Shown here: positions 1 to 63,235 of the stretch, in pieces
How the letters are laid out: each line of letters starts with the position of its first letter
Numbering within the stretch: position 1 is the first letter of the stretch
Origin: Candidatus Krumholzibacteriia bacterium
GTDB lineage: Bacteria; Krumholzibacteriota; Krumholzibacteriia; WVZY01; JAKEHA01
DNA length: 63,235 nt
Assembly (NCBI GenBank): GCA_036273975.1
Contig: DASUGO010000103.1
Span: 1 to 63,235, forward strand
Direction of reading: 5' to 3'
Made by a program: the position numbers and the translations under genes
Notes under the pieces: generated by a model
What the model saw: the letters and a program-made list of their open reading frames with translations, nothing else
Database searches by the model: none
What the model was told of the DNA's origin: nothing

Positions 1-1371
1 CTTGTCCATTTCCTTGTCCAACCCGTAGCGCTGGATCTTGCGATACAGCGTCGACGCGTTGATGCCCAGGATCTGGCTGGCTTTCTTCTTCTGCCAGTTG
101 GTGTCGTTCAGCACCTTGATCAGATACTCCTTCTCGAGTTCGTCCAGCGTGACCTGGGCGCGGTCGGTGATCAGCGTGCTGCTGGCCGTCTCGCGCTCGC
201 AGATCTTCTCCGGCAGCGAGCCCGCAGTGATCTGGTCGGTGTCCTCGAGGATCAGCGCCCGCTCAACCACGTTCTCGAGTTCCCGCACGTTGCCCGGCCA
301 GTCGTACACCACCAGAATCTCCATCGCCTCGCGGGTGATGCCCTTCTGGCGCGCCTCCGGCAGGTCCTCGTTGTACTTCTTGAGGAAGTGCTGGACGATG
401 AGCGGGATGTCGTCCCGGCGCTTGCGCAGCGGCGGCAGGTGCACGGGAATGACGTTGAGGCGGTAGTACAGGTCGGCGCGGAAGCGTTCCTGCTTGATGG
501 CTTTCTCGAGGTCGGCGTTGGTCGCCGCGACCAGGCGCACGTCCACCTTGATCGGGTTGGTGCCACCCACCGGGATGACCTCGCGCTCCTGCAGAACGCG
601 CAGCAGTTTCACCTGAATGGTCGGCGAGGTCTCGCCGATCTCGTCCAGGAAGAACGTCCCCCCCTGGGCGACCTTGAACAGGCCTTCCTTGTCGCGGATG
701 GCGCCGGTGAACGACCCCTTCACGTGACCGAACAGCTCGCTCTCGAGCAGGCTCTCCGGCAACGCGCCGCAGTTGATGCTCACGAACGGCCCGTTGGCCC
801 GTGACGACCGGAAGTGGATCGCACGCGCGATCAGTTCCTTGCCGGTACCGCTCTCGCCGTAGATCAGGATGGTCGAATCCGTGTCCGCCACCTTGTCCAC
901 CAGGTTGAAGATCTTCTGCATCTCGTCGCTCTTGCCGACGATGGTGCGCAGATCGGCCGTCTTCTTGAGCTGCTTCTTCAGCATCACGTTCTCGGTGCGC
1001 ACCTTCTTCATGTCGAGGGCGTTGCGCACCACCATCTTGATCTCGTCGTTCTTGGCGTGCTTGATCAGGTAGTGGAATGCCCCCTGGTTGACCGCCTCGA
1101 TCGCGGTCTTCTGGGAGGCGTACGCGGTCATGATCACCACCGGCATCATCGGGTCATGGCGCTTGATCTCGCGCAGCACCTCGATGCCGTCCATCCCCGC
1201 CATCTTGATGTCGGTGAGAACGACGTCGTAACGGCTGCCCGCGATCTCCTCGATTGCCTTCTTCCCGGAGCTGACCGTCGTGATCTCATAGCCTTCCTTT
1301 CGAAGCATGATCGAAAGGAACTGGCACATGCTCTTCTCGTCGTCGACCACCAGAATGCGTTCTCCAGCCAT
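1..1371 (-). CDS. pilR: sigma-54-dependent response regulator (NtrC/PilR family); the last few codons run off the window
   Basis: Absent from the ORF track because no stop codon lies inside the window. The reverse strand from ATG 1371-1369 reads MAGERILVVDDEKSMCQFLSIMLRKEGYEI...TDIKMAGMDG (receiver domain). It continues through LESELFGHVKGSFTGA (sigma-54 activator AAA+ domain). It ends ...ILGINASTLYRKIQRYGLDKEMDK (Fis-type HTH) at position 1. The frame is open for all 457 codons. Confidence 0.9.
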   Translation of the reverse strand, partial: MAGERILVVDDEKSMCQFLSIMLRKEGYEITTVSSGKKAIEEIAGSRYDVVLTDIKMAGMDGIEVLREIKRHDPMMPVVIMTAYASQKTAIEAVNQGAFHYLIKHAKNDEIKMVVRNALDMKKVRTENVMLKKQLKKTADLRTIVGKSDEMQKIFNLVDKVADTDSTILIYGESGTGKELIARAIHFRSSRANGPFVSINCGALPESLLESELFGHVKGSFTGAIRDKEGLFKVAQGGTFFLDEIGETSPTIQVKLLRVLQEREVIPVGGTNPIKVDVRLVAATNADLEKAIKQERFRADLYYRLNVIPVHLPPLRKRRDDIPLIVQHFLKKYNEDLPEARQKGITREAMEILVVYDWPGNVRELENVVERALILEDTDQITAGSLPEKICERETASSTLITDRAQVTLDELEKEYLIKVLNDTNWQKKKASQILGINASTLYRKIQRYGLDKEMDK

Positions 1372-1403
1372 GCGTACATCCCTTCCCTGTCGGGCCATGG
1401 GTC

Positions 1404-3107
1404 CTACTCCACCGTTGCCACCGCGACTTGTTCGTCCGCGGGAGCACGCTGCGGCCTGCCAGCCGGCAGAGTGATCGTGAACACGGCGCCCGCCCCCTCG
1501 CGGTTGCCAAACTCGAGCGCGCCCCCGTGGGCGGCGACGATCTTGTTGGCGATCGCGAGTCCGAGTCCCGTGCCCCCTTCTTTCGTCGTGAAGAATGGTT
1601 CGAAGAACCGTTCCATCGATTCGGGGTCGATACCCCGTCCCGTGTCGCGGAACTCGACGCGCACCCTCCCGGTCTCGTTGACCTGCGCCACAACCTCCAG
1701 CGTGCCGCCCTCGGGCATGGCTTCGCAGGCGTTGACAGCGAGGCTCATGAAGACCTGCCGCATCTGTTCGTCGTCCACGAACACGGTGGGCAGATCGTCT
1801 GCACATTCGAGCCGTATGTTGATGCCGTCACTCTTCTCCGCGTTCTTCTTCAAGAGCACCATTGTCTCGGCGAGGCTCTTGTCCACCCGCGCCGGTGAGC
1901 GGCGCGGCGTGCGCAGCCGCGCGAACTCCAGAAAGTCCGATATGATCCGGTCGAGGCGGTCGGACTCGCGCATGATCAGTTCCATCAGCCGTTTGTCCTC
2001 ACCCTCGAGTTCCAGTTCCTGATAGAGCATCTCGATGGACCCGGATATCGAGGCCAGCGGGTTGCGCAGTTCGTGCGCGATGCCCGCCGACAGTTCTCCG
2101 ATGGCGGCCAGCCGGTCGGCCTTGCGCACCCGTTCACGCATCTCGTGGACCTCGGTGAGGTCCTGGAAGACCGCAATGACACCGCGCCGCTGTCCGGCGC
2201 CGTCGTGCAGGTGCGAGATGCTGATCCCCAGCGGCCGGTCGTGGCCGGTGCGCGTGTGGGTTGCGATCTCCTGGCGGCGCTTGCCGCGCTCGGACATCAG
2301 CGACAGCGTCAGTTCGTGCGCCAGATCCGGCAGGCGCTCGCGCAGCGCGTCGTCGATGTGCGCGGCCAGCACCGCATCCTTGTCGATATCGAGAATCTGT
2401 TCGGCGGCCGCGTTCATCGTCAGCACGCGCCCGTCGATGTCGACCACCAGCACGCCGCTGCTCATGTTTTCCAGAATGTAGTTCGTGTCCACCCGCAGCT
2501 GTTCGAGCGCCGATTCCGCGAAGTGCAGCGCCCTGCCCTTGAGCTTGATGCGGTCGGCCAGATAACCGCCGACCGTGCCCACCAGCAGGAACATCGAGAC
2601 GTGCATGTAGGCGTCGATCAGTCCGCTGGTCGCGCCCCGCGCCAGTGCCGCCCCTCCGGGCGAATTCACGATGCCCTGCGCGTCGAGCACCTGCAGTGCC
2701 ACGAAGCACAGCGAGGACAGGAGTGCGGTCACCAGCCCGCCCGGCGTGGCCAGGAGGAACGCGCCGGCCGCGATGGCCAGGCAGTAGACGGTCGTGAACT
2801 GTCCGTTCACCCCGCCGCTGAAGTGCATGATGCCCGCGCACAGCGCGACATCCGCCACCAGCACTCCCCACGCCAGCCGACGCTGCGGGATCCCCATGCG
2901 CGCCAGCCCGAAGGCGGTGGCCCCAACTACGAAACTGAGTCCGAGCAGCCCGTAGAGCGGGCCCACGTCGAACGCGTCCGTCGTGAGTTCGACGATCGTG
3001 ACGCCGGCGCCAACCACCAGTGCCGCCACGATCGCCCGCAACACGAGGAACCGGTCGAAATCCCAGCGCTCACCCGGCGCCGTATCCGACATCCGCACCA
3101 CGTCCAC
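1404..3107 (-). CDS. pilS: membrane sensor histidine kinase, PilS-like (multi-TM + PAS + HisKA + HATPase)
   Basis: 567-aa ORF with about six N-terminal hydrophobic helices. It has the H-box ELSAGIAHELRNPLASI and the G-box GGTGLGLAIANKIVAAHGG. It sits between pilC and the sigma-54 regulator. Confidence 0.8.
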   Translation of the reverse strand: MDVVRMSDTAPGERWDFDRFLVLRAIVAALVVGAGVTIVELTTDAFDVGPLYGLLGLSFVVGATAFGLARMGIPQRRLAWGVLVADVALCAGIMHFSGGVNGQFTTVYCLAIAAGAFLLATPGGLVTALLSSLCFVALQVLDAQGIVNSPGGAALARGATSGLIDAYMHVSMFLLVGTVGGYLADRIKLKGRALHFAESALEQLRVDTNYILENMSSGVLVVDIDGRVLTMNAAAEQILDIDKDAVLAAHIDDALRERLPDLAHELTLSLMSERGKRRQEIATHTRTGHDRPLGISISHLHDGAGQRRGVIAVFQDLTEVHEMRERVRKADRLAAIGELSAGIAHELRNPLASISGSIEMLYQELELEGEDKRLMELIMRESDRLDRIISDFLEFARLRTPRRSPARVDKSLAETMVLLKKNAEKSDGINIRLECADDLPTVFVDDEQMRQVFMSLAVNACEAMPEGGTLEVVAQVNETGRVRVEFRDTGRGIDPESMERFFEPFFTTKEGGTGLGLAIANKIVAAHGGALEFGNREGAGAVFTITLPAGRPQRAPADEQVAVATVE

Positions 3108-3120
3108 GTTCGGCCGGCGC

Positions 3121-4335
3121 CTAACCGTTGCCGACCAGGGTGACGAGTTTGAACATCGGGAGGTACATGGCGATGAGCATGCCGCCGACCACCGTACCCA
3201 TGATCACGATCATGACCGGCTCGATGATCGCCGTGAGCGAGTCCACCGCCGTGTCCACTTCGCTGTCATAGAAATTGGCGATCTTGTCGAGCATTTCGTC
3301 GAGAGCACCCGTCTGCTCACCGACCGAGATCATCGACGTCACCATGGGCGGAAACACACCGCACGACTTCAACGGCTCGGCGATCGTGTTACCCTGGCTG
3401 ATGCTCTCGCGCGTGGACATCACCGCGTTCTCGACCACCCGGTTGCCGGCGGTGCGCGCCGTGATTTCCAGGCCGGAGAGAATCGGAACACCGCTCGAGA
3501 TCAGCGTGCCCAGCGTGCGCGTGAACCGGGCCACGGAACCCTTGCGGATTACCATGCCGAGCACCGGAACGCGCAGCAGCAGCTTGTCGATCATCAGGCG
3601 GCCGGCGTCGGTCTTGTAGTAGCGCTGCAGAGCGATGATGCTCCCGGCGATGATCGCGACGATCGCCCACCAGAAGTTGCGCAGGAAGTCACTGAGCCCG
3701 ATCACGATCCGTGTCGGCAACGGCAGTTCGCCGCCGAAGTCGCTGAACATCTTCGCGAACGTCGGAATGATGAAGATGAGCATGAAGGCGGTCGCCCCCA
3801 GTGCCACCACGCCCACCACGGCCGGGTAGGTCAGCGCGCTCTTCACCTTGCGCTGCAGGGCGTCGAGTTTCTCGAGGAAGGTCGCGAGCCGCTGCAGAAT
3901 GATGTCGAGAATACCGCCGGCCTCGCCGGCTTCGACCATGTTCACATACAGCGTGCTGAAGATTTTCGGGTGACGGGCCATGCCCTCCGCCAGGGTCGAG
4001 CCCCCTTCGACGTCGGACATCACGCGCGCCACCGCCTCGCGCAGCGGAACCTTCTCGGTCTGTTGCGCCAGAATGTCGAGACACTGCACCATCGGCAGAC
4101 CCGCGTTGATCATGGTCGCAAACTGGCGGGTGAAGACGCCGATGTCCTTGACACCCACCCGGGTACTCCCGGGCAGGGTGAAATTCATCTTCTTCGACTT
4201 CTCCCGAACCGACGTGATGATGATCTTGCGCTTGCGGAGATAGCTGACGAGATCATCCTTGGTCTCGGCAGCGTACTCCCCGGAGAGGAGCTCACCGCTC
4301 GGGCTCCGGCCCTTCCATATGTAATTGATAGCCAT
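3121..4335 (-). CDS. pilC: type IV pilus inner-membrane platform protein PilC (GspF family)
   Basis: 404-aa ORF with the duplicated GspF-type domain and TM segments (TYPAVVGVVALGATAFMLIFIIP; PVMIVIMGTVVGGMLIAMYLPMF). It lies adjacent to pilT and pilB. Confidence 0.9.
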   Translation of the reverse strand: MAINYIWKGRSPSGELLSGEYAAETKDDLVSYLRKRKIIITSVREKSKKMNFTLPGSTRVGVKDIGVFTRQFATMINAGLPMVQCLDILAQQTEKVPLREAVARVMSDVEGGSTLAEGMARHPKIFSTLYVNMVEAGEAGGILDIILQRLATFLEKLDALQRKVKSALTYPAVVGVVALGATAFMLIFIIPTFAKMFSDFGGELPLPTRIVIGLSDFLRNFWWAIVAIIAGSIIALQRYYKTDAGRLMIDKLLLRVPVLGMVIRKGSVARFTRTLGTLISSGVPILSGLEITARTAGNRVVENAVMSTRESISQGNTIAEPLKSCGVFPPMVTSMISVGEQTGALDEMLDKIANFYDSEVDTAVDSLTAIIEPVMIVIMGTVVGGMLIAMYLPMFKLVTLVGNG

Positions 4336-4361
4336 CGTTCAGACCCCCTTGCTGGCCGCGC

Positions 4362-5435
4362 CTAGCGAATGCCCGCGGGCTGACCCAGCATCTGGGTCAG
4401 TTCCTGCGGGTCGGTGCTCCGCCGCAACGCCTCTTCCACATCGATGTCCTTCGACACGACCGCGTTGAACAGCGCCTGGTTCATCGTCTGCATGCCGTGC
4501 TTCTGCCCGGCCTGCATGAGCCCGTAAATCTGGTGCACTTTGTCGTCGCGGATCACCGCACGGATGGCCGGCGTGCACACCATGACCTCCGTCACCAGCA
4601 CGCGGCCGCGGCCGCGCATGCGCGGAATCAGCTGCTGGGCCAGCACACCCTCGAGCACGAAGGCCAGCTGCGCGCGCACCTGGTTCTGCTGCGACGGCGG
4701 GAAGGTGTCCACGATGCGGTTGATCGACTCGAAGGTCGAGTTCGTATGCAGCGTGGCCAGCGTGAGGTGACCGGTCTCGGCGATGGTCAGCGCGGCCTGC
4801 ATGGTCTCCTGGTCGCGCATTTCGCCGATGAGAATGACGTCCGGGTCCTGACGCAGCACGTGCTTGAGCGCGTTGCCGAAGGATTCCGTGTCGGCCTTGA
4901 CCTCGCGCTGGTTGACGATGCACTTCTTGTGCTGGTGGATGTACTCGACCGGGTCCTCGATGGTCACGATGTGCGCGCTGCGCTCCGTGTTGACCTTGTC
5001 GATGATGCTGGCGAGCGTGGTCGACTTGCCGCTGCCGGTGGGCCCGGTGACCAGCACCAGCCCCTGCTGCTTGCGCGACAGCTTCTCCATGATGGTCGGG
5101 AGCCCGAGGTCGCGGAAGGTGCGAATTTCGTACGGGATCTGGCGGATGGCCAGCCCCACGCAACCGCGCTGCAGGTAGGCGTTGCCGCGGAAACGGCTCA
5201 TGCCCTTCACGCCGAACGAGAAGTCCAGTTCCTTGAGCCCTTCGAAGCGCTTCTGCTGCTCCTCATTGAGCACGCTGTAGGCCAGCGCCTGTACCTGCTC
5301 CGGAGAGAGCGGCTCACGGTCGGTCTGGGCGACGTTGCCGTCCACGCGCAACATCGGCGGCAGCCCCGCCGTGAGATGGAGGTCGGAGGCCCCCTTCTCG
5401 ATCATCTCTTGCAACAAGTCACGAAGGTTCATCAT
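4362..5435 (-). CDS. pilT: twitching-motility retraction ATPase PilT
   Basis: 357-aa ORF with Walker A GPTGSGKSTT and the motifs ILIGEMRDQET and TGHLTLATLHTNS. It has the PilT size and lacks the GspE N-terminal domain. Confidence 0.92.
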   Translation of the reverse strand: MMNLRDLLQEMIEKGASDLHLTAGLPPMLRVDGNVAQTDREPLSPEQVQALAYSVLNEEQQKRFEGLKELDFSFGVKGMSRFRGNAYLQRGCVGLAIRQIPYEIRTFRDLGLPTIMEKLSRKQQGLVLVTGPTGSGKSTTLASIIDKVNTERSAHIVTIEDPVEYIHQHKKCIVNQREVKADTESFGNALKHVLRQDPDVILIGEMRDQETMQAALTIAETGHLTLATLHTNSTFESINRIVDTFPPSQQNQVRAQLAFVLEGVLAQQLIPRMRGRGRVLVTEVMVCTPAIRAVIRDDKVHQIYGLMQAGQKHGMQTMNQALFNAVVSKDIDVEEALRRSTDPQELTQMLGQPAGIR

Positions 5436-5459
5436 ATGAATACTCTCCTGCCCGCCGGG

Positions 5460-7142
5460 CTAATTTTTCGCGGTCTCGCGCAGCACTTCTTCCAGGGACG
5501 TGTGTCCCAGCTTGAACTTCTCGATTCCGTCCGTGCGCAGGGTCAGCATGCCTTCGTTGACCGCCTGCGACTTGATTTCCACGTTCGACGCCCGGTCCAC
5601 GATCATCTCGCGGATCGTGGGGCTGATCTCCATCACTTCGTAGAGACCCACGCGGCCCTTGTAGCCGGTTTCGTTGCACACCGGGCAGCCCTTGGGCTCG
5701 TAGATGCGCAGTTCGTCCGGGTTCTCGAGGATACCGAGCTCCTTGAGCACCTCGGGGTGGAGACTCGCCGGCGTCTTGCACTTCTCACACAAACGGCGCA
5801 CGAGACGCTGGGCGATGATCAGCAGCACCGAACTCGCCACCAGGAACGGCTCGATACCCATGTCGACCATACGGTTGATCGTGCTGGCCGAGTCGTTGGT
5901 GTGCAGGGTGCTCAATACCAGGTGACCGGTGAGAGCGGCCTTGACCGCAATGGACGCCGTCTCGAGGTCTCGAATTTCACCCACCATGATGACGTTGGGG
6001 TCCTGGCGGAGAAAGGCGCGCAGCGCCGCGGCGAACGAGAGACCGATGTCGTCGTGCACGTTCACCTGATTGATGCCGCCGATGTTGTATTCCACCGGAT
6101 CCTCGGCCGTCATGATGTTGGAATGGGTCTTGTTGATCTTCTGCAGCGCGCTGTACAGCGTGGTCGACTTGCCGGAACCGGTCGGCCCGGTCACCAGCAC
6201 CATCCCGTACGGGTTTTCGATGGCGTTGAGGAAGCGCGCCATCGACGACTGGTGGAAGCCCAGCTTCGCGAGGTCGATCTGCAGGTTGCTCTGGTCGAGA
6301 ATACGCATCACGACCTTCTCGCCAAAAATCGTCGGCAGCGTGCTGACACGCAGGTCGATGGGCTTGCCGTGCATGCGGATCTTGATGCGGCCGTCCTGCG
6401 GGACGCGGCGCTCGGCAATGTCGAGTTCCGCCATGATCTTCAGACGCGACGTGATGGCGTTCTTCATCTTGAACGGCGGCGACATCATCTCGTGCAGCAT
6501 GCCGTCGATGCGGAAGCGCACGCGCAGGCTCTTCTCATACGGCTCGATGTGAATATCGCTGGCGCCCCGTCCAACGGCGTCGGAGATGAGGCTGTTCACC
6601 AGCTTGACGACGGGCGCGTCGACCGCGGCGGCGGCGGCGGCGATCTCCGCGTCGTCCTGCTCTTCGACGATCTCGAAGTCCTCCTCGATCTCGCCCATGA
6701 TGGTGGCGAGCGAGTCGGCCGAGTCGTAAAGGCGGTCGATGGTCCGCTTGATCGCGGTCTCGGTGGCCACCACCGGGCGGACGTCGAAACCGGTGATGAA
6801 CTTGATGTCGTCGATGGCAAAGATGTTGTCGGGATTGGCCATCGCGACCATCAGCGTCCGGCCCTCCCGTTTCAGCGGCACCACCTGGAACTTGGTGGCC
6901 ACGTCGGAGGGAATCAGGTCGACGGCGCTGCCGTCGATCGAGACCGAATCGAGATCCACCGCCGGCACGTTGTAGACCTGGCCCATGAATTCGGCAAACG
7001 CCATCTCCGAAATGGCGCCGGTCTTGACCAGGTTATAAGAGAGGGTTCCCCCGCCCGACTGCTGCGACTCGAGTGCGCGCGCGAGCTGGTCCTGGCTGAT
7101 AAGCGAAGATTCCAGGAGCTTTTGAGCGATTCGGTCTCTCAA
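5460..7142 (-). CDS. pilB: type IV pilus assembly ATPase PilB (GspE family)
   Basis: The ORF track extends this gene to 7253. I prefer TTG at 7142, which is preceded by GGAGG (7151-7155) with an 8-nt spacer and gives MRDRIAQKLLESSLISQDQLARAL (GspE_N-like). Also present: Walker A GPTGSGKSTT, IMVGEIRDLET, and the tetracysteine pattern CEKC...CPVC. Confidence 0.9.
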   Translation of the reverse strand: MRDRIAQKLLESSLISQDQLARALESQQSGGGTLSYNLVKTGAISEMAFAEFMGQVYNVPAVDLDSVSIDGSAVDLIPSDVATKFQVVPLKREGRTLMVAMANPDNIFAIDDIKFITGFDVRPVVATETAIKRTIDRLYDSADSLATIMGEIEEDFEIVEEQDDAEIAAAAAAVDAPVVKLVNSLISDAVGRGASDIHIEPYEKSLRVRFRIDGMLHEMMSPPFKMKNAITSRLKIMAELDIAERRVPQDGRIKIRMHGKPIDLRVSTLPTIFGEKVVMRILDQSNLQIDLAKLGFHQSSMARFLNAIENPYGMVLVTGPTGSGKSTTLYSALQKINKTHSNIMTAEDPVEYNIGGINQVNVHDDIGLSFAAALRAFLRQDPNVIMVGEIRDLETASIAVKAALTGHLVLSTLHTNDSASTINRMVDMGIEPFLVASSVLLIIAQRLVRRLCEKCKTPASLHPEVLKELGILENPDELRIYEPKGCPVCNETGYKGRVGLYEVMEISPTIREMIVDRASNVEIKSQAVNEGMLTLRTDGIEKFKLGHTSLEEVLRETAKN

Positions 7143-7212
7143 AGGACTTGCCTCCGGCACGTTGTGCGCGAGTGATAAACGGAAAAAAATTGCTCGGTGC
7201 GCAGCCGATTCC

Positions 7213-7227
7213 GCAATTCCCGTGCCA
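7213..7227 (-). promoter_or_regulatory. sigma-54 (-24/-12) promoter upstream of pilB
   Basis: The minus strand reads TGGCACgggaaTTGC, matching the consensus TGGCAC-N5-TTGC. It lies about 70 nt upstream of the proposed pilB start, in the 250-nt comEA-pilB gap. A sigma-54 activator is encoded in the same gene block. Confidence 0.7.
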
Positions 7228-7391
7228 CGGGATGGACCGGGGTCGCGCGCCACGCGCCGCCGAAGCGGCGGGGTGCGAAACGGGCCTCCCGTAACGGAAA
7301 CGGCGTGCAGGCAGAGCGCACGCGGACTCGGGGCAGGATTGCAAAATGAGAACCAGCGCGGGCGGGAATCGCCGCCGGGATGAGAATTGCC

Positions 7392-7769
7392 CTACGAACG
7401 CCCGGCGGCCTGCGAGAGGCGGCGGATCGCGGCGGGGCCGATGCCGCGCACCCGGTCGACTTCCGACCATGTGGTGAATGGACCCCGGGCAGCGCGGTCG
7501 GCAACGATGCGCGCGGCGAGCACGGGCCCGATGCCGGGCAGCATCACGAGCGAATCAACGGGGGCGCGCGAGAGGAAGGCGAACGGAGCCGAGCGGAAGG
7601 CGGCCAGCGGCGGATCGCGAGGCGGCGGCGGCACCCGCGCGACGGACCACGCGGGCGGCGATACAAACACCACCGGCGGCGGACTGCCGCCCCGCCCATC
7701 GATGAACGCAACCAGGTGGCCGCCACCCAGCACGATCAGCAGAATTCCCGCCCCCAACACACGCCGCAT
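7392..7769 (-). CDS. comEA: ComEA-like helix-hairpin-helix DNA-binding competence protein
   Basis: 125 aa with an N-terminal TM segment (GAGILLIVLGGG) and a C-terminal HhH motif (LPGIGPVLAARIVADRAARGPFTTWSEVDRVRGIGPAAIRRL). Confidence 0.8.
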   Translation of the reverse strand: MRRVLGAGILLIVLGGGHLVAFIDGRGGSPPPVVFVSPPAWSVARVPPPPRDPPLAAFRSAPFAFLSRAPVDSLVMLPGIGPVLAARIVADRAARGPFTTWSEVDRVRGIGPAAIRRLSQAAGRS

Positions 7770-7793
7770 CCACCCCTCCCCGCAAGCGGGAAT

Positions 7794-9635
7794 TCAATCA
7801 AACAACGTCCACTGGATACCGTAGCAGAATGAACCCGGCGTCATCAAGTAGTCGCCCTGGGTCGCGTACACCTGGTCGAGCACGTTGAGATACTTGAGGT
7901 AGAGACGCACGTCGAGCAGCCGCCCCTCGAGCACGAGGTTGAGCACGTCGAAGGCGGGCAACGCGCGCCCGTCGAAGTCGTCGCGCTCACCCATGTGCAG
8001 AAACTCGGCGCCCGCGTACAGCGCGCTCGTCTTCTCGAACATCTCGCCCCCCAGCAGCGCCGACCCGTTGACCTGCAGATTCGGAACGCTCGCGAACGTC
8101 TCTTCGCGATCCCCCGACGACACCATCACCGCGCCGTCGGCGAGCGCGCGCAGCGGGCCGATTCCGAACTCGGTGCGCAGCCGCTCCTCGACGAACACCA
8201 TATGGCCGGTGCCATCGGCATTCTGCGCCACCCGCCACGTCTCGTTGCCGACGGTGTAGGGACGAAACTCGACGTTCCCATCCGCGGCCATCCACGACAC
8301 GCGCAGGTTGTTCACCACGCGGCCGGTCCGTTGTTCCCATTCGCCGCGCAGCTCGAGCGCGTGCTCCGGGTCCACGCGCGGGTTGCCGGCCAGGGTGTTG
8401 CCGTCGCTCTGGTGCGGCGGGAGATAGCGCTCGGCCAGGGACGGCTGGCGCGCGGCCCGCAGCGCCTGTACGGACACAACCTGGCGCTCCGACCTGCGCC
8501 GCAGCCCGAGCGCGGCCGACCAGCCCGGGGCGCTCTCTTCGTCGCCCGACAGCGCGCCCTCGGCGAACACCGCCGCGCTACCGCCGATCCCCTGTTCGAA
8601 CGTCAGCACGCCACCTCCACCCAGCAGCCGTTTCGACATGCCCGCCCCGACATCCTGCACGAACGACGTCTGCTCGCCGGTCAGCCGCAGACGCATGTGC
8701 CGTGCGCGCGCGCCGAGCCGCGTGGTGAACGCGACGCCCACCGTCTCGTTGGTCGCCGACGAGTCGAGCTGCGACGACTTGAAGCCGCGGCCGTAAACGG
8801 TGAAGCGGGCCGCGTCGACGCCGGCATCGAGCCACGCAACGTGTCCGTCGCGCGTGGCCTCCGCGGCCAGCGCCCCGATGTCGCCGTCGGAGGTGCTCTC
8901 GAACCCGCGGATGCCAAACGTGAACGTGGCGCGGTCGTCCGGCTTGCCATGCAGAACAATCGACGAGTTGCGCGAGCGCGAGCGGCCGAAGTCCGGGTCG
9001 AACGGCGTCTGCCCGGTCGCGTCGAAGTAATACCCGTCGTCGAGCACCTCGTCGTACGAGAGTTCCAGACCCACGGCCCCCTGCTCGGACGCGAAGCGCA
9101 CGCGCCGCTGGCGGAGTTCGTTGGCCCCCTTGGAAAGCTCGATGAACGTCGCGGGCCGCGATCCCAGCGGCGGCGCATCCTGCAGTTCAATCCCGCCCTC
9201 GATCCACGCCGGCCCGGAGGCAAACTCGTCGAGGCGGAGCTCGCCAACGCCGCTGGTCGCGGTCTGCACCCAGGGAGCGGTCCCATCCTGCGGATCGTTG
9301 AACGGGATGCCGTTGACCGAGAGCTGCGCGCGCCCGCGGCCGATGCCCCAGCGCGAGTACCACGCCACGTTGCCGATGGGCCCGGCGCGCACCACCACAC
9401 CACCCGGGGTGAATTCGAAGTAGTTGTCCAGCGACACGGCGTGGACCCGCAGGTACTCCGCGCGCCGGATGAAACTGAACTGTCCCCCGTCCGCGGTCGG
9501 CGTCCACGCCGCGAGGCTGTCCGGGAATTGCGCATGCGCGGGCGACGCGCCCACCCCGGCCATGCACGCGGCCGTGGCCAGCAGCGCCGCGCGCATCGCA
9601 ACCACCCGCGCGCGCATGCGGGCGCGTGCCGTCAT
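7794..9635 (-). CDS. TonB-dependent receptor-like outer-membrane protein (~613 aa)
   Basis: This is the internal ATG of the fused 803-aa track ORF. It gives a signal peptide MTARARMRARVVAMRAALLATAACMAGVGASPAHAQ. Plug-like LSVNGIPFNDPQDG is present, along with barrel motifs RQPSLAERYL and GNPRVDPEHALELRGEW. The start overlaps the upstream stop as ATGA (9632-9635). Confidence 0.75.
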   Translation of the reverse strand: MTARARMRARVVAMRAALLATAACMAGVGASPAHAQFPDSLAAWTPTADGGQFSFIRRAEYLRVHAVSLDNYFEFTPGGVVVRAGPIGNVAWYSRWGIGRGRAQLSVNGIPFNDPQDGTAPWVQTATSGVGELRLDEFASGPAWIEGGIELQDAPPLGSRPATFIELSKGANELRQRRVRFASEQGAVGLELSYDEVLDDGYYFDATGQTPFDPDFGRSRSRNSSIVLHGKPDDRATFTFGIRGFESTSDGDIGALAAEATRDGHVAWLDAGVDAARFTVYGRGFKSSQLDSSATNETVGVAFTTRLGARARHMRLRLTGEQTSFVQDVGAGMSKRLLGGGGVLTFEQGIGGSAAVFAEGALSGDEESAPGWSAALGLRRRSERQVVSVQALRAARQPSLAERYLPPHQSDGNTLAGNPRVDPEHALELRGEWEQRTGRVVNNLRVSWMAADGNVEFRPYTVGNETWRVAQNADGTGHMVFVEERLRTEFGIGPLRALADGAVMVSSGDREETFASVPNLQVNGSALLGGEMFEKTSALYAGAEFLHMGERDDFDGRALPAFDVLNLVLEGRLLDVRLYLKYLNVLDQVYATQGDYLMTPGSFCYGIQWTLFD

Positions 9636-10177
9636 CGGGCCACCGCCAGTTCGCGACGATAGCGCGCGAGTACATGCAGCGTCGGCACCAGCAGCGCCGC
9701 GAACAGCGCGGCATTCCATATCATCTGAAGCGCCGCGAACGCAATTCCACCCCACACGTACACCCAGACACTGATCCCGCTCGCGAACGTCACGAACGAC
9801 ACCGCGTTGACAACCGCCTGGTAGAACAGAACCAGCGCCGCGCCGGTGACACCGGAGACCACGGCGGCGAGTCCGCGCCGGCGCATGCCCGCGATCCAGG
9901 GCCCCGCGAGCGCGCCCGCGACACCGACCAGCGCATACGCCCCCCACTGCGCGATCCACACCGGGGGCGCCACCATCCCCATCACGTTGAAAAGCGAGTG
10001 CGCCGCCATGCCGGCGCCGCCGACCACCGCGCCCAGCAGCGGGCCCAGCAGAAACCCCGCGACGAACGCGAGGAACGTGACCAGTTCGACATTGGGAATG
10101 GCGGCCAGCACCTGCCCGGCGACATAGACGAGTGCCGTGAGCAGGGTGGCCAGGAGTACTGCGCGCGTGTTCTTCAT
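9632..10177 (-). CDS. small polytopic membrane protein resembling an ECF-transporter S component / DUF6580-type putative vitamin transporter
   Basis: 181 aa with about six hydrophobic helices, including IPNVELVTFLAFVAGFLLGPLLGAVVGG. No EcfA or EcfT gene lies nearby. It is translationally coupled to the receptor gene downstream. Confidence 0.5.
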   Translation of the reverse strand: MKNTRAVLLATLLTALVYVAGQVLAAIPNVELVTFLAFVAGFLLGPLLGAVVGGAGMAAHSLFNVMGMVAPPVWIAQWGAYALVGVAGALAGPWIAGMRRRGLAAVVSGVTGAALVLFYQAVVNAVSFVTFASGISVWVYVWGGIAFAALQMIWNAALFAALLVPTLHVLARYRRELAVAR

Positions 10178-10213
10178 TGCGGAACAGGCGCGCGGGGCGG
10201 CGCACCGTTGCGC

Positions 10214-10243
10214 GATGCTATCGGGCGCGGGGCGGCAGCGTCA
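10214..10243 (-). promoter_or_regulatory. possible sigma-70-type promoter (TTGACG-N18-TAGCAT) for the S-component/receptor pair
   Basis: Read on the minus strand in the 102-nt gap after the TPR gene. This is a motif match only. Confidence 0.3.
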
Positions 10244-10279
10244 AGCGGGGTTACCGGCGGCGGGCAAATCGCCTGCGGG

Positions 10280-11806
10280 TCAGGAGCCCTCGCCGAGCTT
10301 GTGGACTTTTTCGGCGACGTCGCGGAAGGTGACGTCGACCACGTAGACATCCTCGAAATGAGTCTTGGCGGTGGTCAGGTCCCCGATCATCTCGTAGGCG
10401 AGACCGAGGTTGTACTTCATCCCCAGCGACTCCTCGCTCTCGTTGCCGATCAGCGCGAGTCCCTTGCTGAGCTGCTTGATCGCGAGCTGGGGCTGGTTCT
10501 GACGAACGAAGCACAGGCCGATCATTTCGAGGCACTTCACCTGGAACTGCGGCGAGCGCGACGCGGCCTGATACTCGCGGATCGCCTCCGCGAGGAGGTC
10601 CATTTCCATATACGCCATGCCGAGATCGTAGTGGCTGCGGTAATCGTCTTCGCCCTGCCCGTCGCTCAGTTCGTCGCCGATCAGCGCGGAGATCTGCGTG
10701 TGGTCGCCGGCGGCGGGACGGGCCGCCGCGGGTGCGGCCGGTTTCGCCGCTGGCGCCGCAACCGGTTTCGCGGGTGCCTCCGGCTCCGGCGCCGGGGCTT
10801 CCTGCGTGATGGTCGCGGTCACCGTATCCGGCGCGCTGGCCGCCGGCTGCTGCGCGGACCCGGAGGCGGCGGGCGCAGCGGACGCCACCGTCGCCGGTGC
10901 GGCATCGGCCGGGGGCGTTTCCGCCGCCGCGGCACGTGGCTTCGGCGCCGAGCCACCCACCCCGCGCGCGAGCCGCAACAGGTACTGGTCGCGCGCCGAG
11001 GGTCCCTCGGACACCGGCGCGGGCGCGGGCTGGGCCGGCGCGGCCGCTCCCGGCTGCCCGGGCGGTGCGAAGTGCGGTGTGGACTCGATGTCGATCCGCT
11101 CGCCCTGGCTGTGCGTCTTCGTCCAGATGGTGTCTTCGGTAACCACCGTGCGGTCGCCATTGGAACTCGCGCCCGCCGGACGGGCCCCACGCGCGGCGTC
11201 CAGCTTCGCGGCGATCCCCAGCTTGTCGATTGCGGCGCGCACCGCAATGAGTTCGGGCGAGTCGCTCTTCCCTTCGAGCATCAGGTGCAGGCGGATCAGC
11301 ACGCTGCCCGCTTCGTCGTCAAGATTGAACGACAGCAGGCACTCGGACAGACGGCGCAGAACCGGCACCGAGGCCGGCATCTCCTCGATGATCTCGTCGG
11401 CAACTTTCTTGAACGCCGCGGATTCGAACGCGCCGCCGGCCATCTTGTCGAGAAACGTCAGGTAGTAGGATTCGGCCTCGCGCGCGAGGCCCTGCTTCAT
11501 GCGCACGTTGCCGAGCCGCGTGAACACTTCGACGCGCGCCGGCAACACGCGGATCACTTTCTTCGCCACCGCCACCGCGTTATTGTAAAGCCCGACGCGC
11601 GTGTACTCTTCGATGGCGCGCACGAAACTGTCGTACGCTTCCGCCTTCTGACCCGTCTTGAGGTAGACGTCGGCCAGTTCATTGTGGACGTTGGGATTGG
11701 ACTGATCGATCTCGACCAGGCGGCGGTATTCCTTGATCGCGCCCGGCCAGTCCTGCTGGCGGACAAGATCCATCGCCTTCTTGCGGATGATCGTTGCCTT
11801 GCTCAC
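10280..11806 (-). CDS. TPR-repeat protein with a long Ala/Pro-rich linker
   Basis: 508 aa. TPR-like helices occur at both ends (WPGAIKEYRRLVEIDQSNPNVHNELADVYLKTGQ; YRSHYDLGMAYMEMDLLAEAIREYQ). They are separated by a low-complexity stretch of roughly 150 aa (PAPAP / AAPAAKPAAPAAA). Confidence 0.75.
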   Translation of the reverse strand: MSKATIIRKKAMDLVRQQDWPGAIKEYRRLVEIDQSNPNVHNELADVYLKTGQKAEAYDSFVRAIEEYTRVGLYNNAVAVAKKVIRVLPARVEVFTRLGNVRMKQGLAREAESYYLTFLDKMAGGAFESAAFKKVADEIIEEMPASVPVLRRLSECLLSFNLDDEAGSVLIRLHLMLEGKSDSPELIAVRAAIDKLGIAAKLDAARGARPAGASSNGDRTVVTEDTIWTKTHSQGERIDIESTPHFAPPGQPGAAAPAQPAPAPVSEGPSARDQYLLRLARGVGGSAPKPRAAAAETPPADAAPATVASAAPAASGSAQQPAASAPDTVTATITQEAPAPEPEAPAKPVAAPAAKPAAPAAARPAAGDHTQISALIGDELSDGQGEDDYRSHYDLGMAYMEMDLLAEAIREYQAASRSPQFQVKCLEMIGLCFVRQNQPQLAIKQLSKGLALIGNESEESLGMKYNLGLAYEMIGDLTTAKTHFEDVYVVDVTFRDVAEKVHKLGEGS

Positions 11807-11822
11807 GTCGTTCCCTGCCTCA

Positions 11823-13109
11823 TCATTCCGCCGCGCCGGCGCCGCGCTGCCACGGTTCGCCCGCGATGAAAACCATCTCCACCGGATTCACGCCAAAGTG
11901 GTTCGGCACTTCCCGGTAGTCCTCGCAGTTCAAGAGCAGGAAGTCGGCCCGCTTGCCCGGCTCCAGGCTGCCCGCCTCGTGGTCCCTGCCCAGGACGCAC
12001 GCCGCGTTGATCGTCGCCATCGTGATGGCCTCGGCCGGACTCAGGCGCATGTGCGAGCACGCGATCGAGGTCATCATCGGCATCGACTCGCTGGTCGAAC
12101 TGCCGGGGTTGAAATCGCTCGCGATTGCCAGGCGCATGCCGGCCTCGACCATCCGCCGTGCCGGCGCGAACGCGAGCGACGGCAGCCCGAAACTGGTTCC
12201 GGGCAGCAGGACCCCGAATGTCCCCGCGCTGGCCATGCGTGCGATTCCTCTGTCACTGATCTTTTTCAGGTGGTCGGCCGAAACCGCGCCGATGTCCGCG
12301 GCGAGTTCCGCGGCGCCCATATCGGTCAATTCGTCGGCGTGGAGCCTGGCCTTCAGTCCAGCCCGCTGCCCGGCCCGCAAGATTCGTTCCGTTTCCTCGA
12401 GGGTAAAGACCCCGCTCTCGCAGAAGACGTCGTTGAACTCGGCCAGCCCGGCGGCCACAACCGCGGGGATCATCTCTTCGACCAGCAGATCCACGTAGGC
12501 GGCACGCGTGCGGGCGTGTTCACGCGGGATCGCGTGCCCGCCCAGAAACGTCGCCACCACGGTCACGGGGAACGTGTCGGCGAGGTGCCGGATCACGCGC
12601 AGCTGCTTCATCTCATTGTCGAGGTCAAGCCCATAACCGCTTTTTATTTCAATCGTTGTGGTGCCGTGTGCGATGCACCCGGCAAGACGTTCCCGGCTGA
12701 TGCGGGCGAGGTCCGCTTCGTTTGTGGCACGGATATGCTCAACGCTTTTTGCGATCCCGCCACCGCGGGCGGCAATCGCTTCATAAGGCGTGCCGCCAAT
12801 CCGCCATTCGTACTCGTCCAGCCGGTAGCGCGCAAAAACCGTGTGGGTATGGCAGTCGACGAAGCCCGGCATCACCACCCGGCCCCGCGCGTCGACTTCC
12901 CGGCAGCCGGGTGCGGGGTTCACCGCGGCCAGCACCTCATCCCGGCCACCGGTGGCCACAATCCGCCCACCCGCGGCCGCAAGGCAGCCACCGGCCACGA
13001 TCCCGAGGTCGGACAGCGCCGGGCCGATACGCGCCCCCCCGCCAGGCCGGGCCAGGGTGAGCAACTGGGATGCTCCGGTGACGATCAGATCGGCCGCGAC
13101 CCGCGCCAC
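11823..13109 (-). CDS. hutI: imidazolonepropionase
   Basis: The track ORF extends to 13337, but GTG at 13109 lies 3 nt after the hutU stop. Motifs: PGFVDCHTHTVF, TTIEIKSGYGL, HADELT. Confidence 0.88.
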   Translation of the reverse strand: MARVAADLIVTGASQLLTLARPGGGARIGPALSDLGIVAGGCLAAAGGRIVATGGRDEVLAAVNPAPGCREVDARGRVVMPGFVDCHTHTVFARYRLDEYEWRIGGTPYEAIAARGGGIAKSVEHIRATNEADLARISRERLAGCIAHGTTTIEIKSGYGLDLDNEMKQLRVIRHLADTFPVTVVATFLGGHAIPREHARTRAAYVDLLVEEMIPAVVAAGLAEFNDVFCESGVFTLEETERILRAGQRAGLKARLHADELTDMGAAELAADIGAVSADHLKKISDRGIARMASAGTFGVLLPGTSFGLPSLAFAPARRMVEAGMRLAIASDFNPGSSTSESMPMMTSIACSHMRLSPAEAITMATINAACVLGRDHEAGSLEPGKRADFLLLNCEDYREVPNHFGVNPVEMVFIAGEPWQRGAGAAE

Positions 13110-13111
13110 GG

Positions 13112-14776
13112 CTAGCGGTCCTTCCGCATCGGGATGTGGACGCCATCGCGCGCCGCCGCGTCGATCGCAATCGGGTAGCCGGCGTCGGCGTGACGCGCGA
13201 TTCCCATGCCCGGGTCGCCGGTGAGACAGCGCACCGCCTTGCGGCCCGCCTCGGGCGTGCCATCCACGACGACCGCGAGGCCGGAGTGAATCGACAGGCC
13301 CATCCCGACGCCGCCGCCGTGGTGGACCGACACCCACGCGGCGCCGTTGACCGCGTTCAGGAGCGCGTCGAGTATCGGCCAGTCCGCCACCGCGTCGCTG
13401 CCGTCCAGCATCGCCTCGGTTTCGCGGTACGGGCTCGCGACCGAACCGCTGTCGAGGTGGTCACGCCCGATCACGACCGGTGCCGAGACGGTTCCCTTCG
13501 CAATCAGATCGTTGAGGCGTTCGCCGAAGCGTGCGCGCTCGCCGTACTTGAGCCAGCAGATGCGCGCGGGCAGGCCCTGAAACGCGACGCGTTCCTTCGC
13601 GAGCGACATCCAGCGCGCGAGCGACGGCTTGTCCGGGAAGAGTTCGAGGATGAGGTCGTCGGTCGCGGCGATGTCGCGCGGATCACCCGACAGCGCAATC
13701 CAGCGGAACGGACCGTACCCCTCGCAGAACAGCGGCCGGATGTAGGCCGGCACGAAACCGGGAAACGCAAACGCATCCGCGTAGCCCGCCGACTGCGCCT
13801 GGCCGCGGATGTTGTTGCCGTAGTCGAACACGCGCGCGCCGGCGCCCATGAATCCCACCATCGCGCGCACATGCTCGACCATGGAGCCCATCGCGCGCTC
13901 CACGTATGCCGCCGGATCTTTCCGGCGCAGTTCGAGCGCCGCGGCCAGCGTCATGCCGGCCGGCACGTAGCCGTTGAGCGGGTCGTGCGCGGAGGTCTGG
14001 TCGGTAACGACGTCGATATCGACGCCGCGCCGGAGCAGTTCCGGAAATATCTCGGCCGCGTTGCCAACCAGACCGATCGACAACGCACGGCCGGTGCGCT
14101 TCGCCTCCAGCGCCTGCGCCACGGCGTCGTCGATGTCATCGAGCATCACGTCGAGATAACGCGTCTCGAGACGCTTCTGGATCCGCGCCGGATCCACCTC
14201 GACCGCGATGCACACGCCCTCGTTCATCGTCACCGCCAGCGGCTGCGCGCCACCCATCCCGCCGAGGCCGCCGGTGAGCACCAGCCGGTTCTTCAGCGAT
14301 CCGCCGAACTCCTTCTGCGCGCAGGCGGCAAACGTCTCGTAGGTTCCCTGCAGGATGCCCTGCGTCCCGATGTACATCCAGCTGCCGGCCGTCATCTGGC
14401 CGTACATCATCAGCCCCTTGCCCTCGAGTTCCCAGAAGTGCTCCCACGTGGCCCACTTCGGCACCAGCAGCGAGTTGGCAATCAGCACGCGCGGCGCGCC
14501 CGGGTGGGTCGGAAACACGGCCACCGGCTTGCCGGACTGTACGAGCAGCGTTTCGTCGTCGCCGAGACGCCGCAGCGTCGCCACGATGGCATGAAACGCA
14601 TCCCAGTTGCGCGCGGCCTTGCCGCGCCCGCCGTACACGATCAGGTTCTTCGGATCTTCCGCCACCTCGTTGTCGAGGTTGTTGCACAACATGCGCAGCG
14701 CCGCCTCCTGCGCCCAGCCGCGACAGGAACGTTCGCGGCCACGCGGCGCGCGGATGCTGCCGGGTTTGAATTCCAT
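13112..14776 (-). CDS. hutU: urocanate hydratase
   Basis: 554 aa; [38 protein letters not shown] and GMGGAQPLA are typical urocanase sequences. Confidence 0.95.
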
Positions 14777-14790
14777 GCGTCCTCCCGTGG

Positions 14791-16341
14791 TCAGGGCTGT
14801 CCGGGGTCCGCGGGCAGGATGTCGCCCACCGCGGCCTCGACCGCGCGCACAATCTCGCCCGACTGCGCGCGCGCTTCCAGTGATGCAATATGTCCCGCGA
14901 GCACGGCGTCACGCTCGAGGAACGGTACCGTCTCGCGCACCGCGTCGCGCGCGGCCGCGCCACCGCGCCCGGGCAGCAGCGGCCGATGGAAGTCGACCGC
15001 CTGCGCACCGCACAGCAGTTCGACCGCCACGACGCGCGCCACATTGTCCAGCACGCGCGTCACCTTCAGCGCGCCGATGCTCCCCATGCTGACGTGATCC
15101 TCGAAGCCGAGCGACGTCGGGATGCTGTCCACCGACGCCGGGTGCGCGTGGATCTTGTTCTCGCTCACCAGCGCGGCGGCGAGGTACTGCGCGATCATGA
15201 AACCGGAGTTGAGGCCGGGCTCGGCGATGAGACAGCGCGGGACGCGCTCCCCGTCCCCCTCCATCAACTTGTCCACCCGCCGCTCGGCGATGGATGCGAT
15301 CTCGCTCGCGGCAATCGCCAGGGCGTCGAGCGCGAACGCCATGTGCTCGCCGTGGAAATTCCCGCCCGAGAGCACGTCGCCATCGTCCGGAAACACAATC
15401 GGGTTGTCCGTCACCGCGTTGATCTCGCGTGTCACCCACGTCTCGATCCACGCCGCCATGTCGAGCACGGCCCCCAGCACCTGCGGGATGCAGCGGAACG
15501 AATACGGATCCTGCACGCGGTCGCAGTCCCGGTGCGCCTGCATGATCGCGCTGCCCGCGAGCAGACGCCGGAAGCCGGCCGCCACCGCGATCTGGCCCGG
15601 GTGCGGCTTGAGCGCGTGCAGACGCGCGTCGAAGACGCGGTCGGTGGCCTGATAGCCATCGATCGACATCGCGGCCGCCGCCATGGCGGTCTTCAGCAGC
15701 ATGCGCGTACGCACCAGTTCGCGCGCCGCCACGGCACTCATCAGCTGCGTGCCGTTGATCAGCGCGAGTCCCTCCTTGGGGCGCAATTCCAGCGGCGCGA
15801 GTCCCGCGGCCGCGAGCGCGTCGGCGGCCGGCATGCTCTTGCCGCCGAACGTGACGCGGCCCTCGCCGATGATCGCGAGCGACAGGTGCGCGAGGGGCGC
15901 GAGATCGCCGCTCGCACCCACCGAGCCGTACGATGGCACCTCGGGCGTGATACCGAGGTTCACGAATTCCACGAGGCGCGTGACCAGCGCCACCGACACG
16001 CCCGACTGCCCCACCAGCAGCGAATTGGCGCGCAGCAGCATCATCAGGCGGACGGTTGCCACATCCAACAGCGGCCCGGCGCCGGCCGAATGACTGCGCA
16101 GCAGATTCCGCTGCAGCGTCACCGCGTCCTCGGCGCTGACCCGCGTCCGGGCAAACTTGCCGAACCCGGTGTTGATTCCGTAATGCGGGGTCGCGTCGCC
16201 GGCGAGGTGGTCGCAGAATGCCGCGCAGCGCTCCACGCGCTCCAGCGCGCCGCGGCTGGCGGCAACCCGGACCCCGCCCGCGAGAAAGCGGGCGACGTCG
16301 GCGAGCGTCAGAGTATGGCCATCGAGTGTAAGGGTTTGCAT
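14791..16341 (-). CDS. hutH: histidine ammonia-lyase
   Basis: 516 aa with the MIO-forming motif [15 protein letters not shown]. hutU and hutI follow it. Confidence 0.95.
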
Positions 16342-16362
16342 AGCCGGATCATGCTAGCACCT

Positions 16363-18102
16363 TTAGAAGTTCTGCTCCAGCAACACATGCACCTTGGTGG
16401 CCTGCAGCGAGACCTCATCGCTGACCGCGAAACTCAGGTCGATCCGGCCCAGACGCGACACGCTGCGCACGCCGAAGCCGAATCCGGCGAGCCCGCTGCC
16501 ATGCTCGCTCACTGCGCCGGCCTCGTTCATGGTTTCCTGCAGCACATAACCAACATCGCTGAACAGGTACAGGCCCTCGCGCGCGGTGCGGCCGAGCCGC
16601 AATTCGTTGCGTGCGTAGCCGATGCGGCGCCCGTGGAACTGGTTTTCGCGGTAGCCGCGCACGGTGCGCGCGCCGCCGATGTAGAACTGCTCCGACAGCG
16701 GCAGCGAGGCTTCACCACTCTCGAGCGTCTGCACCGCGCCCAGCAGGCTGTAGTGCAACGACCAGAATGCCGGTGCAAGCGCCTCCGCGGTGCCCTCGTA
16801 GATGGTCTGGCTCACGCTGCCGGGGCCGGTGCTGCCCTCGCGGTACGCGACGTCCTTGCTCGCGAGCGAGCCCGCGGCGCCCAGGCGGACATACGCGGCG
16901 CGGCGCTCACTGCCCCACTGCGCGGACACGCCCACCCGCCCCCGGACGCGCGTGGATCGCAACAGACTGCCGGTGCTGAACACGTTGCGGTCGACAAACG
17001 CGCCCAGCGACGCCGACGTCAGCGTGCCGGCCACGCGTCCGAAGCCGCGCTCCGCCTCGACGCCGAGCGACTGCCAGGTGTAGAGCGTGTCCTGCCCGGT
17101 CTGCTGGAGTTGAATCCCGAGTGCCAGCCGCCGCCCCAGAAACAGGCGGTCGTGGTAGCGGATCCGGGTATCGCTGCGGCCGTTGCCATCGTTGTTCCAC
17201 GACGCGCCGAAGTCCTTCAGCGTGCCGCCGATGTTGTTGAGTTCCAGCTGCGCGAGACCGCTGAGCACACGGTCCTGCGATCCTTCGGACGATGCGTAGC
17301 CGAGGGCCGCAACAAACGCGTGCGAGCGCGGCGACTCGCTGACCTTGACCACCGCGTCCACGCCACGGCCATCGCTCGCGACGCGCACCGTCGGGAACTC
17401 CACGTCGTCGAACACCCGGCTGCCCACGAGGCGCAGGTACATGTCCTCGAGTATCTGTGCGCGGTACGGCACACCCGGCTCGACACCCGCGATACGCAGC
17501 GCGAGTTCGGGACGCGTCTTCTTGAGTCCCTCGACCACGACGCCGGTAATTTCGCGCGCGTTGCCCTCCACCAGATACAGCGAGATGTTGACCTGGTTGG
17601 CCTCGGTGTCGAATCCGATGCTGTCCACCCACACCTGCGCGAACGGATACCCCGCCTGATCGTAGCCGGCCAGCAGGTCGCGCATACGCGACTCGAGTTC
17701 GTCGGGCACGAAACGGCTCCCGGGACTCAGCCCGAGCGCCTCGATGACCTCCGCCTCCGGACGCGACACCGCGCCGCCGATTCCCACGCTGCCAACGCGG
17801 GCCTGCTCTCCTTCGGTCACGAGCACCGCGTACGACGAATCCGCCGCCTGCTGGACGTCGAACGCGACCGACAGGTACCCGGCGCGCAGGTACGCCTCGC
17901 GCAGCGCGTCGATGCCCGTGGGCGCCGGGAAGCCGTTGGCGCGCAGCACCGCGGCCGCGCGCTCGGTGCTCACCACGCGCGTGCCGATTACGCGCACGCG
18001 TGCCGCAGCCGCGCGCGCCACGGCATCCGCAGCCAGCACGCACACGACGACCACCGCCGCGAGGGCAAATCTCCGCAGATATCGCCGGCTCCTGCACCGC
18101 AT
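16363..18102 (-). CDS. Omp85-family outer-membrane protein (POTRA repeats + 16-strand barrel), TamA/BamA-like
   Basis: 579 aa. It has a signal-anchor-like N-terminus, POTRA-like repeats (VVVEGLKKTRPELALRIAGVEPGVPY), the barrel motif FYIGGARTVRGYRENQF, and the C-terminal beta-signal ...VHVLLEQNF. The start overlaps the upstream stop as TGATG (18100-18104). Confidence 0.8.
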   Translation of the reverse strand: MRCRSRRYLRRFALAAVVVVCVLAADAVARAAAARVRVIGTRVVSTERAAAVLRANGFPAPTGIDALREAYLRAGYLSVAFDVQQAADSSYAVLVTEGEQARVGSVGIGGAVSRPEAEVIEALGLSPGSRFVPDELESRMRDLLAGYDQAGYPFAQVWVDSIGFDTEANQVNISLYLVEGNAREITGVVVEGLKKTRPELALRIAGVEPGVPYRAQILEDMYLRLVGSRVFDDVEFPTVRVASDGRGVDAVVKVSESPRSHAFVAALGYASSEGSQDRVLSGLAQLELNNIGGTLKDFGASWNNDGNGRSDTRIRYHDRLFLGRRLALGIQLQQTGQDTLYTWQSLGVEAERGFGRVAGTLTSASLGAFVDRNVFSTGSLLRSTRVRGRVGVSAQWGSERRAAYVRLGAAGSLASKDVAYREGSTGPGSVSQTIYEGTAEALAPAFWSLHYSLLGAVQTLESGEASLPLSEQFYIGGARTVRGYRENQFHGRRIGYARNELRLGRTAREGLYLFSDVGYVLQETMNEAGAVSEHGSGLAGFGFGVRSVSRLGRIDLSFAVSDEVSLQATKVHVLLEQNF

Positions 18103-21100
18103 CAGAAGTACGCCCTCGTTTCCAGACGGAATTCATGCTCGGTGACGCGGCGGCCGCTGAACACGCGCTCGTTGCGCCCCGAGTAGGTCGCGAATATCGA
18201 GATGACCCGCGAGATGCGCAGGTTCGGCGTGATGCTCCAGCGGTGGGAGCGTCCCTCGCGCGCGAACACGATCGGTTTGACCGCGGCGTCGCCCGCGTCC
18301 TGCACGCTGGCCAGCTCGTAGGTTCCGAACACGTTGATCTGCTCCGCGACCCGCCACACCAGCCGTGGGGTCAGGCGCAGCGTGGTCTGCTCGGCCCCGG
18401 AGTCCGAGTCCTTCGCCGACGACGCCTTGAGGTCGACGTCGAGCGTCGCACCCGGAACCAGGGTCACACCGACACCGGCCAGCGCGGACAGCCCGGCCAC
18501 GTCGTAGGCACTCCCGGTCCCGGCCGGAATTCCGTCACCCCCACGCCGCTCCACCTGACGCCCCGCCTCCACTGTCGCGGTGAGGCGCGCGGACAGGGAA
18601 CGCGACAGGCGCAGCGCGTGTTCGCCGTTGAACGAATTCTCGCGCACCCCTTCGAAGCGGTTGTCTTCGCGGTCCTCGCGCAAATACCGGTACACCAGCG
18701 ACACGTTCTTGTAACCATCCAGCAGCGACCAGTCCTGGCGCAGTGTGGTGGTTCCGAACACGGTGGTGCCGTCGCGCTGCAGCGCGGAAGGAAGCATCAG
18801 GTACACTTTCCACGCCGGGTCGTAGGTCGACTCCTCGCGCACGCCGAGCGTCTGGTCCAGCGAGACGTTGCGCAAGACCCAGCCCCCGAAGCCGGCGCCG
18901 CTGTGCTGCCGCGCCGAGGGCTTCCACACCAGCCGCAGGTTGAACCCCACCGAGTGCACCGGCGTCGAGTCCGTCGTGGGGAGAAACAGTACCGTGAAAT
19001 CTCCCTTGCCCTTGCCGACCGCTTCGCCCTGTTCGTTGTAGTCGCCCTTGCCCTCCCCGACGAACACCACCGAACGCTGCAGGGTGGCGACATCGTTCTG
19101 GCTGACCTCGTAGTCGGTGTCAAGGCGGAGTCCGATGGCGTCCCACGCGGTCGCCGCCTTGAGCCGTGCGAGGTCGGTGGTGTTGCGAGCGCCCGTGATC
19201 CGGTTGTCTTCGCGCCGGTGGATCAGCTGGGCCTCGATGCGCGTCGCGCCCGCGGAAGCGTACGTGACCAGTCCGCTCGTTGTGTTGTCGCGGCGCGTGT
19301 CCTTGAAGCGGTCGTCGAGCGGATCGACGTCACGCGTGTCGCGCTGCTCGGCGTCGAGCCGCCACGCCAGCCGCCCGCTTCCGCGCGAGGTCAGCCGCGC
19401 CCCCACCAGGTCGAACGCGCGCCCGCTGTCGGCCGCCGCCGTGTACGCATTGCGGTATTCCTCGCGCGTCACAATCGCGCCCGGAACCACGCGCCACACA
19501 CCGTAGCCGGCATCGACGCTCACGTGCCGGCGCGTGCGTTCGTTGCCGGTGCCGCTCATGTCCGACGACAATACGCGCGCCATGACCCCGCGCTCGGTGA
19601 GCCGTCCGGCGTTGAGCACCGCCTCGTGCTTGAGTCCGTCGAAGTCGTCGCGCTCGAGACGCGCCAGCGAATAGCGCAGACTGCCGAGATGGGTGCGCGC
19701 GACACTCGCGCCGAGTTCGCCGGTCACCTCGCGGCCGGTGAGCGCCACATCCTCGAGGTTCCAGTCGCGGTAGTAGTACCATGGCCGCGCGCGATCGAAA
19801 CTCGCGAAGCGCTCCTCGAGCACGCTGCCCGCGGCGGTGACGCCCGCGCGCCACGCCTCACCACGCTCGATGCCGATGCGCGCCTGCCCCGCGTGCCCGG
19901 TGTTGTCGCCGTCGTCCAGCGACGAGAAGCGGTTGCGGTCGAGGCGGCTCACGTTCCACTCGGCGTCGAAGGTGATATCGCCATCCGGCCGCCCCAGACG
20001 GGCCGTCGCCACCTCGCGCGTCTCCGGCAGCGGCAGCTCGCGTCCGACCACGTAGTTGCCCGAACCGCCGCCCACGAATTCGTAGTAGACCGTTCCGCGC
20101 GGCGAAAACCCGGCGCGCCGGTAGTCGCCCGCCCCGGCGGCCACCTCGACGAACGACACGATCAGGTTTCCGGTCACCTCGTCGAAGCGGTAGAACGCGG
20201 GCTGTCCGGAAAGCGTGTCGGCCGGCACCAGCACGTAGGTTCCCTTGCCGGGGTCCGTCGGCGACACACCGCCGGTAATCGCCTGCGACGCATCGTCCCC
20301 CGCCGCCGTGAGCACCGCGATGTCGTCCTTCGAGAACGTCACGCTCTTCGGGCGGTCCTTGTCGTCCGCCTCGCGCGCGACCACCAGCCCGAGACGCATC
20401 CCCGCCCCGACGTCGACGTCCTCGACGCCGGTCATCACCGTGGACCGGTCGTACTCCTCCGCCGTCACTTCGTAGTCGACCGCGATCTCGGTGTCGGTCG
20501 TAATCAAACGGCGCGGCGTGAACGTGATGGTCCCGGCGTCGTAGTCGATGATGTAGTCGCGATTCTGGCCGCGCTCGAGGCGCTGGCCATCGGCAAACAC
20601 GCGCTCGGTGCCGGCAATGATCACCTCGCGCGTGTTGCGCGCCTGCGACAGCAGCGGGTACGGCCCCTGCAGGCCGGTGGTCCCGCGAAACTCGCTGGTC
20701 CGGAACTGCCCCTTGGTCTCGGCCGCGGCCCCCACCACACGGCCGCGCCGTCCGAAGGCCGAGCCGCTGAAGCCGCGCAGCTGGCGCGTGAGCGGCGAAA
20801 AGGTGGACGTGTGGCTCTCGAGCGAAATGTCGCCCACCGCCGCGCGCGCATTGGGTCCCTCGACCTCCACGAACACGCGGTCGAAGTACTGCAGTTCCTC
20901 GGTGTTCCCCTCGGGCTGGATCGGGAGGTTGTTGTCCGACAGCAACGCGCGCACCTTGATGGTCGGCGTCAGGTTTCCCTCGACGCGCGCCTCGAGCGAC
21001 TGGTCGAGCGTCGACCCGCGGTTGCTGCCGGTCGAGAACGACACCGATTTCGTGCCGCCAAATACCAGATTCGGCGGCGGCGCGGCGGCCTCGCTCTCCG

Positions 21101-21452
21101 TGGCGACGACGCGCTCCGGCGGGGCCTCGACCGAATCCGGGCGCGTCACCTCGGCGGGACGCAGCGAGTAGACCGGCGACAGCAGAAACGGCTGGCGCCG
21201 GTAGTGGACGACCACGACCGTGCCGGGTGGAATATCGATGCGGAAACGAATCGTGCCGAGGTGGAGATTGACCTGGTAAACGTCCGGCGTCATCGTGACG
21301 CCGTCGAACTCGACGCGCACGCTGCCCGGCGCGATGAATGGCGAGCTCAGCGTGATACGCGCGCCCGGCTCGACGGCGCGTAGCGTGTCGGCCACCACAC
21401 CCCACTCCACGGTATCCGCGCGGGGGGCCCCGGGGCCCGCGAGTGCCGCCAC
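18102..21452 (-). CDS. very large (at least 1116 aa) uncharacterised protein with a beta-barrel-type C-terminus; family unknown
   Basis: Long ORF with coherent codon usage. The C-terminal half is rich in alternating-hydrophobic strands and ends ...EFRLETRAYF. The first canonical start (GTG 21452) leaves no signal peptide. A signal-peptide-like stretch lies just upstream in frame (see findings). Confidence 0.7.
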   Translation of the reverse strand: MAALAGPGAPRADTVEWGVVADTLRAVEPGARITLSSPFIAPGSVRVEFDGVTMTPDVYQVNLHLGTIRFRIDIPPGTVVVVHYRRQPFLLSPVYSLRPAEVTRPDSVEAPPERVVATESEAAAPPPNLVFGGTKSVSFSTGSNRGSTLDQSLEARVEGNLTPTIKVRALLSDNNLPIQPEGNTEELQYFDRVFVEVEGPNARAAVGDISLESHTSTFSPLTRQLRGFSGSAFGRRGRVVGAAAETKGQFRTSEFRGTTGLQGPYPLLSQARNTREVIIAGTERVFADGQRLERGQNRDYIIDYDAGTITFTPRRLITTDTEIAVDYEVTAEEYDRSTVMTGVEDVDVGAGMRLGLVVAREADDKDRPKSVTFSKDDIAVLTAAGDDASQAITGGVSPTDPGKGTYVLVPADTLSGQPAFYRFDEVTGNLIVSFVEVAAGAGDYRRAGFSPRGTVYYEFVGGGSGNYVVGRELPLPETREVATARLGRPDGDITFDAEWNVSRLDRNRFSSLDDGDNTGHAGQARIGIERGEAWRAGVTAAGSVLEERFASFDRARPWYYYRDWNLEDVALTGREVTGELGASVARTHLGSLRYSLARLERDDFDGLKHEAVLNAGRLTERGVMARVLSSDMSGTGNERTRRHVSVDAGYGVWRVVPGAIVTREEYRNAYTAAADSGRAFDLVGARLTSRGSGRLAWRLDAEQRDTRDVDPLDDRFKDTRRDNTTSGLVTYASAGATRIEAQLIHRREDNRITGARNTTDLARLKAATAWDAIGLRLDTDYEVSQNDVATLQRSVVFVGEGKGDYNEQGEAVGKGKGDFTVLFLPTTDSTPVHSVGFNLRLVWKPSARQHSGAGFGGWVLRNVSLDQTLGVREESTYDPAWKVYLMLPSALQRDGTTVFGTTTLRQDWSLLDGYKNVSLVYRYLREDREDNRFEGVRENSFNGEHALRLSRSLSARLTATVEAGRQVERRGGDGIPAGTGSAYDVAGLSALAGVGVTLVPGATLDVDLKASSAKDSDSGAEQTTLRLTPRLVWRVAEQINVFGTYELASVQDAGDAAVKPIVFAREGRSHRWSITPNLRISRVISIFATYSGRNERVFSGRRVTEHEFRLETRAYF

Positions 21453-21516
21453 CGCCGCGGCACCGGCAAGCAGGACGGCGAGCAGGGGCCGGTACTGCGC
21501 GCGTATTCCGCGGATG

Positions 21517-22455
21517 TTACATCACCTTGAATGCGCGTACGGTCTTGGTTGCAGCGTCGGCAATGTAGAGGCGCCCGTCGGGTCCCAGCGCGACGTCGGC
21601 CGGGCGAAACGCGGCCGCCGCGTCCGCCACCAGCGCGCGGATCGACGCCCCGTCGGCGGCGAGCACGAACACACACCCCGCCACCGGATCGGCCGCGTAG
21701 ATGGTCCCATCCTCGGCCGCGACCGCGCGCCGCGGGCGGCGCATCGGATTCTCCACACCCGGCGCCGGCAGCGTGCGCCGGTGCGCGCCGGCGTCGCTGA
21801 AGATCTGCAGACGGCCGTTGCCGGTATCGGCCACCAGCAGGTCGCCGCGCGGCGTGAACGACACCCCCTCGGGCGTATCGAGCTGCCCGTCGAAGGACCC
21901 GTAGTTTCCAAACGACACGTCGGCGTTGAGATACGTGTCGAGCACGATCACCCGGTGGTTCTCGACGTCGGTGATCGCGAGGCGGCCCGACGCGTCGACG
22001 TCAAGCCCGTAGGGCGAGATGCGGCGGCCGGTGCCGAGGTCTTCGAAGTTCAACAGCACGTCGCGGTAGGACCCGCTGGAATCCCAGCGCAAGAGCATGC
22101 GGTCGGTCTCGTCGATCGCGTAGACGAAGAAGCCGCGGATGGAGACATCGGACGGGCGGAATGCGGGGCGCCCGGCGGGTTGTTCGAATTCCTGACAGCG
22201 TCCGTCACCCAGGTACGCGATCAGCCGCGACGGCGAACCGTCCGCCACGATCACGGCACCGCCGAAGTCGACGCACACCCCCACCGGGTCACCGGTGGCG
22301 AGGCGCGCGCATGGATTCCAGGAGTCGTCGAGCGCGAGGACGCCCGCCGCGGCCTGAACCGCGGACGGCGCCAAGTCCTGCGCGGGCGCGCACGCCACGG
22401 CGATCAGCAGCAGGGCGGCGATCAGATGCAAGCGGCGCGAGCGCATGGGTCCCAC
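21517..22455 (-). CDS. NHL-repeat beta-propeller protein, secreted or lipoprotein
   Basis: 312 aa. The signal peptide is RRLHLIAALLLIAVACAP. NHL-like blades repeat (PYGLDVDASGRLAITDVENHRVIVL; PEGVSFTPRGDLLVADTGNGRLQIF; PADVALGPDGRLYIAD). Confidence 0.75.
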   Translation of the reverse strand: MGPMRSRRLHLIAALLLIAVACAPAQDLAPSAVQAAAGVLALDDSWNPCARLATGDPVGVCVDFGGAVIVADGSPSRLIAYLGDGRCQEFEQPAGRPAFRPSDVSIRGFFVYAIDETDRMLLRWDSSGSYRDVLLNFEDLGTGRRISPYGLDVDASGRLAITDVENHRVIVLDTYLNADVSFGNYGSFDGQLDTPEGVSFTPRGDLLVADTGNGRLQIFSDAGAHRRTLPAPGVENPMRRPRRAVAAEDGTIYAADPVAGCVFVLAADGASIRALVADAAAAFRPADVALGPDGRLYIADAATKTVRAFKVM

Positions 22456-22482
22456 TCAGCCCTTTCCGGTGCGCGCGGCGGG

Positions 22483-23250
22483 TCAGAACGAACGCGTCAG
22501 CGTAAACGTGACGTCGAGACCGGCGCGGGCCGGTGACACTTCCAGACGATAGCCGAGATCCGACTGCTGGTTTGCGGCGCGCGCCGATGCAAACGCCACG
22601 ATCGCGCTCGCCACGCGATTGGCCGCGGCCGCGGCCAGCATGTAATCCGCGCGCCGGTACGCGGTCTTGCTCGAAGAGCGGACCTCGGAATACTGCAGGC
22701 GGTAGTCGTTGGATTCCCACTGCCACGGCACGTAGTCCTCGAGGCGATTCTCGATGAAGTACTGCTCCATCTGGTCCGCGGTCAGCACCTGGCGCAGGTC
22801 GTAACGGCCGTCGTCCTTGATGTCCGCTTCGTAGACGTTCGAGTTGTCGTACTCGCGCAGCGTCGCATAAAAGTCGTCGGAGTGGCCGGTGCGGTCGACA
22901 CCGGCAAAGCGGACCGCCATCTGCTGGTACTCGTCCTCGCGGCCGCTCCCCTGCTGCTTGAACACCACGTAGGAGATCCAGATACCACCCTCGATCGCGA
23001 AGAACATCGACGCGCGCTCTTTGTGTCCCAGTTGATAGTCGCCCAGCCCCGGGAGCAGCAACGAGTACAGCACGGCCTTCCCCGGCGAGATCGGCTCCGC
23101 CGCCTCACCAACACCACCGTCGTATTCCCACGCACTCGACGGACCCGCGGCGGCCGGCACCGACGCGGCGTCGCGCAACGAGGGCGTCTCCGCGCGCACA
23201 GTCAGCGGCAGCAAGAGGATAATCAGGCCGGCCAGCGTGCCACGCATCAT
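22483..23250 (-). CDS. uncharacterised envelope protein, paralog B (LYSLLxPGxG motif)
   Basis: 255 aa. It has the signal peptide MMRGTLAGLIILLLPLTVRA and the motif AVLYSLLLPGLGDYQLG followed by a hydrophobic helix. It ends ...DVTFTLTRSF. An ATGA overlap (23247-23250) joins it to paralog A. Confidence 0.65.
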   Translation of the reverse strand: MMRGTLAGLIILLLPLTVRAETPSLRDAASVPAAAGPSSAWEYDGGVGEAAEPISPGKAVLYSLLLPGLGDYQLGHKERASMFFAIEGGIWISYVVFKQQGSGREDEYQQMAVRFAGVDRTGHSDDFYATLREYDNSNVYEADIKDDGRYDLRQVLTADQMEQYFIENRLEDYVPWQWESNDYRLQYSEVRSSSKTAYRRADYMLAAAAANRVASAIVAFASARAANQQSDLGYRLEVSPARAGLDVTFTLTRSF

Positions 23251-24131
23251 CGGAAGTTCACCTCGAGCGCCAGTTCGCCGCCGTCAAAGCCACGCGGCCG
23301 CGCGCGCAGCGCCATCCCCGAGCCGTCGCCAGCCGGTTCACCGGCGCGGCGGTTGTGGACGATGATCGCGGTCTCGGCCAGTGAGAACGCGCGCGCCACC
23401 ACGCTGACCCATACGAACGCGCTCGCGTTGTCGAGCGAGTCGTTGCTCTCCTTGCGCATCGCGCGATACTGGTCGCGCAGTGCGGTATCCATCGGGTACG
23501 GGTCGACCGGGTCCCAGTCCGACCAGCCGGAAATGTACCAGTCGTACTTGCCGAGATTCTCGTAGTAGTGCTGCTTGTCGTCCGACTTGGCGACATATGG
23601 AATGTAACCCGGCCATGCGCCACTGCCCGACGACGCCTGCCCGCACAGTTCGAGGTTCTCGAGCGTGCGCTGGCCATCGCCGTACTGCTCGACGTTGCAC
23701 GGGTGCTCCTGGATCCACTTGTCCATGTCCCAGTGCTCGTCGGCGAAGGCCTCGTACGCGGCGCGCTGGTCGAGCCCATCGTTGTGCTTCACGTAGTAGC
23801 CCGACCACGCGGCGATTTCCACCGCCACCAGCGCGATGCCGCGCCCGTAATACCCCATCGAGATCTCACCCGCGCCCGGGACGAGCAGCGAGTACAGGAC
23901 CGGCAGGTAACTCTGCTGTTGCGGCGCGCCGACGTCTCCGGTCAGCGCCGGATCGAACGCGAACGGGCGCGGGTTCCGCGGCGCGGCGATTTCCGGGCGC
24001 GCCGCCATGTCGCTGGACGGATACGAGGCCGCCGCCAGCGGCACGAAATCCGCGGGCGGCGAGGCATGGGCCGGGGCCGCGCCCACGCCGGCGAGCACGG
24101 CCAGGGCAGCAAGGGCGTTGGGTACACGCAT
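23247..24131 (-). CDS. uncharacterised envelope protein, paralog A (LYSLLxPGxG motif)
   Basis: The track ORF starts at 24197. ATG at 24131 has GGAGG 9 nt upstream and gives the signal peptide MRVPNALAALAVLAGVGAAPAHA. It carries the motif PVLYSLLVPGAGEISMG. Confidence 0.65.
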   Translation of the reverse strand: MRVPNALAALAVLAGVGAAPAHASPPADFVPLAAASYPSSDMAARPEIAAPRNPRPFAFDPALTGDVGAPQQQSYLPVLYSLLVPGAGEISMGYYGRGIALVAVEIAAWSGYYVKHNDGLDQRAAYEAFADEHWDMDKWIQEHPCNVEQYGDGQRTLENLELCGQASSGSGAWPGYIPYVAKSDDKQHYYENLGKYDWYISGWSDWDPVDPYPMDTALRDQYRAMRKESNDSLDNASAFVWVSVVARAFSLAETAIIVHNRRAGEPAGDGSGMALRARPRGFDGGELALEVNFR

Positions 24132-24214
24132 CAGTCGAAGCCTCCGAATGGGCGCCGGGGGCGTGGAATGCTCCCGGCGCCGGACAGGTTCGCTCAATCA
24201 GGGGGACACAGGGG

Positions 24215-25207
24215 CTAGAACGTAAAGTACAACGACCAGCGATGCACACGCTCGAGCGTCTGCGCCTGCGGGACGTTGGCGTAGTCGAGGGACAACTTGT
24301 CCTTATAAATGAATCCGAGTCCGTACGTCGCGTCCTTGAAGTCGCCGTCCTGGTCGTACACGTAGCCGACGCGGCCGGCGAGCAGGTTGACGTAGCGATA
24401 CTCCGCTCCGACGTGCCAGACCTCGCTCCGCCGCTGCTCGATGTCGCTGTCGATCAGCCACACCAGGCTCTGCTCGACGTCGAGCGTCAAGAGGAGGTTG
24501 CTGATCTCGTCCGCGATGGGTGTGTAGGCGGCACCCACGCGCGCGGTGAACGGCAGCGGGTCGCTCTGCTCCTGGTCGATGAACGCGATGTTCGGCCCCA
24601 TGTTGGTCAGGGAGAGACCGATGTTCACGCGCTGATTCGGAAACTTGTACAGGCCGCCGAGGTCGACGGCAAAGCTGGTGCCGGCGCCTTCGACGTTGTC
24701 CTGCGTCACATCCGCAGGCGCGTAGTCCACGCGGATGAACTTCATCGTGATGCCCGCGCCCATGTTCTCGCCCAGCTGCATCGCGAAGGAAGCGTTCAAC
24801 GCCCCCTCCCAGCTGGTGAACGGACGCAGGATACCGCCCTGCGAATCGGTGGCGATGCTCTCGCCGTAGGTGAGGTAGATGAGGCTGGCCGACCACACGC
24901 CGACGTCACCGGCCGGACTCGAGTACCCGAGATACTCGTAGTACACGTCCGACACGAGGTCCGGCACGAGCTGGCTGTGCATGAATGCCAGGTTGCGATT
25001 CTTCGTGAACGCGAGACCACCGGCGTTCCACCAGCCCGCGGTGGCGTCGTCGGCGACGGCCACGTAGGCCTCACCCATGCCGTTCGGGCGCGCGCCCGGC
25101 GGGATGGTGAGGGATGGGACACCGGCCTCGGCCTGTGCGAAGGCGTTGGAGTGAACCCCCAGGATCAGGACCGCGAACACGCCACCCAGTAGTTTCCGAA
25201 ACGTCAT
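24215..25207 (-). CDS. porV: PorV/PorQ-family type IX secretion outer-membrane beta-barrel
   Basis: 330 aa. Signal peptide LILGVHSNAFAQA. N-terminal signature PGARPNGMGEAYVAVADDATAGWWNAGGLAF (pattern aR..GMG...vA..Da.a.wNpagla). Ends ...WSLYFTF. It lies directly downstream of the PorU-like gene. Confidence 0.75.
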   Translation of the reverse strand: MTFRKLLGGVFAVLILGVHSNAFAQAEAGVPSLTIPPGARPNGMGEAYVAVADDATAGWWNAGGLAFTKNRNLAFMHSQLVPDLVSDVYYEYLGYSSPAGDVGVWSASLIYLTYGESIATDSQGGILRPFTSWEGALNASFAMQLGENMGAGITMKFIRVDYAPADVTQDNVEGAGTSFAVDLGGLYKFPNQRVNIGLSLTNMGPNIAFIDQEQSDPLPFTARVGAAYTPIADEISNLLLTLDVEQSLVWLIDSDIEQRRSEVWHVGAEYRYVNLLAGRVGYVYDQDGDFKDATYGLGFIYKDKLSLDYANVPQAQTLERVHRWSLYFTF

Positions 25208-25230
25208 GTAATCCTCCTAACCGACAGACG

Positions 25231-25260
25231 ATACTAATGCTTGGACACCCGCCCGGTCAA
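25231..25260 (-). promoter_or_regulatory. possible internal promoter TTGACC-N18-TAGTAT ahead of porV
   Basis: Minus-strand motif in the 65-nt porU-porV gap. AGGAGG lies 5 nt before the porV ATG. Confidence 0.3.
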
Positions 25261-25272
25261 GCCGAGGCTCCG

Positions 25273-28200
25273 CTAGCGGATCCGGGTCAGCTTGCCGCGC
25301 AGGACCGTCGGGGGCCGGTCCAGTCCCACAAAATCAACCGTCGCGACATACAGATAGCTCCCATTGGCGATATCATCACCCACCGCATCCCGCCCATCCC
25401 ACTCGACCCAGACTTCGCCGCCGTCGCGGACCTGCTGGATCCGCCGCACCCGTTTGCCGGACACGGTGTAGATCTCCAGCGTGATCTCGGCCCGGTTCGA
25501 AATTCGAAACAGGAACTGCGTCGATGTCTGGAACGGATTCGGGTAGTTCATGACGGCCTGCGCGTAGTAGTCGAGCGGGTCCGTCACGTCGAAGAGCAAC
25601 GTGTCGAGTGCCGTAGAACCAAAACTGTCGCTCACCTTGTAAACCAGACGGTGCTTCCCCACCGGAAGATCGGGCAGCGGGAACAGCAACACACCGGACG
25701 TGTCCGTGCCGCCATGTTCGAACGAGAAGAACTCGTTGACGCCGATGGGAACCGGCAGGTTGTCGATCAGGATCGCCTGCCGGCCCTCGTTGGTCGTGTC
25801 GAGGATGTTGATGCCGTCCTGGTCGCGGACCCGCGCCTGCACGGTGTCACCCGGCTTCACCGTCTTCAGCCCGCTCTTGAAGCCGAGGTCGACGCGCGGC
25901 GCGCCGTCCAGCTGGCGCAGCGCCAGCGAGTCGGCCAGCGTCGGCGCGACGACCACGAGCACGCTGTCCATCGCGGCGACCGCGTCGGACTTGCCGGCGC
26001 TCGCGTAGGCGGACGCCGACGCGCGTTCTCCCGTTGCCGCCAGACGCGGAACGCGGAAGCTGATCTCGAAGGCGCCATTGGTCACGTCCGCGCTGCCCTG
26101 GTAGATCACGCCCCCCGGGACGTCGTAGTAGAGCTTCGCACTGCCGCAGCGGAGGTCGTACTCGCGCGCGACCTGCGGCTCGCGCACCGTCACGTCGACG
26201 ACGCCGTTGAACGCGGTATCGGGCGCCCCGTTCTTGTAGACCTTCCCGCTCAGCACGCGGCGCGCGCCGGCCACCAGCGTATCGCCGGTGGCGGGAGAAT
26301 CGAAGTGTACCGGCTGACGCCCGGTCTGCAGGACCAGCGCGGGATCGCCGAGCAGGTTGTACTTGAAGTTGTTCTCCTCCTGGAACGGCACAAAGCTCGC
26401 CGCCGCGACGGCCGCGATTTTTGCGCGCTGCAGGCCGACGCCGACCGGTGTCAGCGCGCCCTCCGGCGAGCGCGGCATCAGCACGTCGAACAGCGCGAAG
26501 TCCACCAGCTTGTTCGGACCGGGGTACGTCTCCTGCGACGCGGTGATCGTCGCGATGGAGCCGCCCTCCTCGCGCAGCACCAGCCGCTCGGAGAGGCTCT
26601 TGCCGGCCGGGTTGGCGAAATCACCGACGGTGCAGCTGAACGCCATCAGGACGGGCAGACGCAGCCCGTTGTTCAGCTGGCTGACGTCGGACACCACAAA
26701 CACCTGTTCATCGGCCATCTGCTGCGAACTCCCGTGGCCGATGTAGTTGATCAACAACGCGCCGCGGTTCCAGGCATCGAGCAGGTCGAGACGCGAGAGC
26801 GGCTTGACCGTACCGATCTGCGGATACTCGGTGAGGTAGACCTTCTGCACGGACAGATACTCCGCCGCATGCTGGCGCACGATCGTTTCGGACTCATCCG
26901 TCCACTCGGTCTCGCACGCGGTCTTGAACGACGACAGCTCGTCGTCCGCGACCACCACGATCTCGCTTCGCCACGGCTCGCGCGTTGCCGTGTTCTCGTA
27001 TGCGATGACCTTGTTGACCAGCATCCGGCCCTCGTCGGCGGTCTCGGCCGGCATGCGCCCGATGGCCACGTCGAGGACGCCCTTCCCCGATATCTGATCG
27101 CTCGCGTCGAGTTGTCCGTACCACTCGTCGGTCGCCATCGTGTAGAGGGTGATGCGCGTAAAGTACAGGTTGGTCGGCACCAGGTCCGGCTGCTGGCTCG
27201 CGTTGTTGCGGAAGTCCACCGTCGCGTCGCCGAACAGCACCACGTAGCCGAGACGCGGATTGCCGTTGCCGTCCACCGAGTTCTCGTACAGGAACTTGAT
27301 GTAGTTGCGGATCGCCATCGGATCCGGAAGACCGCCCGAGAAGTTGTCGAAGATCTCCTCGGTCGTCACCACCTTCACCGACGGACTCGTGTAGAGCGGC
27401 AGGCGCCCGCTGCGATACGTCCGCAACTGCTCCGCCGCGGAGCGCAGATCCTTGTGGCAGATGATCAGCATGTTGGGGCCGGCCGGATCGTTGCGCAGGT
27501 CCGGCGGTGTGATCCGCGTGAGCGCGGGCGTCAGGAACCCGCCCGCGGTGCTGACCCAGTAGTGCCGGTGCCCGCCGGAGAGCGCGGCGGAAAAGCGCGC
27601 GCGGCGCCCGTTCCCCTGCGCGGCCACGTCGAGGCCCGTGAGCCCGGCGGGATTCCAGGGGTCGGTGACATCGAACGCGTACACGGTGCCCTGGGCGCCA
27701 AATCCGGCCGCGCGGAACGTCAGCGTGCCGGTGGTATCCGGCGAGGAGAACCCGACCGCGTCGGAGATGGCCCGAATCCGGCGCTCGTACCCCAGTGAGT
27801 ACCACGCGAAGTACATCTTGTCCTTGCGGTTGAAATCTCCCGGGACGCGCAGGTAGAACCGGTTCGATCCCTCGCGCAGGAAATTCGCGCGCAGGCGAAA
27901 CGGCACCCCGTTCTCGAAGAAGCGCTCTCCGGGCTGCGCATCCCAGATCAGATCGCCCACCGTCGACAGCGTCGTGGCATTGCCGTAGCGCACCAGGTAC
28001 GTCGCGTGGTGGCCGGTGTTGATCGTCGTCGTGTCTTCCGACGACCCGTAGCGCGCGAGCCCGACGGTGCGGAACTCCATCGGCACCGACGCCACGATGT
28101 CGCGCACGTCGACGGTGCCGAGGTCATAGAGGTTGTTGCCGGGGCGTGGCACGTCCACCCACAGCCACCCGTCGCCGCGGTAGTCGAAGTCGCTGAACAG

Positions 28201-29157
28201 GTCGCGCTCCTGATACTCGCGGTGGTGGTACGTCGTGCGCTCGGGACCGGCGGCCGGGGTTGCGTCGACGTCGGCCATCCGCGCGGGCGTCCCGGGCAGC
28301 GAGCCCCCCCATGCGAGGTAATAGACGTTCTTCTTCGCGCGTTCGTGGCGGTAGTACAACGTGTCGGCGTCCGGTCCGTAGAAATCCGACCAGCCCTCGA
28401 CGCCGACGCCGTAGAACACGACGCGGTCCGACGCATCGAACGTCCCGTCGCCACCCGCGTCCACCCGCACCGCGACTTCGCGCATCGCCTGGCCGGCGAG
28501 CCACGACGCCGTGGGATCGGTGAGTTCGCGTACCTGCATCCGCGCGCCAGCGGTGTAGACGCGCACGGTGGCCGGATCGATACCCGCCAGGCTGATGCCC
28601 GCGCCCACCAGATCGGAACCGGTGACCGCGTAGACGCCGCGCGTGGTCAACGTCATGCGCACCCAGTTGGGGGCGAGCGAGAACCACGGGTCGCTTCCCC
28701 CGGACCGGGGAGACGCCGGAAAGACATCGGTGTTACGGACCAGCGACTTCAGCAGCGGGTCGGCGGTGTTCGCGTCGTGGACGGTCACCGCCGGCGTGTA
28801 GTTCACCGTCACGCGTGAACGCGAAATCCCGGGCGGCACCGACACCCGGACCCAGACGACGCGGCTGCCGCGGTACAGGAACGGCTGGCCCAGCGAGACG
28901 GTGTCCGCGAAGGCGGACGCCGGCGCGTTTCCAACCGTGACGGTCTGAAATGAGGCGGAGTAGGTGCCGGTGGGAGAGATCGCGACGAAGAACGACCCGA
29001 TCTGGTTGGACGGGGAGTTGGGTGTCGTGGCCACCTCGACCACGATCTGGCCGTTGCTATCCGACACCGTGCGCACGTTCACCGCGGCATCGGTGGACGC
29101 GGCCGCGGCGTTGACGCCCAGCGCGAGTATCAGTGCAACAATCTTGACTGAACGCAT
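25273..29157 (-). CDS. porU: peptidase C25 (gingipain-fold) protein with a T9SS C-terminal domain; PorU-like T9SS sortase
   Basis: The track ORF starts at 29235. ATG at 29157 gives the signal peptide MRSVKIVALILALGVNAAAAS. C25 core: LIICHKDLRSAAEQLRTYR...VVLFGDATVDF. Catalytic His is in INYIGHGSS and catalytic Cys is in LMAFSCTVGDF. The C-terminus carries the NYPNPF-type sorting domain. Confidence 0.8.
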   Translation of the reverse strand: MRSVKIVALILALGVNAAAASTDAAVNVRTVSDSNGQIVVEVATTPNSPSNQIGSFFVAISPTGTYSASFQTVTVGNAPASAFADTVSLGQPFLYRGSRVVWVRVSVPPGISRSRVTVNYTPAVTVHDANTADPLLKSLVRNTDVFPASPRSGGSDPWFSLAPNWVRMTLTTRGVYAVTGSDLVGAGISLAGIDPATVRVYTAGARMQVRELTDPTASWLAGQAMREVAVRVDAGGDGTFDASDRVVFYGVGVEGWSDFYGPDADTLYYRHERAKKNVYYLAWGGSLPGTPARMADVDATPAAGPERTTYHHREYQERDLFSDFDYRGDGWLWVDVPRPGNNLYDLGTVDVRDIVASVPMEFRTVGLARYGSSEDTTTINTGHHATYLVRYGNATTLSTVGDLIWDAQPGERFFENGVPFRLRANFLREGSNRFYLRVPGDFNRKDKMYFAWYSLGYERRIRAISDAVGFSSPDTTGTLTFRAAGFGAQGTVYAFDVTDPWNPAGLTGLDVAAQGNGRRARFSAALSGGHRHYWVSTAGGFLTPALTRITPPDLRNDPAGPNMLIICHKDLRSAAEQLRTYRSGRLPLYTSPSVKVVTTEEIFDNFSGGLPDPMAIRNYIKFLYENSVDGNGNPRLGYVVLFGDATVDFRNNASQQPDLVPTNLYFTRITLYTMATDEWYGQLDASDQISGKGVLDVAIGRMPAETADEGRMLVNKVIAYENTATREPWRSEIVVVADDELSSFKTACETEWTDESETIVRQHAAEYLSVQKVYLTEYPQIGTVKPLSRLDLLDAWNRGALLINYIGHGSSQQMADEQVFVVSDVSQLNNGLRLPVLMAFSCTVGDFANPAGKSLSERLVLREEGGSIATITASQETYPGPNKLVDFALFDVLMPRSPEGALTPVGVGLQRAKIAAVAAASFVPFQEENNFKYNLLGDPALVLQTGRQPVHFDSPATGDTLVAGARRVLSGKVYKNGAPDTAFNGVVDVTVREPQVAREYDLRCGSAKLYYDVPGGVIYQGSADVTNGAFEISFRVPRLAATGERASASAYASAGKSDAVAAMDSVLVVVAPTLADSLALRQLDGAPRVDLGFKSGLKTVKPGDTVQARVRDQDGINILDTTNEGRQAILIDNLPVPIGVNEFFSFEHGGTDTSGVLLFPLPDLPVGKHRLVYKVSDSFGSTALDTLLFDVTDPLDYYAQAVMNYPNPFQTSTQFLFRISNRAEITLEIYTVSGKRVRRIQQVRDGGEVWVEWDGRDAVGDDIANGSYLYVATVDFVGLDRPPTVLRGKLTRIR
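25276..25554 (-). other. T9SS-type C-terminal sorting domain (FlgD-Ig-like fold) of the PorU-like protein
   Basis: The last 93 aa read VMNYPNPFQTSTQFLFRISNRAEITLEIYTVSGKRVRRI...GSYLYVATVD...GKLTRIR. Confidence 0.7.
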
Positions 29158-29237
29158 GCTACAACCAACGCACCTGCACGCGGCATGGCATCGGGACGAT
29201 ACTCCGCGAATGGCCGCGCCGGCAGCTGCTGTCACCT

Positions 29238-29411
29238 TTAAGCGTCCAGGGGTTCCGCCCGCTCGATGAGCATGATGGGAATCCCGTGTTCATTCACCGG
29301 ATACTTTACCCGGCACTTCGCGCAGACGAGATACTTCCCGTTCTCGTCCAACGCGACCTTGTCCTTGCACTTTGGACACGCAAGAATTTCCAGAAGTTCG
29401 GGACGGACCAC
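29238..29411 (-). CDS. Trm112/YcaR (UPF0434) family small zinc-ribbon protein
   Basis: A 57-aa ORF below the track's size cut-off. GTG at 29411 has GAGGAG 6 nt upstream. Translation: VVRPELLEILACPKCKDKVALDENGKYLVCAKCRVKYPVNEHGIPIMLIERAEPLDA, with the CPxC...CxxC pattern. Confidence 0.75.
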   Translation of the reverse strand: MVRPELLEILACPKCKDKVALDENGKYLVCAKCRVKYPVNEHGIPIMLIERAEPLDA

Positions 29412-29429
29412 GCGGGACTCCTCATCATG

Positions 29430-29451
29430 AAAAAAGCCGGGGGCGGCCGGC
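29430..29451 (-). terminator. weak intrinsic terminator after accA
   Basis: The minus strand reads GCCGG-ccgccc-CCGGC followed by TTTTTT. The stem is only 5 bp. Confidence 0.35.
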
Positions 29452-29508
29452 CAGGGGCGGGGATAACTCGAAACTGTTAAAGATGTTACAACCGAATTCC
29501 GCGCCCCG

Positions 29509-30489
29509 TCAAGTCGTTTCTTGTTCGTAGTACCCCATGTTGAGGTACTTCTTGAGGCGCCGCTCGCGCAGCGTCTCCGGGTTCAGGTGCATCAGGTAGT
29601 TGACCTCTTCGTACAGCGCATGCCCCAGCGTCTCGGCCGCGGCCGTCGGGTCGCGGTGGGCGCCGCCGGGCGGCTCGGGGATAATCCGGTCGATGATTCC
29701 AAACGCCAGCAGGTGCCTGGCGGTGAGCTTCAGCGCCTCGGCCGCCTCCTTCACCTTGCCCTGGTCCTTCCACAGGATGGCCGCGCAGCCCTCCGGGGAG
29801 ATCACCGAATATATCGCGTTCTGCAGCATGAGGATGCGATCCGACACGCCCAGCGCCAGCGCACCGCCGCTTCCGCCCTCGCCGATCACCACCGAGACCA
29901 CCGGCACGCGCAACGCCGCCATCAGCTTGAGGTTTTCCGCGATCGCGAGCGCCTGCCCGCGCTCTTCGGCGCCGAGGCCGGGGTAGGCACCCGGGGTGTC
30001 GATCAGCGTGATGATGGGCAGCTCGAATTTCTCCGCGAGCCGCATGAGCCGGTTGGCCTTGCGGTACCCTTCGGGGTTGGGCATTCCGAAGTTGCGGCGG
30101 ATGTTCTCGCGCGTGTCGCGCCCCTTCTGATGCCCGATCACGACGACGCGGCGGTCGTTCAACGTCATGAACCCGCCCACGATGGCCTCGTCGTCCGCGA
30201 AATAGCGGTCCCCGTGCAGTTCGGTGAAATCGGTGGCGAGGGCGGAGATGTAGTCGAGGGTGTAGGGACGCTGCGGGTGTCGCGCCAGCTGGACCTGCTG
30301 CCATGCGGTCAGGCCGGAATAAACCTCGCCGCGCAGGCGGTCGGCCTTGTCGGTCAGGCGCTTGACCTCGTCGTCCACCGACACGTTCTGGACGATCGCG
30401 AGTTGTTTGAGCTCCGCGATCTTGTCTTCCAGCTCGATGATCGGCTGCTCGAAATCCAGCACATAGCGCCGGGGCGCCCGCTGCACCAT
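29509..30489 (-). CDS. accA: acetyl-CoA carboxylase carboxyltransferase alpha subunit
   Basis: 326 aa; [13 protein letters not shown] and [22 protein letters not shown]. Confidence 0.95.
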
Positions 30490-30525
30490 ACGTCCACCGC
30501 CCTTCGTGGTGTCCCGTCCGGGACG

Positions 30526-31284
30526 TCAGAAGCTGTTCTGATACACGATCTCGAACTCGCGACCGATGTCCTCGCCCGGGGCGAGGTTCTTCGTGAGGTC
30601 GCTGAATACTAACATCAAGGCGAGGTTGTCTCCAAGCACCACCCGGAGGCCCGCGTCCACGTAGATCCCGCCCTCCCCGTAGCGGCCGTCCTTGCGGTCG
30701 TCGTTCCACGCCGAGCCCACGTCGGCCAGAAACGAGACCCGGTCCGCGATAGTCCAGTCGGCGGCGGTGAACAGGCACGGCGCGTCGTCGCCGTCTTCGC
30801 GTTCGAGACTGTAGTTGGCGCCCAGGTGCAGCGAGAAATCGCCCGCGAAGAACGACCAGTTGCGGCTCGCAACCGCGTAGAACCCGGGTGACTTGCGCTG
30901 GTAGCGCCGGTCCGCGCCGGAGTACGCGTACCACCCCTGCGAGTCGAACCCGAGCGCGATCGCGGGCCACCGGCCCTCGTCGAGCACGCGCACGCGCACC
31001 TCGAAACCCACGTGGTCGTTGGCGGTGGGATCCCGGGTCTCGACGAGATTCTGCACGCCGTAGAAGACGCCGAGCTGCAGGCGGTCCTTGAAGCCGATGC
31101 GTCCACCGCCCTGGAGGCTGCTCTCCGGCGTCAGGCGCAGCTGCAGGCGGTACTCGCGGTGCGACAGGAGTCCCGCCGTCGGATAGCGCGCGTTGTCGAT
31201 GGGCTGATCGAAGCCGGCGCGCGCCGGCGTCGCCGCGCACGCGGCCAGCGCGCACGCGACCAGCGCGGCCCTCACGTCACGCAC
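30526..31284 (-). CDS. small outer-membrane beta-barrel protein, uncharacterised
   Basis: 252 aa. Signal peptide ALVACALAACAATPARA, alternating strands, and the terminal sequence ...EIVYQNSF. Its start overlaps the end of dnaE by 8 nt. Confidence 0.6.
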   Translation of the reverse strand: MRDVRAALVACALAACAATPARAGFDQPIDNARYPTAGLLSHREYRLQLRLTPESSLQGGGRIGFKDRLQLGVFYGVQNLVETRDPTANDHVGFEVRVRVLDEGRWPAIALGFDSQGWYAYSGADRRYQRKSPGFYAVASRNWSFFAGDFSLHLGANYSLEREDGDDAPCLFTAADWTIADRVSFLADVGSAWNDDRKDGRYGEGGIYVDAGLRVVLGDNLALMLVFSDLTKNLAPGEDIGREFEIVYQNSF

Positions 31285-34200
31285 CGATCCCCGCGGGAAT
31301 CAGCCGGACGTTGCTCGCGCCAACCGACGCGGACAGTCCGGAGACCAGCAACGGGTCCACCCGCACGCCCTGGTTGCGCGCGCGGATCACGTAGGAACGC
31401 CGGCCGCTTTCCTCGATATGGAAGAACACGCGCGAGTCGCCGGGCTGCCCCGCAAACACACCCTTCAATTCGTCCACCTTGTCCTCGCCCATGCGGTCGA
31501 GATCGATGGTGACGTGAACTTCCTTCCACGACGGCGTCTGGTCGTCGCCAACCGCCATCACGCTGTTGACGAGCACCTTGCCGTCGCCGCCGTTGCGGCG
31601 CGAGACGCGGCCCTCGACCACCACCACGCTGTTCTCTACGATGAAGCGGCGCGACTTCTCGAGAATGTCGCTGAACATCACGACCTCCGCGCTCCCCTCC
31701 GGGTCCTCGATGGTCACGAACGCCATCTGGCGCTGGTTGCGATCGGTGGTGAACTTGACCGAACTCACCATTCCGCCGATCAGCGCGCGCTCGCCCCCCG
31801 GCATGTCGCGCAGCTGCCGGGATGTCGTCGTGCGCACCATCGTGATGAGGTCGCGGTAACGATCCATCGGGTGGCCGCTCAGGAACAGTCCCAGCGACTC
31901 CTTCTCCTTCTGTAACTTTTCCTGCGGTGCCCACACGGCGACGTCCGGCAGCGGCGCCTCGTCGGGCTCCGCGGACTCCCCGAACAGCCCGAACTGGCCC
32001 CGCTCGGCGTCGCGGAAACGGCGCGCGGCGCGTTCCATCACCGTCTCCAGCGCGGCCAGTTTCTGGGCGCGGTGGCCAGGCAGGCAATCGAGCGCGCCCG
32101 ATGCGATGAGACTCTCGTAGACGCGTTTCGTCACCAGGCGGCTGTTGATGCGTGCGCACAGATTCTCGAGCGAACGGTACGCGCCCCCCTCGTTGCGCTC
32201 GGCGACGATGTGCTCGATGGCCGCCATCCCGACGTTCTTCACCGCGGCCAGGCCGTAGAAGATGCGCCCGTCGCGCGCGCGGAACTCGGGCTCGCACGCG
32301 TTGATGCTGGGCGGCACCACCTCCACCGCGAACTCGCGGCATTCGTCCATCAGCACCATGATGCGGTCGGTGTTGTCGATTTCGCTGGAAAGCGTCGCGG
32401 CGAGGAACTCGGCCGCGTAGTGCGCCTTGATGTACGCGGTCCGGATGGACAGCACCGCGTAGGCCGCGCTGTGCGACTTGTTGAAGCCGTACTCGGCGAA
32501 CTTCTCCATCTGCGAGAAGACCTTCTCCGCGATGCCCTTCGCGATGCCGCGCGCGCGCGCGCCCTCGATGAACTTCTTGCGCTGCTCGCCCATCACGTCC
32601 TTCTGCTTCTTGCCCATCGCCTTGCGCAAGAGGTCGGCTTCGCCCAGCGAGAAGCCCGCCATGTCGCTGGCGATGCGCATCACCTGTTCCTGATACAGGA
32701 TGACGCCGTAGGTATCGCGCAGGATCGGCTCCAGCAACTCGTGGTCGTAGACGATCTCCTTACGGCCGTGTTTGCAATCGACGAACGTCGTTACCATGTC
32801 GCTGCCCAGCGGACCGGGGCGGTAGAGCGCGTTGACGGCCACCACGTCGTGGAAGCCGGTGGGCCGGAGGTTCTTCAGCAGTTCGCGCATACCCGAACTC
32901 TCGAGCTGGAACACGCCCACCGTGCGCCCCGCGCGCAGCAGATCGAACGTCACCTCGTCGTCGTATGGGATGTCGTCGGTGCGCAGACGCCGCCCGTGGT
33001 TCTCCTCCACCATGCGCAGCGCCTTGTCGATCACGGTGAGCGTGCGCAGGCCCAGCACGTCGATCTTGAGCAGCCCGATGGCGTCGATGCTCTTCATGTC
33101 GTACTGCGTCGTGACTTCGTCGCGGCTCGACTTGTAGAGCGGCACGTGGTTGACCAGCGGCGTCGGCGTGATGATCATGCCGGCCGCGTGCGTCGACGCG
33201 TGGCGCGACACGCCCTCGAGCGTGAGCGACAGCTTCATCAGGCGCGCGTAGTCCGGGCTGTTGTCGACCAGCGTTTTGAGCTCGCTGATGTTCTCGATGG
33301 AATCCCGGAGCGAGGTGCCGGGCACCCCCGGGATCAGCTTGGCGATGCGGTCGACCTCGTCGTACGGCACCTTGAGCACGCGCCCGACGTCGCGCACCAC
33401 CGCGCGCGCGGCCATGGTCCCGAAGGTGATGATCTGACAGACGTTGTCCTTGCCATAACGGTCGATCACGTAGCGGATCACTTCGTCGCGCCGTTCGAAG
33501 CAGAAGTCGATGTCGATGTCGGGCATGCTCACGCGCTCGGGGTTGAGCATGCGCTCGAACAGGAGGTCGTGCGCGAGCGGGTCGACGTCGGTGATGCCCA
33601 GCGAATAGGTGACCAGGCTGCCGGCGGCGCTGCCGCGGCCGGGGCCCACGGGAATGTCGCAGCTGCGCGCGTGGTGGACGATGTCGCGCACGATCAGGAA
33701 GTAGCCGTCGAACCCCATCTTCTTGATCACGGACAGCTCGAAATCGAGCCGCTGCGTGATCACCTCCGTGACCGCGGGGTAGCGGCGCGCCGCGCCTTCG
33801 TAGGCGAGGTGGCGCAGATAGTCGGTGTTGCTCGCGAAACCCTCGGGCAGCGGGAAGCGCGGGAGGTGGAGCTCCCCTTCCTTCAACGTCACGTCGCACT
33901 GGTCGGCGATCACCAGCGTGTTCTCGAGCGCCCCGGGGTCGTCGGGAAACAACGCCGCCATTTCCGCCGGAGACTTGAAGTACAGCTCTTTCGTCGTGAA
34001 GCGGAAGCGCTTGGGGTCGTCCATGTCGCTGCCGGTCTGCAGGCACAGAAGCGCTTCGTGCGCCTCGGAGTCGTCGCGTTCCAGATAGTGGACGTCGTTG
34101 GACACGATGGCCGGGATGCCGGTGTCCTTGCTGAGCTTGCGGTAGATCTCATTGAGCTGGATCTGCGGCTCGAGCCCGTGGTTCTGCATCTCGATGTAAT

Positions 34201-34720
34201 AGTTGCCCGCGCCGAACACGTCGCGGTAGCGATACGCGAACGCCTTCGCCTGCTCGTAGCCATCGTTGAGCGCGAGCTGGGCCACCGTGCCGCGCAGGCA
34301 CGCGGTGGTGCCGATCAGGCCGGCCGAATGCGTCTGCAGGACCTCAAAGTCGATGCGCGGCTTGTAGTAGAAGCCCTCGAGATACGCGATCGACGACAGC
34401 TTGATGAGGTTGTGATAGCCCTCGAGATTACGCGCGAGCAGAATCAGGTGATCGGTCTGCGACGGTTCGCCCTTCTTGCGGCCGCGATCGTGCCGGCTGC
34501 CGCGCGTGATGTACGCCTCCATGCCGAGGATGGGCTTGATGCCGGCGCGCTTCGCCGCCTTGTAGAAATGAATCATCCCGAAGAGATTGCCGTGGTCCGT
34601 CAGCGCGACCGCCGGCATCTCCATTTGTTTCGCGCGTCCGACCAGGTCCTTCACCTTGATCGAGCCGTCGAGCAGGCTGAACTCGGAATGGGCGTGCAGA
34701 TGTACGAATGATGCAGACAT
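31277..34720 (-). CDS. dnaE: DNA polymerase III alpha subunit
   Basis: 1147 aa with the PHP domain FVHLHAHSEFSLLDGS, the motif GPGRGSAAGSLV, and an OB-fold C-terminus. Confidence 0.97.
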   Translation of the reverse strand: MSASFVHLHAHSEFSLLDGSIKVKDLVGRAKQMEMPAVALTDHGNLFGMIHFYKAAKRAGIKPILGMEAYITRGSRHDRGRKKGEPSQTDHLILLARNLEGYHNLIKLSSIAYLEGFYYKPRIDFEVLQTHSAGLIGTTACLRGTVAQLALNDGYEQAKAFAYRYRDVFGAGNYYIEMQNHGLEPQIQLNEIYRKLSKDTGIPAIVSNDVHYLERDDSEAHEALLCLQTGSDMDDPKRFRFTTKELYFKSPAEMAALFPDDPGALENTLVIADQCDVTLKEGELHLPRFPLPEGFASNTDYLRHLAYEGAARRYPAVTEVITQRLDFELSVIKKMGFDGYFLIVRDIVHHARSCDIPVGPGRGSAAGSLVTYSLGITDVDPLAHDLLFERMLNPERVSMPDIDIDFCFERRDEVIRYVIDRYGKDNVCQIITFGTMAARAVVRDVGRVLKVPYDEVDRIAKLIPGVPGTSLRDSIENISELKTLVDNSPDYARLMKLSLTLEGVSRHASTHAAGMIITPTPLVNHVPLYKSSRDEVTTQYDMKSIDAIGLLKIDVLGLRTLTVIDKALRMVEENHGRRLRTDDIPYDDEVTFDLLRAGRTVGVFQLESSGMRELLKNLRPTGFHDVVAVNALYRPGPLGSDMVTTFVDCKHGRKEIVYDHELLEPILRDTYGVILYQEQVMRIASDMAGFSLGEADLLRKAMGKKQKDVMGEQRKKFIEGARARGIAKGIAEKVFSQMEKFAEYGFNKSHSAAYAVLSIRTAYIKAHYAAEFLAATLSSEIDNTDRIMVLMDECREFAVEVVPPSINACEPEFRARDGRIFYGLAAVKNVGMAAIEHIVAERNEGGAYRSLENLCARINSRLVTKRVYESLIASGALDCLPGHRAQKLAALETVMERAARRFRDAERGQFGLFGESAEPDEAPLPDVAVWAPQEKLQKEKESLGLFLSGHPMDRYRDLITMVRTTTSRQLRDMPGGERALIGGMVSSVKFTTDRNQRQMAFVTIEDPEGSAEVVMFSDILEKSRRFIVENSVVVVEGRVSRRNGGDGKVLVNSVMAVGDDQTPSWKEVHVTIDLDRMGEDKVDELKGVFAGQPGDSRVFFHIEESGRRSYVIRARNQGVRVDPLLVSGLSASVGASNVRLIPAGIGA

Positions 34721-34756
34721 GTTGGTTGCCCGATGGAATGACGAGCGCGCCGTTTG

Positions 34757-36718
34757 TCAGCGCGCTTCGAACTGGATCGTCGCGTCGATTTCAGACCGGT
34801 TGCCGGCCCGGTCGAACACGACCACATGCACGGGTTGCGGCCCGATTATAGATTCGCCACGCAGAGCGACAATGATTTTTTTCTTCCCGAAGTCCCAGCG
34901 CGCGTAACGCACGGCCCCCGCTACGGTAACCTCGATACGCGCGTCGTCGATTCCCGACCCGCGGTCCTCCACCGGCACCCGGATCTCGGCCACCGGCTTC
35001 CCGGTGGCGTACGACGCGGGCCACGCCAGCTGCGGCGCGCCGAGCCACGGCGGCGTGTCGTCGCGCACCACGGCGAACACGCCCGGACGTCCCGACATCG
35101 CCGTAAACCCCGTGGAATCGCGCTTGCTCTCGATGAACGCCCATCCGCCGTGGCGTTCGTCCCAGCGATAGACCGCGTCGTGCTCACCGGCCCCGGCGTG
35201 GTCGAGGTGGACGGACACGGGGCGTTTCAGCACCCAGCCGGCCGGACCCACGCGTACCGGATCGCTCCGCAGCGACAACCCGCTGGTGGCCCGCGCCCTG
35301 GAAGTGACCGCGCGCGTCGCGTACACCAGCGCGTCACCGTAGAGCGCATCCGGCCCAACACCGAGTGACACACCGAGCGCCGGAAAGGCCGCCGCGCCCG
35401 CAACGCCGCGGCGCAGCCCGGTCACGTACACGGTGGCGGTGTCTCCCCCGACCACGCCGGTGAGCGGGGTGATCCGCCCCGCCAGTTCGTCGGCGCGGAG
35501 CGCGAGCGTATCGCCGGGGGCGTCGGCATTGCCGGCTCGCTCGCGCACCGAGTGTCCCGGCACCGGCACGGGGACAATCCCGAACCCATCCAGAAAGAAC
35601 GCGCCATCGAGGTCGCAGGCCAGGTTCGGCGCGCGTGAGCGCGCCGTGCGCCGCGAGCCGCCGTCAGCGGGGACCGCCTCCACATACGTGAACGCGATTT
35701 CGGCGCTGTTGCCGGCGACATCCCGGGCCACCACCCGCCCCGTGTGCGCGCGCCCGGGCACGGCGCCGGGCGTGAGGCTGCCGCCACGCACGAACGCACG
35801 GCCTGCGATCGATTCGCCGTCGCGGCGGTAGAGTTCGAACAGCGTGACACCGCGCACGCGGTTCGCGCCGGCGTTGTACAGGAGGTCCACCTCACCCGAC
35901 TCGGTAAACGCAAACCGTCCCAGCACCACCTGTGCGATCATCTCCCCGTCCGCCCATACCTGCATCTCGTACGGCGCCAGCCGTCCCGACGCGCGGTTGA
36001 GCCGGTCGATCACCGTCGCCGCCACGCCGACCTCCCCGCTGAACCGGAGCGTGTCGTCGATGGCATAGCGCCCGGGGCCGGTCCGCCGCGGGGTCAGCTC
36101 CAGCGGGTAACGCGCGCCGTCGATACTCGACGCCGCCGCGAGCGGCACGAACGCGACGCGCGAAAACGCCGGCGGTTCGCGGTCCTCGATCGCGAAGCCG
36201 GTCAGAAATGGATTCACGGCGACGTCGCCATCGCGCGTCTCGAAGTGGAGATGCGGCGCCACGGTCCCGGTCGCGCCGGAATACGCGATCACGTCGCCGC
36301 GCCGGACCCGGTAGCCCTCGCGCGCGAGCCAGACATCAACATTGTAGCGCCCGGCCGCGCGCTGGGCGGCCGCCAGTGTGTCCTCCAGTGCCGGGGCAAA
36401 CTCGGCCAGGTGGCCGTAGAGGGCCTCGCCGCCGTCGTCGAGCATCACGTGCAACGCCTTGCCGTATCCGCGCGAGGACGCGCGCATGCGCGAGACCCAG
36501 CCATCGCCGACGGCGCGGCACGCCACGCCCTCGCGGCCGTAGGTGCGGACATCGAGGCCGGCGTGGAAACGTCCGTCCCGGTACTCGCAGAAATTCGACG
36601 AAACCGCGGGCGCGAGCGGAACCGGCCACAGGCGCGCCGGACCCGCGTCCGCCAGCGCGGCGGCGCCGGCGGCGCAGAACAACGGGATCGCAAATCGGAG
36701 GAAACGCATGGTCACCAT
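34757..36718 (-). CDS. M23-family metallopeptidase with a long C-terminal extension
   Basis: 653 aa. Signal peptide; HAGLDVRT...GDVIAYSGATGTVAPHLHFE (M23 HxxxD / HxH). An alternative start is ATG at 36709. Confidence 0.8.
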   Translation of the reverse strand: MVTMRFLRFAIPLFCAAGAAALADAGPARLWPVPLAPAVSSNFCEYRDGRFHAGLDVRTYGREGVACRAVGDGWVSRMRASSRGYGKALHVMLDDGGEALYGHLAEFAPALEDTLAAAQRAAGRYNVDVWLAREGYRVRRGDVIAYSGATGTVAPHLHFETRDGDVAVNPFLTGFAIEDREPPAFSRVAFVPLAAASSIDGARYPLELTPRRTGPGRYAIDDTLRFSGEVGVAATVIDRLNRASGRLAPYEMQVWADGEMIAQVVLGRFAFTESGEVDLLYNAGANRVRGVTLFELYRRDGESIAGRAFVRGGSLTPGAVPGRAHTGRVVARDVAGNSAEIAFTYVEAVPADGGSRRTARSRAPNLACDLDGAFFLDGFGIVPVPVPGHSVRERAGNADAPGDTLALRADELAGRITPLTGVVGGDTATVYVTGLRRGVAGAAAFPALGVSLGVGPDALYGDALVYATRAVTSRARATSGLSLRSDPVRVGPAGWVLKRPVSVHLDHAGAGEHDAVYRWDERHGGWAFIESKRDSTGFTAMSGRPGVFAVVRDDTPPWLGAPQLAWPASYATGKPVAEIRVPVEDRGSGIDDARIEVTVAGAVRYARWDFGKKKIIVALRGESIIGPQPVHVVVFDRAGNRSEIDATIQFEAR

Positions 36719-36918
36719 CGGGAGTAAGAAGAACGGGTTCGGCGCGGGACGCTACCACCCGCGCCCGGGCCTGTCAAAAGCTTGTCGAGCGCGGATATCG
36801 CGCCCTTGTGCAGCCGCCGCATCCTGTGATACAGTCGCCACTTGGCGTTTTTTGATCCGCGGCGAATTCCATCCGTACAGGCCGCCGGGGGCGGCGTTCC
36901 GGGAGTTGTGATGTCGAT

Positions 36919-38715
36919 ATGATGAAGCAAATGCGTGAGAACACCAAGATCATCCTCTGGGTGGTGGTCGTGGCGTTCGTGATCACGATCTTCGCCGTGT
37001 GGGGACTCGATCTCCAGTCCGGCGGCATGACCAAACAGCAGAACCTGGTCGGCCGCGTGAACGGAATCCCCGTCACCCCACAGGCGTACCAGTCGATCTA
37101 CACGCAGCTGGCGCAGCAGTTCCGCGCGTCGGCCGACAACGCCGACCTCACCAGCGCGCAGCAGGAGATGCTCCGCGACCGCGCGTGGGAAAGCATCGTG
37201 AGCAACATCATCACCTCGGAACAGATCGAACGCCTCGGGATCAGCGTCAGCGACGAGGAGATTCTCAACTTCATCCGCACGTCGCCCCCGCCGGAGGTGC
37301 AGCAGTACTTCCGGGACGCCAACGGCAACTTTGACTTCGCCGCGTACCAGTCCGCGCTCAACAACCCCGACGCCGACTGGACCGCCGTGGAGGACCTGGC
37401 CCGGCAGCGCATACCGGTGCTCAAGCTCAACCAGTACCTGATGTCGCAGGTGCACGTGTCCACCGCCGAGGTGCGGCATGCGTTCGACGAGGAGACCGTC
37501 AAGCTCGTCGCGCGCTACGTCGCGTTCCCGATCGACCAGGAAGACGTCGGCGGCTGGGAACCGTCGGAAAGCGATATCGCCGCCTACTACGACAAGCACA
37601 CCGACCGCTTCCGCCAGCCCGAGAAGGCGGCGCTGCAGATCGTCCGCATCCCGCGACTTCCGGCGGACCGTGACCGCTCCGACCTCGATTACACCGCGGC
37701 ACTCGTGCAGAAGCAGGCGGCGGGCGGCGAAGACTTTGCGACGCTCGCGAAGACCTACTCGGAATCGCACACCGCGTCCGTCGGCGGCGAGACCGGTTTC
37801 CTCGGCGGCAACCAGCGCGACGCCGCGGTGATGGAGGCGCTCCCGGCCATGAAGCCGGGACAGGTCAGCGAGCCGATTCCGACCAAGGACGGCGTCTACA
37901 TCGTCCAGATGATCGATTCGAAAAAGGAAAAGGGCGAGACGAAGTACAACATGCGCGAGATCTACATGAAGCTGTCGGCCGGACCCGAGACGGTGGACTC
38001 GCTGTCGGCCGTCGCGCGCGACATCGAGGAACAGGCCACGGCCAGCGGCGACCTGGCCGCGGCCGCCAACGCGCGCGGCGTGGAAGTCATCACCGCCGAA
38101 CCCTTCGCGCAGGGGATGCCGGTCCCGGGTCTCGGATTTTCGCCGGCGGTTTCGCGCTTTGCGTTCTCGGGCACCGTGGGCGCGATCAGCAACGTCATCG
38201 CGGATGACGCCGCGTTCTACGTGTGCAAGCTGGTCAGCCGCACGCCACCGTCGTCGCGCCCCCTTGCAGAGGTGACCGACGCGATCAGGCAGACGCTGGT
38301 GCGCGACAAGAAGGTCAGTTCGGCGATGCTGAAAGCCAATGCCTTCCGCCGCTCCGCGGTGGTGCCGGAGGTGCCCTTCGAGAAGGTCGCGGCGCAGTAC
38401 GGCTACACGATCGCCAAAACGGATTCCTTCACCGCGGTGCAGCCGGTTGCCGATCAGGGTCCTCGCAGCCCGTTTGCGCTCGCCGCGCTTTCCACACCGG
38501 CCGGGGGGGTCTCACCGGCGGTCGAGAGCGGCAACGCGGTCTACGTGATCCGCGTGGACGGCCGCAAGGATCCGGAGGAAGCCCTGTTCCAGGCGCGCGC
38601 GCCGCAGATCCGCGACGCGATGTACCGCGAGCGCGTGCAGGCCTACGTCGAGCACTGGTACGCGCAGTTGCGCGAAAAGAGCACCATCGAGGACTTCCGC
38701 GACCAGGTCCTCTAG
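36919..38715 (+). CDS. PpiD/SurA-like periplasmic chaperone / peptidyl-prolyl isomerase
   Basis: 598 aa. N-terminal anchor IILWVVVVAFVITIFAVWGL, a SurA_N-like region, and a parvulin-like segment SESHTASVGGETGFLG...PGQVSEPIPTKDGVYIV. Confidence 0.8.
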   Translation: MMKQMRENTKIILWVVVVAFVITIFAVWGLDLQSGGMTKQQNLVGRVNGIPVTPQAYQSIYTQLAQQFRASADNADLTSAQQEMLRDRAWESIVSNIITSEQIERLGISVSDEEILNFIRTSPPPEVQQYFRDANGNFDFAAYQSALNNPDADWTAVEDLARQRIPVLKLNQYLMSQVHVSTAEVRHAFDEETVKLVARYVAFPIDQEDVGGWEPSESDIAAYYDKHTDRFRQPEKAALQIVRIPRLPADRDRSDLDYTAALVQKQAAGGEDFATLAKTYSESHTASVGGETGFLGGNQRDAAVMEALPAMKPGQVSEPIPTKDGVYIVQMIDSKKEKGETKYNMREIYMKLSAGPETVDSLSAVARDIEEQATASGDLAAAANARGVEVITAEPFAQGMPVPGLGFSPAVSRFAFSGTVGAISNVIADDAAFYVCKLVSRTPPSSRPLAEVTDAIRQTLVRDKKVSSAMLKANAFRRSAVVPEVPFEKVAAQYGYTIAKTDSFTAVQPVADQGPRSPFALAALSTPAGGVSPAVESGNAVYVIRVDGRKDPEEALFQARAPQIRDAMYRERVQAYVEHWYAQLREKSTIEDFRDQVL

Positions 38716-38745
38716 TCCGCTCCGCGACAAATAAGGAAGAGAAAC

Positions 38746-38778
38746 AAAAAAGCCCGGCCGCATGGCCGGGCTTTTTTT
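38746..38778. terminator. bidirectional rho-independent terminator between ppiD-like (+) and tatA (-)
   Basis: AAAAA-AGCCCGGCC-gcat-GGCCGGGCT-TTTTTT. The stem is a perfect 9 bp, with an A-run on one side and a T-run on the other. Confidence 0.8.
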
Positions 38779-38809
38779 ATTCCCGCGGTGGACCCTTCGG
38801 CCCGGTTGA

Positions 38810-39013
38810 CTATTCGTCCTTCTTCTCCGGCGGCTTGGTGGCACCCTCGATTTCTTCGCGGGCCTCCTGCGTTGCCGCGCGGAACTTGCGAATGGATTTC
38901 CCCAGCGCCTCCGCGAAATCGGGCAGGCGGCGCGGTCCAAAAATCAGAAGAACAATCACGAGGATGATGACCAGCTCATTCCAGCCGATCGGCCCCAGAA
39001 ATCCGAATACCAT
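38810..39013 (-). CDS. tatA: twin-arginine translocase subunit TatA/E
   Basis: 67 aa; IGWNELVIILVIVLLIFGPRRLPDFAEALGKSIRKFR. GGAGGAG lies upstream. Confidence 0.92.
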   Translation of the reverse strand: MVFGFLGPIGWNELVIILVIVLLIFGPRRLPDFAEALGKSIRKFRAATQEAREEIEGATKPPEKKDE

Positions 39014-39027
39014 GACTCCTCCGGGCG

Positions 39028-39300
39028 CTACCAGGTGTAGCGCAGGAACACGAACACGACAAAGATGCCGAGTACACTCATGAGGTTCACACGCAGCGAA
39101 AAGCCGACCGTAAAACTAAAGACCACCAGGTCGACGTGAACCGGTCCCACGTGCAGGTCGGTGGCGTTGACGAACACGTCACGGATGACCTTCCCTTCCG
39201 GGAGCACGAGACCGATCGCCTCTCCGGTGACCGTTCCCACAACGATCCCCAGAAAGAGTATCAGCGCTACCAGCGCGAGCGGCCGTCTACGTGGGGACAC
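39028..39300 (-). CDS. DUF4321-like small membrane protein
   Basis: 90 aa with two hydrophobic helices flanking GEAIGLVLPEGKVIRDVF...VGPVHVDL. Confidence 0.55.
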   Translation of the reverse strand: MSPRRRPLALVALILFLGIVVGTVTGEAIGLVLPEGKVIRDVFVNATDLHVGPVHVDLVVFSFTVGFSLRVNLMSVLGIFVVFVFLRYTW

Positions 39301-39366
39301 CGGAGCCTCCTGTGGATGAATCGCGGATGAGGATAGGCGAGCCGCCGCCCCTCGCCAAGCGGGATT

Positions 39367-39807
39367 TCACTCGACACCCAGACGCAGGCGCGAATAATCG
39401 GCGCCCAGGATGATCTCGGCGTCCGCGTCGGCGTCCTTGCGCAGCTGGCGGGTCACCTTGCGGCAGCCGATACGCTCCGCCAGCCCCTTCACGTCGACCT
39501 CCCGGCGCCGGACCACGAGGATGGTCTCGCCGTAATCGAACCGCTCGGCGTTCCCGACCTCGACCACCACCACCCCCATCTCCCGGAGCGCCTTCTCGGC
39601 TTCGCCCGCCACACCCGCCACCCCGCTGCCGTTGCGAATGACCACCCGCAGCGGTTCCGAACTGTCGCCGGATTTCCGGACGAACAGGCTGAAGGTCACC
39701 GAGGAGGCGCACAGCACCAGCACCACCGCCGCCAGGGCCACCGCGATGCGCTGTCCGATCCCGCCGCCTTTGCGGCGCCGGGCCCGCCGCTTCTTCTTCG
39801 CCGCCAT
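39367..39807 (-). CDS. LytR_C-domain membrane-anchored protein
   Basis: 146 aa. Basic N-terminus plus a TM segment, then VVIRNGSGVAGVAGEAEKALREMG...GADYSRL. Confidence 0.6.
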   Translation of the reverse strand: MAAKKKRRARRRKGGGIGQRIAVALAAVVLVLCASSVTFSLFVRKSGDSSEPLRVVIRNGSGVAGVAGEAEKALREMGVVVVEVGNAERFDYGETILVVRRREVDVKGLAERIGCRKVTRQLRKDADADAEIILGADYSRLRLGVE

Positions 39808-39828
39808 TTTCCGCCCCCTTCCGGCTCG

Positions 39829-40314
39829 TCAGTCTTCGCGCAGCGCCTTGAGCAGGCGCTCGTAGGTGTCATTCAGATCTTCCGACACCACCCGCGTCTC
39901 CCCGACGGAAGACATGAAATTGGTGTCACCGTGCCAGCGCGGCACCAGGTGCATGTGAAAGTGTCCTTCGATGCCGGCGCCCGCGCTGCGCCCGAGGTTC
40001 GCGCCCACGTTGACGCCATCCGGCGAGTAGGCGCGCCCGATGGCGCGCTCGCAGCGCGCCATCAGATGGACCAGCTCCGCGGCTTCGTCGCCATCGAAGT
40101 CGCTGATGCGGTCGACGTGCCGGTTGCATACCACCATCACATGACCGGTGGTATACGGGAAGCGGTTGATGACCACGAACCAGCGCGTGCCGCGCTCCAG
40201 AATGAAGTGCTCGCGTTCGCCCGGCGCCGACGCAAAGCGGCAGAAGAGACAGCCCTGTTCGTGTTCACCCATCAGGTATGCCGACCTCCAGGGAGCGTAC
40301 AACCGCCCCATCAT
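39829..40314 (-). CDS. HIT-family nucleotide hydrolase/phosphorylase
   Basis: 161 aa with the histidine triad GHFHMHLVPRW. An ATGA overlap joins it to the upstream gene. Confidence 0.85.
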   Translation of the reverse strand: MMGRLYAPWRSAYLMGEHEQGCLFCRFASAPGEREHFILERGTRWFVVINRFPYTTGHVMVVCNRHVDRISDFDGDEAAELVHLMARCERAIGRAYSPDGVNVGANLGRSAGAGIEGHFHMHLVPRWHGDTNFMSSVGETRVVSEDLNDTYERLLKALRED

Positions 40315-41057
40315 GACGCGTCGTCCACGAAGCGCCGGACCGCTTCCAGCTCGTCCGGGTTGTTCACCCCGGCGACCTCGCGCGGATCGTCCACCCGGTA
40401 CGCGGCCACCGGGCGCCCCTCGGCGTGCAGCAGCCCGATCACATCGGTCAGGTAGTATTCGTTCTGGGAGTTGCCACGCGTCAGACGCCCGAGCGCGGGA
40501 AACAACTCCGCCGCTTCAAAACAGAACAGTCCGGAGTTGATCTCGCGGATCGCCCGCTCATCGGGGGTTGCGTCGCGGTGCTCGACGATGCGCGCGAGCC
40601 CGCCGGTCTCGTCGCGCACGATGCGGCCGTAGCCGGACGGGTCGTCGAGTTCGGCGGTCAACACGGTGGCCGCGCTGCCGGAATTCCGGTGGTGCGCGAT
40701 GAACGCCGCGACGGTTTCGCTGCGCAGGCCGGGAACGTCGCCGTTGAGAACCACGACCGTGCCCGCAAATGACGCGAGGAGCGGTGCGGTCTGCATCACC
40801 GCGTGGCCGGTGCCCAGCTGCTGATCCTGCCGGGCAAATTCAACCCCGCTCGCGCGGCACGCCGTCTCCACCCGCTCCGCCTGATAGCCCGTCACCACCA
40901 CCACGCGCGCGGGCGACAGGCGCCGCACGCGGTCGATCACGTGCAGCAGCATGGGGCGCCCGCCGATGGCGTGCAGCACCTTGGGCAGATCGGAGTTCAT
41001 CCGCTTGCCCTGCCCGGCGGCAAGAATAACGACGGCGAGTTGGTTGTGGTCCGGCAC
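40311..41057 (-). CDS. stand-alone GlmU-type N-terminal sugar-1-phosphate nucleotidyltransferase domain (no LbH acetyltransferase domain)
   Basis: The track ORF runs to 41360, inside panC. GTG at 41057 gives MPDHNQLAVVILAAGQGKRM...LPKVLH...QLGTGHAV...NGDVP...YYLTDV. An alternative start is ATG at 41114. Confidence 0.75.
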   Translation of the reverse strand: MPDHNQLAVVILAAGQGKRMNSDLPKVLHAIGGRPMLLHVIDRVRRLSPARVVVVTGYQAERVETACRASGVEFARQDQQLGTGHAVMQTAPLLASFAGTVVVLNGDVPGLRSETVAAFIAHHRNSGSAATVLTAELDDPSGYGRIVRDETGGLARIVEHRDATPDERAIREINSGLFCFEAAELFPALGRLTRGNSQNEYYLTDVIGLLHAEGRPVAAYRVDDPREVAGVNNPDELEAVRRFVDDAS

Positions 41058-41070
41058 GTGCGAAAATCCG

Positions 41071-41952
41071 TCAGAAAAGCGGCACGTCGGAACGAACCGG
41101 CCGTGCGGCAACATCGAATACCATATTGTCGATGAGTCGCGTCGCGCCCACGCGCGCCGCGATCGCCAGTATAACGCGCCCTTCGGCGTGCTCCAAAGCG
41201 GAAAGATCGTCCGCGCGGCGCAGCTCGGCGTACTCGACGCTCCGGATACCCCGCGCCTCCAGCGTCGCGCGCGCGGCGGCCTCGACCGTGCGCGCGGCGC
41301 GCTCCCCCGCCTCCAACCGCTCGCGCGCGGCCGACAACGCGACGAACACCCCGGCGGCACGGGCGCGCTCCGGCGGGGACAGATAGGCGTTGCGGGAACT
41401 CATCGCGAGCCCGTCGGGTTCGCGCACCGTCGGCACCGCGGCGATATCCACCGGCAGGTTGAACTGGCGCGTCATCGCGCGCACGATGAGCGCCTGCTGC
41501 GCGTCCTTCTGGCCGAAGACCGCAACGTCGGGCTGGACGATCGCGAACAACTTGCCGACCACGGTCGCAACCCCTCGGAAGTGACCCGGGCGGAACGGGC
41601 CGCACAGCGGACCCGCCAGCGGACCCGGGTCGACCCACACCGTCTGCGGCTCCGGATACATGACCGCGGGAGCCGGGGTGAATACCGCGTCGCATTGCCA
41701 CGCCTCCAGCCGCGCGAGGTCGGCGTCGAGCAGGCGCGGATAGGCGTCCAGGTCTTCGCCGGCTCCGAACTGGGTGGGATTGACGAAAATCGAGCACACG
41801 GTGAGTGACCCGGGCACCGCGCGCGCCGCCGCGATGCAGGCACCGTGGCCGGCGTGCAGCGCCCCCATCGTCGGCACGAACGCAAGCCGGCGCCCCGCCC
41901 GCGCGGCCGCGAGGTGGCGGCGCAGCGGCGCAATTTCCGTAAAAACGTGCAT
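41071..41952 (-). CDS. panC: pantoate-beta-alanine ligase
   Basis: 293 aa; AFVPTMGALHAGH and FGQKDAQQ. Confidence 0.95.
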   Translation of the reverse strand: MHVFTEIAPLRRHLAAARAGRRLAFVPTMGALHAGHGACIAAARAVPGSLTVCSIFVNPTQFGAGEDLDAYPRLLDADLARLEAWQCDAVFTPAPAVMYPEPQTVWVDPGPLAGPLCGPFRPGHFRGVATVVGKLFAIVQPDVAVFGQKDAQQALIVRAMTRQFNLPVDIAAVPTVREPDGLAMSSRNAYLSPPERARAAGVFVALSAARERLEAGERAARTVEAAARATLEARGIRSVEYAELRRADDLSALEHAEGRVILAIAARVGATRLIDNMVFDVAARPVRSDVPLF

Positions 41953-41961
41953 GGGACGGGA

Positions 41962-42786
41962 TTACTCCGAAGAATAGCTCTGATCGAGATCCGGGAAACG
42001 CCCCGCCTTGACGTCGGCGACGTAGGCCTCGACGGCCTCCGCCATCAGCCGGCCGACTTCCGCGTAGCGCTTCACAAAGCGCGGCGCAAAATCGCCGCTC
42101 ATGCCGAGCATGTCGTTGATGACCAGTACCTGGCCGTCGCAGTGCGGACCGGCTCCGATTCCGATGGTGGGGATGGATACCGCCGTGGTGATCCGCTGCG
42201 CCAGCTGCCACGGCATTCCCTCGAGCACGATCGCAAAGCACCCGCACGTTTCCAGAAGGCGCGCGTCCTCCACCAGCAATTCCGCCGCGGCCGCCTCGCG
42301 CCCCTGCACCCGGTATCCGCCGAACTGGTGCACCGACTGCGGCGTGAGCCCGAGGTGGCCCATCACCGGAATCGCCGCATCCAGAATGGCGCGGATCACC
42401 GGCTCCATGCGGCGGCCGCCCTCCAGCTTGACCGCCTCGGCGCCACCCTCCTTGAGCATGCGGCCGGCGTTGCGAACCGCATCGGATGCGCCCGCCTGAT
42501 AGGTCATGAAAGGCAGATCGCCAACGAGCAGCGCGCGCGGGTGCGCGCGCGCCACCGCACGTGTATGATGGATGACCTCGTCCAGCGTCACCGGGATGGT
42601 ATTTTCGTACCCGAGTACGACGTTCGCCACGCTGTCGCCCACCAGGATCACGTCGACCCCGCATCGATCCTCGAGCAGCGCCATCGGGTGGTCGTACGCG
42701 GTCAGCGTTGCGATTTTCTCACCGCGCCGCTTCATGTCGGCCAGAGACTGCACCGTGACCTTGGGGCGTGTCACCGCGACTCCCAC
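41962..42786 (-). CDS. panB: 3-methyl-2-oxobutanoate hydroxymethyltransferase
   Basis: 274 aa; LTAYD...ILVGDS...KLEGG. Confidence 0.95.
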   Translation of the reverse strand: MGVAVTRPKVTVQSLADMKRRGEKIATLTAYDHPMALLEDRCGVDVILVGDSVANVVLGYENTIPVTLDEVIHHTRAVARAHPRALLVGDLPFMTYQAGASDAVRNAGRMLKEGGAEAVKLEGGRRMEPVIRAILDAAIPVMGHLGLTPQSVHQFGGYRVQGREAAAAELLVEDARLLETCGCFAIVLEGMPWQLAQRITTAVSIPTIGIGAGPHCDGQVLVINDMLGMSGDFAPRFVKRYAEVGRLMAEAVEAYVADVKAGRFPDLDQSYSSE

Positions 42787-43454
42787 GACGGCACGTAGAA
42801 CTCCGTGTTGACCACCGCTTCGGTGAGCCGCGACACGAGATCCATGAAGTGGCGTTCGTCGTTGACGAAGTCCATCGCGTCCGTGTTGACCACCAGCAAC
42901 GGACCCGCCGAGTAGTTGAAGAAGAAGTGGTTGAAGGCGTCGTTGAGCGCGTCGAGGTAGTCCCGCGACAACGGGCGCTCGAAGCCCCGTCCGCGCGCCT
43001 GGATGCGGTCGAACAGCACCTGGCTCGACGCCTGCAGGTAGATGGCGAGATCGGGCGGCCGCACCTTGGCCTCCAGTTCGCGCGCGACGCGCTCGTACAG
43101 CGCGAGTTCGTCGTCGCTCAGGTTGACGTTGGCGAATATCCGGTCGCGGGCAAATACGTAGTCGAACACGGTCAGCTCGGCAAACAGATCGTTCTGGTTG
43201 AGCTGCAGCTGCTGCTTGTAGCGGTTCATCAGAAAGACGAGCTGGGTCTGAAACGCATACGCGCCCGCGTCTTCGTAGAAGCGCTCGAGGAAGGGGTTGT
43301 CGTCGACGCGGTCTTCGACCATGCGGCCGCCCAGACGCTTCACCATCAGACGGGCCAGCGACGTCTTGCCGACGCCGATATTGCCCTCGATGGCGATGCG
43401 CGCAAAACCGCGCTGCCGGATTCCCCGACGAATGTCGGCGTAGCTCGCGTCCAC
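42771..43454 (-). CDS. deoxynucleoside kinase family protein
   Basis: 227 aa with the P-loop IAIEGNIGVGKTSL and the motifs NPFLERFY and FQTQLVFL. Confidence 0.85.
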   Translation of the reverse strand: MDASYADIRRGIRQRGFARIAIEGNIGVGKTSLARLMVKRLGGRMVEDRVDDNPFLERFYEDAGAYAFQTQLVFLMNRYKQQLQLNQNDLFAELTVFDYVFARDRIFANVNLSDDELALYERVARELEAKVRPPDLAIYLQASSQVLFDRIQARGRGFERPLSRDYLDALNDAFNHFFFNYSAGPLLVVNTDAMDFVNDERHFMDLVSRLTEAVVNTEFYVPSWESR

Positions 43455-43455
43455 A

Positions 43456-43965
43456 TCAACCCCGCGTGACCGTCGACCATCCGCCCACCCGGATCACCGA
43501 TCCGGCGCCGGGCAAAGCGTCCACAAGTTCGTCGATCGAGCGGCCCGTTTTCGGACAGCGAAAGTCCGGCGCGATTTCCCGCAACGGAACCAGCACGAAC
43601 GCGCGCCGGTGGAAGCGCGGGTGTGGCAGCACGAGGTCCGGTGTCTCCAGAACCTCGTTACCCCAGGTGACGAGGTCCAGATCGATCTCCCTCGATTCCC
43701 CGTGACCGCCACGGCGCCCCGCAAACGCCTCGATCGACTTCAACCGCTGTAGCAAATCGACCGGACTTAGTAAAGCCGCAACTTCGGCAACCGCGTTGAG
43801 GAAGCGCGGCGCGCCCGGAATATCCTCGGGGTCGGACTCGTAGAGGCCGCTCACGCGCACGACACGCCCGGCGCGGCGCGCCTGCAACTGGCGCACGGCC
43901 TTCAGGATGGATTCTTCGCGCCGGCCCAGGTTGGCACCGAGCGCCACAAAAGCGGTGGGGAGCAT
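43456..43965 (-). CDS. folK: 2-amino-4-hydroxy-6-hydroxymethyldihydropteridine diphosphokinase
   Basis: 169 aa; VALGANLG...SGLYESDP...IDLDLV...LPHPR. Confidence 0.92.
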   Translation of the reverse strand: MLPTAFVALGANLGRREESILKAVRQLQARRAGRVVRVSGLYESDPEDIPGAPRFLNAVAEVAALLSPVDLLQRLKSIEAFAGRRGGHGESREIDLDLVTWGNEVLETPDLVLPHPRFHRRAFVLVPLREIAPDFRCPKTGRSIDELVDALPGAGSVIRVGGWSTVTRG

Positions 43966-44008
43966 CGAACCCCTTCCGGCCCAGGGCGGCGGGCGGCGCG
44001 GCGCCGCG

Positions 44009-44380
44009 TCACAGCATGGGCGCTTCGCGAACCAGGCAGACTTCGACGTGTGAGAGGTTGTTGGGAAACGGCAGGTTCAACTTGCGCAGGCGAATCTCGA
44101 CGCGGGACACCGGGAATGCGGCGATGATCGCCGCGCAGATCTCGTCGCCCAGCGCCTCGAGCAGCCGGTAGCGCTTCTCGCCACCGACCACTTCCATGAC
44201 CTTGCTGTAGACGCCCTCGTAGTTGATCGTGTCCTGCAGTGCATCGCTGCGGCACGCCTCCGAGAGGTCACTGTGGATGTCGAGATCGATCTGGATCTTC
44301 TGGCCGACCTCGCGCTCCGCCGGCGAGACGCCGTAGAAGCCGAACACCGTAATGTCCTTCAATCGAATGATGTCAGCCAC
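44009..44380 (-). CDS. folB: dihydroneopterin aldolase
   Basis: 123 aa; FGFYGVSPAEREVGQKIQIDLDI...INYEGVY. Confidence 0.9.
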   Translation of the reverse strand: MADIIRLKDITVFGFYGVSPAEREVGQKIQIDLDIHSDLSEACRSDALQDTINYEGVYSKVMEVVGGEKRYRLLEALGDEICAAIIAAFPVSRVEIRLRKLNLPFPNNLSHVEVCLVREAPML

Positions 44381-44392
44381 GGCGTTGCTGCT

Positions 44393-46030
44393 TTACTGCA
44401 CGGCGCCCGAGACGTCGATCGAAATGACCGCCGGGGTCGCAAGCCCGGTGAAAGCGGGCGCGATCAGCTGGTCGCCCAGTCCCCACGCCGGCGCGAGCGA
44501 CATCGACGCGCGGTAGGCCGCCGCGTCACCGGCCGGCAGCGCCGCCATGAGCGGGATCGGATCGCTGTAGCGGCCCGCGTCCAGATCCAGCAGCTCGAAC
44601 CACGCCTGTCCCGAACGCGTGAGACGGTAAACCATCCACGCGTTGTCGGGCGAAAGCGCGACATCGCGAACCAGGTCGCCCGGGATCGCCTCGTAGCGCA
44701 ACTGCGCGACACCGCCCGCGACGGTGTAGATCTGCTGCCACGACGCGCCGCTGTCCGAATCCTTGTAGGTCGCGACAACCACCAGCACGCTGCCCGAACC
44801 CGACCACGACAGCTCCTGGATCGAGAGCGGAACCCCCGCAACTTCAGAAAGCGTGGCCCCGCCGCTGCTGGTGCTCATCCAGTACAGCACACCGTCGCCG
44901 TTGACCGTCGCCAGAACCGGCGACACCGGGCTCCACGCGCGCATCGGCAGCGCGGGCCGGCTCCCCGCCAGCGTGGACGTGATGGTTCCGCCGGTACTGG
45001 TGAGCTGCACAACACTCGCCGGGTCGACGGTCACGGTGGTTCCGTTTACCGGCATTCCGTAGATCTCCCAGCGGTTCACGCCGCTGCGGTCCGAAATGAA
45101 CGTCAGCCATTTCTGGTCGGTCGAGAAGGTCGGGAAGAAGTTCTTGTGATTGGCATGCGTGAAGGTGGCGCGGATGCGCGCCGGCCCCGCACGCCAGTAG
45201 ATGAAGAGGTCGACCGAATCGAGTGACGCGCTGAACGCGTTGGCAATGTTGCCCTGGAACGCGATCATCGCCCCGTCCGGGGATATGCTGGGATACGCGA
45301 ACTCGTCGCGCCGCGGCTGGTCGACGGCCGCGAGTTCCTTGCTGATGCGCTGCAGCGTCCTCGTGCCGAAGTCGCCCACGTAAATGTGACGCGGGCGCGG
45401 ATTCGCAGACGAAATCGTGAGTGAGTCGGGCACGCGCGTCGCGTGCGCTTCATAACTCAGATCGGCGGCGTACACCAGTTCGAGTCCGGTGGGCCGGACC
45501 GGGTTGACCGCGTCCGAGGACCCGCCGGCATACGCGTACACTTCGACACCGTCGTCAACCTTGGGCGTGCGCCGGTAATAGAAGTCCGTCCCGTTGGCCT
45601 GGAGGGTGATCTGGCCCGCCTCGCCGTTGACCAGCGTCGTAAGGGTGCCAACGAATACGTCGCGCGCGGCACTCGCCGTGTTGGCCGAGTTCGTCGCCTT
45701 GACCGAGACCCGGTAAACGCCGGCCGTCGCCGGTGCGACCCACCGCACGCTTATCTGATTGTCCGTTATGAAGGTGCCACCGTCGGCCGTCCACCTCGTG
45801 GTCGGGATGTCACCCTCGTTCTGCGAACTGGACGTGATGTTCGCGGTGAGGACAACGGTATCCTCCGGCGACACGGCCTTGGGGTTCGCGATAATCTGTT
45901 CCACCTTGAGCGGGGTGGACGGGGTCGACACCGTGTCGTCCTTCTTGTCTTCGCCGCAGGCGGCGAACAGTGCCGCCAGCATGGTGGCGAGACACAGCAA
46001 TCGAACCGAATGTACCGTTTTCAAACGCAA
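44393..46030 (-). CDS. lipoprotein with an Ig-like N-domain and a TolB/PD40-like beta-propeller
   Basis: 545 aa. Lipobox ...MLAALFAAC-GEDKK. PD40-like repeats YPSISPDGAMIAFQG and FPTFSTDQKWLTFISDRSG. The second in-frame TTG at 46024 has better spacing to GGAGG. Confidence 0.7.
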   Translation of the reverse strand: MRLKTVHSVRLLCLATMLAALFAACGEDKKDDTVSTPSTPLKVEQIIANPKAVSPEDTVVLTANITSSSQNEGDIPTTRWTADGGTFITDNQISVRWVAPATAGVYRVSVKATNSANTASAARDVFVGTLTTLVNGEAGQITLQANGTDFYYRRTPKVDDGVEVYAYAGGSSDAVNPVRPTGLELVYAADLSYEAHATRVPDSLTISSANPRPRHIYVGDFGTRTLQRISKELAAVDQPRRDEFAYPSISPDGAMIAFQGNIANAFSASLDSVDLFIYWRAGPARIRATFTHANHKNFFPTFSTDQKWLTFISDRSGVNRWEIYGMPVNGTTVTVDPASVVQLTSTGGTITSTLAGSRPALPMRAWSPVSPVLATVNGDGVLYWMSTSSGGATLSEVAGVPLSIQELSWSGSGSVLVVVATYKDSDSGASWQQIYTVAGGVAQLRYEAIPGDLVRDVALSPDNAWMVYRLTRSGQAWFELLDLDAGRYSDPIPLMAALPAGDAAAYRASMSLAPAWGLGDQLIAPAFTGLATPAVISIDVSGAVQ

Positions 46031-46208
46031 ACCTCCACAACTGGACCGCGTGTCACGAGCTCGGCCGATGGGCTCGCCCGACTCTGTCGCAGGAAACGGA
46101 AACTGGCACCGGGGGTGGGGTTATCCTCCCGGTACGATACCCGCCACCGTCCGGCCGTTCAAGGGATTTTTGTCGGCGGCCGCCCGGGTATTCCCCACCC
46201 ATCCGGGG

Positions 46209-46247
46209 CAAAAAAGAAACGCGCCGCCGGGGATCACCCGGCGGCGC
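46209..46247 (-). terminator. rho-independent terminator after groEL
   Basis: The minus strand reads GCGCCGCCGGG-tgatc-CCCGGCGGCGC followed by GTTTCTTTTTTG. The stem is 11 bp. Confidence 0.8.
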
Positions 46248-46275
46248 GCACGCTCGCCTCGCAGCGAAAGCGATC

Positions 46276-47904
<1,629 letters not shown>

Positions 47905-47937
47905 GGTTTGCCTCCTGTTGGGTTTGCGGATGATTGC

Positions 47938-48222
47938 TTACAGAATTGCGAGGATCTCGTCTTCTTTCATGACGAGATACTTGTCGTCCTCGATCTTGAT
48001 TTCGTTGCCGGCGTACTTGGCAAACAGCACGCGGTCGCCCTTCTTCACTTCGAGCTCCATCCGCTCGCCGTTGTTGGCGCGACGGCCCTTGCCGACCGCC
48101 ACGACCTCGCCCTCCTGCGGGCGCTCCTTGGCCGTGTCGGGGATGATGATGCCGCCCTTCTTCGTCTCTTCCTTCTCCAGGAGACGCACGATCACGCGGT
48201 CTCCGATTGGAATCATCTTCAT
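47938..48222 (-). CDS. groS: co-chaperonin GroES
   Basis: The true start is ATG at 48222 ([33 protein letters not shown]...), with GGAGGG upstream. The 344-aa track ORF is an upstream over-extension. Confidence 0.95.
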
Positions 48223-48314
48223 GGTTCCCTCCTTCTTCTTCGGTGTGGGAGTCATTGTGTGTCTGGCATCGATAGTGGTTGAAATTTCGTTCGCGGGGCG
48301 ATCGCCCGACGCGG

Positions 48315-48341
48315 TTAGCAGTCGCCGATGGCGAGTGCTAA
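48315..48341. promoter_or_regulatory. CIRCE operator (HrcA binding site) upstream of groES
   Basis: TTAGCAGTC-N9-GAGTGCTAA, against the consensus TTAGCACTC-N9-GAGTGCTAA (one mismatch). It lies about 95 nt upstream of groES. Confidence 0.85.
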
Positions 48342-48349
48342 CAGAGGTT

Positions 48350-48378
48350 AGAATACGCGACCGATTCCAGCCCGGCAA
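48350..48378 (-). promoter_or_regulatory. groESL promoter TTGCCG-N17-TATTCT
   Basis: Minus-strand hexamers immediately upstream of CIRCE, which is the classical promoter-operator arrangement. Confidence 0.5.
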
Positions 48379-48437
48379 GTGAAAATATTCGTAAAGACGA
48401 AGAAAGTGATCGCGCCAGACTGTCAGGGTGGCGTGTT

Positions 48438-49193
48438 TTAGGACGATTTCGACAGTTCCGCGATACGGGCAAGTCCGACCAGCGTCACGTGCGGGCGAAA
48501 TTCGAACCGGGCCGGCAGCAACGGGCGGATCCGGCCGGCCGCACCACCCGTCACGACGACCGGTAGCCGGGCCCCCAACCGCCGCTGAAGCATGGCGACC
48601 GCGGCCACGATCCCGCCGGCGGCGCCGAGGCCGGCGCCCCATCGCATCGCGACGTCGGTTGCGTCGATGCGCGCGGGCGGAAATGTGCCGGCCGCGAAGT
48701 CCAGGCGGGGCAGGCGGGCCGTGCCGGCGTGCAGCGCGCCCAGCGACAGCGACGGACCCGCCATGATCACACCGCCGCGAAACGTGCGCCCGGTGACCAG
48801 ATCCACGGTGATCGCGGTGCCGACGTCGACGACGATGACGCCCCGCCGGCGCATCCCGAGCGCACCGACCGCGGCGCAGATGCGGTCGGTCCCCAGCCGT
48901 TCCGGGTGGCGCACCGCGAGGGCGATGGGCAACCGTGTGCGGTGCGTGACGGCCAGCGGTGCCGTGCCGCACGCGCGGCGCAGCGCCGCGGCCACGCGTG
49001 CATCGAGCGCGGGGCGCACCGACACCATCGCCGCGGCGGTCCCCGGCACCATCCGCGCGCGCGCGCGCCGCAGCGTGGCGTCAATATCCTCGGCGCGCGG
49101 CGAACCCGCGAGTGTCGCCGACCACCGCACGTGCCCGCCATGAACCAGCGCCAGCTTGACCGCGCTGTTGCCGATGTCCGCGCACAACGTCAC
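48438..49193 (-). CDS. coaX: type III pantothenate kinase
   Basis: 251 aa; [14 protein letters not shown]...[11 protein letters not shown]. Confidence 0.88.
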
Positions 49194-49999
49194 CCGGTCA
49201 CCTCGACGACCTCATGGTAGAGTTCGACCTCGTGGGCACCACCGGCGAGCCGCACGCGCAGCGCGCCGTCACCCGCGACGCCGAGCACCGTCCCACTGGC
49301 GCGGACACCGTCGCGCTCGAACGCCACCTCGCGCCCCCGCTGCCACAGGCGCGCCTCGTAGGCGCTGACAAGCGGGCCGAAGCCGTCGCGGCGGAAGCGG
49401 TCGTAGTAGGCCTCCACGGTCCCCAGCACGTCGGCGAGAACGAACGCGCGATCCCATTCCGAACCGGTCAGGGTCCGGCACGACACCGCGAGCTCCCGCA
49501 CGCCGGCGGGAAGATCTTCGGGCGTCGAATTCACGTTGAGGCCGATGCCGACCACGACGTAGTCCATCCCGCCGGCGGTCGTCGCCGACTCGGCGAGAAT
49601 GCCGCCCAGCTTGCCATTGGCGGTAACGATGTCGTTCGGCCATTTCACGTACACATCGGCATCCATCAGCTTGGAAAGCGCGACGCTGATCGCGGTGGCC
49701 ACCGCGAGCGTTACCGGCAGCACCGCGCGCGGTTCCGCGGGCGGGCGCAGAATCAGCGAGCACAGCACATCGCGGCCCGGCGCGCTCGTCCACGTGTGCT
49801 CGCGACGTCCGCGGCCGCGGCGCTGGTGGTCGGCCATCACCAGGGTGCCCTCCGGCTCGCCGGCGCGCGCGAGCGCGAGCGCGGCGTCATTGGTCGACTC
49901 GATCGCCGGATAGAAATAGACGCGCCGGCCAAGGCGCGCGGTGGCGAGATAACGGGTCAGATCGGCCGGCAGCGGGCCCACGGGCGCGTCTCCCATCAC
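49190..49999 (-). CDS. birA: biotin-[acetyl-CoA-carboxylase] ligase (no N-terminal HTH domain)
   Basis: 269 aa; GRGRRGREW-like QRRGRGRREHTW and KWPNDIV...GKLGGILAE. Confidence 0.88.
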   Translation of the reverse strand: MMGDAPVGPLPADLTRYLATARLGRRVYFYPAIESTNDAALALARAGEPEGTLVMADHQRRGRGRREHTWTSAPGRDVLCSLILRPPAEPRAVLPVTLAVATAISVALSKLMDADVYVKWPNDIVTANGKLGGILAESATTAGGMDYVVVGIGLNVNSTPEDLPAGVRELAVSCRTLTGSEWDRAFVLADVLGTVEAYYDRFRRDGFGPLVSAYEARLWQRGREVAFERDGVRASGTVLGVAGDGALRVRLAGGAHEVELYHEVVEVTG

Positions 50000-50877
50000 A
50001 GAACTTCCAGACTCATCGATGCCGCCGGCGCCGAGTGCGTCAGCGCGCCCACCGATATGAAGTCCACGCCGCGGAGCGCGAAGGACCGCACCGTGTCCAG
50101 CGTGATTCCGCCGGACACCTCGACCTCGAGACGCTGGTCACGACCGGCTTCCCGCCGCGGTTCGATGGCCACGAGCGCTGCGCCGACCTGGGCGGGTGTA
50201 AAGTTGTCCAGCATCACGCGGTGCACGTGCGCGAGCGCCGGCGACTCCAGCAGCGCGCCCAGGAACGCGGGCGAGTCGACCTCGAGTTCCACGAATTTCG
50301 CCGGCGGCGCATCCGCGATACGGCGCAACACCGCCTGCACACCGCCCACCGCGCGCACATGGTTGTCCTTGATCAGCACCATCGCGTGCAGATCGCGGCG
50401 GTGGTTGCTCGCGCCACCACAGCGAACCGCGTACTTGTCCAACTCTCTCCACAGCGGCGCGGTCTTGCGCGTGTCGAGGATCGTCACCCCGGTGCCTTCC
50501 ACCGCGGCGACGTAACGGCCCGCCAGTGTGGCCACGCCGGACATGCGCTGCACGAAGTTGAGCGCGGTGCGCTCCCCCTGAACGATTGTGCGCGCGGAGC
50601 CGCGCAGCACCACCAGCACCGTGCCATCCACAACACGGTCGCCATCCGCAACGCGCGCGTCGAAGGTCACGCCCGGGTCCAGTTGCCGGAACACCTCACG
50701 CGCCACGCCGATACCGGCCACGCGCAGGTCCTGCGAGCCGCGGATCTCCGCGTCCACCTCGCCGCCGGCGAGATCGAGATATGCAACCGTCGCATCGTCG
50801 CGCGCGGCATCCTCTGCCAGCGCGCGTTCGACGAATGCCGCCACCGACCCCGCGTCCAGCGGTTCCAATCCTGTCAT
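49996..50877 (-). CDS. nadC: nicotinate-nucleotide diphosphorylase (carboxylating)
   Basis: 293 aa; [17 protein letters not shown]...ILDTRKT...IKDNH...SGGIT. Confidence 0.93.
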
Positions 50878-52913
50878 TCCCGCTCCTCCCCGCGCGATTT
50901 CCGCCGCCCGGGCGTGCGCCCGTCGGCCGCGGCGAGTTGCATGCGGATCTCGTCCAGGCGGTCGCGCAGGCTGGCCGCCTTCTCGAAATTCAGGTCCTGC
51001 GCCTCGCGCAGCATCTCGGCCTCGATTGCCGCGGCCACCGCCTCCGACGGCGCGCCCGGCTCGAACAGCACATCGGCCCCGTCGCGCTGGCGCGCGTCGG
51101 CCACCGAGGTCGACAGGCGCACCTCGTCGAGCGACTTGGTGATACCGCGCGGTGTGATGCCGTGCTCCTCATTGTACTCCAGCTGCCGGCGGCGGCGGCG
51201 GTTGGTTTCGTCGATCGCGGCGCGCATCGAGTCGGTGACCTTGTCCGCGTAGAAGATAACCCGCCCCGCCACGTGCCGCGCCGCGCGCCCCGCGGTCTGG
51301 ATCAAGCTGCGTGCGCTGCGCAGGAAGCCCTCCTTGTCCGCGTCGCACACCGCCACCAGCGAGACCTCGGGAAGATCCAGCCCTTCGCGCAGCAGGTTGA
51401 TCCCCACCAGCACGTCGAACTCGCCCAGCCGCAGCCCGCGCAAGATCTTGACGCGCTCCAGCGCGTCGATGTCAGAATGCAGATAGCGCACGCGGACGCC
51501 GAGCGAGAGCAGATAGTCGGTCAACTCCTCGGACATGCGTTTGGTGAGGGTCGTCACCAGCACGCGCTCGCCGCGCCCGGCGCACACGCGAATCTCCTCC
51601 ACGAGGTCGTCGACCTGGCCCTCCACCGGACGCACTTCGATCTGCGGGTCGACGAGGCCCGTCGGCCGGATCACCTGCTCGACCACCTCGCCGCCGGTGC
51701 GTGCCAGCTCCCAGTCCGCCGGCGTCGCGCTCACATACACGTAACGCGGAATCATTCCGTCGAACTCGTCGAACTTCAACGGCCGGTTGTCCAGCGCGGA
51801 CGGCAGTCGAAAGCCGTGCTCGACGAGCGTGAGCTTGCGCGAGCGGTCGCCATTGTACATGCCGCCGATCTGCGGCACGGTGACGTGCGATTCGTCGATC
51901 ACGCACAGAAAATCCGTGGGAAAGAAATCGAGCAGCGTCATCGGCCGCTCGCCCGGCTTGCGCCCCGAGAGGTGGCGCGAGTAGTTCTCGACGCCGCTGC
52001 AGTAGCCGACCTCCTCGAGCATCTCGCAGTCGTACAGCGTGCGCGACTCCAGGCGCGCCGCCTCCGCGCCCTTGCCCAGGCCGCGCAGTTCCACCACGCG
52101 CTCGGCCAGCTCCTCGCGGATCGCTTTCACCGCGCGCTTGACCACCGGTTCGGGGGTGACGAAGTGCTTGGCCGGGAACAGCGTCAGTTCCTCGATGACG
52201 CGCAGGCGCTTGCCCGTCAGCGGATCGGTGATCGACAGCGACTCCACCGTGTCGCCGAAGAACTCGACGCGAATCGCCTCCTCCTCGTACGCGGGCCGGA
52301 TCTCGACCACGTCGCCGCGCACGCGGAAACAGCCGCGCGTAAACGCGGCGTCGTTGCGCTGGTACTGAATGTCGATCAGGCTGCGCAGGAAATCTTCGCG
52401 GTCCAGCGCGTCGCCGGGCCTGAGGCGGATGGTCATCGCACGCACCATCTCCGGCGAACCCAGGCCGTAGATGCATGACACGCTCGAAACCACGATCACG
52501 TCCTGGCGCGTCATGAGTGAACTCGTCGCGCGCACGCGCAGGCGGTCGATATCGTCGTTGATCGACGCGTCCTTCGCGATGTAGGTGTTGGTGCTCGGGA
52601 CGTAGGCCTCGGGCTGATAATAATCGTAGTAGCTGACGAAGTACTCGACGGCGTTGTGCGGGAAGAAACCCTTGAACTCGCCGTAAAGCTGCGCGGCGAG
52701 CGTCTTGTTGTGCGAGATCACCAGCGCCGGCATCCCGGCTTCGGCGATGACGTTGGCGATGGTGAAGGTCTTGCCCGACCCGGTGACGCCGAGCAGCACC
52801 TGGTCGCGCCGCCGTTCACGGATTCCATCGAGCAGCGCCCGGATCGCGTGGGGCTGGTCGCCCGTCGGCTGGTAGTGGGAAACGAGATCGAAACCGCCCG
52901 GCACCCCGTTCAC
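50874..52913 (-). CDS. uvrB: excinuclease ABC subunit B
   Basis: 679 aa; [10 protein letters not shown], the helicase motifs, and a C-terminal UVR domain ([11 protein letters not shown]). Confidence 0.97.
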
Positions 52914-53380
52914 CCGGCCGTCGGCCCGACCGCCTCAACCGGGGTCACGCTGCCGATCCGCCCACCGGCCGGCTTGCGCCGTTCGCGGATCAGCATGACC
53001 GCCAGCACAACGATCACCGCGATCATCAGCGGCAAAATCAGCGCGCGCACGACGCGCGGCGCACCCAGCTTCTCCACCTTGAGGGATTCTTCGACGTCCC
53101 AGGCCGGGCCGCCAGCGCCCCCTGCGGCCCCCTGCGAGCGCTGGCCGATCATCGCCCACAGCTTGCCACCGTCGAGTCCGAGAAACTCGGCGTAGTTGCG
53201 CAGGAATCCCTTCAGGTAGGTCTCGCTGGGGAACGCGCCGAAATCGTCCTGCTCGAGCGAACGCAGCGTCTGCACCGAGATGCGCGTTTCGCGGTTGACC
53301 TGCTCGATGGAGAGTTTCTTCTCCTCGCGCGCGGTCCGCAACATCTCGCCAACCGTTTTTCCCTGGGTCATCTCTTCCAT
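52910..53380 (-). CDS. RodZ-like HTH (XRE-type) membrane-anchored cytoskeletal protein
   Basis: [38 protein letters not shown]...[15 protein letters not shown], followed by one TM segment. The start is uncertain: ATG at 53380 or GTG at 53401. Confidence 0.7.
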
Positions 53381-53420
53381 GGTATCGCTACATACTCCCA
53401 CGCGCCGGTTGCGCGGTCAA

Positions 53421-56135
53421 TCAGGTGTCCGCCCCCAGGAGTCCGATCGACTCCTGCAGCCGGGCCAGTTCGGTTTCCAGGCGGGCGCGGCGTTCGCGCT
53501 CCCGCTCCACGACCTCGGGCTTCGCCCGCGTCACGAATGCCTCGTTGGACAGTTTCGCCACGACCGCGGCCAGTTCGCCCTGCGTCTTCTCCCTCTCGCG
53601 ACCGAGGCGCGCGCGTTCGCCCTCGAGGTCGACGACGCCGCGCAGCGGCACCACCACCTCGATGTCGCCCATCGGCGTCGCCGCGTCCCCCTTCTCCTTG
53701 GCCACCTCCGGTCCCGCCTCCAGCGAAGCCGCCCCCGCCAGCCGCACGATGCCGTCGGCCGCGTTGCGAATCAACGCCGCGCGCTCCTCGGGCGCGCGCA
53801 CCCGGACCGGAACCCGCGCCGCCGGCGCCACGTGATAGGCCGCGCGGATGTTGCGCACCGACGTGACGATGTCGCGCATGAGCCGCATACGTTCCTCGGC
53901 CTCCGCGTCCAACGATGTCTCGTTGCCGCGCGGGAATCGATTCTCCATCAGCAGTCCGCTCGCCATCGGCAGCGCGGCCCAGATCTCCTCGCTGACGTAG
54001 GGCATCAGCGGGTGGAGCATGCGGATCGACTCGCCGAGCACGTGCAGCAGCACCGCCAGCACGGTACGCCGGTCACCCTCACCGTACAGACGCACCTTCG
54101 CGAGCTCGAGGTACCAGTCACAGAAGTCGTGCCAGAAGAAGTCGTAGATGCGCGACGCGACGTCGTTGAGCCGCCATTCCTCGTAGCAACGGTTGCTGTC
54201 GGCCGCGCAGCGCGCGAGCGCCGACAGGATCCAGCGATCCTCCCACGCGAGTTCCGGCTCGAACGCCAGCGTGGAACCGAACGCCTCCTGCCACGCGCCG
54301 GCGAACCCGCCGCCGGGCTGGTCGCCGGACTCCTCGCCCGCGGCGGCGCCGAACAGCGGCTCCGCTTCCTTCTCCACCGCACCGAGCACCAGTCGCGACG
54401 CCTGCCACACCTTGTTGGTGAAGTTGCGCCCGACCTCGAGTTTCTCCTCGTCGAAGAACACGTCCTTGCCCGGCGGCGAGAGCATCGACAGCGTGAACCG
54501 GAACGCGTCCGTGCCCCACTTGTCGATGATGTCGAGCGGGTCCGGCGAGTTGCCGAGCGACTTGCTCATCTTGCGGCCGATACCATCGCGCACGATTCCG
54601 GTCAGGAACACGTGCCGGAACGGCACCTCGCCCATGAACTCCAGGGACGCCATGATCATGCGCGCCACCCAGAAGAAGATGATCTCTGAACCGGTGACCA
54701 GGACCGACGTCGGGTGGTACCGCTTGAGGTCGGGTGCGTTTTCGTCGGGCCATCCCATGGGCGAGAACGTCCACAGCCAGGACGAAAACCACGTGTCGAG
54801 CACGTCGTCGTCCTGACGGATACGGCCTCCCCCGCAGCCCCCGCACACCGACGGGTCCTCGCGCGCAACCGTGAAGTGATCGCAGTCGTCGCAGTACCAG
54901 ACCGGTATCCGGTGTCCCCACCACAGCTGGCGCGACACGCACCAGTCGCGGATGTTGGTCATCCAGCTCATGTAGACGTTGCGCCAGCGCGGCGGGTAGA
55001 ACGTGATCTCGTCGTTCTCCACCACGCGCACCGCCGGCTCGGCGAGCGGCTGCATGCGCACGAACCACTGGCGCGAGAGCAGCGGCTCGATCACGGTGCC
55101 ACAGCGGTCGTGGGTTCCCACCGAATGGCGGTAGGGTTCCACCTTGACCAGGTGACCATCGCGCTCGAGTTGCGCGACCACCTGCTTGCGCGCCGCGAAG
55201 CGATCGAGTCCCGCGAACTCAGCACCCGCTTCGGGCGTCATGTGTCCGGTCCGGTCGATCACGACGATCGACGGCAGCGCGTGGCGCCTGCCGATCGCGA
55301 AGTCGTTGGCGTCGTGCGCGGGTGTGACCTTCACAAACCCCGAACCGAATTCCCGGTCGACCACCTCGTCGGCGACGATCGGGAGTTCACGCCCGACGAT
55401 CGGGAGCGTCACCGTCTTCCCCACCAGCGCGCGCTTCGCCGCGTCATCCGGGCTCACCGCGACCGCGGTATCGCCGAGCATCGTCTCCGGGCGGGTGGTC
55501 GCCACGACCACCTCGCCGTGCGCCGACGGGTAGCGGATCCACCACAGGCTGGAATCGCGCTCGTCGTACTGCACCTCCTCGTCGGACAGCGCGGTCTGAC
55601 ACGAGGGACACCAGTTGACGATGTAATCGCCGCGGTAGATGAGCCCCTTTTCGTACAGGCGCACGAACGCCTCGCGCACCGCGCGCGACCGCGGTTCGTC
55701 GAGCGTGAATGCCTCGCGCGTCCAGTCGAACGCACAACCGAGCTGGCGCATCTGTTCCGCGATGCGGGCGTGGTGGTGCTCCTTCCACGTCCACGCGTGC
55801 GCGAGAAACTCCTCGCGCGTCATGTCGGCCCGCGACTTGCCTTCCTTCAGCAGCGCCGCCTCGACCACCTTTTGCGTCGCAATTCCCGCGTGGTCGGTGC
55901 CGGGTATCCACAGCGTGTTGAATCCGGACATCTTCTTCCAGCGAATCAACTGGTCCTGGACGGTGTCGCCGAGGACGTGCCCGACGTGCAGAACGCCGGT
56001 GACGTTGGGCGGGGGCAGAATAATGACGAACGGCTCCCGCGCGGACGCGTCGTCGGGACGGAAGAGGTTCTGCGCTTCCCACGCGCGGTTCCAGCGGGCG
56101 CGGGCGGCGGCAGGGTCGAAGTGCTTTTCAATCAT
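53421..56135 (-). CDS. valS: valine-tRNA ligase
   Basis: 904 aa with the HIGH-type motif PPNVTGVLHVGH, KMSKS, and a C-terminal coiled coil. Confidence 0.97.
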   Translation of the reverse strand: MIEKHFDPAAARARWNRAWEAQNLFRPDDASAREPFVIILPPPNVTGVLHVGHVLGDTVQDQLIRWKKMSGFNTLWIPGTDHAGIATQKVVEAALLKEGKSRADMTREEFLAHAWTWKEHHHARIAEQMRQLGCAFDWTREAFTLDEPRSRAVREAFVRLYEKGLIYRGDYIVNWCPSCQTALSDEEVQYDERDSSLWWIRYPSAHGEVVVATTRPETMLGDTAVAVSPDDAAKRALVGKTVTLPIVGRELPIVADEVVDREFGSGFVKVTPAHDANDFAIGRRHALPSIVVIDRTGHMTPEAGAEFAGLDRFAARKQVVAQLERDGHLVKVEPYRHSVGTHDRCGTVIEPLLSRQWFVRMQPLAEPAVRVVENDEITFYPPRWRNVYMSWMTNIRDWCVSRQLWWGHRIPVWYCDDCDHFTVAREDPSVCGGCGGGRIRQDDDVLDTWFSSWLWTFSPMGWPDENAPDLKRYHPTSVLVTGSEIIFFWVARMIMASLEFMGEVPFRHVFLTGIVRDGIGRKMSKSLGNSPDPLDIIDKWGTDAFRFTLSMLSPPGKDVFFDEEKLEVGRNFTNKVWQASRLVLGAVEKEAEPLFGAAAGEESGDQPGGGFAGAWQEAFGSTLAFEPELAWEDRWILSALARCAADSNRCYEEWRLNDVASRIYDFFWHDFCDWYLELAKVRLYGEGDRRTVLAVLLHVLGESIRMLHPLMPYVSEEIWAALPMASGLLMENRFPRGNETSLDAEAEERMRLMRDIVTSVRNIRAAYHVAPAARVPVRVRAPEERAALIRNAADGIVRLAGAASLEAGPEVAKEKGDAATPMGDIEVVVPLRGVVDLEGERARLGREREKTQGELAAVVAKLSNEAFVTRAKPEVVERERERRARLETELARLQESIGLLGADT

Positions 56136-56173
56136 GGAGTTTGGGTCCGTTCCTTAAGACGATGAGGCAACGG

Positions 56174-56203
56174 AAGATAGCACCCCGGGCGCGCCGCGGT
56201 CAA
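56174..56203 (-). promoter_or_regulatory. possible promoter TTGACC-N18-TATCTT ahead of valS
   Basis: Minus-strand motif in the 124-nt gap upstream of valS. Confidence 0.3.
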
Positions 56204-56259
56204 CCGCCGGACCGGGAACGCGGGCCACAGGACGCGACGAACCGGGTGCGCCCGGCGGT

Positions 56260-57147
56260 TCACTCGGACACGCAGACCAGCGCGATGCGCGCGCGGTCGG
56301 CGCGCACGGCCATCCGCGTGATCGACGCGATCCCGGCACCCGCCGCGTCCAGGACCGGTTCCCACGAGCCGCCGGCCAGCACCCGCGCCGCGTACACCGC
56401 CGCGCCGGACGACGTGAACAGCACGTCGCGGGCCCACGCGGCATCCTGGCCGGTCCCGACCCCGTCCAGCAGCGGGCGGGGGTCCTCCCCGGGCGGGAGC
56501 AGAATGAAACGCCACGAATCATCCGGGTTGTGCACGGTGTAAACGAGGTGGCTGGTCCCGGGCACGCAGCGGATAAAGCGCCCGATGTCGCGCGCGACGA
56601 TGGTTTCCCGCTGCGACGCGACGTCGACAATTCGCAGCGTGTGCGGGTCCCCGACGATGAACAGCGCGAGTGTCGCCCGGTCGATCCACTCGAAGTAACC
56701 GACCGAGTCCACGTCGGCCAGAACCAGCCGCGGATTTCCCCCGTCGCTGTCAAACCGCCACAGGCGCTGGGTGCTGTCCGCCTCCACACGAACGGCGCAG
56801 AACCCGTCCATTCCGAGCGGGAGTGGCGTCGGCGAGTACTCGCTTTCGGGGGTGCGGGTCAGCCGGACGATCGTCCCATCCGCCTCGCGGCGGTAGACGT
56901 CGGTGCCGGTCGAATCCCCCGCGCTGTACAGGAACGCCCCGCCCGAGGGCAGGAAGCAGGGCTGGTTGTCGTAGCCCGGCCGCCGCGTCGCGTTGACCGG
57001 CGTCCCGATCCGGATGCCGGCATCGTCGATGGTGAGGTCCGCGAGCCATATGTCGGTGTCCGGCAGCTGGGCCCTCACCGCCGGCACCCCCGCCGCCAGG
57101 CACAAGAAACCACTCAAAACAACAGACACAAGGAATTGTTTTTGCAT
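56260..57147 (-). CDS. secreted TolB-like beta-propeller protein, uncharacterised
   Basis: 295 aa. Signal peptide FLVSVVLSGFLCLAAGVPAVRA, then DIWLADL...YDNQPCFLPSG...YSPTP repeats. Confidence 0.6.
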   Translation of the reverse strand: MQKQFLVSVVLSGFLCLAAGVPAVRAQLPDTDIWLADLTIDDAGIRIGTPVNATRRPGYDNQPCFLPSGGAFLYSAGDSTGTDVYRREADGTIVRLTRTPESEYSPTPLPLGMDGFCAVRVEADSTQRLWRFDSDGGNPRLVLADVDSVGYFEWIDRATLALFIVGDPHTLRIVDVASQRETIVARDIGRFIRCVPGTSHLVYTVHNPDDSWRFILLPPGEDPRPLLDGVGTGQDAAWARDVLFTSSGAAVYAARVLAGGSWEPVLDAAGAGIASITRMAVRADRARIALVCVSE

Positions 57148-57189
57148 ATGTTACACAGACTCCGGCGGCGGGTTATCCACAGGCAGCCG

Positions 57190-57219
57190 TTGACCGCTCC
57201 CCGGGCGCCGGATTATAAT
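57190..57219 (+). promoter_or_regulatory. sigma-70-type promoter TTGACC-N18-TATAAT
   Basis: A consensus -10 and a near-consensus -35 on the plus strand, about 87 nt upstream of the dehydrogenase ATG. Confidence 0.55.
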
Positions 57220-57305
57220 AGGAGTCCGCCGAAATCCAAATCGGAAAACGGTCTTTCGCCAACAACTTCGTTTCCGCCGCCCCGGGCGCCGGTCGGACGG
57301 ACGAA

Positions 57306-58757
57306 ATGCAGTTCATGCGGTACCTCCCTGTTGTCATTGCGATGATGCTTGCCGGAGCGTTGCCCGTGCGGGCTGAGTACCAGCTCGAACGCGCGTTTCC
57401 GTCCATCACGTTCACCTACCCCACCGACGTGCAATCCCCCGACGACGGCAGCAACCGCATTTTCGTCACCGAGAAAACCGGCATGATCCGTTGCTTTACC
57501 GCCGACTTCAACGCCCAGCCCGGTGACGTGCACGAGTTTCTCAACCTGACCGGGAAGGTGCGCTCCTCGGGCGAGGCCGGCCTGCTGGGGCTCGCGTTTC
57601 ACCCGCAGTACAAGAACAATGGCGTGTTCTTCGTCTATTACGTTTCCAACTTTCCGTACCGCTGCGTGCTGGCGCGTTACCACGTGACTGCCGATCCCAG
57701 CGTCGCGGATCCGGCCAGCGAGGAGATCCTGATCGATCTGCCGCAGGCCACCGTGTTCCATAACGGCGGCCAGATCGCATTCGGCCCGGATGGCCTCCTG
57801 TACATCGGAATCGGCGAGGATCTGTCGGGCCCCGCCGCGCAGGATCTGACTGATTTGCGCGGGTCGATCCTGCGCATCGATGTCGACGTCCCCGGCGGGA
57901 TCGCCATGGCGCCGATGTACGAGGTCCCCGTCGACAACCCGTTCGTCGGGAATACCAGCGGCTACCGGGAGGAAATCTACGCGTACGGTTTCCGCAACCC
58001 GTGGCGTTTCTCGATCGACCACTACAGCGGCGAGCTCTGGGTGGCCGATGTCGGCGAGGATACCTACGAGGAGATCGACCTGGTCACGAAGGGCGGCAAC
58101 TATGGCTGGCCGTACCTCGAGGGCCCCGCGTGCCTCGACGCCATCGCGTGCGCGAGCGAGGGGCCGTTCGCGGACCCGTTCTACTACTACGATCATTCGG
58201 AAGGGATCGCGGTGATCGGCGGTCAGCGCTACTGGGGACGGCACACGCCGGAACTCGCCGGCCTGTATATCTTCGCGGACTACGCCGGCGGCAAGGTGTG
58301 GGCGCTGCGCTACGATGGCGCCGGCACCGCCGAGCGCTTCGACCTGGTGCTGAACGCGCCCACACTGCTGACCTTCGGAACCGGACCCAACCGCGAACTC
58401 TACGTGGCGTCCGTGGACGGATACCTCTACCGGATCGGCCGCACCGTTACCCAGGTTGGTGACCACGGCGCGCCGGCCGGGAACCGGCTGCTCGGCAATT
58501 ATCCCAATCCGTTCAACCCCGCAACGACGATCCGCTACGCCCTCTCGGCTCCGGGGCACGTCGTGATTGAAGTCGTGTCCGTGACCGGCGAGCGCGTCCA
58601 GCGCATCGACGACGGCATGCGGGCGGCCGGTGCCCACGACACGGTGTGGCGCGGCGAAACTTCCCGGGGCGGACGTGCCGCGAGTGGCGTATATTTCTAC
58701 CGGCTCGTCGTCGATGGCCGGTCCTTCGACGCGCGACGGCTGGTCCTGGTCGAGTAG
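57306..58757 (+). CDS. PQQ-dependent (soluble glucose/sorbosone dehydrogenase-type) beta-propeller oxidoreductase fused to a T9SS C-terminal sorting domain
   Basis: 483 aa. Signal peptide, then SGEAGLLGLAFHPQY, HNGGQIAFGPDGLLYIGIGE, NPWRFSID, and WVADVGEDTYEEIDLVTKGGNYGWP. The CTD is listed as a separate feature. Confidence 0.8.
   Translation: MQFMRYLPVVIAMMLAGALPVRAEYQLERAFPSITFTYPTDVQSPDDGSNRIFVTEKTGMIRCFTADFNAQPGDVHEFLNLTGKVRSSGEAGLLGLAFHPQYKNNGVFFVYYVSNFPYRCVLARYHVTADPSVADPASEEILIDLPQATVFHNGGQIAFGPDGLLYIGIGEDLSGPAAQDLTDLRGSILRIDVDVPGGIAMAPMYEVPVDNPFVGNTSGYREEIYAYGFRNPWRFSIDHYSGELWVADVGEDTYEEIDLVTKGGNYGWPYLEGPACLDAIACASEGPFADPFYYYDHSEGIAVIGGQRYWGRHTPELAGLYIFADYAGGKVWALRYDGAGTAERFDLVLNAPTLLTFGTGPNRELYVASVDGYLYRIGRTVTQVGDHGAPAGNRLLGNYPNPFNPATTIRYALSAPGHVVIEVVSVTGERVQRIDDGMRAAGAHDTVWRGETSRGGRAASGVYFYRLVVDGRSFDARRLVLVE
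58488..58754 (+). other. T9SS-type C-terminal sorting domain of the dehydrogenase
   Basis: The last 89 aa read LLGNYPNPFNPATTIRYALSAPGHVVIEVVSVTGERVQRI...GVYFYRLVVDGRSFDARRLVLVE. Confidence 0.75.
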
Positions 58758-58848
58758 CCCGCGAACGCCGCTCCGCGGTTGACACACGCCCGCCAGCCGG
58801 GCCAGAATCCACCCGCCCCCGCTGTAGCGACCACTTCCCCTGCACGAG

Positions 58849-59511
58849 GTGAATGCAATGACTGCTCTTCGCATCCCGACCGCCCTGCTCATCGCCGCCG
58901 CGGCACTCGCCGTTGCGGCGCCCGCGCACGCGGTTCGCGTCAACCAGCGCCCCCTGCTGCTCAATCGAACGGCTGTGTCGGGCTACCTGGGCGCAGGGCT
59001 GCCCGTCGGCGAGTTCTCCGACTCGCGCGACGGGTACGGCAACCACGCGGACTGGCCGCTGGACTGGGCGGCGGAGATCGAATACTTCGCGGGAAGGACG
59101 TGGTCGATCGGCTTCGGCTATGCCAGCACGACCTACCAGGACAAGACCGATCCGTCGCTGGAAACCTCGCTGAGCACGTACACGGGATTCGTGCGCGTCG
59201 TCGTCCCCACCGCATCGGCGGTGCGCCCGTATCTGCGCGCGGGGCTCGGTGGCGTCGACCCGGAGTTTCTGGATCCGAACGCGCGCTACCAGGTCGACAG
59301 CGCGTTCTCATTCCAGGTGGGCGGCGGTCTGATCTGGCTGCCGCAGCGCTGGATAGGACTCAATGCCCAGGTGCTCTACAACGACGGCTCGACCTATGAC
59401 TCGAACGTGTATGGATTCGTCGACAGCGACGGATACGCGGTGCCAACGATCGTCGGCTTCGATGTGCAGTACTGGAGTTTCAGCGGCGGCGTGAGCCTGT
59501 TCTTCCCCTGA
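58849..59511 (+). CDS. small outer-membrane beta-barrel protein (OmpA-barrel/OmpW-like size)
   Basis: 220 aa. Signal peptide LLIAAAALAVAAPAHA, alternating aromatic strands, and the terminal sequence ...FSGGVSLFFP. Confidence 0.6.
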   Translation: MNAMTALRIPTALLIAAAALAVAAPAHAVRVNQRPLLLNRTAVSGYLGAGLPVGEFSDSRDGYGNHADWPLDWAAEIEYFAGRTWSIGFGYASTTYQDKTDPSLETSLSTYTGFVRVVVPTASAVRPYLRAGLGGVDPEFLDPNARYQVDSAFSFQVGGGLIWLPQRWIGLNAQVLYNDGSTYDSNVYGFVDSDGYAVPTIVGFDVQYWSFSGGVSLFFP

Positions 59512-59524
59512 TGCGGCGCGCGCT

Positions 59525-60361
59525 TCAAACGCCGAGCGCAATCGCGACAATACCGGCGAACATCGCCAGTTTGAGGCCACGGCTGACGCGCCCGAACACC
59601 GGGCGCTCCGGCCGCCGCACCACCGCGAGCGCGCCGGTCATCAGCACCGGTGTCACCAGACACACCATCACCGCGAGGTAACGGCCGCCGAACAGACCCG
59701 CCACCGACGGCAGCGGAATCAACGCGGCAACGGCGAGCATCGCGCACGCGGATATGCAGGCGGTGCGTTCGCGCCCTGCGATCGCCGCGAGCGTGCGCAC
59801 GCCCGCGGCGCTGTCCCCCTCCAGGTCCTCGCCCCCCTTGATCAATTCGCGGCACATGACGAACGCAAACGCGACCGCCATCGGTACCGCGGACGTCTCC
59901 GGACGGCCGGCGGCGAGTCCGCCGGCGAGGAATGCGCTCGCCGCCACCACCGCGACGGTGACGTTTCCCGCCACCCAGGTCCGTTTGAGGAACGCGGCGT
60001 AGAGAAACAGCAGAACCTCCCACGCGAGCACCACGACGAGCACGGCGCCGGACACGCCAACGAGTGCGACCGCGGTCGTGATCACGGCGAGTGCCGCGTA
60101 CCACGCGAGCGCCGCACGCGGTGACAAACGCCCCGACGGCAGCGGGCGCCGCGGCTTGTTCACCCGGTCGATCGCAAAATCGAAGTAGTCGTTGATGACA
60201 TTGCCGGCTCCGGTCGCCAGCGCGGCCAGCAGCGCCGCCGGGACGAGCGGCTGCAACGCACCGCCACCGGCCACATGAAAGCCCGCCGCAACGCCGAGCG
60301 CGGCTGCGAGCATGTTGTGCGGCCGGATGATTTCAAGACAGGCCAGAAGGCGGACGCGCAT
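59525..60361 (-). CDS. UbiA-superfamily prenyltransferase resembling digeranylgeranylglyceryl-phosphate synthase
   Basis: 278 aa with about 8 TM segments. N-terminus LEIIRPHNMLAAALGVAAG. First Asp-rich motif NVINDYFDFAIDRVNKPRRPLPSGRLS. Confidence 0.7.
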   Translation of the reverse strand: MRVRLLACLEIIRPHNMLAAALGVAAGFHVAGGGALQPLVPAALLAALATGAGNVINDYFDFAIDRVNKPRRPLPSGRLSPRAALAWYAALAVITTAVALVGVSGAVLVVVLAWEVLLFLYAAFLKRTWVAGNVTVAVVAASAFLAGGLAAGRPETSAVPMAVAFAFVMCRELIKGGEDLEGDSAAGVRTLAAIAGRERTACISACAMLAVAALIPLPSVAGLFGGRYLAVMVCLVTPVLMTGALAVVRRPERPVFGRVSRGLKLAMFAGIVAIALGV

Positions 60362-60370
60362 GCGGCGAGA

Positions 60371-61921
60371 CTACGGCATGTCCCAGCGAATCTCCACCCG
60401 GAACGCGTCGCTGGAATCGTCGGCGCCGTCAACCCCGCCGGCGTTGCTGGCGGTCTGGTGCGAGTACTCCGCCCCCACCCAGCGGTCGTTGTCGAACTCC
60501 CAGCGCGCGCCCACCGCGAACCCGGTCGTCTTCCGCACCAGCCCGCTGGGAAACGGTGGCGTCGGATCGTCGCTGCCGAGCGTGAACACGCGGATCGGAT
60601 TGCCCTCGCCGAGGCGCGTCCCGAACGCGGCCAGGTTCACGCGCAGTTGCGCGCGCGGGAATACGTCGGCGTCGAGACGCCACGCATCGGCGTCGCCGCC
60701 CGGCTCGCCGCCCAGCAACGTGTCTCCCGCGTCGATCTCGGCGCCGCCGCTGACGTACACCGACAGCGAGTCGGTGTGCGAGTACGTGTACGTGCCGATG
60801 CGGCGATAGCGGCCGCGCAGCGCGAGACCCAGCGGCCGCGCGGGCACGAAGCGGAACCCGCCCTCGAGGGCCAGCTTGTCGGGATAGCCCTCGTCACGCT
60901 CGAACTGAAAGTCGTCGATCAGCATGCTGCCGTAGAGGGTGATGCCATCCAGCGGCGTCGTCTTGGCATCGACCGCCCACAGTATATTGTCCGAATTCGT
61001 GCGCTCGTTGAACTGGTTCGCGTAGAACCAGGCCACCGGGAGCGCGTAGAGCATGTCGGGGCCACGGCCGCCGTAGGTCACCGTCTCGCTGAGACCGACC
61101 ACCGTGCGGCCAAACGTCGCCTCGAGGCGGTGGCCCACCAGATAGCGTTCCGGGTCCGTGAACAGTTGACCGTAAAAGAAGTCGAAGCGGAACATCTTGA
61201 AGAACACACGCGCGCCGATCTGATCGATCGAGTAGCGTTCGCCCGGGACGATCAACCCGCCGTCCGCGGACGGTCCCCAGTCGACGTAGTCACGGCCCAC
61301 CAGCAGGTGGATGTGATCCCACGCCGTCAGCACGTACGAGCGATCGAAGAGCGCCGTCAGTCCCTTGAAGCTCTTCTCGCGGCGCGACGGTTTCTGATTG
61401 CGCGCGCGGTCTCCGTGCTCGGGTCCGTACAGCAGCTGGTAGCGAACCTCGTAAGTCACGCGCTCGCCCACGTGCAGACGGAACTCGGGGTCGATGCCGA
61501 CGTACGCCTCGGCCTCGCTGGAGAACGGCGCCTGCTGGAGGTACGGGTAAACGGTAACGTCCGCTTCCGCGGCGAGCGGATCGTCCTCTACGAACCAGCT
61601 GCGGTCGTAGCGCTCGCGCGGGCCGGGCGCGCTGCCGGTTCCGTATTCACGCACGAGGCGATCGAGCTCGTAGCGGTCGCGCGCCGAGAGGTCCGCGCCA
61701 GCCGCGTTGTCCGCGATGGTCGCGACCAGCGCGGCGAACTCGTGGCGTGAAAACGGGCGGTCTTCGGGCAGCGTGCAGTAGCCGAGCGTCTCGAAACGCT
61801 CGACGGCGGGATAGCTCCAGTTGCCGGAGGCGATACGCTCGTTGCCGGCGGCGCGCGGCGCTTGTACCGCGACCGCGACCAGTGCCGCGACCGCGAACGT
61901 CACTCGCATCGCGGTGCGCAT
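60371..61921 (-). CDS. outer-membrane beta-barrel protein, possibly capsule-assembly Wzi-like
   Basis: The track ORF starts at 62053, inside the upstream gene. ATG at 61921 (or 61909) gives the signal peptide MRTAMRVTFAVAALVAVAVQAPRAAG. This is followed by WSYPAVERFETLGYCTLPEDRPFSRHEFAALV and a long barrel region. Confidence 0.5.
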   Translation of the reverse strand: MRTAMRVTFAVAALVAVAVQAPRAAGNERIASGNWSYPAVERFETLGYCTLPEDRPFSRHEFAALVATIADNAAGADLSARDRYELDRLVREYGTGSAPGPRERYDRSWFVEDDPLAAEADVTVYPYLQQAPFSSEAEAYVGIDPEFRLHVGERVTYEVRYQLLYGPEHGDRARNQKPSRREKSFKGLTALFDRSYVLTAWDHIHLLVGRDYVDWGPSADGGLIVPGERYSIDQIGARVFFKMFRFDFFYGQLFTDPERYLVGHRLEATFGRTVVGLSETVTYGGRGPDMLYALPVAWFYANQFNERTNSDNILWAVDAKTTPLDGITLYGSMLIDDFQFERDEGYPDKLALEGGFRFVPARPLGLALRGRYRRIGTYTYSHTDSLSVYVSGGAEIDAGDTLLGGEPGGDADAWRLDADVFPRAQLRVNLAAFGTRLGEGNPIRVFTLGSDDPTPPFPSGLVRKTTGFAVGARWEFDNDRWVGAEYSHQTASNAGGVDGADDSSDAFRVEIRWDMP

Positions 61922-61928
61922 GAAACGG

Positions 61929-63044
61929 CTATGCCACGCGGGAGCGCGTGCCGTGCAGTTTCGCGTCCGCCACGCGATAACTCTCGCGGGCTTCCTCGCG
62001 CATGTCGGCGCGGTCGTAGACCATGCCGAGCGCATAGAACGCGCGGTGATCATCCGGCGACAACTCCGTGACGCGCTTGAGCGGCGGAATCGCGCGGGAG
62101 GGCTGGTTGAGATGGTTGTAGCACATCCCGATGTGATACAGGATCGACGGGTGGTCCGGATTCGTCTTCAATGCGACCTGCAACATCTTCACGGATTTCG
62201 AATACAGTCCCTTGCGGTAGAAGATCATTCCGACAAAGAACTGCGCGTCGGTGTGCCCCGATTCCAGTTTGAGCGCGCGGCGGAAGCAGTCCAGCGCACC
62301 GTCCATGTCGCCCTGTTCGTACAGGGCGATGCCCAGGTTGTAGTTGGCTTCCACGCTGTCCGGCGCGAGGCGCAACGCGTAGCGGAACTCGCGCACCGCC
62401 TCGTCGTGGCTCCCGTGCTCGCCGTACAACGCGCCCAGATTGAAGTGGGCTTCCGCGCTGTGCGGATTGAACTGCAGCGCGCGGCGGAACAGGCGGATTG
62501 CCTGGTCGCCCTCCCCGCGCAGATCCATCAGATAACCGAGGTTGGTGTACGCGCGCGCGTGGCCGCGGTCCAGCGCGATTGCGCGCCGGTAACACTCCTC
62601 CGCCTCACGGCGGCGCTCAGCGCGCGCCAGTGCCACGCCCATCCGGTAGTGGCACTCGGCGTTGTCGGGCTCGAGTTCGATTGCGCGGCGCAGCGTCCGC
62701 AGTCCGTCATCGGTTCGTCCGAGCCGGTCGTACACGCGGCCCAGCGAGTACGCCGCGCACGCGCTCTCCGGTTCTTCGGCCAGCAGCCGTTCGAAATTGG
62801 CGCACGCGGTCTGCAGGTCACCCGCGTCGATCAGGAACTGCCCGATGGCCCGGCGCACTTCGCCCGGAACGGATGCGCCGGAGAGCTTCCGGACCGCCGC
62901 CAGCGCGTCGGCCTGCCGTCCCTCCTCCCAGGCCCGCTGGGCGCACTCGAACGCTTCTCCCGGGCTGACACCGGCCGTCTCGGTACGGCGGCGCAACAGC
63001 GGGAACCGGGGCACGCGGGACTTCTTTTCCTGACGAACCTGCAA
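61929..63044 (-). CDS. TPR-repeat protein
   Basis: 371 aa with about eight tandem 34-aa repeats (AECHYRMGVALARAERRREAEECYRRAIALDRGH...). The TTG start has AGGAGG 5 nt upstream. Confidence 0.8.
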   Translation of the reverse strand: MQVRQEKKSRVPRFPLLRRRTETAGVSPGEAFECAQRAWEEGRQADALAAVRKLSGASVPGEVRRAIGQFLIDAGDLQTACANFERLLAEEPESACAAYSLGRVYDRLGRTDDGLRTLRRAIELEPDNAECHYRMGVALARAERRREAEECYRRAIALDRGHARAYTNLGYLMDLRGEGDQAIRLFRRALQFNPHSAEAHFNLGALYGEHGSHDEAVREFRYALRLAPDSVEANYNLGIALYEQGDMDGALDCFRRALKLESGHTDAQFFVGMIFYRKGLYSKSVKMLQVALKTNPDHPSILYHIGMCYNHLNQPSRAIPPLKRVTELSPDDHRAFYALGMVYDRADMREEARESYRVADAKLHGTRSRVA

Positions 63045-63191
63045 GGGAGCCTCCTGGGACGGAAAATCTGGTTAACTGCTCAAAAAACAACGAGATTCGC
63101 AGTTCGGGGCTCACCGTAGTATAGGCGTAAAAAAACTGTCAAGAATTTTTCCAAAATTTGCAAGTGACGTGCGGAAAACCGGTTCGGACCG

Positions 63192-63200
63192 TTATCCACA
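63192..63200 (+). promoter_or_regulatory. perfect DnaA-box sequence TTATCCACA in an AT-rich intergenic stretch
   Basis: Exact 9-mer consensus. The surrounding 63120-63235 is visibly AT-richer than the rest of the window. Only a single copy is visible before the window ends. Confidence 0.3.
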
Positions 63201-63235
63201 GAAATGATTTTGGGGGCAAAAACAGCGGGTCCCGG

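Follow-up and report, generated by a model that had tools for sequence, protein, structure and literature searches.

Nearly all that is known of type IX secretion (T9SS) comes from Bacteroidia. PorU and PorV provide its step of cleavage and attachment at the C-terminal sorting domain (CTD), and the outer-membrane translocon is SprA/Sov, a closed 36-strand β-barrel with a large extracellular cap, whose lateral opening binds PorV and through which CTD cargo passes (PDB 6H3I, 8GL8; TIGR04189; PF14349). Many other FCB-type lineages have dozens to hundreds of CTD-tagged proteins, often polymer-degrading enzymes in sediments and soils, for which to our knowledge no exporting machinery has been described. 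Among the non-Bacteroidia FCB organisms, Melioribacter is an example with many CTD proteins and no described machinery (PMC3534657; PMC4793230).

We analysed a 63,235-nt stretch of DNA from a Candidatus Krumholzibacteriia bacterium (contig DASUGO010000103.1), referred to here as the window. It contains seven genes that we tentatively interpret, at somewhat less than an even chance for the explanation as a whole, as one envelope operon joining a PorU sortase and a PorV shuttle barrel to a second outer-membrane module. The locus links PorU/PorV genetically to a widespread, unannotated family of large outer-membrane barrels and to a private Omp85.

Gene layout and products of the cluster

The seven tightly spaced genes lie on the minus strand at 16363–29157, with accA on one side and hutH on the other; a signal peptide is present in every one of their products. 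The ORF coordinates, strand and junctions given in the preliminary description were correct throughout, including the ATGA overlap at 23247–23250, the TGATG junction at 18100–18104, and the gaps of 65 and 27 nt. The motifs it quoted (YIGHGS, AFSCTVGDF, NYPNPF, GARPNGMGEAYVAVADDATAGWWN, and the C-termini RAYF and LLEQNF) were found in the translations, and its family assignments (PorU, PorV family, NHL, Omp85, and a pair of paralogs) held when examined by Pfam and NCBIfam HMM searches, BLASTP and hhalign. The seven genes are indeed co-directional, as it stated, but the same-strand run continues past the Omp85 gene: the start of hutH lies 21 nt further on, and no terminator was detected between the two. 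The only terminator-like site was upstream of the cluster, after accA, where a hairpin at 29435–29452 (minus strand; GGCCGGCCGCCCCCGGCT followed by TTTTT) was recognized by consensus match only.

The porU gene (25273–29157, minus strand) encodes a C25-family T9SS sortase with its own CTD. Read from the ATG at 29157, the protein has 1294 aa; the longest ORF begins at a GTG at 29235. A score of 563.3 bits with NF033707 (NCBIfam cut-off 420) places it among the PorU proteins; PF01364 (Peptidase_C25) matched with E 4.2e-85, and the CTD gave 27.6 bits with TIGR04183 (cut-off 23). The signal peptide is MRSVKIVALILALGVNAAAA. Catalytic roles were assigned to the His of YIGHGS and the Cys of AFSCTVGDF by motif position only. 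The adjoining gene (24215–25207, minus strand) encodes a 330-aa outer-membrane barrel with a signal peptide and the C-terminus YFTF. Its scores with NF033709 (229.9 bits; cut-off 90) and PF19572 (74.9 bits; cut-off 27; E 9.5e-21) place it in the PorV/PorQ family; it fell below the cut-offs of both the PorV equivalog model NF033710 (153.5 bits; cut-off 250) and the PorQ model (73.6 bits; cut-off 220).

The next two genes, unkA (23247–24197, minus strand) and unkB (22483–23250, minus strand), encode DUF5683-like proteins that are true paralogs (BLASTP E 1e-7; hhalign 98.6%, E 1.2e-15). The coordinates previously given for the 316-aa unkA ORF were right, but translation probably begins at the ATG at 24131, with a signal peptide as the result. 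unkA matched no Pfam or NCBIfam family, PF18935 (DUF5683) included, and its position is kept in related loci. The 255-aa unkB product has a signal peptide and, besides two short hydrophobic helices, also long ones; at its C-terminus is a β-hairpin ending in TRSF. Its AlphaFold (AF2) model (pLDDT 78.3) placed helices at residues 77–115 and 158–227 and the hairpin at 232–253, and a fold search of the PDB with it gave no significant match. PF18935 weakly matched 31 of 44 unkB homologs (best E 1.9e-5); unkB itself reached 15.9 bits (E 0.014), below the gathering score of 26.7. Through their long helices and C-terminal β-hairpins, unkA and unkB may link the module to the periplasm or inner membrane.

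Downstream lies the gene for an NHL-repeat β-propeller of 312 aa (21517–22455, minus strand; PF01436 E 9.4e-26), probably a lipoprotein with a lipobox-like signal, LLIAVAC. The last gene of the cluster (16363–18102, minus strand) encodes a 579-aa Omp85-family protein with a 16-strand-type barrel and an intact VRGY loop-6 motif, ending in LLEQNF. Matches to PF07244 (E 4.6e-12), PF03865 (E 1.2e-11) and PF01103 (E 6.7e-9) were all above gathering scores, so both the POTRA domains and the Omp85 barrel are present. Residues 64–276 aligned to POTRA3–5 of BamA. The protein scored below the cut-offs of the BamA equivalog model TIGR03303 (107.8 bits; cut-off 297) and the TamA model NF047950 (25.9 bits; cut-off 625). 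It had been described as TamA-sized, which it is, and it has three POTRA domains.

The predicted giant barrel and its likeness to SprA

The gene between those for the propeller and the Omp85 encodes a predicted giant outer-membrane β-barrel protein (18102–21506, minus strand). The ORF had been given as 18102–21452, or 1116 aa from the GTG at 21452; this is right as an ORF, but the start is most likely the in-frame ATA at 21506, which aligns where close homologs have ATG, extends the protein to 1134 aa, and adds the signal peptide RAQYRPLLAVLLAGAAAVAALAGPGAPRA. The AF2 model (pLDDT 81.6, pTM 0.68) had about 36–40 membrane-length strands from residue 130 to the C-terminus, a count read from the secondary structure list and not from the model coordinates. 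The protein also carries two small SprA-type β-sandwich domains, at about residues 19–86 and 278–342, and only small extramembrane domains were predicted. The barrel-type protein of the preliminary description is thus predicted to be a very large one, and the model suggests a single giant β-barrel in the SprA class of strand number.

The top PDB matches in Foldseek were SprA chains (8gl8_A, 8gl6_A and 6h3i_A; E 2.8e-12 to 2.7e-10; TM 0.25/0.15). The comparison with SprA that had been proposed for the predicted structure therefore gave SprA as the best fold match, with low TM-scores; a giant barrel of any kind would be expected to match the longest PDB barrel best. LptD and TonB-dependent receptors were among the weaker matches. 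These, together with the size and three POTRA domains of the Omp85, speak for the alternative that the barrel/Omp85 pair is a TamA/TamB-like translocation and assembly module (TAM), or an LptD-like or usher-like system. We consider this very improbable, because the large protein did not match Pfam or NCBIfam models for TamB/AsmA (DUF490), LptD/OstA, ushers or TonB receptors even at E up to 10, the Omp85 fell far short of the TamA cut-off, the AF2 model appears to be a closed barrel, as its fold matches are, and not a TamB-type open sheet, and the gene order is opposite to tamA-tamB.

Sequence similarity to SprA was local. Residues 278–342 matched positions 604–666 of the TIGR04189 profile with 34.6 bits (cut-off 200), and this match was found in 41 of 41 homologs tested, and also in KSB1 and Zhuqueibacterota members. 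An hhalign comparison with SprA (70%, E 4e-5) was collinear over both small domains and limited to them; the same profile-profile method gave no signal for the barrel parts. PF14349, the SprA Pfam model, did not match the large protein, the HMM of the barrel family gave only 19.7 bits with Sov, and a PDB HMM search with the barrel found nothing. SprA homologs (n = 120) were 2,422–2,547 aa long, compared with 1116–1134 aa for the large protein. Membership in the SprA family was rejected, as similarity is confined to the two small β-sandwich domains and there is no full-length match to TIGR04189 or PF14349.

Conservation, cargo and competing explanations

The seven-gene order was kept in every Krumholzibacteriota/Latescibacterota locus with enough flanking sequence, at barrel identities of 33% to 76%. 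Loci L001–L023 had the order PorU-PorV-(M6-like CTD protein)-unkA-unkB-NHL-barrel-Omp85, the CTD-bearing M6-like protein being encoded inside the cluster of divergent relatives. This order, conserved down to 33–35% identity of the large protein, upholds the earlier grouping of the five extra genes with porU-porV.

The barrel itself is far more widely distributed. At least 585 GTDB species carry the family (about 2,000–3,500 clusters), with members in Ignavibacteria, Melioribacter, Calditrichota, KSB1, Zhuqueibacterota and Chloroherpetonaceae, a distribution across several phyla that refutes the suggestion of a lineage-specific barrel/Omp85 pair. Apart from a few MAGs with odd labels, every record in which it was seen bears the name of an FCB-type lineage; neither Pfam nor NCBIfam has a model for it, and its members are named "hypothetical". 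The NHL gene adjoins the barrel gene in both Krumholzibacteriota-type and Calditrichota/KSB1-type loci, and the NHL-barrel-Omp85 triad recurs in loci of the Calditrichota/KSB1/Zhuqueibacterota type. Since the Omp85 and propeller lipoprotein genes accompany the barrel gene in several phyla, their products may serve this unusually large barrel as a dedicated insertase of the BamA/BamB kind or as a stable partner.

Outside Krumholzibacteriota/Latescibacterota the barrel was not beside porU-porV, and in Ignavibacteria it stood alone, with no PorU/PorV, NHL or Omp85 gene within 10 kb; the link to PorU/PorV is thus seen in one clade only. In most other lineages, then, the triad or the lone barrel has no porU-porV nearby, and its neighbours at such loci are housekeeping genes. 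This distribution would fit a general outer-membrane biogenesis or transport module, for instance a channel of very large size for uptake or export that is served by its own insertase. Such a module would have no direct role in CTD secretion and would lie behind porU-porV through co-regulation of envelope genes. The absence of SprA homology at the level of the barrel agrees with such a module, and the position of hutH, 21 nt past the Omp85 gene, means that close spacing alone is no proof of shared function. It accounts less well for a seven- or eight-gene order with coupling-type overlaps kept down to 33% identity, for the insertion of a CTD-bearing protein within the cluster of divergent relatives, and for the SprA-type small domains in all members tested, and we regard it as possible but somewhat unlikely.

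A candidate CTD cargo is encoded in the window at 57222–58757 (plus strand), a glucose/sorbosone dehydrogenase (PF07995 E 1.3e-45). The nearby cargo named in the preliminary description does have a sorting-domain-like C-terminal tail, which locally matches the CTD portion of the PorU model, but the tail reached 22.0 bits with TIGR04183, below the cut-off of 23.

As had been reported, no porKLMN gene or sprA-sized gene was present in the 63-kb window. The idea of a "reduced T9SS" built on this absence is not supported, because such genes are normally scattered around the genome and their absence from 63 kb is uninformative. A 2025 paper reports SprA from every FCB phylum that it examined, Chlorobiota alone excepted (PMC12611786), so that coexistence with a canonical T9SS is quite possible, which weakens that idea further. 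A canonical T9SS (SprA, PorKLMN) may thus be encoded elsewhere in the genome, with the barrel being not the main translocon but an accessory to attachment or sorting, either as a platform that carries PorV-PorU complexes or as another channel, through which part of the cargo or the anchoring glycolipid would pass. We consider this unlikely, although PorU scores as a true PorU, the PorV is close to canonical PorV, and the operon has no PorQ or PorZ equivalents, so that the attachment complex may have another organiser. Across 83 related loci, each of at most 23 kb, no Sov match and no PorKLMN lay within 10 kb of the barrel, and we know of no described attachment complex with a barrel of such size.

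In our preferred reading, the probability of which falls short of one half, the barrel serves as a conduit or platform in the outer membrane, is coupled to PorV/PorU, and owes its assembly to an Omp85 and a propeller lipoprotein of its own. The barrel is genetically linked to porV and would act as a conduit or docking platform for CTD proteins, working with PorV and PorU. The tight spacing and overlaps, the terminator-like site on the upstream side only, family assignments, conserved order, and recurrence of the triad elsewhere argue for this reading, as do the predicted giant barrel, the SprA fold and local profile matches, and the CTD proteins in or near the cluster. The FCB-type names of nearly all records in which the family was seen are consistent with it, as is the existence of CTD-rich Melioribacter-type organisms without described machinery. 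Pointing the other way are the restriction of SprA likeness to small domains, the low TM-scores, the weak Sov score, the PDB HMM search without a match, the lone barrel in Ignavibacteria, the lack of an energy source (PorLM-like motor) linked to the module, and the report of SprA in most FCB phyla (PMC12611786). The stronger proposal is that the ~1,130-aa barrel, PorV, PorU, the Omp85/propeller insertase and two periplasm-spanning helical proteins make up a minimal machine for type IX-like secretion and attachment, in Krumholzibacteriota and perhaps other non-Bacteroidia FCB lineages. The barrel would then be a compact, SprA-independent CTD translocon, and the machine would run with no PorKLMN ring and motor. 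This seems to us quite improbable.

If the barrel handles CTD cargo, it would be a stripped-down SprA-type channel or a second class of channel, and a compact structural target. If it has no such role, a barrel of about 36–40 strands that comes with an Omp85 and a propeller lipoprotein of its own would be a new case for the assembly of very large barrels. Because the family occurs in cultured Melioribacter and in MAGs labelled Ignavibacterium album, the question is open to experiment.

Comparison with described systems

DUF5683 is a Bacteroidota family without characterisation. The window proteins resemble it in the conserved motif LYSLLLPGLGD..G and the hydrophobic helix that follows, but their greater length includes additional long helices and a β-hairpin at the C-terminus, and they fall below the Pfam cut-off.

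The cluster resembles the PorU-PorV attachment complex of the Bacteroidota T9SS in having a PorU above the NCBIfam cut-off, with catalytic His and Cys and its own CTD, adjoined by a PorV-family barrel. It differs in that its PorV is below the equivalog cut-off, PorQ and PorZ are missing from the operon, five further genes are joined into it, and the host is outside Bacteroidota.

Like BAM and TAM, the cluster encodes an Omp85 with POTRA domains and a barrel with the VRGY motif; this Omp85 is similar to TamA in its size and three POTRA domains, and a β-propeller lipoprotein is encoded beside it, as BamB accompanies BamA. However, it scored under the cut-offs of both the BamA and TamA models, the propeller is of the six-blade NHL type and not the BamB type, and the partner gene encodes a giant barrel and not TamB.

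Compared with SprA/Sov, the giant barrel has half the length (about 1,130 versus about 2,300–2,500 aa), so that most of the >150 kDa extracellular mass of SprA is missing, and it travels with an Omp85 and an NHL lipoprotein, whereas SprA does not. The two are alike in being giant single-chain β-barrels of similar strand number, by prediction in the case of the window protein, and in occurring in FCB-type lineages. They also share two small, collinear β-sandwich domains, which match SprA profile positions of about 600–690, and the giant barrel is encoded together with PorV, the known partner of SprA.

Organization and Products of the Seven-Gene Cluster

The preliminary description placed a cluster of seven co-directional genes at 16363–29157, and this was confirmed with small corrections; at a G+C content of approximately 67% for the window, GC3 and reading frame set the real genes apart. 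In order of transcription, all on the minus strand, the genes are porU (25273–29157), a porV-family gene (24215–25207), unkA (23247–24197), unkB (22483–23250), an NHL-repeat gene (21517–22455), an open reading frame of 1116 amino acids whose product we call the giant barrel (18102–21452), and an Omp85 gene (16363–18102). The junctions described earlier (65-nt gap, ATGA overlap, 27-nt gap, and TGATG junction) were correct. Upstream lies accA (29509–30489), followed by a terminator-like hairpin. A promoter and terminator scan gave counts not above those of shuffled controls, and the hairpin 3′ of accA was kept solely as a weak boundary mark. Downstream are hutH and then hutU (13112–16341, minus strand), with hutH starting 21 nt past the Omp85 stop codon and no terminator found between them. 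The cluster also has hutH or hutU downstream in four loci fetched from relatives (L001, L002, L011, and L013).

The remainder of the 63 kb contains housekeeping genes and a type IV pilus block, and the reported absence of any porK/L/M/N- or sprA-like gene in the window held. The pilus block (1–11887, minus strand) encodes PilC (3121–4338), PilT (4362–5459), PilB (5460–7391), a sigma-54 two-component pair (1–3203), a ComEA-like protein, an 807-aa protein without a family match (7794–10217), and a TPR protein (10280–11887). Between dnaE and accA is a gene for a 257-aa protein without a family match (30526–31299, minus strand), and L001 has a gene of similar size at the same place. A UbiA-type prenyltransferase is encoded at 59525–60370 (minus strand); its best matches were archaeal-type (di)geranylgeranylglyceryl-phosphate transferases, at approximately 200 bits and under the cut-offs. 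This enzyme recalls the reports of FCB-group bacteria as possible makers of archaeal-like ether lipids.

In HMM searches the PorU assignment was upheld, with 563 bits against an NCBIfam cut-off of 420; the protein carries a C25 domain with the motifs YIGHGS and AFSCTVGDF and has its own sorting domain (CTD). The porV-family product belongs with the PorV/PorQ-family barrels (230 bits, cut-off 90) and is nearer to PorV than to PorQ, yet scores under the PorV equivalog cut-off. The NCBIfam PorU2, PorV2, and M6i “type IX sorting system” models were rejected for the proteins of the window and of L003, a relative's locus, because these fit classical PorU far better (563/501 versus 168/67 bits). The NHL-repeat gene encodes a propeller that has a lipobox-like signal. 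The Omp85 protein has three POTRA domains, which align to POTRA3–5 of BamA, a VRGY motif, and a TamA-like size; it scores under both the BamA and the TamA equivalog cut-offs.

After two starts were corrected, all seven proteins had N-terminal signal sequences. In the giant-barrel gene, the codons in frame ahead of the GTG encode a classic signal peptide, and no ATG, GTG, or TTG precedes it. At 21504–21506 (minus strand) the window reads ATA exactly where close homologs, whose products start with M(T)RAQYRPLL, have ATG. This ATA could be a rare start codon or else an assembly base error.

No family match above threshold was found for unkA or unkB. The two are true paralogs (hhalign probability 98.6%, E = 1e-15), and 31 of 44 unkB homologs weakly matched DUF5683. 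An AlphaFold model of unkB made with the 44 homologs (pLDDT 78) predicts a signal peptide, a pair of short hydrophobic helices, very long helices at 77–115 and 158–227, and a C-terminal β-hairpin with Phe as the last residue. Comparison of this fold with the PDB gave no significant match, only generic coiled coils.

Predicted Structure of the Giant Barrel and Comparison with SprA

No Pfam domain was found in the giant barrel. Its sole NCBIfam signal, 34.6 bits where the cut-off is 200, was a local match to the model of SprA, the T9SS outer-membrane translocon. This match spans residues 278–342 (profile 604–666) and recurs in all 41 aligned homologs as well as in KSB1 and Zhuqueibacterota relatives. 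The AlphaFold model made with 41 homologs (pLDDT 81.6, pTM 0.68) predicts approximately 36–40 membrane-length strands between residue 130 and the RAYF at the C terminus, as well as three small domains, an N-terminal one of β type and two inserted ones. Conservation within the family is highest in two motifs, PIQPEGNT (residues 177–184) and YYYRDWNLE (559–567). Both lie in segments that are unstructured or of low confidence in the model, and may serve as loops for plugging, gating, or partner binding.

When the model was compared with 350,542 PDB chains using Foldseek, the top three matches were SprA structures (E = 2.8e-12 to 2.7e-10), followed by TonB-dependent receptors, SlpA, and LptD (approximately 1e-8 to 1e-6). 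The TM-scores with SprA were low (0.25/0.15), and any giant barrel would rank the longest barrel in the PDB first. A search of PDB sequences with the family profile (A1) found nothing. Readings of the large protein as TamB, LptD, an usher, or a TonB receptor were rejected, as there were no family matches and the barrel is predicted to be closed.

For sequence comparison, Porphyromonas gingivalis Sov was taken from a paper supplement and 120 SprA homologs were gathered. The family HMM gave Sov 19.7 bits, on one small domain. Alignment of 139 family members with 28 SprA sequences by hhalign gave a probability of 70%, confined to two small β-sandwich domains that are collinear between the families; region-restricted hhalign of the barrel segments alone gave no more than 3%. 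An apparent likeness, judged by eye, of the first barrel strands to the SprA N terminus was not supported. With 19.7 bits to Sov and an hhalign signal from the small domains alone, SprA membership was rejected; the resemblance stands at the level of fold and domain only.

Distribution of the Cluster and of the Giant Barrel

Conservation of the seven-gene order was borne out: the full order was present both in a genome of 4.3 Mb, where identity is 47%, and in the most divergent relatives, where it is 34–38%. The latter encode an extra M6-like protein of approximately 1,100 aa with a CTD, located between porV and unkA (L002, 2388–5663; L003, 3690–7058; also L017 and L023). It is kin to the NCBIfam “T9SS-dependent M6-like inactivated metalloprotease”, with a metalloprotease fold, and scores 216–230 bits against the M6i cut-off of 600. 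Carriers of the operon include two complete genomes of Latescibacterota/Krumholzibacteriota type, CP070677.1 and OY970173.1.

With one genome scanned for each GTDB species, relatives of the giant barrel numbered at least 585. When 1.84 billion representative proteins were searched with a profile, 3,565 clusters matched at E ≤ 1e-3 and 2,093 at E ≤ 1e-30; among the best 150 matches, full-length members had about 1,050–1,230 aa and about two dozen were shorter partial proteins. Homologs with source names came from Candidatus Krumholzibacteria and Latescibacteria, all labelled hypothetical, and the Melioribacter member is a “hypothetical protein” in RefSeq.

Searching 83 fetched loci with all seven proteins revealed three patterns: the whole cluster in Krumholzibacteriota/Latescibacterota-type loci; NHL, barrel, and Omp85 genes only (the triad) in Calditrichota, KSB1, Zhuqueibacterota, and similar loci; and a lone barrel in Ignavibacteria, Melioribacter, and Chloroherpetonaceae. 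In the first two of these taxa, the solitary barrel gene adjoins genes that, judged by N-terminal sequence, look like FtsX-type ABC permeases (L074, 7194–9658; L046, 2343–9531; L039, 15438–17884), and a NUDIX-looking gene lies directly 3′ of it; L046 also has apparent ATPase and outer-membrane genes beside it.

These results demonstrated that the operon products are exported and that the operon, conserved across deep divergence, unites PorU and PorV with a predicted giant barrel, an Omp85 protein, and a propeller lipoprotein. In most lineages the triad is not adjacent to porU-porV, and the barrel is without SprA homology; both points favor the triad being an envelope module unconnected with CTD secretion, the strongest alternative to the reading preferred below, though one we consider rather unlikely.

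Candidate Roles and Relation to the T9SS

A complete T9SS was found by TXSScan in Bacteroidetes only (PMC4793230), and the taxa in the PeerJ T9SS sequence sets are all Bacteroidetes. No paper on a T9SS in Krumholzibacteriota or Latescibacterota was found in the literature searched. The Melioribacter genome paper reports many CTD enzymes, but the only secretion pathways it lists are Sec and type II (PMC3534657). A 2025 study, which gives no gene identifiers, describes SprA as FCB-specific and absent from Chlorobiota alone among the phyla examined (PMC12611786). A tblastn search with Sov gave no match in any fetched locus; because it misses the giant-barrel family, that statement is probably about canonical SprA. 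We therefore lowered our estimate for a SprA-independent minimal system, which we now regard as improbable. A canonical T9SS encoded elsewhere, with the barrel as an accessory to the attachment step, is also unlikely, if a little less so.

Our tentative preference, held at somewhat below even chances for all its parts jointly, is that the barrel would be an outer-membrane conduit or platform that works on CTD proteins alongside PorV and PorU. Because both accompany the barrel across phyla, the Omp85 protein and propeller lipoprotein might serve it as a private insertase of BamA/BamB type or form a stable partner for it, and the helical paralogs unkA and unkB could connect the module with the periplasm or the inner membrane. 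The preliminary proposal of a lineage-specific export pore or dedicated assembly unit for CTD cargo was partly supported: the conserved operon stood, the barrel and Omp85 pair is not lineage-specific, and a role in handling CTD proteins is kept as this tentative reading.

The giant-barrel family merits follow-up because it is widespread, structurally unusual, and found in cultured bacteria. What is new is the presence of PorU and PorV in one operon with this large unannotated family and a dedicated Omp85 protein; the known system is the T9SS. Compared with SprA, the giant barrel is half the size and shares one domain type and, by its predicted strands, the strand-number class.
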